From contig JAPDFW010000058.1 in NCBI GenBank assembly GCA_028826165.1, positions 496,001 through 560,000 on the forward strand: a DNA stretch of 64,000 nucleotides, in the 5' to 3' direction. The notes beneath the pieces are model-generated. The model was not told where the DNA came from. It did no database searches and saw nothing but the letters and a program-made list of their open reading frames with translations. The position numbers and the translations under genes were made by a program. Shown one piece after another: positions 1 through 64,000 of this stretch (position 1 is the stretch's first letter; the number at the start of each line of letters is the position of its first letter). The DNA comes from Anaeramoeba ignava BMAN. Lineage: Eukaryota; Protista; Anaeramoebae.

Positions 1-156
1 TTTGGAGGGATTCGGGAATGTTTTGAAACGATTATCAAATTTGATCCAAATTTTTCAATCCAAAATCAAAAAAACGAAACACCACTTGATTTGGCCTTTT
101 TATCCAATTTTGATTTCGCAAAGCAGTTCCTTCTGCAGAAGAACGCACCACATCAT

Positions 157-1833
157 ATGAACATCAGCGATCTTCAGAAAGCAATCATCTTAGGGAATCT
201 TGAAGAAGCATTGAAAATCATCAATAATTCCAGTCTCGAAACCTTGGAGTTCAAGGACAAGTTAATGAATACAGCGGCTCACGATGCAGCGGGATATGGG
301 AGGTTTCCTTGTCTCAAGGCGCTTATAAATAAAGGCGTGAAAATTGACGAGAAGAATTCTGCTTCGCGAACACCGCTTTATCTGTCTGTCCTGAACAAGC
401 ATTTTGAATGTTTTGAAATTCTTATTCAAAATGGAGCAAAGGTATCAACACAGAACATTTATGGCTATAGTCCTCTACATCTTGCGGCCGAAGATTCGGG
501 ACATTCCGATTCTTTCCTCGAAACTCTTCTGAGCAACAAGGCAAATGTGGCCTTGCGTGATACTGATCAGATGACCCCGCTTCATTGCGCAAAAACCCCG
601 TCCAAAACTCGTCTTCTGCTAAAGTACGGCGCGGATCCTAACGCTACTGATATTTGCAATTTCGCTCCTATTCATTTCGCTGCAAAGAAAGGGGATCTTC
701 TCTCAATCAAAGAACTCATCTCTTTTGGATCCAAAATTTCCTTTACAAATTCCTTTATTTATCAACCAATTTCAATTTGCACTCTTAAAGGCAACTACAA
801 ATCCCTTAAATATCTTCTTTCTTGTCTAGAACAAAAAGAACTCAACAATTACATCGATATTGAAAATGAAAAAACCAAAAATATCATCGTTTTTGCTCTT
901 AAAAAAAATCATCCAAAATGTTTGAAATTTTTACTATCAAAATTTGTTAAAAAAATTTCATTGAAAAGAAAAACCTTTTTATTCCAACAAGCAATTATTT
1001 CCGAGTTTTACGAATGTGCTTATATCATCTCTAAAATAGAAACCCACGAAGAACCGCAATTAGATTCAAATCCTGAGGAATTCTATCATTTGTCGTGGGA
1101 ATTTTCACAAGATTTTCTTTGGCTGTTTAAAAACGGTTTGTTTTTTTCTGATTCAAAACTTGTTCTTCCAAAAAATAAGAAACAAAATCATCTTTCCAAA
1201 AAATCAGCCGAAGAAACAATTTCCTTTCCTGTTTTTAATGCATTGATTCAATCAAGAATTGGATTTGAAAAATTGGATCTTTTTTTGGAAATTTGCAAAC
1301 AATATAATTATCATATCATTAAAAACCTTTTGAAATTTATTTACACAGGAATCTTATTCCGTTCAAAACTGAAAACAGACGAAGATCAAACTCTTCGCGA
1401 AATTTCGAAAAAACTTGATTTTCCAATTCTTTCAAAAGTTCTTGATCAAAAAATTTTTTTCGATCAAACTATTTATGAAGATTTGGGAAAATTATTAAGA
1501 AAAGATTTGCCAGTTCAACATGATTTTTCAATTAAAGTCAATAATGATCCAAATCAAGTAATCGAGTGTCATAAATATATTCTTGCTTCAAGAAGTGAAC
1601 TTTTTCGAGGAATGTTCTTGAGTTTGAATGACCCTTCAAATTCTGCCCCTGATTTAAGTGAAAGAAGCTTTGATGCTGTTTATCAAGTTATTCAGTTTCT
1701 TTATACTGATAATCTTCAAACTAATGATCCAATTATTTTGGAAGAACTTTCTGATGCTGATTTGTATTATGGTTTATTTGGAAAATCTTTTAAAAATCAA
1801 TTTGAACAAAAAATTCAATTAAATGAAAAATAA
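157..1833 (+). CDS. Ankyrin-repeat protein with C-terminal BTB/POZ domain(s)
   Basis: Ankyrin motifs (SRTPLYLSV, GYSPLHLAA, QMTPLHCA, FAPIHFAAKKG); C-terminal BTB (DFSIKV...IECHKYILASRSELFRGMF...VIQFLYTD). The ORF track starts at TTG 91; the first ATG is at 157. Confidence 0.85.
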   Translation: MNISDLQKAIILGNLEEALKIINNSSLETLEFKDKLMNTAAHDAAGYGRFPCLKALINKGVKIDEKNSASRTPLYLSVLNKHFECFEILIQNGAKVSTQNIYGYSPLHLAAEDSGHSDSFLETLLSNKANVALRDTDQMTPLHCAKTPSKTRLLLKYGADPNATDICNFAPIHFAAKKGDLLSIKELISFGSKISFTNSFIYQPISICTLKGNYKSLKYLLSCLEQKELNNYIDIENEKTKNIIVFALKKNHPKCLKFLLSKFVKKISLKRKTFLFQQAIISEFYECAYIISKIETHEEPQLDSNPEEFYHLSWEFSQDFLWLFKNGLFFSDSKLVLPKNKKQNHLSKKSAEETISFPVFNALIQSRIGFEKLDLFLEICKQYNYHIIKNLLKFIYTGILFRSKLKTDEDQTLREISKKLDFPILSKVLDQKIFFDQTIYEDLGKLLRKDLPVQHDFSIKVNNDPNQVIECHKYILASRSELFRGMFLSLNDPSNSAPDLSERSFDAVYQVIQFLYTDNLQTNDPIILEELSDADLYYGLFGKSFKNQFEQKIQLNEK

Positions 1834-1888
1834 TTCCAAATAAAAAAAACTGAAAAATTTTTTTTTCATTTTTTTCTTTTTTTTTAAA

Positions 1889-4800
1889 ATGAATTCAAGT
1901 GTTAATTTTTGGAAAAAATCTTTTAAAAATGCAAAATTTATAAACTTTTCAGGAAATGAAATGAAAATTAAAATTAAACAAAATGAAAAAATATTTTTTA
2001 ACATTTTTCCTTTTTATTCATACAATTTAAATGAAGATTTCTTTAATAAACTTGGATATAATAAAGCTATCTCATGTTTATCAACTTTATATTTTTTGTT
2101 CTCTCGATTTTCCAATCAAAAGTCTTTGGTTTTCTTCTTTGAAAATGATGTGAAACAACAAGAAAACACAACAAATTATGAAATTGAACCATCACTTTTA
2201 AAAGTTGAAATGAATCAAACAAAAAATGAAATGATATTTAATAACATTCTTGAAGCAATTTCTGTGAAAATTAACGAGATTGATTTTGGTATTAAAATTC
2301 CATTTTCAAAATTTATGAAAAAGAAAGAAAACGTGAATGAAATCATTTTACCAACAAAAATACTTGTTGTTTTGACAAATCAATCTGTTGTTGAAAAAAT
2401 GAATGAAGACTCTCGATTTTATTATTTGGAGAAAGAAATTCAATCTGATTCAGAGAGAATTACTGAGGAAACAAAGATATGGGACAGTTCTAATTTTTTT
2501 GATTTAATTTTTGTATTTTCTGTTGAAAATTTAAATCAAAATGAAAATTTAAATCAAAATGAAAATGAAAATTCAATTTATCCTCAAAAAACTCATCTTG
2601 TTCTTTTTAAATCATCTAAATTCAGAGAAAATGCCATTTTGGTTCTTATTGAAAATTTCCAAGCAATTATACAAGCAATTTCAACACATCCAGATCCCAA
2701 AAATATCAAGATATTCCATTTCCCATTAATTTCAGGTGATTTGAAACTTGATTCAGGAAAAAATAAAATAAAAATGCAAGCAAAAGAGAAAAAATCAGAC
2801 AACAAACCACAGAACCAAAATATTTGGACAGTTTTTAAGGAACTTGCAAACAAAAATATAGACACAATTGCGCTCAAAGCTTTTGATGAGCAAATTCCTT
2901 ATTTTTTATTTTATCGACAAGCAGCAAAAATTTCAAGATTCATTAAAAATACAAAAAAATTATCAAAAGTGGCAATTGGTGTATCAATGCTTTGCAGTGT
3001 GGAAACAATCATCATAATTATGGGGATAATTGGATCAGGATGTTCTTATATTCCCATTGATCCACGGCATTCAACAAGACTTCTATACAAGATTTTGACA
3101 AAGAGCGAAATTCCACTTATTTTTACTGATGCAAAAACATTACCTGTTTTTACAAAAATTCGCAATGATTATCAAATTGAAAAATTAGATATTGTGAGTA
3201 TACCTTCCCAAGAAATGGAGCAAATGGGAAAGGAAGATGAATCAAAAAAAGATAAAGACAAATCAAAAAAAAATAAAGACAAATCAAACAAAAATCAAGA
3301 TTGTGCTGTCATTTTCTATTCATTCTCTACAACAGGAAAAATACGCGCTATTCAATATACTCACCAGCAAATCCTCACAAAATTCTCGAAAAACAATGAC
3401 TTGAATCAATTCCATAAGAAAAATGTTTGTGTTTATTCATCAATTTTCAACGAAAGATCTCTCATCGAAATTTTCGGAACAATTTTCCAACTTGGAACAA
3501 TTATACCTTTAAACAAAAGTCAAGTAGTAACACCAAGTTTCCGAGATGTTGTGGAAAAGATGAATATCCAAGCTGTGATGATTACAACATACTCATTCAC
3601 TAGAATAATTTACGAGGATTTTTCTTCAAATGAAGAAAAGAATGAAAAGCAAGATGAAAAATCAAAATCAACAAAATGGCCGTTTTCTCAATTAGATTTT
3701 TTATTAATTTATGGAGAACCTTTATTATATTCAACGTTTAGAGATTTTGTGGAAAAAAATCCAGAAAATTATTCAAATGAAAACAAAAATTTTGCATATT
3801 TTTGGATTGATCCAAAATTGCACATGGATTACAAATTTAAATCTTACTTTGGAAGACATTTTCACAGAACAGCGCTTGAAAATCAGAACAGAAAAAGTTG
3901 CTGAAAATATTAGTGTTGATGAAATTGCAAGTGTTTTCAAGGAAATGGAATTTTATCAATCGCTTTTCCAAACAACAACAGGATTTTTTCCTCTTGGAAA
4001 TCCATCACGAGGAACAAAAGTGTTTGTTCTAGACGACTTTTCCAACCCTGTACCGTTGGGAGTCAAAGGGACATTGCATATTTCTTCTGATTCTATTGGA
4101 ATTTCCAAATCTTTGAAAAGATCCAAAACTAAAGAGGATAATTTAGGGATATAAATTCAATTCTTTCACTGGGAAAATGGTATATCAAACAAACATGCAT
4201 GCGTGTATACTTCCTTCTGGAAAGCTTGAATTGCTGGAGTTCCTTGGTGATGATCCGAACATTGTGTATATTGGCGATGATCTGGTTCAAATCAAAACGG
4301 TCGAAAATATTCTCCAAAAACATCCTTTGATTTCTCGAGTTTGCGTTGTTGTTCGAGAAAAGGAAAACGTTTTAAACAGGAGAATGATTGCGTATCTTGT
4401 TCCAAAAACTCAAGCAATCCCGTCTTCTCATGAAATTGATCATTTTTTAAAGGGATATCTTCCTTCTCATTTCATTCCAAATTCATATGTTTTTTTGGAT
4501 AGAAATTTGGTGTATTCAAACGAGAAATTCGATCTTCGAGAGTTCGTTAAAGGAAATGTAACAGGAATGAATCGAGAAAGATTCACAGAGATTGACTATC
4601 CAGCGAGATTACTTCCTGAGAATGAAATTGAGGAGAATTTGTGCCAATTATTTGCATCAATTCTGAAATTAGATCGTGTTTATACTTCAGATAATTTCTT
4701 CTCTTTAGGAGGTGATTCAATCACGGCCGCAAGATTAATTGCGAAGATGAATCAAATGGGATACAATAATATTACCTGGACAACTTTATTCACATATCCG

Positions 4801-7800
4801 ACAATCTACAATCTGGCGCAATTTATTGGCGAAACATTTGGGAATTTCAGTGAAAAATACATTTTATCATCAAGTCAAAAAAGAATATTCCAAAAAAACA
4901 TACTTGAATTGGATCCTCCAAATTACATTGTGAAAATCAAACCCATTGTCCAAAGTCCTGTTAATTTCAATCTCTTTCTTCGCGCTGTTGAAATCATGAT
5001 CCACCAACACGATATTTTCCGTGTTTATTTTGATAATATGGAGCCTAAAAGTATTGGAAAAGATCTGAAAAGATCACTTTTTTACAGTGAAATTTGCATT
5101 TCTTCTGAAACAACAAACATTCGCAAAGAGATTGCAAATACAATCAATGAGATTTCAAGGAACATGCAGATCGAAAAGGGTCCACTTTTCCAAGTTGTGT
5201 CTTTTTTTGTGCAAGAAAAAGAGCTTTTTAACATTTTCTTGATTTTCCACAAATTGATATTTGATTTGAAATCAATTAAACAATTTTTGAAATCATTGCA
5301 AACAATATATTTGAAGTTATTTAACAGCGATGAAACAGAGCAAGTGCGGATGGAGTCAACATACTATTATCAATGGGTTCACATTGAGTCAAACTCAGCA
5401 ATCCCAATTTCTTCATTCCGCTATTGGAAGCACATTGCCGATCTCTGCAAATCAAGCGATGTTCTGCTTCCTTTTGATAAAAATGCTGATCCCATTCGAA
5501 ATCGAATTGCAAATTCAGTTAAATTGTCGATTCCCAAAGAATCAACACAAACAGTATTTCGAGATGTTTGTCGTGCAAAAGGATCCGAACTGCATGATCT
5601 TTTTGCTGCTGCTTTGGTTATGGAGCTTTATAAATGGAGCCGAAAAGAAAGCTTTCTTTTGCATCTTGTTGAAAATGGGGAAAAATCAACAACGATCCAA
5701 AAATCAGTATTAGGGCCAAGTGAGAATATTATCCCCATTTTTATTCAATTAGACCAGTATTTATTGGAAAACGCAACAAATCCCTTCGCTTTTCTTTCCG
5801 TTATCAAAAATCAATCAAGAATAAGTCGATTGCACATCCAAGCTCTCAATAAGATTCTTTATTATATCAACGAAGAAGTCATTTTGGATGACTATACATC
5901 AATGGAATTGACAGAGAATCAACCCAAATCAATCGATAACCAAGCTGTTGTTGAAGATATCTCTCAAAATGTCTCTGAAATACAAACACAAGAAAAGGAA
6001 ATCTCGATCCTTTCTTCTTCGGATGAAGAAAACGTTATGGAAGCGCAAAAAATATCGCGATTCCAAATCAAAAAACTTTCTTCTCTCAAAAATTCCGTGA
6101 TCCAAATGCAATTTCTCGGAAACATTGATTTCACTTGGTTTTCACTTGGAAAAGTATCACTCAAGCAAATCACCTCGAGTGACTTGAGTTTCCGTCTAAA
6201 TCAGCAAAGATTCCAAATTGAAAAACCTTATTGGATCCAAATATTCTCTTTCCTTCATAACGGTTCACTCCATTTCAAGTTTCTTTTTGATCAGGATAAA
6301 ATCAGCACTCAAGTAATGAAATCGTTGTCAAGAAAGACTTTGAAAACAACTGTGAAAATTGCAAAAATTCTCTCTGCAAAAAAACCACAAATTTTTCAAC
6401 TCAAAATGAGAGCAGATCACTTTCCGTTCACAAAATATTTGACAGATAGTGCTGTTGAAAAAATCACCACAAAGGATCCTTTAATCACAAATATTTTCCC
6501 TCCGCTTTCTGGATATCGAGATGGCATTCGCCACTTGCTCTCATTTGGTGATGTCCCAAGAGACTCGCAAACACGGCTCAAATATCATTCCAAACAATTC
6601 CATGTTGATTTTTCCGATCCAAATTTTGATCATAAAATTTTCCACAAATCAATGATTTATTTTATTCTCCATAAATGCCCATTTTTGTGCAGTTATTTTA
6701 TTCCAAACCCAAATAAACCACGAAAAGCGCTTCAAATCACGCGATCCAAAATTAAAATCCCGTCTCGATTTCTTTCCCTTTCTTCTGGACTCAACCCCCA
6801 ACAAAAAGAACAAGCCAAAAAGAGAATACTGAAAGAAGAGTATGAAACGGATTTTGATTTATCTGAACCGCCGCTTTTGAGAATAGCCATTATAAAAACA
6901 AATCAAAATAACAGCTATGTGCTGGTTTTCACTTTCGAACCTTTTCTATTCGATCTCTGGTCAATTCCACTTTTGATTCAAGGAATTTTCCAGAAATACA
7001 ACAAATTTGTGATTGAATATCAAAAATCACACAGTCTTGATTTTTTGGTTCAAAAGAAAATCAAAGACGTTCATGATCATAAAAACCTTCATTTTATCAA
7101 CAAACTCTCGCAATTTGAACAAAATTTATCGCTTGAAAATTCAAGAGAATTTTTCCAAACTCTTCTTATTGGGATCAACTTTAATTTTCTTTACACTTCA
7201 AAGAGAATCACTGATAAAAGATTTCGGCGAGCGCAACATCGGGAAACAAATGAACAAGAAAACCACGATAAAGACAAAGATAAAGACAAAAACACGCAAA
7301 AGGAACCAAAATATCAACCAAAAATTTCATTTACTCGATTGGATTTTTTGCAACGAGACATTTCGGGACAAATTCCTTATGATCCAGAGCTTTTCCGCGA
7401 AATATCAAGCACAATCAGCGGAAACAAACACAAGCAAATCACGGAATTTCTCCAAAAAAACAAACTCACATTGAATACACTTGTGCATTTTATTTGGGGA
7501 TTGAATTTGTTTCTTTCATCAGGAAAAGAAGACATACATTTTGGATCGGTTTTTTCAGGAAGATCACCGGAATTAGGGACAAAAAGCGAGACAACAATCG
7601 GATATTTTGAGCAAGTTCTTCCTTTCCGATTGATATTCAAAAGCGAATACAATATTTTGGAGCATCTTGAAAAAACACAGTTTGGATTAGTAAAATTACG
7701 AGAAATGACAAACACAACAATAACAAAAATTCGCAAGTGGTGCTCGCTTCCCAAAAATCAGTATCTCTTCGAAGCGGGTGTTATTTCCCTTCACCAGTTC

Positions 7801-8508
7801 CCCAAAGACACAATGCTCTCGCCGATCGACATTTGCGATGATAAGTATCGTCTTCTTTTTCCGATCAGCAAAATCACGAAACTGCAAATCAAAATTTCCG
7901 AATTCCATGTTTTTGATTCTTTTCGTCATCCGTTGACTGTTTTTGTGCAACCCTCCAAAGAAGCAATTCTAATTCGTCTTGTTTACTTCCAAAACAACTT
8001 CGATGAGAAAATTATCACCAATTTATTCGAGCAATTCATAAGCATTTTTCTTCTTTTTGGAATTGAACAAAATTCCGAATTTGAGAAAATGACGATCCAA
8101 AAATTCATTCAATTTTTCCGCGAGCAGAACACAAAAATGGAACAAAACGAAGTGAATCAAACCGTGAAAAAGCCGTTGAGAAAATCGAAAAATGTTCCTA
8201 AATTCGATCCACAAAAAGTTCTCAAAACAGGATATTTAACAAAACAAGGAGGATCGGGTATTTCAATGAATTGGAGAAAGCGTTGGTTTGTTCTTTCTGC
8301 TGATAAGTGTCTTATTTATTTCAAATCCAAAAATACTACTCATTCAAGTGGTGTTATTCCGTTGCAAGATTCTCAAGTGGAAGAAGTTCCAAATCACAAA
8401 AAGAAAAACTGTTTCAAAATTGTTACAAGATATCGAACTTATTTAATTTTTGCTGAATCTCAATCTGTTGCTCTTGATTGGATTAATTCTATTAAAAAAG
8501 TTTTATAA
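1889..8508 (+). CDS. NRPS-like protein: degenerate A domain, PCP/T, E-like and C(DCL)-like domains, fused to a C-terminal PH domain; about 2,205 aa after correcting two +1 frameshifts (~3755, ~4147)
   Basis: Three consecutive ORFs (1889-3904, 3711-4154, 4177-8508) carry collinear A-domain motifs: GCSYIPIDP, FYSFSTTGKIRAIQYTH, YGEPL, PLGNP..GTKVFVLD...NPVPLGVKGTLHI, VENILQKHPLI, LPSHFIP, NEKFD. PCP motif DNFFSLGGDSITAARL. Two condensation-family domains follow, then PH domain KTGYLTKQGG...NWRKRWFVL...DWINSI. Confidence 0.85.
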
Positions 8509-8642
8509 GAAGAACAATTTTTTCAAATAAAAATTTAATAAATTTCGAAATTTATTTTTTTCATTTTTCATTTTTCATTTTTATTATTTTTATTATTATT
8601 ATTATTTTTATTATTATTTTTATTATTATTATTATTTTTATT

Positions 8643-9097
8643 ATGGAATTATCACAACAAATTTTACAAGATCTTCATTTAGCTTTTCAATTATTTGATT
8701 TTGATTCTGATGTTTGTTTTAAATTTATATTATTTTATTTTCCAAAAATTAATAAATTATAAAAAATTAATTTAGAATTTAATTTCTGTAAATGATTTTG
8801 AAAAACTTATTCGTGGTCTTGGTTTAACTCCAACTAATAAAGAGATGCAAGATTTTATTGTATTTAAAAAAGAAAAACAACAATAAAAACAAATTTATTT
8901 ATTTCCAAATTTTTTTTAGAAACAAAGAAAGTAAAAAAAAAATTTTCAAAACAATTATTTTTATTTTTTAAAAATTATTTTATTTTTTGAGAAGAGAAGG
9001 ATTTGATTTTGATTCTTTTCTTCAAGTTTATATACATTTAGCTAAAAACCAAAAACAAAATGAATTAGATTTACAAGAAATGTTTAAAGATTTTGAA
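8643..9097 (+). CDS. Calmodulin/myosin-light-chain-like EF-hand protein, 5' exons only; 3' end unresolved
   Basis: Exons 8643-8711 (MELSQQILQDLHLAFQLFDFDSD), 8776-8859 (NLISVNDFEKLIRGLGLTPTNKEMQDFI), a probable micro-exon 8920-8930, and ~8995-9097 (GFDFDSFLQVY...DLQEMFKDFE), with GT-AG boundaries. A possible indel-damaged later exon lies near 10210-10290. Confidence 0.65.
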
Positions 9098-9104
9098 GTA
9101 AATT

Positions 9105-10145
9105 TTTAAAATTCATTTATACAATTAAAACAAAATTCATTTACAAAATTCATTTATACAATTAAAACAAAATTCATTTATACAATTAAAACAAAATTCA
9201 TTTAAAATTCATTTATAAAATTAAAACAAAATTCATTTATACAATTAATTTAAAATTCATTTATAAAATTAAAACAAAATTCATTTACAAAATTAATTTA
9301 AAATTCATTTATAAAATTAAAACAAAATTCATTTATAAAATTCATTTAAAAATTCATTTATAAAATTAAAACAAAATTCATTTATAAAATTAAAACAAAA
9401 TTCATTTATAAAATTCATTTACAAAATTCATTTATAAAATTAAAACAAAATTCATTTATAAAATTAAAACAAAATTAATTTATAAAATTAAAATAAAATT
9501 CATTTATAAAATTAATTTAAAATTCATTTACAAAATTAAAACAAAATTCATTTACAAAATTAAAACAAAATTAATTTATAAAATTAAAACAAAATTCATT
9601 TATAAAATTAAAACAAAATTAATTTATAAAATTAATTTAAAATTCATTTATAAAATTAATTTAAAATTCATTTATAAAATTAAAACAAAATTCATTTACA
9701 AAAATTTAATTTATAAAATTCATTTATAAAATTAAAAACCAAAATTCATTTATAAAATTAATTAATAAAATTCATTTATAAAATTAAAACAAAATTCATT
9801 TATAAAATTAATTTATAAAATTAAATCAAAATTCATTTATAAAATTAAAACAAAATTCATTTATACAATTAATTTAAAATTCATTTATAAAATTAAAACA
9901 AAATTCATTTATAAAATTAATTTAAAATTCATTTATAAAATTAAAACAAAATTCATTTATAAAATTAATTTAAAAATTCATTTATAAAATTAAAACAAAA
10001 TTAAAACAAAATTCATTTAAAATTCATTTATAAAATTAAAACAAAATTAGATTTTTAAAAATTTAAAAATTTTTATAAAACATCTAAACAAAATTCATTT
10101 ACAAAATTCATTTATAAAATTCATTTACAAAATTAAAACAAAATT
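9105..10145. repeat. Intronic tandem repeat based on AAAATTCATTTATAAAATTAAAAC
   Basis: Directly visible degenerate tandem units following the GT donor at 9098. Confidence 0.9.
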
Positions 10146-10364
10146 CGATATAAAAATATTCTTCCAAAAATGATTAATTTTAAATAATTTTTCTTTCCGA
10201 TTAAGTTAGAACTTGAAAATTTTTAAGAATTTTATTACATCTATTGAATTTATCCAATGAAGAATTTGGAAATCAATTTTCCAAAAATTAATTTTAACAA
10301 ATTTTTAAACTTTGAATTTAAATTTTTCTTTTTAAATTTTTAACTTTTAATTTTTAATTTTTAA

Positions 10365-10612
10365 TTTAACAAATGAATTTAACAAATCAATTTAACAAAT
10401 CAATTTAACAAATCAATTTAACAAATCAATTTAACAAATCAATTTAACAAATCAATTTAACAAATCAATTTAAACTTGAATTTAACAAATTAATTTAACA
10501 AATCAATTTAAACTTGAATTTAACAAATCAATTTAACAAATTAATTTAACAAATCAATTTAACAAATCAATTTAACAAATCAATTTAAACTTGAATTTAA
10601 CAAATCAATTTA
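10365..10612. repeat. 13-bp tandem repeat (AATTTAACAAATC)n
   Basis: Directly visible. Confidence 0.9.
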
Positions 10613-10676
10613 ATTACTTTAGAGTTGATCAAATTATTAACTCAAAAATGATAATTTCCAAAAGAATATTTGTTTT

Positions 10677-11722
10677 TTATTTAAATTTTTTAGTAAATTC
10701 AACACAAATATTTCCTGTTAACATTTTTCTTTTAATATTACAATCTTCAATTTTTACTAAAGAAGGAAGTTTTAAAATTAATTCTTGTTCTTGAATTTTA
10801 AAGAAAATAAATTCTTTTTGAAGTTTAATTTGAATTTCTTGAGTTGAAATTAATTTTGAAATTTCTACAACAAGTTGAAATTTTGATTTATTTTTTGGAA
10901 TTTCTTTGAAATGAAAAAACCAATTTCCTTCATTTTTTTGATAAATTCTCTTTTTTTTTTGAATTAATTTTTTATTTTGATTTTGATTTTGATTTTGAAT
11001 TTGAATTTGATTTTGATTTTGATTTTGATTTTCAAATTGATTTTGATTTTCATTTTGATTTTGATTTTGATTTTGATTTTGATTTATATTTTGATTTTGA
11101 TTTTGATTTTGATTTTGATTTTGATTTAATTCAATATTATTAATTATTTCCTTAATTTCTTGATTTGATAATTTTTTGGATTGTAAAAATTCTTTTTCTT
11201 CAATTTCTTTTCCATCTAATTCCTTTAAATGAGGAAGGAAAATGAATTAAATATTTTCTATAAAAAGAATATTTTGCACAAGGATTACCAAGAAGATATA
11301 AAGATTCTAATTTATAAAGTTCTTGTAATAAAGGAATTGAATTATTTAAAGAAAGAAATGAAATAAAATTACAAGAAAGATCCAATTTTCTTAATTCTTC
11401 ACATTTATTAATATTTTGAATTTTTGAAATTTGATTTACAGCTAAATTCAAATATTTTAATCTTTTTAATTTATTCAAATTTTCTTGTTTTAATTTTGAA
11501 TTTAATTTTGAATTTAATTTATAATTTGATTTTTAATTTCTTACTAATTTCTTTTATTTTATTTCCTTGTAATAATAATATTTCTAATTTTGGACAATAT
11601 TTTGAAAGAAGTAAATTAATTTCTTCAATATTTAATAAATGAAGACTAATTTCTTTTAAATTATAAAGAATTCCATTATTATGTTCTGAATATTTTTGAA
11701 GTAATTCTTTATTAATTTCCAT
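10677..11722 (-). CDS. DNAAF11: Dynein axonemal assembly factor LRRC6/DNAAF11 homologue (LRR, LRRcap, CS-like domain)
   Basis: [28 protein letters not shown] matches the LRRC6 N-terminus. Intron 11484-11544; [16 protein letters not shown]; LYLLGNPC. A homopolymer frameshift near 11240, when corrected, restores [15 protein letters not shown]-like C-terminal part follows (NEGNWFF...LKLPSLVK...[10 protein letters not shown]). The 3' end is approximate. Confidence 0.8.
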
Positions 11723-11764
11723 TTTCAAAAGAAAAGAAAAATGAAAAAAAAATGAAAAAAATTT

Positions 11765-13890
11765 AGAATTTGATTTATAATTTAATTTGACTTTGATTTA
11801 TAATTTGATTTATAATTTGATTTATAATTTGTTTATAATTTTGATTTATAATTTGATTTATAATTTAATTTATAATTTTATTTATAAATTTAATTTATAA
11901 TTTAATTTATAATTTGATTTATAATTTAATTTATAATTTAATTTATAATTTTATTTATAATTTAATTTATAATTTAATTTATAATTTGATTTATAATTTA
12001 ATTTATAATTTAATTTATAATTTGATTTTATAATTTAATTTTATTTTATAATTTAATTTGACTTTGTTTTTATAATTTAATTTATAATTTGTTTTATAAT
12101 TTAATTTATAATTTAATTTATAATTTTGTTTTATATTAAATTTAATTTATAATTTATTTTATTTATAATTTAATTTATTTTGATTTATAATTTAATTTTA
12201 TTTTATAATTTGTTTTATAATTTGTTTTATAATTTGTTTTATAATTTAATTTATAATTTATTTTATAATTTGTTTTATAATTTAATTTATAATTTGATTT
12301 ATAATTTAATTTATAATTTTATTTATAATTTAATTTATAATTTGATTTATAATTTTAATTTATAATTTGATTTATAATTTAATTTATAATTTATAATTTA
12401 ATTTATAATTTAATTTATAATTTTGATTTATAATTTAATTTTATAATAATTTATAATTTATAATTTTATTATTTATTTATAATTTATTTTATTTAATTTT
12501 AATTTTATTTATAATTTAATTTATAATTTTATTTAATTTGGTTTATAATTTAATTTATAATTTGTTTTATAATTTAATTTATAATTTTATAATTTTTTAA
12601 TTTGATTTATAATTTAATTTATAATTTAATTTATAATTTGTTTTATAATTTAATTTATAATTTAATTTATAATTTAATTTATAATTTGTTTTTATAATTT
12701 GTTTTTAATAATTTATAATTTGTTTTATAATTTTTTATAATTTAATTTATAATTTTATTTTATAATTTAATTTATAATTTAATTTATAATTTAATTTATA
12801 ATTTAATTTATAATTTGATTTTATAATTTTTAATTTGATTTTAATTTAATTTATAAATTTATTTATAATTTAATTTATAATTTGTTTATAATTTTATTTA
12901 TAATTTGATTTATAATTTTGATTTATAATTTAATTTATAATTTAATTTATAATTTAATTTTAATTTATTTATAATTTGGTTTTTATAATTTATAATTTAT
13001 TTTTAATTTTATTTTAATTTTAATTTATTTATAATTTAATTTATAATTTGATTTATAATTTTATTTATAATTTGGTTTTAATTTAATTTATAATTTTATT
13101 TATAATTTAATTTATAATTTAATTTATAATTTTATTTATTATTTAATTTATAATTTAATTTATAATTTAATTTATAATTTTAATTTTAATTTAATTTTAT
13201 TTATAATTTAATTTTATTTATAATTTGTTTTATAATTTAATTTAATTTATAATTTGATTTTAATTTAATTTATAATTTATTTTATAATTTGATTTATAAT
13301 TTAATTTATAATTTGATTTTATAATTTATTTATAATTTAATTTATAATTTGATTTATAATTTAATTTGACTTTGTTTATAATTTGATTTATAATTTGATT
13401 TATAATTTAATTTTTATTTATAATTTATTTTATAATTTATTTATAATTTAATTTATAATTTAATTTATAATTTAATTTTATTGTTTATAATTTTATTTAT
13501 AATTTAATTTATTTATAATTTATTTTTATAATTTAATTTATAATTTTAATTTATAATTTGATTTATAATTTAATTTATAATTTTAATTTATAATTTAATT
13601 TATAATTTAATTTTATAATTTAATTTATAATTTTATTTATAATTTAATTTATGAATTTGTTTTATAATTTTAATTTATTTATAATTTAATTTATAATTTA
13701 ATTTATAATTTATTTTATAATTTAATTTTATTTAATTTTATTTATAATTTTATTTATAATTTGATTTATAATTTGATTTATAATTTGATTTATAATTTGA
13801 TTTATAATTTAATTTATAATTTTATTTATAATTTGTTTTATAATTTGATTTATAATTTGTTTTATAATTTGATTTATAATTTAATTTGTA
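11765..13890. repeat. About 2.1 kb intergenic degenerate 12-bp repeat (TTTATAATTTAA / TTTATAATTTGA)n
   Basis: Directly visible; fills nearly all the space between PAM18 and DNAAF11. Confidence 0.95.
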
Positions 13891-13911
13891 AATTGATTTG
13901 ATGTTGTTTTT

Positions 13912-14424
13912 CTAATTGGAATTTTCATTTGATTTTCCACTTATTAAAAGGTCTTTTGCTTGATTAATTTTTGAAGAAAGATATTCAGAGCCACCTCTAT
14001 CAGGATGATTTAAATAAATAAGTTTAAGATGAGCTTCTTTAATTTTATCATGTGAAGAAGATTTTTTAACATTAAGAATTTTTGCTGCTTCATTTCTTGT
14101 CATTTGTGTTTCAAATCCATTTTGATGATTTGGTCCATATCCAAGTGCTTTTGTGGCTTGAGAAAATGCAAAACTAACTGCTATTTTAGTTCCTATAGAA
14201 ATTGCTACAGTTCCTAATACCCATTTTCCAATTCTTTTTGGTTCAAAATTCTTTATTTTTTGAATTAAATTTTTTGAATTAAATTTTTTGAATTAAATTT
14301 TTTAAATTAAATTTTTTAAATTAAATTTTTTGAATTAAATTTTTTAAATTAAATTTTTTGAATTAAATTTTTTAAATTAAATTTTTTGAATTAAATTTTT
14401 TAAATTAAATTTTTTTACACTCAT
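13912..14424 (-). CDS. PAM18: Mitochondrial/MRO import motor J-protein Pam18/Tim14
   Basis: Exon 1 is ATGAGT (14424-14419), intron 14251-14418, exon 2 has a TM segment, GFETQMTRNEAAKIL and NHPDRGGSEYLSSKINQAKDLL (Pam18 signature). Confidence 0.92.
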
Positions 14425-14717
14425 GTTTTTTAATTTTAAAAAAAAGAAAGAAAGAAAAAATGAAAATGAAAAAAATGAAAATAAATTTTTTCCGATTTTA
14501 ATTTTAATTTTAATTTTAATTTTAATTTTAATTTTAATTTTAATTTTTATTATTTTTATTATTATTATTATTAATTTGGAAAAAAAAAATTTGTTTTTTT
14601 GATTTTAAAAAAAGAAAGGGAAATTCTTAATTTTCTTTTGTAAAAAATGAAGTTTTTGTTTTTCTTAAAAAATAATTAAAAAATTTGTTTTCTTTCTTTT
14701 AAAATTTTAATTTAAAT

Positions 14718-16695
14718 TTAATCAGTGTTTGTCTCACTTGTATCATCATTATCATCATCATTATCATCATTATCGTTATCATTATCATTATCATGAAGAT
14801 TAGCATTATCATTACCAATTTGTTCATGTGATTGAGGAGGATGTTGATAAACTTCATTTTCTTCAGGTTTTTCATAACTTGATCTATCTGTAAAACTCAT
14901 TGGTTCATCATAAACTTGATGATGATGATTAATTCCAATCAAAATAACCTAATATTATTTTATAATTAATTATTATTTTATAATTAATTATTATTTTATA
15001 ATTAAATATTATTTTATAATTAATTATTATTTTATAATTAAATATTATTTTATAATTAATTATTTTTTATAATTAAATATTATTTTGTAATTAAATATTA
15101 TTTTATAATTAAATATTATTTTATAATTAAATATTATTTTATAATTAAATATTATTTTATAATTAAATATTATTTTATAATTAAATATTATTTTATAATT
15201 AAATATTATTTTATAATTAATTATTATTTTATAATTAATTATTATTTTATAATTAAATATTATTTTATAATTAAATATTATTTTATAATTAAATATTATT
15301 TTGTAAATAATTATTATTTTATAATTAAATATTATTTTATAATTAATTATTATTTTATAATTAAATATTATTTTGTAATTAAATTATTATTTTGTAATTA
15401 AATATTATTTTATAATTAATTATTATTTTATAATTAATTATTATTTTACAATTAAATATTATTTTGTAATTAAATATTATTTTATAATTAATTATTATTT
15501 TATAATTAAATATTATTTTATAATTAAATATTATTTTGTAATTAAATATTATTTTGTAATTAAATATTATTTTATAATTAAATATTATTTTATAATTAAA
15601 TATTATTTTGTAATTAATTATTATTTTATAATTAAATATTATTTTATATTTAATTATTATTTTATAATTAAATATTATTTTATAATTAAATATTATTTTA
15701 TAATTAAATATTATTTTATAATTAATTATTATTTTAAAATTAAATATTATTTTATAATTAAATATTATTTTTGTAATTAAATATTAATTTATAATTAAAT
15801 ATTATTTTATAATTAATTATTATTTTATAATTAATTATTATTTTATAATTAAATATTATTTTAAAATTAAATATTATTTTGTAATTAAATATTATTTTAT
15901 AATTAAATATTATTTTATAATTAAATATTATTTTATAATTAATTATTATTATTTTATAATTAAATATTATTTTATAATTAAATATTATTTTGTAATTAAA
16001 TATTAATTTTATAATTAAATATTATTTTTATAATTAAATATTATTTTATAATTAAATATTATTTTATAATTAAATATTATTTTATAATTAAATATTATTT
16101 TATAATTAAATATTATTTTATAATTAAATATTATTTTATAATTAAATATTATTTTATAATTAAATATTATTTTATAATTAAATATTATTTTATAATTAAA
16201 TATTATTTTGTAATTAAATATTATTTTGTAATTAATTATTAATTTATAATTAAATATTATTTTATAATTAAATATTATTTTATAATTAATTATTATTTTG
16301 TAATTAAATATTATTTTATAACTAATTATTATTTTGTAATTAAATATTTCGTAATAATTGATTGAATTCACCATCGCAAGAGCAGAAAAAGCAGCAGCTA
16401 AAGTATAAGTTCTTGCACTTTTTAAACAACTTTCACCAGCATCACTATAACTAAAGCAAAATAAATTATGAACAATAGAAGCACCACATAAAGATAATCC
16501 AATTAATAAAATGAAAAAATAATTTAAAATTTTTCTTGCTTCTGATGTAAGCTTATCTAAACCTGCAAGAATTATCATTGTAATGGATGCAAAAAGAGAA
16601 AATAATCCAGCAAAAACATACAGAACAATTCTCTTTGTTCTTGATGTTCCAAGACTTCCTGTTTATGATATAATTGTTATAGATTTTTTTTCCAT
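14718..16695 (-). CDS. Small multi-pass membrane protein with acidic tail, unknown family
   Basis: About three hydrophobic segments (IVLYVFAGLFSLFASITMIILAG; YFFILLIGLSLCGASIV; YTLAAAFSALAM|VILIG). Intron 14949-16371 joins in frame. The start is uncertain: the ATG at 16695 meets an in-frame TAA after 10 codons, probably from indel errors. Confidence 0.55.
14952..16345. repeat. Intronic 18-bp tandem repeat (TAATTAAATATTATTTTA)n
   Basis: Directly visible; produces the spurious (NYKIIF)n translation. Confidence 0.95.
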
Positions 16696-17029
16696 TTTAA
16701 ATTTTTGTTGTTTTTTTTTTTAATTTTTTTTTGTATTTTTAAATAAGATTTTACCAAGACAAATCACTTGAATAAACCAAAAAATCTGAATAAAAAGAAA
16801 TATGAAAAAATTTTAATTTTAATTTTAATTTTAATTTTAATTTTAATTTTTAATTGTTTTTTGTTTACAATATTTGCAAGATTTGTGAAAAAACCAATTT
16901 TAGAAGAGAAAAGATTGCCAAAAAAAGACATGATAAAAAGAATAAAATGAAAAAAATGAAAAAAATGAAAAAAATGAATTATTTTTTTTTCATTTTTTTT
17001 CTTTCATTTTTATTTTCATTATTTTTAAA

Positions 17030-19253
17030 ATGGAACCAATAACTTTTACAACTGAACATGAAGATACAATTCATGATGCACAAATGGATTATTATGGAAA
17101 AAAATTAGCAACATGTTCTTCAGATAAAATTATTAAAATATTTAAAATTACTGATAATGAACAAATACATGTTGCTGATTTAAAAGGGTATATTAAATTT
17201 TGATTTAGCATCACAATACAAATCAAATTTTAAATTTAAAATCAATATTAAAATTAAATCAAAATTAAAATTAAAATTAAATCAAAAATTAAATCAAAAT
17301 TAAATCCAAATTAAATCAAAATTAAATCAAATCAAATCAAAATTAATATTAAAATTAAATCAAAATTAAATTAAAATTAAATTAAAAATTAAAATTAAAA
17401 TTAAATCAAAATTAAATCAAAATTAAATCAAAATCAAAATCAAAATTAAATCAAAATTAAATCAAAATTAAATCAAAATTAAATCAAAATTAAAATCAAA
17501 ATTAAATTAAAATTAAATCAAATTTAAATTAAAATTAAAATTAAAATTAAAATTCAAAATTAAATCAAAATTAAAATTAAATTTAAATCAAAATTAAAAT
17601 TAAAATTAAATCAAAATTAAAATCAAAATTAAATTAAAATTAAATTAAAATTAAATCAAATTTTAAATTAAAATTAAAATTAAAATCAAAATTAAAATCA
17701 AAATTAAATCAAAATTAAATCAAAATTAAATCAAAATTAAATCAAATCAAATCAAAATCAATATTAAAATTAAATCAAAATTAAATCAAAATTAAATTAA
17801 AATTAAAATAAAATTAAAATTAAATCAAAATTAAATCAAAATTAAATCAAAATTAAATCAAAATTAAAATTAAAATCAAAAAAATTAAAAATTAAATCAA
17901 AAATTAAATCAAAATTAAAATTTAAAATTAAAATCAAAAAATTAAAATCAAAATTAAATCAAAATTTAAATCAAATTTAAATCAAAATTAAAAATAAAAT
18001 TAAAATTAAATCAAAATTAAATCAAAATTAAATCAAAATTAAATCAAAATTAAATCAAAATTAAATTAAAATTAAATCAAAATTAAATCAAAATTAAATC
18101 AAAATTAAATCAAAATTAAATCAAAATTAAATCAAAATTAAATCAAAATTAAATTAAAATTAAATCAAAATTAAATCAAATTTTAAATCAAAATTAAATC
18201 AAAAATTAAATCAAAATTAAATTAAAATAAAAATTAAATCAAAATTAAATCAAAATTAAATTAAATCAAAATTAAATCAAAATCAAAATTAAATCAAAAT
18301 TAAATCAAAATTAAATCAAAATTAAATCAAAATTAAATCAAAATTAAATATAAAATAAAATAAAATCAAAATATCAAAATTAAAATCAAAATTAAATCAA
18401 AAATCAAAATTAAAATTAAATCAAAATTAAATCAAAATTAAATCAAAATTAAAAATAAAAATAAATTAAAAATTAAATCAAAATTAAAATAAAAAGACAT
18501 GAAGGTCCAGTTTGGGCTGTATCATGGTGTCACCCAAGATTTGGGGTAATGCTTGCCTCATGCAGCCACGATCGAAGAGTAATAATTTGGAAAGAAATAG
18601 ATAGTGAAAACAACATATGGCAAAAAGAATATGAATATTTAGAACACAAATCATCAGTAAATTCTATAAGCTGGAGCCCACAAGAATATGGACTAAACTT
18701 AGCATGTGGATCATCCGATTCCATGGTGTCGATATTAACGTTTTCAGGGGAACAATGGACACACAAAAAGTTCAAAGCACACCAGATCGGTTGTAATTCC
18801 GTTTCATGGGCACCGTTCAATCCCACTGGGTCCTTAATCACCAGCGGCGAAGATAACACAACTCCAACTCTCAGACTCGTCACCGGTGGATGCGACCATC
18901 TTGTCAAAATATGGGTCTATTTACAAAAAGAAAAGGAATGGAAATTTGAGTGCAATTTGGAAGGTCATGAAAATTGGGTCCGTTCTGTTTCTTGGGCTCC
19001 AAATATCGGTTTGCCCTTCCAGACTATTGCAAGTTGTTCTCAGGATAAAAAGGTCATCATCTGGTCTTCAAGATCAGATGGAAAGTGGGAAAAAAATATT
19101 TTGCCTACTTTTGATGATATTGTTTGGTCAGTTAGTTGGTCTTTTACTGGTAATGTTTTGGCTGTTTCTTCGGGTGAAAATTCGGTTACTTTGTGGAGAG
19201 AAAAAAATGATGGAAATTGGTATTGCTTTTCTGATTTATCCAATCAAAATTAA
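17030..19253 (+). CDS. SEC13: COPII/nuclear pore WD40 protein Sec13
   Basis: Exon 1 17030-17187 ([24 protein letters not shown]), intron 17188-18496, exon 2 ([17 protein letters not shown]...CNSVSWAP...[14 protein letters not shown]). Confidence 0.97.
17225..18490. repeat. Intronic 11-bp tandem repeat (AAAATTAAATC)n
   Basis: Directly visible inside the SEC13 intron. Confidence 0.95.
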
Positions 19254-19407
19254 TTCCTTAATATCAGTGAAAAATAATTTTCTTTCTTTCTTCCTTCTTT
19301 CTTTCTTTTTTTCTTTCTTTTTTTTAGAATTAAAAATAAAATCAATTTTACAATATTTTTACATTTTTCATTTTTTTTTTTGCCAATCCAAAAAAATTTA
19401 TTTAAAA

Positions 19408-21362
19408 ATGCAAACTTATTCAAATTTAGAAAAACTTTCAAATGATTTAAAAAATTTATTTCAAAATCAAAATGGAAATGAAAAGAAGAAGAAAGTTATT
19501 TTGATTTTGAAATAATTTGTGAACAAAATCAAACTTCATTTAAAACTCATAAATCAATTCTTTCTTCAAGAAGTCAATATTTTAAATCTCTTTTTAATTC
19601 AAAAATGAAAGAATATCAAGAAAATAAATTGATTCTTCAAGATGTTTCAAGTTCAATTCTATTTCCAATTTTGAATTATTTTTATTCAGGAAAAATTGAA
19701 TTTAATTTAGAAAATGCAATTCAAATTTTATTTTTTTCATCAAAATATTTAATTGATGAATTAATTGAAATTTCTTCTAATTTTATCAAAAACAATTTCA
19801 GATTTGAAACTGTTGTTGATGTTCTTAAATTATCTGAATCAATGAACTTCAATCAATTATTAGATTCTTCTTATCAATTTATTTTTGAAAATTTTCAAGA
19901 ATTTATCAAAACTTCATTTTTTCTTGAACTTGAAGAAAATCATTTAAATTCATTATTATTAAATAATGAAATTCCAATAAATGAATTTGAAAAATTTCAA
20001 TCAATAATAAAATGGGGAAAACATAAATTAAATATTAATCAAGAAAAAAAAGAAAAAGAAAAATTACAAATCCAAATTTCAAATCTTATTCATAAAATCA
20101 AATTTGATGAGTTCTCAAAAGAAGAAATTGAATATTCTTTGAAAGAAGAATTAATTCCAAATCATCTTTCACAAAAATTAATTCAATTCCAACAATTTCA
20201 ATATGAACAAGAACATGAAAAGAAGTTGAATGAATTTAAACAAGACCCAAATCAATATCCAAATCAAAATCAATATCCAAATCAATATCAATATCAAAAT
20301 CAATATCAAAATGAATATCAAAATCCAAATCCAAATAAAAATCAATATCCAAATCAATATCAAAATGAATATCAAAATGAATATCAAAATCAAAATCAAT
20401 ATCCAAATCAATATCAAAATGAATATCAAGATCCAAATCCAAATCAAAATGAATATCAAAATCAAAATCAAAATCAAAATCAATATCAAAATCAATATCA
20501 AGATCCAAATCCAAATCAAAATGAAAATGAATATCAAAATCAATATCAAAATCAAAATGAATATGAAAATCAAAATCCAAATTCAAATCAAAAACCAAAT
20601 CAATATCAAAATCCAAATCAATATCAAAATCAAGATCCAAATCCAAATCAATATCAAAATCAAATTCAAAATCAATATCAAAATCAAGATCCAAATCAAG
20701 ATCCATATCAATATCAATATCAAAATCAAAATCAAAATCAAAATCAATTAATTTTACATCAAAGTTCTGAATTTGATTCAATTATTCATGAAGAAGATTA
20801 TTATCAAAGATTAAAAGAATGGATAAATGATGATAAATTCTTTTACAAAATGAAATTGGGATTTTCAGCAAAAAGAAACGGATTTGATTCTCAAAATTGG
20901 CATAATATTTGTGATAATAAAGGAAAAACATTAATTATTATCAAAACAAAAGATAATTTTATTTTTGGAGGTTTTACTAAAGTTGGGTTTATAAGTAATA
21001 AATCAAAATGGAGAAAGAAAGATAGAAAGAAAAATAAAGGTTTTATTAAAGATCCAAACGCCTTTATTTTCTCTTTAAGAAATGATATTAATGATAGAAA
21101 TCCTGAGAGATTTACAATTAAAAAAGGAAAGGAACAATTTGCTATTCTGTATTCAGTGTTTCAAGGTCCAATTTTTGGTGGAGATGATAATTTTCTTCAA
21201 GATTTTTTGTTAAAGAATAATTTCCAACCTGGTTTTTCAAATTTTGGTTCTACTTATAATCTCCCTCAAGGAATTAAATATGAGACATATCAAGCTCAAA
21301 GTTACTTAGCTGGTTCTTATGATTCATGGATTGTTGATGAACTTGAGACTTATTTCATTTAA
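19408..21362 (+). CDS. BTB-BACK-TLDc protein with Q/N/Y/P-rich insert; frameshift near 19472
   Basis: ATG 19408 (MQTYSNLEKLSNDL). Adding one A in the A-run near 19472 gives YFDFEIICEQ...FKTHKSILSSRSQYFKSLF, which joins ORF 19605. TLDc motif GFDSQNWHNICDNKGKTLIIIKTKDNFIFGGFT...ELETY. Confidence 0.85.
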
Positions 21363-21712
21363 TTTCATTTTTTTTTCATTTAATTTCATTTTTTTTTCAA
21401 AATTCAATTCAATTTTCATTTACTTTCAATCAAATTAAATTCTTCAAATTAATAAATAGGAAACAAATCCAATTTTAAAACAATTTAATTTAAATTAAAA
21501 TCATTATTAAAAATTTCAAAAACAATTATCAAAACAAAAATAAAAATTGAAAATAGAAATTAATAATAATTAAATTTAAATTATTTCTTATTAGATGAAT
21601 AATAAACAAATTGAAATTAATTAATTACTCAATATTATTAAAATTCCATTTTTATCTTTATTAAAATATTTCAATTATTTAATTAATTTTATATAATTTT
21701 TTAAAATAAGTT

Positions 21713-22085
21713 TAATTTAATATTTAATTTATAAATTGATTTAAAAATATAATTTAATATTTAATTTTATTATTAAAATATTAATTTATTGTTTTAGATT
21801 TAAATATTTTATTATTTAAATGTTTAACATATAAATATAAAAAAATAAGAATAGATTTAATTTAATATTCAATTTATAAATTGATTTAAAAATATAATTT
21901 AATATTTAATTTTATTATTAAAATATTAATTTAATGCTTTAGATTTAAATATTTTATTATTTAAATATTTAACATATAAATATAAAAAATGGGAATAGGT
22001 TTAATTTAATATTTAATTTGTAAATTAATTTAAAAATATAATTTAATATTTAATTTTATTATTAAAATAATAATTTATTATTTAA
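21713..22085. repeat. About 2.5 copies of a ~145-bp AT-rich unit
   Basis: TAAATTGATTTAAAAATATAATTTAATATTTAATTTTATTATTAAAAT recurs near 21732, 21877 and 22021. Confidence 0.8.
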
Positions 22086-22532
22086 TTTAAATATTTTTTA
22101 AAAATATTTTTAGAAAAATTGATTTTTTTTAATTTATAAAATTTTATCTTTTTTAAATTAAATTAATTTAATGTTTTAATTTAAAATATTTTATTTAAAA
22201 ATATTTTGAAAATTGATTTTTGAAATTAAAATTTTATCTTTTTTTAAATTCAAAAATTATTAAATTTAAAAATTAAATTAAAATAGTTTTCCATTTTTTT
22301 AAAAAATTAAATTAAAAAATTAATAAAAATAATAATAATTTATTAATAAATTAATTTAAAATAATAAATTAAAAAGAAAATTAAATTAATTATTAATTTA
22401 AATTTATTCTTATTTTTTATATTTTTATTTATTTTCAAAATCCACTTTTTTTATTTATTTTTTTTTTTAATTTTTTTTTCATTTTTCCTTTTTAAAACAA
22501 AAACAAAAACAAAAAACAAAAACAAAAACAAA

Positions 22533-24561
22533 ATGGATAATAATAATAATAACCAAATTGAAAATGCAAATCAAAATCAAAATGAAAATGAAATGAAAAA
22601 TTTAGAAAAAAAAGTAACAAAAAATTTAATTGAAGATTATTCAAACCTTTTAAATGGAAATTCATTTAAAGATTTTTCAATTTTTGTTGAGAATAAATCA
22701 AATCCTTTTGAAATTAAAGTTCATAAATCAATTTTATCTTCAAGATCTCCTTTTTTTAATGAATCATTAAGGCAAGAATCTCTTTCTATTTTTTTAAATC
22801 AATTTAATAAAAAAGAAATGGAATCAATTTTGAGTTATATTTATTATGGAAATATTTCTTTTGAGAATCAAGAAAATCTTATCCAATTATTGGAAATTTC
22901 AATTTATTTTAAATTAAATTTATTGAAAGAAATTATTCAAAAAAAAATTTTAAATTCAATTAATTATTCAAATTTTTTCCAATTTTTATTCCAAAATCGA
23001 AATTTAAATTCAAATGAAATTGAAATAAAATGTTTTGAATTAATAAATCAAAATTTTTCCCAAATTCAAAATAATGAAAATTTATTCAATTTAACTAAAG
23101 AAGAAATTATCAAATTTATTCAATTTAAACAAGAAAAAAAAGAAATTTTTCAATTTGATTTTTTTCAATTTTTAAATAATTGGATTAAAAAAAGAAATGA
23201 AAGATTAAAAGGAAAGAAATATGAACACAAGATGAATGCAAAGAAAAGATTATTTCATTCTTTTTTTTCATTATTTGATAAATATTCAATTTCAAAACAA
23301 GATTTTGATAAATTAAAACAATTTGAAATTTTTCCCAAATCTTTTTTAGTTGATATTCAAAACAAAATTATACAAGACAATCAAAAACAAGAAAAGAAAT
23401 TAAAATTGAAAAGAAAGGAAATTCGACTTAAGAATCACGAAATTAAAGATAAAATCAAAGAAGTTGAGAAAATGAAAAAGGAAATTGAGGATAAATGGAA
23501 GAAAGAAGTTGAGAAAATGAAACCAACCTTTGATAAATATGGAGAACAATATCAAAAAGATTTGGAATATAAAAGAAAGACAAATAAAAGAAATTAAAAA
23601 GAATTTTCCCCAATTTGAAGATTCAGAAATTGTTAAAGACATTGAATATGTTAAGAAATTACAAGAATGGATAAATGATAATGATTTTTTTTCTAAAATG
23701 AAAAAAGGATTTTCAGCAAAAAGAGATGGATTTAATTCTCAAAATTGGCATAAAGCAGTTGATAATAAAGGAAAAACATTAGTTATTATCAAAACAAAAG
23801 ATAATTTTATTTTTGGAGGTTTTACTCAAGTTGGATGGACAAATGATAAATCAAAATGGAATGAAGAAGATAGAAATGATGATTTTGGAGATATTATTGA
23901 TCCAAATGTTTTCCTTTTTTCATTAAGAAATGATAAAGGAGATAGAAAACCTGAGAAGTTTACAATTAAAAAAGGAAAAGAAAAATTTGCCATTTATTAT
24001 GAATCAGAATTTGGTCCAAGTTTTGGAAGTAATTCTGAAAATATTATTATAATTAAAATTAAAATTAATAAATAATCCAAAATATTAATATAATAAATAA
24101 TATTATTATTTCAATTTAAAATAAAATTAAATTTAAATTAAATTATTATTAATTATTATTAAAATTAATTATTTATTTTTATTAAAATAGATGGTAAATA
24201 ATTTTTATTTAATAAATATTTATTATTATAATTAAAATTAAAATTAAAATTAAAATTAAATTAAATTAATAAATAATCCAAAATATTAATATAATAAATA
24301 ATATTATTATTTCAATTTAAAATAAAATTAAATTTAAATTAAATTATTATTAATTATTATTAAAATTAATTATTTATTTTTATTAAAATGTTTATAGGTG
24401 ATTGTGGTTTAAATTCTAAATTACAACCTGGTGAATCAAATTTTGGTTCTACTTATAATCTGCCTAATGGAATTACTTATCAATCAAATGAAGCTAGAAG
24501 TTATTTAGCTGGTTCTTATCAATCATGGGTTGTTGATGAACTTGAGACTTATTTCATTTAA
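22533..24561 (+). CDS. BTB, coiled coil and TLDc protein; frameshift near 23572, intron 24029-24397
   Basis: BTB (DFSIFVE...IKVHKSILSSRSPFF). An extra A near 23572 separates the two ORFs. The TLDc domain continues after a GT-AG intron (FGS|DCGLNSKLQPGESNFGSTY...SYLAGSYQSWVVDELETYFI*). Confidence 0.85.
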
Positions 24562-24899
24562 TTTCATTTTTTTTCATTTTTTTTTCATTTTTTTTTTCAA
24601 AATTCAATTCAATTTTCATTTACTTTCAATCAAATTAAATTCTTCAAATTAATAAATAAGAAACAAATCCAATTTTAAAACAATTTAATTTAAATTAAAA
24701 TCATTATTAAAAATTTCAAAAACAATTATCAAAACAAAAATAAAAATTGAAAATAGAAATTAATAATAATTAAATTTAAATTATTTCTTATTAGATGAAT
24801 AATAAATAAATTGAAATTAATTAATTACTCAATATTATTAAAATTCCATTTTTATCTTTATTAAAATATTTCAATTATTTTATTAATTTTTTTATAATT

Positions 24900-26335
24900 T
24901 TTTAAAATAAGTTTATATTATTTTGAATAATAAAAAGTTAATTAAATTAATATTTAATATTGAATTTGAAATTTATTTATTTAATATTATTGATTTAAAT
25001 TTTGAAATAAAATTAATTAAAATATTTTATTAATTTTTATAATTTTTAAAATAAGTTTATATTATTTTAAATAATAAAAAGTTAATTAATTTAATATTTA
25101 ATATTGAATTTGAAATTGATTTATTTAATAATATTGATTTAAATTTTAAAATAAATTAATTAAAATATTTAATAAATTTTTATAATTTTTAGAATAAATT
25201 TATATTATTTTTGAATAATAAAAAGTTAATTAACTTAATATTTTAGATGAATTTGAAATTTATTTATTTAATAATATTGATTTAAATTTTAAAATAAAAT
25301 TAATTAAAATATTTAATAATTTTTATAATTTTTAAAATAGATTTATATTATTTTAAATAATAAAAAGTTAATTAACTTAATATTTTAAATGAATTTGAAA
25401 TTTATTTATTTAATAATATTGATTTTAAATTTTAAAATAAATTAATTAAAATATTTAATAAATTTTTTATAATTTTTTAGAATAAGTTTATATTATTTTG
25501 AATAATAAAAAGTTAATTAATTTAATATTTAATATGAATTTGAAATTGATTTATTTAATATTATTGATTTAAATTTTAAAATAAATTAATAAAATATTTT
25601 TATAAATTTTTTATAATTTTTTAAAATAAGTTTATATTATTTTGAATAATAAAAAGTTAATTAATTTAATATTTAATAATGAATTTGAAATTGATTTATT
25701 TAATAATATTGATTTAAATTTTAAAAATAAATTAATAAAATGTTTTTATCAAATTTTTATAATTTTTAGAATAAGTTTATATTATTTTGAATAATAAAAA
25801 GTTAATTAATTTAATATTTTAAATGAATTTGAAATTGATTTATTTAATATTATTGGTTTAAATTTTGAAATAAAATTAATAAAATATTTTTATTAATTTT
25901 TTTATAATTTTTTAGAATAAGTTTATATTATTTTGAATAATAAAAAGTTAATTAACTTAATATTTTAAATGAATTTGAAATTGATTTATTTAATATTATT
26001 GATTTAAATTTTAAAATAAATTAATTAAAATATTTTATTAATTTTTTATAATTTTTTAAAATAAGTTTATATTATTTTAAATAATAAAAAGTTAATTAAC
26101 TTATATTTTAGATGAATTTGAAATTTATTTATTTAATAATATTGATTTAAATTTTGAAATAAAATTAATTAAAATATTTAATAAATTTTTTATAATTTTT
26201 TAAAATAAGTTTATATTATTTTGAATAATAAAAAGTTAATTAATTTAATATTTTAGATGAATTTGAAATTTATTTAATAATATTGATTTAAATTTTTAAA
26301 TAAAATTAATTAAAATATATTTTATTAATTTTTTT
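24900..26335. repeat. Satellite, about 10 copies of a ~144-bp unit
   Basis: AATAATAAAAAGTTAATTAA recurs about every 144 bp (near 24927, 25071, 25215, 25357, 25501 and onward). Confidence 0.9.
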
Positions 26336-26367
26336 AATTTTTTTTATTCATTTTTTCTTTTTGCTTA

Positions 26368-29300
26368 ATGATTGCTTTAAATTTATTTTCAACACTTTTT
26401 GATGCAATAGATCAAGTTCCTCCATTCATTCCTCCACAAAAAAAAAACGAAAAAAATAATTTAACAGATAAAAACAAAATAATGAATAAACCAAAACAAG
26501 AAAAAGAGAAAAACCAAATTAAAAAAAAAGTTCAAAAAGCTTCTATTTATAGCCCAAACCAAAATGAATCAAGAAAATTTTTATATCCTTCCAGTCTTTT
26601 TCATGTGGACGGTAAACCAATGAAAAATACCTGCCTTATTGGCTATTCAACAACTGGGAAATTATTAATTTCAAGAGACTGTGAAAATGTTAGTTAATTT
26701 TTAACTTAAAATTCAAAATTAAAAATTAAAATTTTAAAAATTAAAATTTAAAAAGGATGGAAAATTAGTAACTTATATCGATCTTTTGGCGTTTAATCCA
26801 TTAAAAAGAACGAATATTTATCAACATTCTACAATAATAACATGTGTTTCAGCTTCTCTTAATCATGATGAAACTTTGCTTCGTAAATTTATAAATTATA
26901 ATTAAATTCTTGCTCAAAAGAAAAAAATCTCATTTTGTTTTTTTATAAACAGTTTTAACAGAATTAATTCATAGAAAAAAACATTCGCAAAATGGAAATC
27001 AACTAAAAACAGAAACGGAAGGTATTAGATATAAAAATAGATATAAAAATAAAAAGATAAAAATTAAGTTTTGCTTAAATCAATATTATAATTAGATACT
27101 TATCAACTTCATGTGGTTTTTCTTGGCGAAAATCCTAAATCACAAAAAATTTTACAAGAAAATTCTCTTTTTCAACTTGGAGTGGTAAATTTTATTTGGG
27201 AAAAAAAAAGTGGAACAAAATTTTTGCTTTTTTTTTTTTAAAAAATAATTAGTTTTTACCGAATAATTATGGTAAAAGTTACGATACATTCCTTTTTCTT
27301 GTTGATAGAGAATCAGTTCGGAAATATCGAATAAATTTTAAAAAGAAAAACAATATAGTATTTTAAAAAAGAAATTTTGAATTAAAAAAAAAATAATTAT
27401 TTTTTAAAACAAACAAAACAAAAAACAGAAAACTTTTACTAAAATTAATCCAAAAGAATTTCTTTGTAAAGAATTCATTTGGTATGAATTAAATCCTGTT
27501 AGAAGACATTTACTTCTTATTCGAAAAAAGGGGAATTTTTATGAGCTTATTGTTTGGGATTTTCAAATCAAATCATCCAAACCACAAATGAATTGGTTTT
27601 TGGATATTCCATTTATTTATCAAGATGAAAGGAAAATACCTTTTAAATATGATCATAGTTTATTTACAACTGGGTTTACTTCTCCAAATATTTATACAAA
27701 TTTCGAAATTACATTTGTATCGAATGTATAATTTGATTTGAATTCAAAATTTAAAATGAAAAACATATTAATAATATTAATAATATTTTCTTCTTAAAAG
27801 AGAATCACATGCTTGTGCTTTCAATCACTTCCTGAAAATTTAACAGAAGATTCTGAAAAAATCATTCATGTTACAATTTGGATTTTAGAAAGAAATGAAC
27901 GATTATCACTCGAAATTCCACTTCATGGATTATCAAAAGAATTTATTGAAAAAACAGTTGTTTTTTTTGGAGCTTTGGATGAAATGCTATTAATTTATAT
28001 TCCTGGAATTTATATGAATTTTTTGGATTGTTCTTGGATGCATGACACATCAGATTCATTATTACTTACAAGTTTGTGTGAAAAAAAAGCAAAAAAAAAA
28101 AAATTCCCTAAAAATAAAAAAATTTTTTTCTTCTTTCTTCTTCTTAAAAAAAAAATATCAAAAGATCAAGAATATCCAAATTTTATTGGAAAAAGTATCT
28201 TTTCAGAAGAAAATTCACCAGCAAATATTTCAAGAATTTTTGCAGATATCCATTTTAGATTTTCATCAAAAAAAACTGAGTTGTTAGAAAGGTTGATGAT
28301 TGACAATAAAACTTTATCAATTTTTTCATATAAATTTGATCAAAATGGGTTGATCAAAATTTTGAAATATTCTCAAAATGAAATTGTTCACACACAAGTT
28401 TTGCATATTGCCTTTTTTCATGTTTTAGAGGATCAGTTTTATGATACTGTTTTAAGTTATTTATGTCAACAATCACCTCAATCAATTACTTCTTCTTTTA
28501 TTCAAGAATATATTATTGGTTCAACTTATTATTCTTTTCTGAGAAGAGGTTTTAAACAAGAACATGAAAACACCCGAAAATATTTATTGAGCATTATTCC
28601 TCTATCAACAATTTTAACATATAAACAAATTGTATGAATTTTTTTTTTTAAAAGCAAAATTTGAATGAAGTTTAAAAAATTTTCAAAAAAATTTTCCAAA
28701 AAAATTAAGGAAGATCAAAAAAAAGATCCAGAAAATCTATCAATTCCATTGGATTATAAACCAAATTTCTTTAATTATTCCTCGGTTTCGCAAACATCCA
28801 AAAGAATAGAAAGACTTACTTATCAAAAATTACATAAAAATGCAAGTCAATTTCTTTCTCAAGATAAAAAGCCAATATTCAATTCAAAAGAACAAGAACA
28901 ACAAGCAGAACAAAAGCAGTCACAAAAATTCCCAACAGAATATCAACAACAAACACAACAAAATGAAGAAATCAAGCAAAAGGAAAATTTTGGTTATGAT
29001 GAAAAATATTCAGAAGAACTTTTACTTCAAATTGTTTCTGCACATCTTAGTCATTTTGTGCAGATGCCTGTTGTATTATTGCAATTAACTGATTTCTATT
29101 TAAAAATTCAATCTCAAGAAATTGAGAAATTATTTATTAAATTATCTGATTTAGTAAAAATGAAATTTCCAAAAAATCATAATGATTTTGGAATGGAAAT
29201 GATCATTTCAAATTTGGATTGTTTTGAACTTTTCCAAAAATATTTAAATGAAAATCAAAATCAAAATTTAAATCAAAATGAAATGAAAAATTTGTTTGTA

Positions 29301-30162
29301 AATTTTAAATATGAAATTGGAAAAAAAAGAAGAGAAGCTTTTCAAGTTTTCCAAGAATTTTATTCTGCGATTGAAGGATTTCCTGTTCCATTTCCAAAAG
29401 ATTTTCATTTTCATTATTGTAGATTAGCTTTATACTTGTTTATCTGAAGAGTAATTTTATTTAAAATTCAATTAAAATTTAAAATTTTAATTTAAATTTA
29501 AATTATAATAAAAAAAAAGAATATTTATTCAATATCTTGATTCACAAATCATTCAAATTGATTATGATTTTGTACAACAAATTCTATCTAAACTTGGTGA
29601 AACAAAAAGAGAAATTGGTTTAAGAAATCGACTCATTTCTCATATTTTTAATTTTGAATCTTTTATAAAAATTGTAAAAAAATATCCAGAAAATGAAAGA
29701 TATGTTATTGAATATTTTTCAAATGAAATTTCTAAAAAATTTTCAAATTTAATTCAATCAGAAAATTTGACTGAAACTTCAGATTTTCAAAAATCAAATG
29801 AAAATCAAAATCAAAATCAAAATCAAAATCAAAAATCAAATGAAAATTTAAAATCAAATGAAAATTTAAATCAAAATCAAAATCAAAATCAAAATCAAAA
29901 TCAAAATCAAAATCAAAATCAAAATCAAAATCAAATTCAAAATCAAAATTTAAATCAAAAATCAAATCAAAATCAAAATCAAAATCAAAATCAAAATCAA
30001 ATTCAATTTCAAAATCAAAATCAATTCTTCGTTCTTTCACTTGTTTTAGATAATTTAAAAGAAATTATTAAAAAAGAAGAAAATCTAAAAATTAAAGAAA
30101 TTAATTCAATTAATTTTATTATTCAAAACGCAGAAAAAACTTTTTCAAATGAAAAGATTTAA
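26368..30162 (+). CDS. Probable gamma-secretase-activating protein (GSAP/pigeon) homologue, multi-exon
   Basis: Many short GT-AG introns. Motifs CVSASLNHDETLL, EFIWYELN, MLLIYIPGIYMNFLDC and FPVPFPKDFHFHYCRLA...IQYLDSQII resemble GSAP (recalled from memory, not searched). One probable indel near 29430. Confidence 0.55.
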
Positions 30163-30302
30163 AAATTTATTATTATTTTTATTATAATTTTTTTTTTAAT
30201 TAATAAACAAAAAAACATTTTTTTCATTTTTTTCATTTTTTTCATTTTTTTCATTTATTTTTGTTTTTCTTTTTTAATTTTTAATTTTTAAATTTTTTTT
30301 AA

Positions 30303-32490
<2,188 letters not shown>

Positions 32491-32643
32491 AAAAATAAAA
32501 ACAAAATAAAAACAACAAAATAAATAAAACAAATTATTCAAAAATCTATTTTCTTTCGAATATTGATGATTTATTATTGTATAGGAAATAATTAAGGAAG
32601 ATAATTTTAATTTTAATTTTAATTTTAATTTTAATTTTTAATT

Positions 32644-35600
32644 TTAATTTTGAATTTTAATTTTAATTTTTAATTTTTCTTTTTCTTTTTCTTTTTCATT
32701 TGAATTAGAATTTGAATTTGAATTAGATTGTGAATTTTGTTTCTGTTTTGTTTTCTTAATAGATTCTTTATTATCATCATTTTCAATAATAATTTCTTCA
32801 TCTTCTTTTCTTTTTAAATTTCTTGAATTTTTTGAATTTTTTGAATTTTTTGAATTTTTTGAATTTGCTCTTGATTTTGGACCCCAATTCTTTTCTGGAT
32901 TAGGAAAAAAAGTTTTAACTTTATATTTAGCTTTTTCAACAATTGTAAAATCTGCTTTTAAAACAGGTTCTTTTGATAATAATTGAAAAGCAATTGAACT
33001 GACATCCAACTGATGAAATTTTTGATCGAAATCCTTTTGCTTTCGAGCCCAACATCTCCAAATGTCCCATATAACATTCATCGGGGCATTTGTCTTAATA
33101 ACATTTGGAGCGCAATGGGAACCTGAAACATTGAATCCTGCGTTAATAATTGCGGATTTAATATCAATCAACGAAGGAGTTGGAAATTTTAAAGTTTTAG
33201 AAATTTCTCCAATATCATGATAAAGAGGAGCATCAACGAGCTCATCAGATAAAGCATCAAGAATGCCTGTGATTCTTTTCTCTGTGTGGAATCTGTTCTT
33301 GTTTTGTGGGAGATTAAGGATGGTTTTTAATTTTTGGATAAATTGAGTATTATGAATTGGAGCATTCCAAATTGGACCTCCAATTTGATATCTATTAACA
33401 GGAACAAATATTTGTTTATTGGATTCTTTTGACTCAGTTTCTCCGTCTTTTGTTGGGACTTGTTTTTCTTGTTTTTCTTCTTTTTCTTTATAAACCATTT
33501 CAGGATATGTAATTTCATCATATGGAAGTATTCCAAATGCTTCTTTTGATTTTTGTTTTGTGAGAACGGGAGAAAGAAAAAAGCTTGGAATTCGTGTTGA
33601 TTGGAAAATATAGGAGAGTTTTGTAACAGCCTCTTTTGCTTTATTTGGTCCTGAAAAGACACGAAAGAACAATCTTATATAAAAATCAACGCTTATTGAA
33701 ATTAATGGTTCAATGTATTTCTTTTGATGAGATGCTGTTTTAGATATGTAGGATAATACAATTCGCAGTGCGTTTTCATGGCAATATTTCTTCCGCAATG
33801 GTAAGCTGTCGTATTTGTTGTATGCCGTGCTGGGATTTTTTCCTGATAGTACAATCATGTCTGTGCATGTTACGCACATTAATCCTCCGTCTTTGATTGA
33901 TTTAATTGAGGAACTTATAAAATCAGATGCTGATCCATATGGATCAAGATCAATAACATCAAAAAGTTCCTTTTTTTGTGCTTTTTCTTCCATTAATAAT
34001 CTTAATTTTCAAATCAATATAAAATTATTAAAAATATTAAAATATTAAAATATTTAAATATTAAAATATTAAAATATTAATTATAAAAATATTAAAATAT
34101 TAATTATAAAAATATTAAAATATTAAAATATTAAAATATTAAAATATTAAAATATTAAATTATTAAAATATTAAAATATAAAATATAAAAATACTAAATA
34201 TTAAATTATTAAAATATAAAATATTAAATTATTAAATATTAAATTATTAAATTATTAAAATATTAAATTATTAAATTATTAAAATATTAAAATATTAAAA
34301 TATTAAAATATTAAAATATTAAATTATTAAAATATTAAAATATTAAAATATTAAAATATTAAAAATATTAAAATATTAAAAATATTAAAATATTAAAATA
34401 TTAAAATATAAAAATATTAAAATATTAAAAATATTAAAATATTAAAAATATTAAAATATTAAAAATATTAAAAATATTAAAAATATTAAATTATTAAAAA
34501 TATTAAAATATTAAATTATTAAAAATTATTAAAAAAATAAAAAAAAAAAAATATTAAAAATATTAAAAATATTAAAATAATAAAAAATATTAAAAAATAT
34601 TAAAATATAAAAATATTAAAATATTAAAATAATAAAATATAAAATTATTTAAATATTAAAATATTAAATATTAAATTATTAAAAATATTAAAAATATTAA
34701 AATATTAAAAATATTAAAATATTAAAATATTAAAATATTAAAATATTAAAATATTAAAATATTAAAAATATTAAAATATTAAAATATTAAAAATATTAAA
34801 ATATTAAAATATTAAATTATTAAAATATTAAAATATTAAAAATATTAAAATATCCAAATATTAAATTATTAAAATATTAAATTATTAAAATATTAAAATA
34901 TTAAAATATAAAAATTATTAAAATATTAAAATATTTAAATATTAAAAATATTAAAAATATTAAAATATAAAAATATTAAAAATATTAAAATATTAAAAAT
35001 ATTAAAATATTAAAATATTAAAATATTAAAAATATTAAATTAAAAATATAAAATATATAAAAAATATTAAAATATTAAAATATAAAATATTAAATTATTA
35101 AAATTATTAAAATATTAAAATATTAAAATATAAAATATTAAAATATTAAAATATTAAAATATAAAAATATTAAAAATATAAAAATATTAAAATATAAAAA
35201 TATTAAAATATTAAAATATTAAAATATATAAAAATATTAAAATATTAATTATTAAAATATTAAATTATTAAAATATTAAAATATTAATTATTAAAATATT
35301 AAATTATTAAAATATTAAAATATTAAATTATTAAAATATTAAAATATTAAAATATTAAAATATTAAAATTAAAATATTAAATTATATAAAAATATTAAAA
35401 TATTAAAATATTAATTATAAAAATATAAAAATATTAAAATATTAAAATATTAAAATATTAAAATATTAAATTATTAAATTATTAAAATATTAAAATATTA
35501 AATAATAAAAATACATTGCATCTTTGTGTGAAGGAATAATCTCTGTGTCTGAGTTAATATTATTATCTTTCACATTTTTACGAATTAATTCAACTGCAGT

Positions 35601-35912
35601 AGGATCAATATCATTAGCAACAATAAATTGGATTCCAGGAACCTCTTTAAAGTATCGAATAGATCGTAAACCAGTTGCAGAAAGAGCTTCTAAAATTTGA
35701 AGTCCTTTGAAATTCTCTCTTTTTCTTGTTTTAATTTTTTTTTGTTTAAGTTCTTCAGAAAGTAATTGTGAATATGTTTCCAAAACAAGAACTGAAAAAT
35801 CTCGATTAAATACTTGAACAGGATTATAGAACACAGAATTGTTTTTAGGAAATTCAATCTTACACAATCCTTCTTCTATAATTTTAAAATCATCTTCATT
35901 TTTACCAGCCAT
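32644..35912 (-). CDS. TRM1: tRNA (guanine26-N2)-dimethyltransferase Trm1
   Basis: Motifs VFYNPVQVFNRDFS, ILEALSATGLRSIRY, DVIDLDPYGS, PNPEKNWGPKSRA. Intron 34001-35514 joins the two ORFs in frame. Confidence 0.96.
34020..35505. repeat. Intronic 9-10-bp repeat (AAAATATTA)n
   Basis: Directly visible in the TRM1 intron. Confidence 0.95.
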
Positions 35913-36194
35913 TTTTTAAATATTTTTTTTTTAAAATGAAAAATGAAAAATGAAAAAAAATGAAAAATAATTTTTTTTGATTTTATTGTTCAGAAGAAAA
36001 AAGAAAATGAAAAATGAAAAAGAAACAAAGAAAATGAAAAAGAAACAAAGAAAATGAAACAAAGAAAATATTACGAAAAGGAAAAAAACAAAAATTCATT
36101 TGAATTTACATGAATTGAAAAAAGAATCTAAAATTTCAATTCAAAATAATCATTTAAATTCAATTCATTTAAATTCAATTCAATTCAATTCAAT

Positions 36195-38568
<2,374 letters not shown>

Positions 38569-38999
38569 TTTGTTTGTTTTATATTTTATTTGGTTTTTTT
38601 TTTTTGTGTGTTAAAATGAAAAAAAAAAGTGTGAAAAAAATTTTAAAAAGTGAAGAAAAAAAATGATCTTTTGTTTTATTAAAAAAAAATTTTTTTTACT
38701 TATTTTTTTAAAAGTAAAATAAAATGGCAAATTAGTTTAAAAAGAAAAAGAAAAAAAAAGGAAAAAAAAATTTTAATGGAATTTTTATTTTAAAAAATTT
38801 AATTCAATCTATCAAGCAAATAACAAAATGATAGGTTGAATAAATTTTAAATAATTTCTAATTATTATTGTTATTTAATTATTATTAAAAATATTGCAAA
38901 AAAATTGATCAAAAAGGAGAAAATCAATAAGAAATTTTTGTGGAATTTTTGTTTTAAAAAAGTAATTTGAAAAGACGAAGCAAATGAAAAAATAATATA

Positions 39000-41050
39000 T
39001 TAACTAAATTTAAAACAATTTCATAATTAAGTATTAATTAATTATAATTAAAAATAATGAAATAAAATTAATTAAAAAATTGAAAATAATTTAATATAAA
39101 TTTATCTTTATTTTTAATAATAAAATTAAAAATTAATATTATAATTATTAATAAATAATAAATTTAAAATAATTTATTAATCTATTATTAATTAAATATT
39201 ATTAAAAATATTGAAATAAAATTAATTAAAAATTGAAAATAATTTAATATTAATTTATCTTTATTTTTAATAATAAATTTAGAAATTAATATTATAATTA
39301 TTAATAAATAATAAATTTAAAAATAATTTCATAATTAATTATTAATTAAATATAATTAAAAATAATGAAATAAAATTAATTAAAAATTGAAAATAATTTA
39401 ATATAAATTTATCTTTATTTTTAATAATAAAATTAAAAATTAATATTATAATTATTAATAAATAATAAATTTAAAATAATTTATTAATCTATTATTAATT
39501 AATTATTATTAAAAATAATGAAATAAAATTAATTAAAAATTGAAAATAATTTAATATAAATTTATCTTAATTTTTAATAATAAATTTAAAAATTATTATT
39601 ATAATTATTAATAAATAATAAATTTAAAAACAATTTCATAATTAAGTATTAATTAAATATAATTAAAAATAATGAAATAAAATTAATTAAAAATTGAAAA
39701 TAATTTAATATAAATTTATCTTTGTTTTTAATAATAAAATTAAAAATTAATATTATAATTATTAATAAATAATAAATTTAAAGTAATTTATTAATCTAAT
39801 ATTAATTAATTATAATTAAAAATAATGAAATAAAATTAATTAAAAATTGAAAATAATTTAATATAAATTTATCTTTAATTTTTAATAATAAATTTAAAAT
39901 TATTATTATAATTATTAATAAATAATAAATTTAAAATAATTTCATAATTAATTATTAATTAAATATAATTAAAAATAATGAAATAAAATTAATTAAAAAT
40001 TGAAAATAATTTAATATAAATTTATCTTTATTTTTAATAATAAATTTAAAAATTAATATTATAATTATTAATAAATAATAAATTTAAAGTAATTTATTAA
40101 TCTAATATTAATTAAATATAATTAAAAATAATGAAATAAAATTAATTAAAAATTGAAAATAATTTAATATAAATTTATCTTTGTTTTTAATAATAAATTT
40201 AAAAATTAATAATATAATTATTAATAAATAATAAATTTAAAACAATTTCATAATTAAGTATTAATTAAATATAATTAAAAATAATGAAATAAAATTAATT
40301 AAAAATTGAAAATAATTTAATATAAATTTATCTTTGTTTTTAATAATAAATTTAAAAATTGATATTATAATTATTAATAAATAATAAATTTAAAACAATT
40401 TATTAATCTATTATTAATTAAATATAATTAAAAATAATGAAATAAAATTAATTAAAAATTGAAAATAATTTAATATAAATTTATCTTAATTTTTAATAAT
40501 AAATTTAAAAATTAATATTATAATTATTAATAAATAATAAATTTAAAATAATTTCATAATTAATTATTAATTAAATATAATTAAAAATAATGAAATAAAA
40601 TTAATTAAAAATTGAAAATAATTTAATATAAATTTATCTTTATTTTTAATAATAAATTTAAAAATTAATATTATAATTATTAATAAATAATAAATTTAAA
40701 ATAATTTATTAATCAATTATTAATTAAATATAATTAAAAATAATGAAATAAAATTAATTAAAAATTGAAAATAATTTAATATAAATTTATCTTTGTTTTT
40801 AATAATAAATTTAAAAATTGATATTATAATTATTAATAAATAATAAATTTAAAACAATTTATTAATCTTAATATTAATTAATTATAATTAAAAATATTGA
40901 AATAAAATTAATTAAAAAATTGAAAATAATTTAATATAAATTTATCTTTGTTTTTAATAATAAAATTAAAAATTAATATTATAATTATTAATAAATAATA
41001 AATTTAAAATAATTTATTAATCTATTTATTAATTAAATGTTATTAAAAAT
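39000..41050. repeat. Satellite, about 13 copies of a ~153-bp unit, between divergent genes
   Basis: TGAAAATAATTTAATATAAATTTATC recurs near 39081, 39234, 39388, 39541 and onward to 40921. Confidence 0.92.
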
Positions 41051-41163
41051 ATTAAAAAGGAGAAAAAAACGTTTTCATTTTTTTCATTTTTTTCATTTTC
41101 ATTTTCAATTTTCATTTCTTTTTTTCAATATAAAATTATTTAAAATAAAAAAACAAAATAAAA

Positions 41164-41586
41164 ATGAATGCAGAACAAGAACCATTTTTAGGAGATGATG
41201 GAGAACCAAATATATCAAGCGATGATTTTTTTATAGATGATTCAAAAATATTTCCAAATAATCAAGCAATAGGAGAAACAGGAAGAGAAAAAAGAATAAG
41301 AACAAAATTATCGCATCCAAGAACATTTAGAGAAGTTCTTGAAAGCGAAGAATTACGAGATAAAAAAAAAACCGTTATAATTGTTTTATTTGTTTTTTTA
41401 TTTGGCCTCATTTTGTTTTTTGTTAGTTTTGGCATTTGGAAAAAATCTGCAAGTCAAGGTTTAGGCGTTTTTATTGTTGCTTTGCTACTTATGGTTGCTG
41501 GTGGTTATTATCTTTTTTATATTTATAAAGCTATTCGTGGTGAATCTGGTTTCCAATTTGAAGAAATTCCAAATTTTGAAAATTAA
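41164..41586 (+). CDS. TMEM230/TMEM134-family two-TM protein
   Basis: Two C-terminal TM helices followed by GGYYLFYIYKAIRGESGFQFEEIPNFE, similar to the TMEM230 tail. Confidence 0.7.
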   Translation: MNAEQEPFLGDDGEPNISSDDFFIDDSKIFPNNQAIGETGREKRIRTKLSHPRTFREVLESEELRDKKKTVIIVLFVFLFGLILFFVSFGIWKKSASQGLGVFIVALLLMVAGGYYLFYIYKAIRGESGFQFEEIPNFEN

Positions 41587-41729
41587 TTTTCTTTTATTTT
41601 TTCTTTTTTTTGATTTTTGATTGAAAATTTTTTCATTCAATTTTTTTTTAGAATTATTCATTTTTCAAAAAAAAATAAAGGAAATGAATAATCAAAATTT
41701 CATTTTTTTCATTTTTTTTCTTTTCAAAA

Positions 41730-43520
41730 ATGAATGATTGTTTATTTTTTGGTTGGAATAAATTACCAAAACTTATCAAAAATGAACCAGAAAAAATAAC
41801 AAAACCAATTCAATTTAAATTTGAAAATGAAAATGAAAATGAAAAACAAATTAAACAAATTTCAACAGGAGAATTATCAACAATTTTCCTTTTCAAAAAT
41901 GGAAAAGCAATAGAATATTTAAGTAAAAATGATTCAAAACAAAATCCTTCAAAAATTCAAATTGAAGAAAATATTCAAAAAGTATCTGTTGGTTCTCGAA
42001 ATGAAGCTATTTTAACAATAGAAGGAAATGTATTTGCAAAAGGAGAAGATATTAATCCAGAAAATCCAAATAAATTTATCAATATTTCATCATTAATTGA
42101 AGATACAACTGATAGAATAATTGAAGATATTGTTTCTGGATTCAATTCAATTTACTTATTAACTTCAAATCAAAATGCTTATGGAATTGGTTCAAATCAA
42201 TTTGCTCAACTTGGTTTTTATTCTAGAACACTTAAAAAAACACAAAAACCAATTTTAATGATGAAAAATGTTTCTAAAATATTTTCAGGAAATTCTTCTG
42301 AATGCGTTTTTCTTTTAAATTCAAATCAAGAATTATTTGGATCTGGAAATAACGATTATGGTAAATTTGGATTAGGAGAATCAATGGAAGAAGAAGAAAT
42401 CCAAAAATTAATCAAAATCCAAAATATTCCAAAAGGCAAAATAATCGATATTCAAAGTGGAGATTATCATTCAATAATGTTGATTGAAAATGAAAATGAA
42501 AATGAAAATCCAAAAAGAAAACTTTATTCATGTGGATTTTGGGAATGTAATGGACTTGGAAAAAATGAAACTACTTATGAATTTACTGAAATCAAATCAT
42601 CTTTATTTGATAATGATGATAATATTCTTGATTTTTCTGTTGGTTATAATCATACTTTGATTTTAACTTCTAATTCAAAATTAATAGGATTTGGATTTAA
42701 TAATTTAGGTCAATTAGGAACTGGAGATACAGATGAAATAAAATTAAACTCATTTCAAATTGAACTTCCTAAATTAAGATTTAATGAATATATTTCTAAT
42801 TATCATATTTCTTGTGGATATCAAAAATCATTTCTTTATTATTCTCCTTTTCTTTCCAATCTTGAAGAAGATTTGATAAAATTATTTAAAAGAAAAGAAT
42901 TTTGTGACATTTCATTTAAAACAGAAAATGGAGAAATAATTGAAGCTCATAAATTAATATTGAAATATAGATTAAATCAAAATGAAAATCAAATTGAAAA
43001 ACTTCAAGAAATTATTTCAAGAAAATCAATTAAAGAATCAAATCAAATATTTGAAATGATTTATTCAAATAATTCCAAAATAAATCCAAAATTATATTAT
43101 GAAATTAAAGAAATTATAAATTTAAATGAAAAAATTGAAGAAACAATGAAAAGAATTTATTTAAATGAAAACGAAAATGAAAATGAAAAAGATTTTATAA
43201 TTGAAAGAAAAGAAAAACAATATAAATTTCCCAAAATAATATTAATAATGAGAAGTGAATTATATCGAGGAATGTTTTTATCTGTAACTGAAGATAAATC
43301 AAATAAAGTTACAGATTATAGTGAATTAAGTAATAAATCATTTCAATTATTTGAATATTGGATTTATTCAAATCAAATTAAAGATGAAATTCAAATTACA
43401 CAACAAATTATTGATGAAATTGAAACTGGAATTGATTATTTCCAATTAAATCAAACATATCCAAATTTATTTGATTTATTAATTAACAAATTTAATAATC
43501 AAAATCAAAATTTAAATTAA
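41730..43520 (+). CDS. RCC1-repeat protein with C-terminal BTB-like domains
   Basis: RCC1 motifs (GSNQFAQLG, IQSGDYHS, FSVGYNHTLIL...GFNNLGQLGTG) and BTB (FCDISF...IEAHKLIL; RSELYRGMF). Confidence 0.85.
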   Translation: MNDCLFFGWNKLPKLIKNEPEKITKPIQFKFENENENEKQIKQISTGELSTIFLFKNGKAIEYLSKNDSKQNPSKIQIEENIQKVSVGSRNEAILTIEGNVFAKGEDINPENPNKFINISSLIEDTTDRIIEDIVSGFNSIYLLTSNQNAYGIGSNQFAQLGFYSRTLKKTQKPILMMKNVSKIFSGNSSECVFLLNSNQELFGSGNNDYGKFGLGESMEEEEIQKLIKIQNIPKGKIIDIQSGDYHSIMLIENENENENPKRKLYSCGFWECNGLGKNETTYEFTEIKSSLFDNDDNILDFSVGYNHTLILTSNSKLIGFGFNNLGQLGTGDTDEIKLNSFQIELPKLRFNEYISNYHISCGYQKSFLYYSPFLSNLEEDLIKLFKRKEFCDISFKTENGEIIEAHKLILKYRLNQNENQIEKLQEIISRKSIKESNQIFEMIYSNNSKINPKLYYEIKEIINLNEKIEETMKRIYLNENENENEKDFIIERKEKQYKFPKIILIMRSELYRGMFLSVTEDKSNKVTDYSELSNKSFQLFEYWIYSNQIKDEIQITQQIIDEIETGIDYFQLNQTYPNLFDLLINKFNNQNQNLN

Positions 43521-43738
43521 AATTAAAATTAAAATAATTAAAATTAAAATTAAAATAATTAAAATTAAAATTAAATTTTAAAATTAAAATTAAAATTTAA
43601 ATTAAAATTTAAATTAAAATTAAAATTTAAAATTAAAATTCATTTATAAAATTAAAATTTAAAATTAAAATTAAAATTAAAATTAAAATTAAAATTAAAA
43701 TTAAAATTAAAATTAAAATTAAAAAGTGGATCAAATAA

Positions 43739-43788
43739 TTTTTCATTTTTCATTTTTCATTTTTCATTTTTTTCATTTTTTCATTTTT
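43739..43788 (+). promoter_or_regulatory. Clustered (T)nCATTTTT motif, putative initiator-like element (representative instance)
   Basis: Six tandem TTTTCATTTT units just upstream of ATG 43806. The same strand-matched motif precedes most ATGs in the window. Confidence 0.6.
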
Positions 43789-43805
43789 GTTGAAAAACTA
43801 AAATA

Positions 43806-46800
43806 ATGTCAGAAAGAAATCGAGGAAATGATGAAACAAGAAATAGAACTGTTATTATAGTCCAAAGACAACAAGAACCAACAGAACTTGAAACATTATT
43901 TGAATTTTTCCGAACATTTCACAACCATTTGAATCATTCTAATGAACACAATCACATATCAACTAATCAAAAGTATATAAAAATTTATTATTAAAATTGA
44001 AAAATCGAAAAAACATATAAAATGATATAATTAAAAAATCCTTCATTATTATATTTTCAATAAAGCGCGCCAATACAACAAAATATAAATAGAATTTCTC
44101 AACCAGAAAATTCGAACACACAAGAAATATCTCAACAATTAAAACCAACAGAAGAAAAAGAAATGATCAAATTGATCATCAAAACACTTGGTAAATTAGG
44201 ATATAAAAAATCAGCAAAAAAACTAGAAAAAGAATCAGGAATTCAAGCAGAACATAAAATTATGGTTCTCTTCAGGCAAAAAATTATTGAGGGAAAATGG
44301 AATGATGCAATTTTTATTGCAGAAAATTTTTTAATTTCAAATCCTTTAGAATTGTCAAAAACAAAGTATTTAATTTATAAGCAAAAAATGAAAGAATTGG
44401 CAAGTAAATCGAGGAATCAAGAAGCTATTTATTGTCTTCAAAAGGAAATTAGTCCAAATATCGATTCTTGGCAACAAAAAAAAACAGCAAAAATTCTTTT
44501 GGAGCATTCAATCAAAAATATAAATCAAAATATAAATGAAAATATAAATGAAAATATAAATGAAAATATAAATGAAAATATAAATGAAAATATAAATACA
44601 AATACAAATCAAAATATAAATCAAAATATAAATCAAAATATAAATCAAAATACAAATGAAAATACAAATGAAAATACAAATGAAAATACAAATCAAAATA
44701 TAAATCAAAATACAAATGAAAATACAAATCAAAATATAAATCAAAATATAAATCAAAATATAAATCAAAATATAAATGAAAATATAAATCAAAATATAAA
44801 TCAAAATACAAATCAAAATATAAATCAAAATACAAATGAAAATACAAATCAAAATATAAATGAAAATACAAATGAAAATATAAACCAAAATACAAATGAA
44901 AAGAAAACTCATTCCACAAGAAAAAAAAGAAAGAAAAATATTAAAAATGATGGATATCAAATAAAAAATCATAAACACAACAAGAAATCAAATTCAAATT
45001 CAAAATCAAATTCAAAATCAGAAAAAAATTCAAAATCAGAAAAAAATTCAAATTCAAATTCAAAATCAAATTCAAAATCAAATTCAAATTTAAATTCAAA
45101 TTCAAATTCAGAATCAGAAAAAAATTCAAAATCAGAAAAAAATTCAAATTCAAATCCAAATCCAAATTCAAATTCAAATTCAAATTTAAATTTAAATTCA
45201 AATTCAAATTCAAATTCAAATTCAAATTCAAATTCAAATTCAAATTCAAATTTAAATTCAAAATCAAATTCAAATTCAAATTCAAATTCAAATTTAAAAT
45301 CAAATTTAAAATCAAATCCAAATTCAAAATCAAATTCAAATCCAAATTCAAATTCAAATTCAAATTCAAAATCAAATTTAAAATCAAATCCAAATTCAAA
45401 ATCAAATTCAAATTTAAATCCAAATTCAAATTCAAATTCAAAATCAAATTCAAATTCAAATTCAAATCCAAATTCAAATTCAAAATCAAAATCAAATTTA
45501 AAATCAAATTCAAATTTAAATAAATCAAATAAAGAACAAGAAGTTGATAAAGAAACCCAAGAAGCAAGAAAAAAATTATTTCACAAAATCCAAGAAATGA
45601 TACCAAAAGTTATAACAACATCAGAAAATCGATTGATTGAGATACTTCTTTCAAATTTAGAAGGACAAAAACTTCGAATTTCATCAAGATCCAAGGATTT
45701 AACTGAACAAATACCACCAACTTTACTGGAATCATTTCCTTTAGAAATTCCCAAACATATGTTTCCAAGTACTGATTGTTTAACAATTTGCGAGCATAAT
45801 CAAGAAATAACAGCACTTGATTTTTCACATGACGGAAAATATTTGGCAACAGTTTCTCGAGATGGTTTTTGCAATGTTTATCAGATTTTTGATTATACTT
45901 TTATAAAGAAATCTAAATTTTCCACAAATTTCCTTCCTTTTATTGATTGCAAGTTTTCAAATAATCCACTATTTAGTTATTTAATGACTTTAAATGAGGA
46001 TGGATTGATTTCAATTTGGGATGTTAAATCAAATCAATTAATATCTCAATTTTGGTGTATAAACAATTCAAAAAATCACACTAAAAATTTGGAAAAAATA
46101 CAAAATTCTATTGAGATTTGTAATAAGAAATGTGGTGTTCCTTCAGTAGATATTGATGATATTGATGATAATTTTAATGATAATGATATTTGTGATCAAG
46201 AAAAGAAAGGAAAAAATTCAAAAAATTCAAACAATTCAAAAAATTTAGATAATTCAAAAAATACAAAAAATTCAAAAAATTCAAAAAATTCAAAAAATTC
46301 AAACAATTCAAAAGATTTAGATAATTCAAAAAATTCAAACAATTTAGAAAATTCAAACAATTTAGAAAATTCAAAAAATAATAGAAATGAAAATAAGGAA
46401 AATTTTTTACATTTTAAAAACATGTATTATTCAACAAAAACCAAAACAAACCGTACAAATTTTTACTGGAATCGAAACAGATTAATGCCCAAATATGAAA
46501 ACACCAACAAAAACATACATAAAAAACCCCAAAGCGCACCAAAATGCATTTGGCTTGATGAAAAAGAGAAGAAAATATTAACAACATCAGAAAAAACAAG
46601 CGAAATCATTGTTTGGAATTATGAAAAAAAAGAGATCATAATACGAATAGATTTTGAATCGACAACAGTAGTTGATATTGGAATTTCAACGCATTTAGGA
46701 GGAGTTTTAGTGGCAATAAATAATCCATCAGAAGTTTACCAATTGGATCTTGAAAAATTAAAACAAGGAAATCAATCAATTTTACAAACAATTAAATTCT

Positions 46801-47249
46801 CAAGTGAAATTTCATCAATATCAGTCTCAGATAACGGAAAATTCTGTTTAGTAAATAAAAAAAACAGCAAGATCAAACACTTGGATTTAAGTGATGGATT
46901 AAAAAGAAGAAGGACTTTTTACGATGAACAGTCTCCAAAAAATCAAAACATTAAGGCGTGTTATATCGGTTCAAGAAACCGTTTTATTGCAAGAGGAATT
47001 GATACTGATATAGCCATTTGGGAGACTAAATTTGATGGCGAGCCCTTGAATTTCATTGCTGGTAATCGTTCTCAAATCAAGTGCATTGCCAAAAATCCTA
47101 TTTCTTCTTCCCAAATACCTCATATGATGGCTTCAGGTGGTTCGTTAGGTGATGTTAAGATTTGGATTTCTCAACCTTTTAGAAGAGTTTTATCTGATGA
47201 AATGTTTTCCAAAATTGAGAATTTTGATCCAAAAAAAGATCTTAAATAA
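43806..47249 (+). CDS. WDR26/Gid7-like LisH-CTLH-WD40 protein with long N/S-rich inserts
   Basis: Exon 1 43806-43972 and intron 43973-44065 splice in frame. LisH (IIKTLGKLGYKKSAKKLEKESG), CTLH (FRQKIIEGKWNDA), ENRLIEIL, WD40 (FSHDGKYLATVSRDG; MMASGGSLGDVKIW). Confidence 0.8.
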
Positions 47250-47433
47250 TTAAATAAGAAAAACAAATATTTTTTTTTTATAAAAAGAAAATTTTTTTAA
47301 ATATTAAAAATCAAAAATCAAAAATCATTTTTTTCATTTTTATAAAATAAAATTAAAATTAAATTAAATCAAAATTAAAATTAAAATAAAATCAAATTAA
47401 ATTTAAATCAAATTAAATCAAAATTCAAATTAA

Positions 47434-48126
47434 ATGGATCAAACACAAAAACAATATTATGCAAAAAAAACAGAAGAACAAATAAAACGAACACAAAAAG
47501 TTGGATTTGAAAGAAACACAATTCAATATCGAGGAGAAGAATCAGTACAAAAAGATGGTTCAGGATATTCAAGAATTAAGAAACTAAGAAGTTCAACAGA
47601 AACAAGTGAAAAAGGTAATTTTGAAAAGGAATTTGAAGCTACTCAAAGAATTCTTCAGGATCTCTTGTGGATTTTCAAGCACAATCCTCAAAAATTAGCT
47701 CCACTTAAAGATATAACTCGACCTGTTATTGAAACTATGCAAACTGGTTCTAAAAAAAATTTTTTTGTTAATTTGAGTTTTTCTCATGATTTTGATTCAA
47801 ATTTTTCTCATATTTCTCATGATTTATTTAAAAATAATTTGGATAAGATTAATGAATTTGAAGATATTACTTCTATGGAAATTATAAGTAATAGAAGAAG
47901 ATGTGATAAACCTTTTATGTGTAATTCTACTTGGTAATTTATTTAATTAAATATAAAATATAAAATATTTAAATATTATTAATCTGTTTTTAATTATAGT
48001 GATACAATTTTTAATCCAGATAAATATTTACATCGTTTTCATGGAAAAGAACAATTTAAAGAAAAACCTAAATTTGAAAATCCAACATGTCAATGTGAAC
48101 TTCTTCAAAAACCAAAAGTAAATTAA
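47434..48126 (+). CDS. Hypothetical protein with C-terminal Cys/His cluster
   Basis: Exon 47434-47933, intron 47934-47999, exon 48000-48126 give CDKPFMCNSTCDTIFNPDKYLHRFH...CQC. Confidence 0.6.
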
Positions 48127-48547
48127 AATTAAAATTTAAATTAAAATTTAAAATTAAAATTTAAATTAAAATCTTTATTTAATTTTTAAAAAAATATAAA
48201 AATAAAAAGCCAATCGATTTTAATATTAAAAATGAACAACAACTTTGTCAAGTTTTACAAAAAAAATTAAAAAAAATGAGAACAAAAAGAAAAATAAATT
48301 GAAATTAAAATTAAAATTGAAATTAAAATTAAAATTATTTTTGATTTTTTTTTTATTAAACTGTTCCAAAAAGTACCAAAAAAAAAAAAAGAAGTCCAAG
48401 TAAAAAAATCAAGTAAAAAAGTAAAAAGAAAAAAGTGAAAAGAAAAAAAAAACAAAAGCAAAAAAACCACTTGCTTAAATCGGAAAAAAAAAAGAAAAGA
48501 AAAAGAATGAAAAAAAGAAAGAAGAAAGAAGAAAGAAAGAAAGAGAA

Positions 48548-51500
48548 TCAAATATCCAAATCATCAATAATGTTATCATCATAATAACGAGAATTAGCAG
48601 TTTTTTGAGGTTTTGCTTGTTGAGTTGTAGTTTGAGCGGTTTTATTTGGAGCCAAACTAGAACGACTTCCATATATGGATGACATTGAAAGGTGTTTCAT
48701 TTGGTAATCAGTTTGACCTTTACGCCATTTGATGTTTGTTTTTGTTGAAGGTAAAATATCTTCGACTTTGACATCTTCGTTACTTTTTCTTCTTTTGATA
48801 TAAAAGACGCCGCCTACAATTAAAGCAGCACCAGCGAGTCCACCGATGATTCCACCAGCAATAGCACCAGCGTTTGTGCTGCTTCCGCTGTCTGTAGCAG
48901 GAGGTTGAGGAGATGTGCCGTTGATGATAGTTTTGACAGAATTGTTTGCGGCGAAATTTGACATATGATTGCAAGAACATAAGACATTAGCATTTCCTGG
49001 GTCAGTTAAAAAGCAACCATCTGATGACCACATTGAGCTACTCTCTTCCCAGCTCATACAGTTATACTGGTATTCCGAGCTGTTGAATTCTCCTTTTTTC
49101 GGGATATAAATGCCGAAAACGTTGTTCAAGTCTTTAAAATCCATAGCATTTCCGTTACAGTCCCAAAATGTGACTTGCTTTACGCCGGTATAAAGTTGCA
49201 AACTTGATTCTGCGGCGAATGGATTGATGCCGAAATCCACAATGGAGATCATGAATGTGTCGCAACTTCCCAACTTGTATGCAATCGCTGGGAAAAGAGA
49301 TGTTGAAATTTCCAGTTGGTTCATCAGCGTTATGCCCGAGTATGTTGTGAACGATGTAGCATAAGTTGTAATTGATGTATTGCTAGACTGATATGTTGTG
49401 CTTGAGAAAATTTGTGCTGAATTTCCGCTAATTTTTGCCATGCTTTGAAGAAATCCTGACAAGCTCTGAATAATTGAGGATGTATCAAATTCTTGCACAA
49501 TAGCAAGGATCTGTTGTAACGTATCAAAAAGCCCCATGTCAATTTCGTCTTTCATCTCATTTCCTAATTCTTGGAGATAGTTGGCTGCGTCAATCGCAGT
49601 TGTCTTTGCTGTGGCTGTCAATGTCGTTGTGTTTTTCAAAAGCTTATTCAAAATATATGCCAATGCTCTCATCTCTTCTTTGCAAGTAACGTCAATTATT
49701 CCACTCACTGTCTTGTTGTAGTTGTCAAGAAGCTTCTCGTAAACAGTTTCGTTGAGTTCGTATTGATCGGCAAATCCGACGGCAAGAAGAAGTTTCATTC
49801 TTGCGGCGCCAAAGTCGGAATTGGTGATTGAAACGCTCATGTCGTTGTCAATGAAATCGAGAATGAAATCATCTGGAGATGCTTGTGTCTCTGTCGAGTT
49901 GGCATTGATTTCAACTTCGACCATAGAATCGGCGGTTAAAATTCCGGCATAAACTTTTTCCACTCCCGGCGGAACAAAAGTGCGGAAACTGGATTGTGTC
50001 AAAAGATTTGAAAGAGGGATCATTTTCTCGCCGTCTTTTATGTAGAAAATATAATTCAGTTCCTGTCCCATTGGTGCAACCCAATTCTCGCAAATGAAGG
50101 TGAAATTGGTGCTAAATGAGTCTCCTGAGGCTGGAGCACCTGAGCAAATTCCCCCAACGGCTGGAGGAGCAGTCGTGAATTTGATTGGAATCGAGCCCAT
50201 TATGTCATAGCCTGAAGAAGTAGTACTGAAATCGAGTCTAAATTCATAAGTCTCACTTGCGTTGAATGTGTTCGCTGGGAAGACAATACCGCCTTCCGTT
50301 TTTGTAACGCCGTTTCCGGAGAAATCATATTTCCCGTCAACTGAAACCCATGTCAATGTAAAATGGTTTTCAATGTCACTTATAAACTGTCCATCAAATC
50401 TCGCCATCAATGTCAATGTGTTTGATGCGTCTGCTGGATATGACATCATTTTGATTATTCCATTCGCTTGACTGTCATCAACAACCTGCACAAATCCGAA
50501 TACTGTCAGTGATTCGCGCGAGTCGTTGGTTGTCACAACAAGACTGATGTAGTATCTTCCCAAAGAAAGTAAGTTTGCTGGCAATGTCAAGTATGAGTTT
50601 GTCAATGTCATCAATTGGCATGGATTGCCTTGGTCATCCTCGCAAGTCCATTTGTATGTCATTGGCATCCCGGCTGGATCTGAAGAATCCGATCCATCAA
50701 TTGTAAGAGAATCTGATGCGTGGATTGTAACAAATTGTGGGGTCATAACAGCTATTGGAACTGGATCCTCAATAAAAACAGTGACAGTTGAAGTTGTTGA
50801 TCCGGATACTTGGACAGTGACATCATACGAAGCTAAATTCAATCCTGTTGTGTTAAATCTCAATTCGGGAAAGGTGTCAACGCCAGATATGTCAACGCCT
50901 GCCATTGTCCATTGATAACTATAAGATCCTGAATTTCCGCAATTAGAGACTATCGCTTGTAAGATAAGAGTATCTCCCCGTTTGACTCTGAGTGAGCCTG
51001 CAATCCCAACGCTTATAGCAGGTGTTGAGGGAATATTCAACGAAAATCCAGTTGATTGATTATTTTCCATTATGAAGTTTGCCAGTTCAAGTGTAAAATT
51101 ATAATAACAATCCGTTTCGAGCTCTGAATATGGAATATCGACAAGGAGATCACCTTGACTTGAAGCTATATCGAGGATGGTATCAATATTTGCCGTACTA
51201 GAGCAATCAGAAGAAAGAGACCAAACAACGTTTTTGAATTTTCTGCCAACAGCACCAGTTGATCCAGTTGCGTCGAGATAAAGATTCTCGCATGTGTTTC
51301 CTAGTGTTTCAGCCCAAAAAACTGGCACAGCTTGTTCAGGATTATCTGCTGCTTCGATTGTGAAAGATTTTCCTGATAAGTTTAGCCATGTGTAAGTGGT
51401 AAGTCTTATGTTTGTTGTGAATCCTATTGCAGTTCCTACTGTAAAGTCTGAATCGTATCCTAATTCTACTTCTAATGTTTTTGCATCTTTCCATGTGCAG

Positions 51501-52310
51501 ACTGATGATGTTCCAAGGTTGAATCCATAACCCCCTCTATATAGGTCTGGTTCTTGAATGAAATCTGAGCAATCGGTACTGTTATATTTGTTTGTTTCTC
51601 CAGAGAATATTACCATCAGTTTTCCATCGTCAGTAAATTTAAGTGAATCAACAGTGAAGTCTATATTTTTATTTAAAATATTTATTATATTTAAATTTAT
51701 TATTATTAAATTTATTATATTTATTATATTTATATTTATATTAAATTTATTATATTTATATTAAATTTATATTTATATTTATTATATTTATATTTATTAT
51801 ATTTATATTTTTTATATTTATATTAAATTTATTATATTTATATTTATTAAATTTATATTTATTAAATTTATATTTATATTATATTTATATTTATATTATA
51901 TTTATATTTATATTTATATTTATATTTATATTTATATTTATATTTATATTTATATTTATATTTATATTTATTATATTTATATTAAATTTATTATATTTAT
52001 ATTTATATTTATATTTTTTAATTTTATTTATTTTTTTTGCTTATTAAAAAAAATTTGCTTTTTTTTTTGTCAATTCTTCTTTTAAAAAAAAATTAAAAAA
52101 AAAATATAATTTTTTACCTGGACATTCATTATAAAACCAATAATCACAAGTATCTGTAGTTGGGCCTAAATAAGTTCCATTTACACATACTTGAATTGTG
52201 TCATTACAGCACCAACCCTGACCTCCATATTCTAGTGAAAGACAAGTTGGACAATCAGTTGAAAATCCTAATGTTATCAAAACAGAAAGAAGTAAGATCA
52301 CTCGCAACAT
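48548..52310 (-). CDS. Single-pass receptor: signal peptide, Cys-rich (PSI-like) domain, PKD/REJ region, GAIN/GPS, one TM, cytoplasmic tail
   Basis: Exon 1 52310-52118, intron 51661-52117. REJ/PKD motifs (LDATGS, IDGSDSSDP...YKWTC, GGICSGAPASG...FTFICENW...LNYIF). GPS motif CMSW...WSSDGC...CSCNHMSNFA. TM AIAGGIIGGLAGAALIVGGVFYI followed by KRRK. Confidence 0.85.
51670..52015. repeat. Intronic (TATATT)n microsatellite
   Basis: Directly visible. Confidence 0.9.
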
Positions 52311-52742
52311 TAGAGAATTATTGAAAAAAAAAAAAAATGAATTAATAAAAATTATAAAGAAAAGGAAATTAAAGAAAAGAAAAAAATGAAAAAATGAAAA
52401 AAAAAAAATTAAAAAAAAAATTAAAAAAAAAATTTTTTAAACAATTAAAAATTAACGAAATGCCGGCTAGTTGATCATTTAATTTATTTTTTTATTTCTT
52501 TTTATCTTCTTCTTCTTCTTCTTTTTTTTTTGTTTAATTTAGTTATTTTAATGTTATAATTTTATAAATAAAAATAAATTAAAAATAAAAAAATTAAATT
52601 AAAAAAAAATAATTTTTAAAATGAATTTGAGTTGGGAATTTGTTTTTAAATCTTTCTAAAAATTCCAAAAAAAAAATGAGAGAAAAAATATTTAAATTTT
52701 TTAATTTTTTTAATTTTCATTTTTTTCTTTTTTTTAAAAATT

Positions 52743-55005
52743 ATGCAAAAAAAATTAAATTCAAAATCAAATAATATTTTTAAAGATCTTGCAAGTAATA
52801 AACTTGAAACAAGAGAACAAGCAATAAATCAACTTCAATTCTGGTTTCAAAACACAGAAATAAATCAATTAGAAATGTTAAAATTATGGAAAGCATTATT
52901 TTATAATTTTTGGTTAAGTGACAAAACAGAATTTCAAGTGAAATTAATGAATAAAATAATTTCTCTCACAAAATTTATTCAAGAAGAGCATTTAATGCTA
53001 TTTCTTGAAGCATTTCTTATTACAATGCAAAGAGAATGGAAAGGAATCGATTTTTATCGTTTAGACAAATATTATCTTTTTATGAGAAAAATTATTGCTC
53101 ATTTTTTAAGTTTTCTTCTTTCAAAAAATTTTTCTCAAACTTGGATTCAGAAATTTGACCTTGTTTTATTTAATACTATTTTTAGTCCAAATAAAGATGA
53201 TCTTTCAAAAGGCGTTACTCTTCATATTATTTCTATTTTTGTTGAAGAATTACGAAAAAATTGTTTTGATATTTCTATTGAAGTAATTTAAATTTAAATT
53301 TTAATTTTAATTTTAATTTTAATTTTAATTTTAATTTTAATTTTAATTTTAATTTTAATTTTAATTTTAATTTTAATTTTAATTTTAATTTTAATTTTAA
53401 TTTTAAATTTTAATTTTAATTTTAATTTTAATTTTAATTTTAATTTTAATTTTAATTTTAATTTTAATTTTAATTTTAATTTTAATTTTAATTTTAATTT
53501 TAATTTTATTTTTTATTTTAATTTTAATTTTAATTTTAATTTTAAAATGAATTTTAATTTTAATTTTTAATTTTATTATTAGAATCTTTGTTCTATTCTT
53601 CAATCTTTTTGGAAATTAATTACTGAAACAAATGATTTTACAATTATACAATATGTTCAAAGAAATATTTTCCAAAAAATAATCTCTATTGATGCTGCAA
53701 ATATTTTAGAAACAAATAATCAAGAAAAAGAAAAAGAAAAACAAAATGAAAAACAAAATTCTCTTTTTAAATCAACTGAGGATCTTAAATTCTTTCTTAC
53801 AAATTTATCAGAATCTCTCCTTAAATTAGCATCTTCTCGGTAAAAAATATTCAATTTAAATATATATTTAAATAAATATTCAATTCAAATAAATATTTAA
53901 TTTAAATAAATATTCAATTCAAAATAAATATTTAATTCAAAATAAATATTCAATTCAAATAAATATTTAATTCAAAAAAAATATTCAATTCAAATAAATA
54001 TTCAATTCAATTTAATTCAAAAAAATATTCAATTTAAATAAATATTCAATTTAAATAAATATTCAATTTAAATAAATATTCAATTTAAAATAAATATTCA
54101 ATTCAAAATAAATATTTAATTCAAATTTAAAATATTTTAATTTAAATAAATATTTAATTTAAATAAATATTTAATTCAAAATAAATATTTAATTTAAATA
54201 AATATTCAATTCAAATAAATATTCAATTCAAATAAATATTCAATTTAAAATAAATATTCAATTCAATTCAATTCAAAATAAATATTTAATTCAAATAAAT
54301 ATTCAATTTAAATATTTAATTTAAATAAATATTCAATTTAAATAAATATTCAATTCAAATAAATATTCAATTCAATTCAATTTAATTCAAATAAATATTT
54401 AATTTAAATATTCAATTCAAAATAAATATTCAATTCAAATAAATATTTAATTTAAATAAATATTTAATTTAAATAAATATTCAATTCAAAATAAATATTC
54501 AATTTAAATAAATATTCAATTTAAATAAATATTCAATTCAAATAAATATTTAATTCAAAATAAATATTTAATTTAAATAAATATTCAATTCAAAATAAAT
54601 ATTTAATTTAAATAAATATTCAATTTAAAATAAATATTCAAATTAAATTAAATATTCAATTTAAAAAAAATATTTAATTTAAATAGAGAAATTGCTCAAG
54701 AAAATAGAAATCAATTATATTCTTTTCGTCAAAAAGTTTTATTGATAAAATCTCAAATTTGGCCAGATGAAATTCTTCCAAATGAAATTAAATCAAATTT
54801 AAAAAAAAGAAAAGAACCTAATTTTTCACAAATTGATATCCAAAAATTACTTGAAGAAACATCAAAAAATTTTGATAATACAAAACAATTCAATAAAGTT
54901 CAACCCAAAAAACTTAGAAAAAAAATAAGAAAGAAAAAAAACGAAAAAAAACCAAAAAACAGAAAAAATAGAAAAATCAAAAAAAAAACGAACAAATTTA
55001 ATTAA
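52743..55005 (+). CDS. RRP1: Ribosomal RNA processing protein Rrp1/Nop52
   Basis: Motifs LASN...R, LKLWKALFYNFWLSDK, REWKGIDFYRLDKYY. Introns 53283-53582 and 53840-54686. ENRNQLY and a Lys-rich tail. Confidence 0.92.
53845..54680. repeat. Intronic ~17-bp repeat (AAATAAATATTCAATTC)n; the preceding intron (53290-53570) holds (TTTTAA)n
   Basis: Directly visible in the RRP1 introns. Confidence 0.93.
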
Positions 55006-55174
55006 ATTAAATTTAAATTAAATAATATAATAGAATTTTCTTCTCATTTTTAATAGAAAAATTCAAAAATTAAAAATTTAAATTCAAAATTAATCCATTT
55101 TTTTTTTGAATCATTTAATTGTGAAAAGCAAAAAAAAAATTAAGAAAAGAAAAAAAAAAGAAGAGGAATCAATT

Positions 55175-57283
55175 TTAAACCATTTCTAAATCATTCTCTT
55201 CATCATTAATTTTTTGTCTTCCATCAGTTTTTTGTCTTCTTTTCTTTCGATATCTTTGCATCATAATAATTCCTCCAATTAATAATCCAACTCCCATAAT
55301 TGAAACAAATACTCCAATCACAATATTTTGAGTTTGACCTGATTTATTATCTGTTGTTGGTGTTGGATTAGGAATTGAAGATGTTGTAACTGTTAATGTT
55401 GTTACTTCTCCACAAACTTCACTTGAATCACATGAAGAAACTTGAATTTCATATTCTTCATTTTCAATTTCTGCAATAAAGACTTTTTTGTTTGTTATTG
55501 ATTCATCATTTCCTGTATCATCTTTGTTTTTGGCTCGATAAGTGAAATTGTAATAATATGGATTGCTTGAACAGTTATTCGATGGAATCCAATCACATGT
55601 TATTGTAACTCCTTCAGAAACATGACATTCAAAGTTTTCTACTTTTTCAAAAAATGTTGAAATTCTTGTTTCAAATACTTCTCCTTGATCATCTCCTTGA
55701 CATGAATACGACCTACAAGCCCACATAGAAACAGAATAAATTTGTCCACATTCTAATTGATTAAGATATTGTGAAACTGTTGAATTTTGAATTGTTAAAG
55801 TTGATGGTGTTGCTTGTGTTTTTGCTTTATAATCCATTGTGTAATGATTGAAATTAGGTGAATTTCCTTTTATTGGAACATCAGGAATATCCCAAGAAAC
55901 ATTAAATGAACGAGTTGTTCTGTTTTTTAATTTGAAATTTTTGATAGAATCAATTCTTGTTGTTAAATTATGAAAGGAAGATGGATCACCACATTGCATT
56001 GTTAAATTATCACATCCTCGAATTTGGATTGAATAATTAACATTTCCACTTATATTATGATAATTTGATGAATTGAAATTTTGATAAAGAGTTGAACCTT
56101 GAACATTTGGTGATGTGATATTAGTCCAATTTGATCCATAATTGATTTGATAAACAATTTCTCTTGAAAAATCAATTTTATCCCAATAACATGAAAAAGA
56201 TGAATATAAGGGATTGCATGCCACAATATCAACTTGAGGAATGAAAAGAGATTGATAAAGAAATACTTGATCTGAACTTGGTGCTCCAATAACTACATAA
56301 TTTGTTGCAATACTAACACTTCTTCCAAATTTTGATAAATTTGTTTCATTTAATACTTTTTCATTATTCCAATCACTTCCATCATATCTGTAAATAAATG
56401 TTTGATTGAAATGAGGTGCTCCAATAACTGTAACATTTGTTGAAACTGAAACACTTTTTCCAAATTGTGATGAAATATCTTGAGTTAATACTTTTTCATT
56501 ATTCCAATCAATTCCATCGTATCTGTAAATGAATACTTCACTCATATTTGGTGCTCCAATAACTGTAACATTTGTTGAAACTGCAACACTTGAACCAAAA
56601 CTTAATGAATTTGATTGAGTTATTTCTTTATCAAGATTCCAATCACTTCCGTTATATCTGTAAATAAATGATTGATTTGAACCTGGAGCTCCAATAACTG
56701 TAACATTTGTTGAAACTGAAACACTTTTTCCAAATTGAGATGAAATTGATTGATTTAAAGTTTTTTCAAGATACCAATCACCATTATCATATCTATAAAT
56801 GAATGATTCACTTGAATCTGGAGCTCCAATAACTGTAACATTTGTTGAAACTGCAACACTTGAACCAAAACTTGGTGAATTTGATTGATTTAGTACTTTA
56901 TTAAGATTCCAATCAGTTCCATTATGTCTGTAAATAAATGATTGATTTGAACCTGGAGCTCCAATAACAATAACATTTCCTGAAACTGCAACACTTTTTC
57001 CAAATTGAGATGAATTTGATTGATTTAAAACTTTTTCAAGAATGAAATTTGAATCAATTTTTCGATAAACATTAACTTTTTCGAAAGAATAATTTGAAAT
57101 CACAAGAATATTTTGAGAAACATCAACACTCCATCCAAAATTTGATAAATTTTGACTTGATGAAAAAGTATCCAATAAGTACCAATCACCATTTGCAGAT
57201 TTTAGATAATCAACTTCTTCTTTTTGAGATTGAACTATTCCAAAAACACACAATATTATTATAAAAATAATAATTTTCTTCAT
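55175..57283 (-). CDS. Type I membrane protein: FG-GAP beta-propeller, FN3-like domains, TM (copy A)
   Basis: Signal peptide; seven FG.SV.VS.NV.VIGAP-type repeats; FN3-like SFNVSWD...Y...L.CGQIYSVS; TM IVIGVFVSIMGVGLLIGGIIM with a basic stop-transfer segment. Confidence 0.88.
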   Translation of the reverse strand: MKKIIIFIIILCVFGIVQSQKEEVDYLKSANGDWYLLDTFSSSQNLSNFGWSVDVSQNILVISNYSFEKVNVYRKIDSNFILEKVLNQSNSSQFGKSVAVSGNVIVIGAPGSNQSFIYRHNGTDWNLNKVLNQSNSPSFGSSVAVSTNVTVIGAPDSSESFIYRYDNGDWYLEKTLNQSISSQFGKSVSVSTNVTVIGAPGSNQSFIYRYNGSDWNLDKEITQSNSLSFGSSVAVSTNVTVIGAPNMSEVFIYRYDGIDWNNEKVLTQDISSQFGKSVSVSTNVTVIGAPHFNQTFIYRYDGSDWNNEKVLNETNLSKFGRSVSIATNYVVIGAPSSDQVFLYQSLFIPQVDIVACNPLYSSFSCYWDKIDFSREIVYQINYGSNWTNITSPNVQGSTLYQNFNSSNYHNISGNVNYSIQIRGCDNLTMQCGDPSSFHNLTTRIDSIKNFKLKNRTTRSFNVSWDIPDVPIKGNSPNFNHYTMDYKAKTQATPSTLTIQNSTVSQYLNQLECGQIYSVSMWACRSYSCQGDDQGEVFETRISTFFEKVENFECHVSEGVTITCDWIPSNNCSSNPYYYNFTYRAKNKDDTGNDESITNKKVFIAEIENEEYEIQVSSCDSSEVCGEVTTLTVTTSSIPNPTPTTDNKSGQTQNIVIGVFVSIMGVGLLIGGIIMMQRYRKKRRQKTDGRQKINDEENDLEMV

Positions 57284-57871
57284 TTGTTTGTTTACTATTT
57301 TATTTTAATTAAATTTAATTTAGATTAAATCAAAAATAATTTAAATTTTAAATTATTTATTATTTATTACCTTTTCTTTTTGATTAAAGAATTGAAAAAC
57401 TAAGTAAAAATCCAAAAAAAAAAATAAAAATTCAAAATAAAAAAATAAAAAGAAACATGAATATTAATTAATAGTGAATCATCATTAAATTTAAATTGAT
57501 CATAATTAATAAATAAAAATACTAACCCCTTTAAATAAAAAAAAAAGTTTTTTTTTTCCAAATCATTAAATAATTTAATTCAAATTTGCCATTTTCATAA
57601 ATTAAAAATTATATAAATTAAAAATAAAAACAACAAAGAAAAACAATTCCTTTTTTATTTTATTTTAGAAATTATTAAATTTAAATTGATCTCTTTCAAA
57701 AAAAAAAAACAAAAATTAAAAAAAGATCAGAATTAATTGAGGAAATTAAAATTTTTCTTCTTTATTCAATGATTGAAATTTTCCAAATTGAAAAAAAAAA
57801 GGAAAATTGTAAAAGAAGAAAAATCCAAAAAAAAAATTAAGAAAAGAAAAAAAAAAGAAGAGGAATCAATT

Positions 57872-59980
57872 TTAAACCATTTCTAAATCATTCTCTTCAT
57901 CATTAATTTTTTGTCTTCCATCATCCTGTTGTCTTCTTGCCTTTCGATATTTTTTAACCATAATAACTCCTATAATTAATATTCCAACTCCCATAATTGA
58001 AACAAATACTCCAATCACAATGGTTGTAGTTTGACCTGATTTATTATCTGTTGTTGGTGTTGGATCAGGAATTGAAGATGTTGTAACTGTTAATGTTGTT
58101 ACTTCTCCACAAACTCCATTTGAATCACATGAAGAAACTTGAATTTCATATTCTTCATTTTCAACTTCTGCAATAAAGACTTTTTTGTTTGTTATTGATT
58201 CATCATTTCCTGTATCATTTTCATTTTTGGCTCGATAAGTGAAATTGTAATAATATGGATTATTTGAACAGTTATTCGATGGAATCCAATCACATGTTAT
58301 TGTAACTCCTTCAGAAACATGACATTCAAAGTTTTCTACTTTTTCAAAAAATGTTGAAATTCTTGTTTCAAATACTTCTCCTTGATCATCTCCTTGACAT
58401 GAAGGTGATCCACAAGCCCACATAGAAACAGAATAAATTTGTCCACATTCTAATTGATTAAGATATTGTGAAACTGTTGAATTTTGAATTGTTAGATTTG
58501 ATGGTGTTGCTTGTGTTTTTGCTTTATAATCCATTGTGTAATGATTGAAATTAGGTGAATTTCCTTTTATTGGAACATCAGGAATATCCCAAGAAACATT
58601 AAATGAACGAGTTGTTCTGTTTTTTAATTTGAAATTCTTGATAGAATCAATTCTTGTTGTTAAATTATGAAAGGAAGATGGATCACCACATTGCATTGTT
58701 AAATTATCACATCCTCGAATTTGGATTGAATAATTAACATTTCCACTTATATTATGATAATTTGATGAAGTGAAATTTTGATAAAGAGTTGAATTTTGAA
58801 CATTTGGTGATGTGATATTAGTCCAATTTGATCCATAATTGATTTGATAAACAATTTCTCTTGAAAAATCAATTTTATCCCAATAACATGAAAAAGATGA
58901 ATATAAAGAACTGCAATTTTGCATATCAACTTGAGGAATGAAAAGAGATTGATAAAGAAATACTTGATCTGAACTTGGTGCTCCAATAACTACATAATTT
59001 GTTGCAATACTAACACTTCTTCCAAATTTTGATAAATTTGTTTCATTTAATACTTTTTCATTATTCCAATCACTTCCATCATATCTGTAAATAAATGTTT
59101 GATTGAAATGAGGTGCTCCAATAACTGTAACATTTGTTGAAACTGAAACACTTTTTCCAAATTGTGATGAAATATCTTGAGTTAATACTTTTTCATTATT
59201 CCAATCAATTCCATCGTATCTGTAAATGAATACTTCACTCATATTTGGTGCTCCAATAACTGTAACATCTTTTGAAACTGCAACACTTGAACCAAAACTT
59301 AATGAATTTGATTGAGTTATTTCTTTATCAATATTCCAATCACTTCCGTTATGTCTGTAAATAAATGATTGATTTGAACCTGGAGCTCCAATAACTGTAA
59401 CATTTGTTGAAACTGAAACACTTTTTCCAAATTGAGATGAAATTGATTGATTTAAAGTTTTTTCAAGATACCAATCACCATTATCATATCTATAAATGAA
59501 TGATTCACTTGAATCTGGAGCTCCAATAACTGTAACATTTGTTGAAACTGCAACACTTGAACCAAAACTTGGTGAATTTGATTGATTTAGTACTTTATTA
59601 AGATTCCAATCAGTTCCATTATGTCTGTAAATAAATGATTGATTTGAACCTGGAGCTCCAATAACAATAACATTTCCTGAAACTGCAACACTTTTTCCAA
59701 ATTGAGATGAATTTGATTGATTTAAAACTTTTTCAAGAATGAAATTTGAATCAGTTTTTCGATAAACATTAACTTTTTCGAAAGAATAATTTGAAATCAC
59801 AAGAACATTTTGAGAAACATCAACACTCCATCCAAAATTTGATAAATTTTGACTTGATGAAAAAGTATCCAATAAGTACCAATCACCATTTGCAGATTTT
59901 AGATAATCAACTTCTTCTTTTTGAGATTGAACTATTCCAAAAACACACAATATTATTATAAAAATAATAATTTTCTTCAT
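57872..59980 (-). CDS. Type I membrane protein: FG-GAP beta-propeller, FN3-like domains, TM (copy B)
   Basis: Same length (702 aa) and near-identical to copy A. Confidence 0.88.
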   Translation of the reverse strand: MKKIIIFIIILCVFGIVQSQKEEVDYLKSANGDWYLLDTFSSSQNLSNFGWSVDVSQNVLVISNYSFEKVNVYRKTDSNFILEKVLNQSNSSQFGKSVAVSGNVIVIGAPGSNQSFIYRHNGTDWNLNKVLNQSNSPSFGSSVAVSTNVTVIGAPDSSESFIYRYDNGDWYLEKTLNQSISSQFGKSVSVSTNVTVIGAPGSNQSFIYRHNGSDWNIDKEITQSNSLSFGSSVAVSKDVTVIGAPNMSEVFIYRYDGIDWNNEKVLTQDISSQFGKSVSVSTNVTVIGAPHFNQTFIYRYDGSDWNNEKVLNETNLSKFGRSVSIATNYVVIGAPSSDQVFLYQSLFIPQVDMQNCSSLYSSFSCYWDKIDFSREIVYQINYGSNWTNITSPNVQNSTLYQNFTSSNYHNISGNVNYSIQIRGCDNLTMQCGDPSSFHNLTTRIDSIKNFKLKNRTTRSFNVSWDIPDVPIKGNSPNFNHYTMDYKAKTQATPSNLTIQNSTVSQYLNQLECGQIYSVSMWACGSPSCQGDDQGEVFETRISTFFEKVENFECHVSEGVTITCDWIPSNNCSNNPYYYNFTYRAKNENDTGNDESITNKKVFIAEVENEEYEIQVSSCDSNGVCGEVTTLTVTTSSIPDPTPTTDNKSGQTTTIVIGVFVSIMGVGILIIGVIMVKKYRKARRQQDDGRQKINDEENDLEMV

Positions 59981-60837
59981 TTGTTTGTTTACTATTTTAT
60001 TTTAATTAGATTTAATTTAGATTAAATCAAAATTAATTTAAATTTTAATTTATTTATTATTTATTACCTTTTCTTTTTGATTAAAGAATTGAAAAACTAA
60101 GTAAAAATCCAAAAAAAAAAATAAAAATTCAAAATAAAAAAATTTTTTTCTTTTAAGCTTTGGTAACTCAAAAAATAAAAACAAAAAAAGAATGAAAGAA
60201 ACATGAATACACATCATTAATGAATCATCATTAAATTTGAATTGATTTTCTTTTAAGCCATCCATAATAAAAATACTAACCCCTTTAAATAAAAAAAAAA
60301 GTTTTTTTTTTCCAAATCATTAAATAATTTAATTCAAATTTGCCATTTTCTTAAATTAAAAATTATATAAATTAAAAATAAAAACAACAAAGAAAAACAA
60401 TTCCTTTTTTATTTTATTTTAGAAATTATTAAATTTAAATTGATCTCTTTCAAAAAAAAAAACAAAAATTAAAAAAAGATCAGAATTTTGTCAAATCATT
60501 ATAATTTCAAAAAAAAAAGAAATAAAAAAAGAATATAAAGCTTTAGAGATTGCTATTTGATTTAATAAATAACAAATTTTAAAAAAGGAAAAAAAGATAA
60601 AAAGAATAAAGTTTATGAAGAAATTGATTTAGAATGAACACCTTTTGAAAATTTTTAAATTGATTGAAATTGGTGTTTCGAAAAATGTTTACTTGATTTC
60701 TCCTATTTTTTTCAAATCTGTGGAACTTTTTTATATGGAATGAGTCATATTTAATAATAATTTTAAATAATTAAATCAAAAATGATTTTAATTTAATTTA
60801 TATTATTTCAAAGTTTAATTTATTTTTGATTGCTAGA

Positions 60838-62304
60838 TCATAAAAAAAAAGTTTCCAGAATTTCAACTTTACAAAATTTATCATTTCCAATAAAATAATT
60901 TGAAGGATCTTTTGAATCTAAGAAAGAGGAAGTTGAGGAGGAATAAATCTTTTTCAGGATTACAGAAGCAATTTTGAGGTTTGGATGGATCAAAAATGCA
61001 TCACCAAAAGCAGGACCAATTTCAAAACATAAACCAACAGCAAATTTAGCCTTTTTTGGATTGAGAGTGAATTTTTTAGGGGAAGAATTGCGGTGGTTTT
61101 TCAAAGAGAAAACAAAAGCATTTGGGTCTTTTATCCAGTTGAAAGGAGACTCGCTTGAACAGTACCATTTTGATTTGTCATGAGTCCATCCGTATTGAGA
61201 AAACCCTCCAAAAATAAACCCTTGTGTTGTTTTCACGATAACTAGCGATTTGCCTTTGTTATCACAAATTTGGTGCCATTTTTGAGAATTCCATCCGTTT
61301 TGTGAAGTTGAAAAACCAAGTTTCATTTTGGATAAAAATTGGGAATCGGGAATCCATTCTCTCAATTTCTGGAAATACTTTTTGTTCAGGATTTCTGATT
61401 GAGGCCATCTTGTTCTTGATTGGAAAATAAGAGTGTTCCCAAAATCCTTTGCCTTTTCCTGCTTGAATTTATCGATGAATTCGTCAAAAGCATCATCTCT
61501 AATGATCGACAACCAAGAAAGGAACTCATCCATTTGCTGAGAAATATTGTTTGGAACTAAGCCGAGTTGAAGCACTTTTTCAAAGTTACTTTTGGAGAAA
61601 TCAACAAATCGAATTTTGTGATGCAGATTTGACAGGCAATCCTTAAGAGATTCTTTATCTTTTTCTTTCATTTGTGTATATTGCATATTCGAGTTGATTT
61701 TCTTTCTCCCCCATCGGATTAGGGCTTGATAGATGGCGATTTCGTCTGTTTTTAATATGTCGTTTGACAAAACTCTGTCTAAATGAGGTTCTTCAAGTTC
61801 GTAAAAAAAGGGTGTTTTAATAAACTCGTCAAAATGTGTTGAAATGAATTCAAAACAGAAATCTGTCAATTTAGACAAATTGTTTGATTGTGAAAATTTA
61901 AGAATTTCAACAACAGTTTTGACAGTGCAATAGTATTCAAAAAAATGCAGAGTTTGTTGTTCTAAATCCTGAATTGAATACTTTGTTGAAAAAAGATAAA
62001 TATCAAAAGCATTTTCTGAGTTGATTCCAATTTTGCCAGTATATAAATAGTTCAAAACAACCGAAACAGTTGAATTTGAAGCATCTTCCAAAAATATTTT
62101 CCCTTCTTGATATTCTTTTGAGTTGGAACTGAATAATTTGCGGAAGTATTCATTCCTCGCAGCAAGAATTGCTTTGTGGCATTTGAATGTTGTATCTTTT
62201 TCGTTTGATTTGCAGATGATTTCGAAATCACTATAAGTTTCTTGTTTTTGATCTAATAAAAATGCTAAATTTTCAGAAAGATTTGCCAAATTATTAAAAA
62301 ACAT
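60838..62304 (-). CDS. BTB-BACK-TLDc protein
   Basis: YSDFEIIC...FKCHKAILAARNEYFRKLF; BACK (EIAIYQALIRWG...IRF); TLDc (WHQICDNKGKSLVIVKTTQGFIFGGFS). Confidence 0.9.
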   Translation of the reverse strand: MFFNNLANLSENLAFLLDQKQETYSDFEIICKSNEKDTTFKCHKAILAARNEYFRKLFSSNSKEYQEGKIFLEDASNSTVSVVLNYLYTGKIGINSENAFDIYLFSTKYSIQDLEQQTLHFFEYYCTVKTVVEILKFSQSNNLSKLTDFCFEFISTHFDEFIKTPFFYELEEPHLDRVLSNDILKTDEIAIYQALIRWGRKKINSNMQYTQMKEKDKESLKDCLSNLHHKIRFVDFSKSNFEKVLQLGLVPNNISQQMDEFLSWLSIIRDDAFDEFIDKFKQEKAKDFGNTLIFQSRTRWPQSEILNKKYFQKLREWIPDSQFLSKMKLGFSTSQNGWNSQKWHQICDNKGKSLVIVKTTQGFIFGGFSQYGWTHDKSKWYCSSESPFNWIKDPNAFVFSLKNHRNSSPKKFTLNPKKAKFAVGLCFEIGPAFGDAFLIHPNLKIASVILKKIYSSSTSSFLDSKDPSNYFIGNDKFCKVEILETFFL

Positions 62305-62442
62305 TTAAAAGAAATTGAAAAAGAAAAATGAAAAAAAAAAAGTGTGAAAAAATCGGAAAAAAATTTAATCTAGATGAATATTTATCAAAAATCCAAAAAA
62401 ATCAAAATAATAATAATAATAATATTATTAATATATTCATAT

Positions 62443-64000
62443 TCAAAGTAAGCTTCTTTTTTTGTGAATTCCAGAATCGCTTCTTTCTTGAGTAAACTGC
62501 GGTTTTTTATATTCATAGAAATGAGGAGCTAAATCAGAAAGCCATTCAGGATCAACTTGAATAAGATCTCTCATAAATATTTTAGATGTCAAAACAGTTT
62601 CATTATAAACAACAAATTGGGGAGGTTCTTGTTTAAACAGAACGGAAGTTGGATGAATCGAAAGTACTTGATTTCCCCGAATGCGGCGATATGTGCCATC
62701 GATATGAAGCTTTGCTGCGTTTGCAAAGAAGCCTGAAACAATGCATTTCAAGATGGATTTGACAGCCTCTGTTTTTTCGTTTTGATTCAATTGACGTTCG
62801 ACTTCGACCTCCTCTTGGTATGAATATTCCTTGAACGGAATAGCATTCTTGATTTTCGAGAAAATGGAAACGAGCGGGATCTTAAATCTTCTCATATATG
62901 CTTTGAGCTGATTTCTGATTTGCTCTGCTCTCAATAGAGCTTTGTAGTTCAAATACATTGATTTGCACCAATCACCATTTTTTTTCTTTCGGATGAATTC
63001 GTTATAAACATTAAGAAACGTGATATGATCACCTTCATAAACAGCAAATTTCCGTTTTGCCTTTTCAATAGCGGAATTACGTTCAGGATTGTTATAAAAA
63101 ACGGATTGGACCGAGACCATTGAAGCTATTGTGAGTATTTCTTCAGAACACCCAAACTTTGCCGATTCAAGTAGCATTTTGGCAATCATTGGATTGACTG
63201 GGAATTCTGCCATTTGCTCTCCTAATTGTGTTAGATCGCCATTGTGATCAATTGCGCCAAGTGAGAATAAAAGCTCCAATCCTCTTGCAAGTGATTCTGT
63301 TGGCGGCGGAGACAGAAACTCATATCCAGCAAGATCGTCAATTCCCATTGACTGCAGTTGAAGAATCACACTTGCGAAATTTGACCGTTGGATTTCCGGT
63401 ATTTCAGAATCACGAAATGATTCGCGATAGGATTGCTCTGTATATAAACGGAAGCATTTTCCTTCGCAAATTCTTCCTGCTCTGCCTGCTCGTTGTTGAG
63501 CATTTGATTTGGATATTGGTACTATGCATAATGATTCAATCTCAATTTGTGGATCATATGCTCGGATTTTCATGAATCCACAGTCAACAACATAAACAAT
63601 TCCTGGGATTGTGATTGATGTTTCTGCAACATTTGTTGAGATTACAATTTTGCGAAATCCTGGTGGTGTTCTATTGAAAACTTTCCGTTGTTCTTCCAAT
63701 GGCAGAAATGCATACATTGGCAATGGGAGAAGTTTTAGTTTATTTCGTGAATGTCTTGATTTCTGTTTTTTTTGTTCGTTGATAGTTTCTTTGATTTGAG
63801 CAGCAAGTGTTTCGACTTCTTCTTGTCCTGTTAAAAAGACAAGCACATCTCCTGGAGGTTGAGTTTCGTTTATTTTGATTATTGTATTTAGAGAGGATTC
63901 CATGTAATCATTTGTTGGAGATTGTAAATAAAATATTTCTACAGGGAATAGTCTGCCTTCAATTGAAATGATAGTAGCAGTATTTTGAAAGGTAGTTGAT
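62443..64000 (-). CDS. DEAH-box RNA helicase, DHX35-like; 5' part lies outside the window
   Basis: Motifs IEGRLFPVEIFYL, GDVLVFLTGQEE, STNVAETSITIPG, QRAGRAGR, PEIQRSN; HA2 domain and FAVYEGDHIT; OB-fold IHPTSVL. Confidence 0.9.
   Translation of the reverse strand, partial: STTFQNTATIISIEGRLFPVEIFYLQSPTNDYMESSLNTIIKINETQPPGDVLVFLTGQEEVETLAAQIKETINEQKKQKSRHSRNKLKLLPLPMYAFLPLEEQRKVFNRTPPGFRKIVISTNVAETSITIPGIVYVVDCGFMKIRAYDPQIEIESLCIVPISKSNAQQRAGRAGRICEGKCFRLYTEQSYRESFRDSEIPEIQRSNFASVILQLQSMGIDDLAGYEFLSPPPTESLARGLELLFSLGAIDHNGDLTQLGEQMAEFPVNPMIAKMLLESAKFGCSEEILTIASMVSVQSVFYNNPERNSAIEKAKRKFAVYEGDHITFLNVYNEFIRKKKNGDWCKSMYLNYKALLRAEQIRNQLKAYMRRFKIPLVSIFSKIKNAIPFKEYSYQEEVEVERQLNQNEKTEAVKSILKCIVSGFFANAAKLHIDGTYRRIRGNQVLSIHPTSVLFKQEPPQFVVYNETVLTSKIFMRDLIQVDPEWLSDLAPHFYEYKKPQFTQERSDSGIHKKRSLL

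Follow-up and report, generated by a model that had tools for sequence, protein, structure and literature searches.

A six-member family of pseudo-NRPS proteins ending in a PH domain in Anaeramoeba ignava

The NRPS-PH gene and its locus

The DNA analyzed here (the window) is a stretch of 64,000 nucleotides from Anaeramoeba ignava. At positions 1889-8508 it carries, as three overlapping frames on the plus strand, a gene for an NRPS-like protein with a PH domain at its end, situated between two host genes. Upstream lies an ankyrin-BTB gene with its stop at 1833, and downstream an unrelated, intron-containing gene, EF-hand-like as judged by eye, with its ATG at 8643. The gaps to these neighbors measure 55 bp and 134 bp, in agreement with the 55 bp and about 135 bp of an earlier note on this DNA. 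The same note had called the gene intronless and placed it behind a host-type TCATTT motif. The first statement is true of the window copy, but its paralogs do contain introns and the copy itself is split over three frames; the motif is indeed present at 1866-1871, but because it occurs 149 times on the plus strand of the window it is weak evidence alone.

BTB genes (ankyrin-BTB, RCC1-BTB and BTB-BACK-TLDc) are numerous and belong to a large host expansion; in the window they are found at 91-1833 (the upstream neighbor), 19605-21362, 22533-23597, 41730-43520 and 60838-62304. On the minus strand, 48548-51616 encodes a polycystin- or adhesion-receptor-like protein with REJ, PKD and GPS domains, its GC content of 0.41-0.42 exceeding that of its surroundings, and 55175-59980 holds a tandem pair of 702-residue proteins with FG-GAP repeats and fibronectin-III domains, candidate adhesion proteins. 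Very AT-rich tandem arrays of short units, apparently in long introns and with a GC content under 10%, are found at 9100-10100 and again 5' of two of the paralogs described below (C68 and C115).

A Pfam search places AMP-binding in the frame from 1889 (residues 317-625), and AMP-binding_C (52-119), PP-binding (165-227), three Condensation stretches and a terminal PH match (1359-1452, E 3e-19) in the frame 4147-8505. The order of domains is a half condensation domain (C-lobe), adenylation (A), thiolation (T), epimerisation (E), DCL-type condensation and PH. The earlier note had described an A-T-E-C module; all four domains are there, but the N-terminal part of about 290 residues (1889-2770) had been missed. 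It comprises just half of an additional condensation domain, the C-terminal lobe that lies against the A core, as evidenced by ESM Atlas feature matches to Condensation clusters (0.97) and by a paralog model whose residue 1 aligns to residue 189-197 of the C domains of EntF, SrfA-C and McyB. The A core begins in the first frame (2777-3798; PF00501, E 3e-25, and alignment to a bacterial A profile), where the P-loop YTSGSTGxPKG reads YSFSTTGKIRA and the A4 Asp is a Glu. It continues in the middle frame, the A6 region (3804-4145, motifs A5-A6, with GELxxGG changed to GTLHISS in the frame alignment), and ends together with the small subdomain at 4149-4596 (PF13193 and alignment), without the A7 Asp and A8 Arg but with the A10 Lys. 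The T domain (4639-4827; PF00550, E 1.6e-10) is of the GGDS type and has an intact serine codon at 4717-4719, as the note had it. The E-type domain extends over 4852-6366, with HHxxxD replaced by HKLIFD at 5248-5265, and the DCL-type domain over 6469-8106, with EPFLFD at the corresponding positions 6937-6954. No release domain or downstream module follows the latter; the PH domain (PF00169; 8221-8508, where the stop codon ends) is the last one. Note that the three frames were aligned and searched separately and never as a joined protein.

When scored with profiles derived from bacterial domains, the first complete C-family domain comes out as E (71 bits, against 53 for LCL and 38 for DCL) and the second as DCL (58+107 bits, against 35+11 for LCL), which together with the tree bears out the DCL-type core that had been proposed. 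The first also groups with E domains in a quick tree (SH-aLRT 100) and follows a GGDS-type T domain, as expected of an epimerisation domain. Pfam, profiles and tree are thus in line with the collinear arrangement of the note, and the presence of A, T and C-family domains in order is a property shared with functional NRPSs.

The three frames are separated by two breaks, at each of which the window copy has one base more than its paralogs. One lies in a T run at 3799-3803, within motif A5 (located to within about 15 bases from the change of frame in tblastn and from alignment to the paralogs), the other in a G run at 4146-4148 (paralog alignment). Introns were rejected at both, since the only GT-AG pairs available would delete conserved coding sequence. 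The assembly is based on R9 nanopore data polished with Racon, Nanopolish and Pilon (PMC11550330), and a near-twin pair of NRPS genes on C47 and C99 of the same genome differs by similar one-base insertions. We consider both breaks to be probable nanopore assembly errors; the integrity and expression of the window copy itself are unproven. That it is a recent pseudogene with two real frameshifts is possible, though not the more probable case: the breaks, 345 bp apart, outlasted Illumina polishing, the locus is missing from the antiSMASH list of the genome paper, GenBank annotates only the third piece of 1,443 residues as an exact match, and no transcript-derived protein of this copy was found in homolog searches, where the first frame as a query returned nothing. 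No second copy without the breaks exists in the A. ignava assembly. On the other hand both breaks fall in homopolymer runs, homology is continuous on either side and nothing else is disabled in 6.6 kb. The missing database matches carry little weight for this family, because the annotated third piece is concealed in a cluster (P0030) under an unrelated representative of 39 residues. Sampled words of the window are present in four public runs from two studies at 0.89-0.96, and an unlabelled run (X3) that holds 0.90 of them, and that may be RNA as inferred only from its transcriptome-like size, also argues against a pseudogene. The matter leaves the reading of the family unaffected and is independent of the functional alternatives considered below.

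Paralogs and origin of the family

Five further genes with the same end are found in the A. ignava genome, on C68, C115, C8, C101 and C114, by which they are named here. All five have open frames, of 1,970-2,423 residues, and the proteins of the six-member family measure about 2,200-2,400 residues. The PH-fused copies are 24-35% identical to each other, with the exception of C101 and C114 (about 70%), which have a spliceosomal GT-AG intron at one common position; C68, C115 and C8 apparently begin with a short exon or intron. C68, C115, C101 and C114 are transcribed, according to transcriptome proteins in EukProt. Entry P0035 equals C68 over its full length (100%), P0037 matches C115 (99.7%), and P0002 is a chimeric transcript contig of which the first ~1,200 residues match C101 and the last ~450 match C114. 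The junction between DCL and PH is crossed in the transcript-derived frames of C68, C115 and C114, a check proposed in the earlier note that is met at the family level only, and because of these three proteins the fusion cannot be an assembly chimera. With five paralogs in open frames this explanation was rejected for the architecture, as was bacterial contamination in view of the 579-kb host contig, the host neighbor genes and the introns in paralogs.

According to a quick IQ-TREE analysis, the host E domains, all six of them, are a single clade (SH-aLRT 100) next to bacterial E domains, and the six host DCL domains likewise are a single clade (100), nested in the DCL group (99). The host A domains, too, make up a single clade, which sits on a long stem. 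A grouping of the latter with C99 A2 (support 89) is weak and was not trusted. The C domains of C47 and C99 group with LCL, apart from the PH-fused family. As for these two genes themselves (L018 and L019, respectively, of G000), they are near-twin (98.5%) two-module NRPSs of the order C-A-T-C-A-T-R that have an intron and whose A domains look intact; two extra single bases break the frame of the C47 copy.

When the PH domain is compared with the genome, its paralogs take the first five places (45-60%), and since all other PH domains remain at 43% or less, the PH fusion occurred once. At the level of these comparisons, a single fusion of an NRPS fragment to a eukaryotic PH domain preceded the expansion of the family. 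The ancestral gene was a piece of a multimodular NRPS that contained E, starting in one C domain with its C-lobe and reaching to the end of the next. All non-host NRPS matches with a named source are bacterial, which suggests a bacterial origin for the NRPS part; fungal NRPSs were not included in the trees. The donor lineage was not resolved in them, with long stems and biased composition, although the top matches are often cyanobacterial. Six paralogs, one fusion, introns, transcripts and purifying selection support the proposal of the earlier note that a laterally acquired NRPS fragment was domesticated and fused to a host PH domain, and the domain trees it had called for gave a single host clade for A, E and DCL alike. 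The family is a lineage-specific, whole-module pseudo-NRPS with six members in A. ignava.

A profile of the DCL+PH part of the family was run against 1.84 billion representatives. Among the matches listed, only A. ignava proteins matched over the full length, and those ranked next are large multimodular NRPSs with their best stretch on the C part only. Leave-one-out scores of 374-654 bits exceed the lowest score of the list (285), so that a homolog no more remote than the paralogs would have made the list. Neither this profile nor word-based database searches retrieved a condensation+PH protein outside A. ignava among the matches listed, consistent with the note's knowledge of no NRPS that ends in PH. 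Cluster representatives can however hide proteins, and other Anaeramoeba species including A. flamelloides are not excluded. A literature search for NRPS plus PH yielded nothing relevant, no characterized family that would have refuted the earlier claim came to light, and a term search of the main text of the genome paper, which covers that part of the source only, found no mention of the PH domain (PMC11550330). The family is apparently undescribed.

Catalytic residues, folds and selection

The sequence of the A3 P-loop is altered in every copy, acidic residues being a frequent replacement, the A4 amine-binding Asp has become Glu in five copies, and the A7 Asp and A8 Arg are gone in all copies examined. 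The motifs for ATP and substrate that a working A domain would need (A3, A4 Asp, A7, A8) are lost in all copies examined, and what remains is the A10 Lys in most copies and the A5 Glu in four of six. Among A-domain columns without variation in bacteria, those for ligand and catalytic residues are conserved in 10/72 cells and the others in 113/192. Note that this comparison is neither blind nor independent, with related rows and with classes that were drawn up once the table was known. The DCL domain also lacks its HHxxxDG motif, with both histidines missing in 6/6 copies and a conserved FE[PS]FxxD in their place across paralogs. In the E domain the second histidine of HHxxxD is absent in 5/6 (a Lys in the window copy) and kept only in C114 (L017:1057-6966), which in addition has a canonical NGK at A10 and the T serine and, as judged from these residues, is the best candidate for residual chemistry. 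As the substitutions are shared among paralogs, the loss of adenylation, epimerisation and condensation residues predates the duplications.

By these residues the family fails the tests for a working NRPS. The genome paper suggests that the products of its antiSMASH-listed regions are metabolites that select symbionts, and the antiSMASH 'NRPS' regions of its Supplementary Data 7 fit the coordinates of C115, C68, C101, C114 and C8, not the window locus (PMC11550330). A canonical synthetase that makes a secondary metabolite for symbiont colonization would be consistent with these five matches and with the canonical domain order. Yet the catalytic motifs tested in A, E and DCL are broken, except for E in C114, and a single module without a release domain and with half an upstream C domain is a poor candidate for such a line; we regard this as hardly credible.

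It is also conceivable that the proteins are still enzymes with a re-wired chemistry, for example membrane-targeted acyltransferases or hydrolases that use the replacement motifs, FE[PS]FxxD in DCL and Glu at A4. These replacements are conserved across paralogs at about 30% identity and C114 retains HHxxxD in E. C-family domains are furthermore known to tolerate motif changes, some being active without the second histidine (PMC10510592). Simple inheritance would however account for the shared replacements as well, the conserved Asp of the C motif is structural, and an A domain that lacks the P-loop, the A7 Asp and the A8 Arg is not expected to carry out ATP-dependent activation, so that we consider the idea doubtful.

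The predicted models are confident (pLDDT 81-82). The A core model superimposes on solved A domains with a Z of about 40 and an rmsd of 2.5, the best fold match of the DCL model (pLDDT 82) is the SrfA-C C domain, and the PH domain follows a long helix and a low-confidence linker. Both structure alignments consist mostly of bacterial rows, which biases them toward the canonical fold; row P0200 was left out of structure alignment A3 but retained in the random sample for the class profiles and the A/PH comparison. As far as models and alignments can tell, structural residues and predicted folds are retained while the catalytic residues are lost.

For C101 and C114, dN/dS is 0.16 overall, 0.046 in T, 0.08-0.14 in E and DCL and 0.28 in PH, and for the window copy and C68 it is about 0.34 with dS near saturation. 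Neutral evolution with a dN/dS near 1, which would have refuted the earlier claim, is not observed in the C101/C114 pair in any domain. Low values in spite of motif loss mean that the dead domains are being retained, and for this one pair purifying selection has been demonstrated.

The most constrained part of the pair is the T domain, the window copy, C68, C101 and C114 have retained its serine, and the host has a PPTase (PF01648 match on C113), so that the prerequisites for carrier modification are met and the modification itself is inferred at most. This would suit a membrane-tethered carrier acting in trans, in which the serine, primed by the PPTase, is loaded by an intact enzyme, and the dead domains hold the resulting thioester in place for transfer to a membrane lipid or protein. 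The genome does have intact A domains, and the loading enzyme might be the C-A-T-C-A-T-R NRPS on C47/C99 or an acyl-CoA ligase. That NRPS, however, has T domains of its own and LCL-type C domains of separate origin, the DCL histidines are absent in all copies of the PH-fused family, and the Asp that precedes the serine is an Asn in four of them. The serine is moreover lost in C115 and C8, one of which is transcript-supported, and carrier chemistry is therefore dispensable there. A carrier of this kind is possible but unlikely.

The PH domain and a proposed role

A sequence search of the PDB identified the PH domains of myosin X, cytohesins/GRP1, PLEKHA6, DAPP1 and TAPP1 as the nearest solved ones. 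The signature of PH domains that bind 3-phosphoinositides is K-Xm-KxR-Xn-Y (PMC3737031), and the window copy meets it as K-Xm-RxR-Xn-Y, with Arg replacing the second Lys. Four of the six paralogs have the first Lys in position, and two lack it. With cytohesin/GRP1, myosin X, DAPP1 and TAPP1 the domain shares sequence type and signature; differences from the cytohesin, myosin X and DAPP1 proteins are this Arg and the lack of a Sec7, motor or SH2 partner. The genome also encodes a PI3K Ras-binding domain. We infer a cytohesin-like PH domain that is predicted to bind 3-phosphoinositides; its lipid specificity and any recruitment are inferences without binding data.

The reading that we prefer, with moderate confidence, is that of a phosphoinositide-recruited pseudo-enzyme scaffold. 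The PH domain would bind phosphoinositides made by PI3K where phagocytic or endocytic membranes, perhaps that of a symbiont compartment, face the cytosol, and carry a rigid, still-folded NRPS body there. This body would offer its empty pocket and tunnels to small ligands or to partner proteins, which it would bind but not turn over, and no peptide would be made by the PH-fused family. Localization, binding role and link to a symbiosome are inferred, and there are no activity data. The single origin, the transcript-derived fusions, the motif loss, the folds and selection in C101/C114 (0.05-0.28 per domain), the dispensable T serine and the relationship of the PH domain, with a PI3K domain in the genome, all fit such a scaffold. 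The strong constraint on T and a serine kept in four copies beside a host PPTase, on the other hand, are not obviously needed by a pure scaffold. The intact E motif of C114, the A10 Lys of most copies and the activity of certain C domains without a second histidine (PMC10510592) likewise stand against it, as do the two paralogs without the first PH lysine and the lack of a transcript-derived protein for the window copy.

A more specific idea, which we put forward as speculative and rather improbable, is a new eukaryotic cytosolic receptor or carrier made from the dead module. Recruited by phosphoinositides around engulfed or symbiotic bacteria, it might bind bacterial amino acids or peptides via the old pocket, with the conserved Glu at the amine-binding position, E and DCL tunnels shaped for D-residue peptides and a phosphopantetheine arm in four copies, and so help to sort symbionts from food.

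The scaffold has precedents in part. With bacterial A-T-E/DCL modules (GrsA, TycA-TycB, McyA-McyB, SrfA-C and E2-C3-A3 of PvdL) the family shares domain order, a GGDS-type T before E and a DCL after E, as well as predicted folds and the C-lobe/A platform. It differs from them in the absence of A, E and C catalytic motifs and of the N-lobe of the first C domain, in ending in PH rather than A, TE or R, and in being nuclear, with introns. DIP2 domains are FAAL-like, and DIP2 is widespread, unlike the one-species A. ignava family; to our knowledge it has no T, E, C or PH domains. Adenylate-forming-type domains have nevertheless been reused there too in a eukaryote, in a lipid-related role according to the part of the source available (PMC9342972). 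The laterally acquired NRPSs of bdelloid rotifers (PMC11258130, used in part) and of C47/C99 are likewise bacterial-type genes domesticated and duplicated in a eukaryote, but they are apparently functional and biosynthetic, and no PH fusion was found in them within that material. The binding without turnover is modelled on the X domain of glycopeptide NRPSs (Tcp12, PDB 4TX2), an inactive C-family domain that is kept for binding and recruits P450s (PMC10510592). X domains were absent from our tree, in which the host domains fall with E and DCL. The X domain is one dead domain on a working line, whereas A. ignava has a whole dead module joined to a eukaryotic lipid-binding domain.

Dead NRPS domains are known singly, but a whole module that is folded, selected, present in six copies and joined to a eukaryotic lipid-binding domain was not found in the databases and papers searched. 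The Anaeramoeba symbiosis is to be read differently as well: five of eight NRPS-type regions of A. ignava that had been proposed as possible makers of symbiont-selecting metabolites are pseudo-enzymes of the PH family, which leaves the C47/C99 pair as the only clear synthetases among the regions checked. Members of the family can be tested as possible phosphoinositide-dependent factors of phagosome or symbiosome, and the family would be evidence that an assembly-line enzyme may, once laterally transferred, be recruited as cell-biological hardware.
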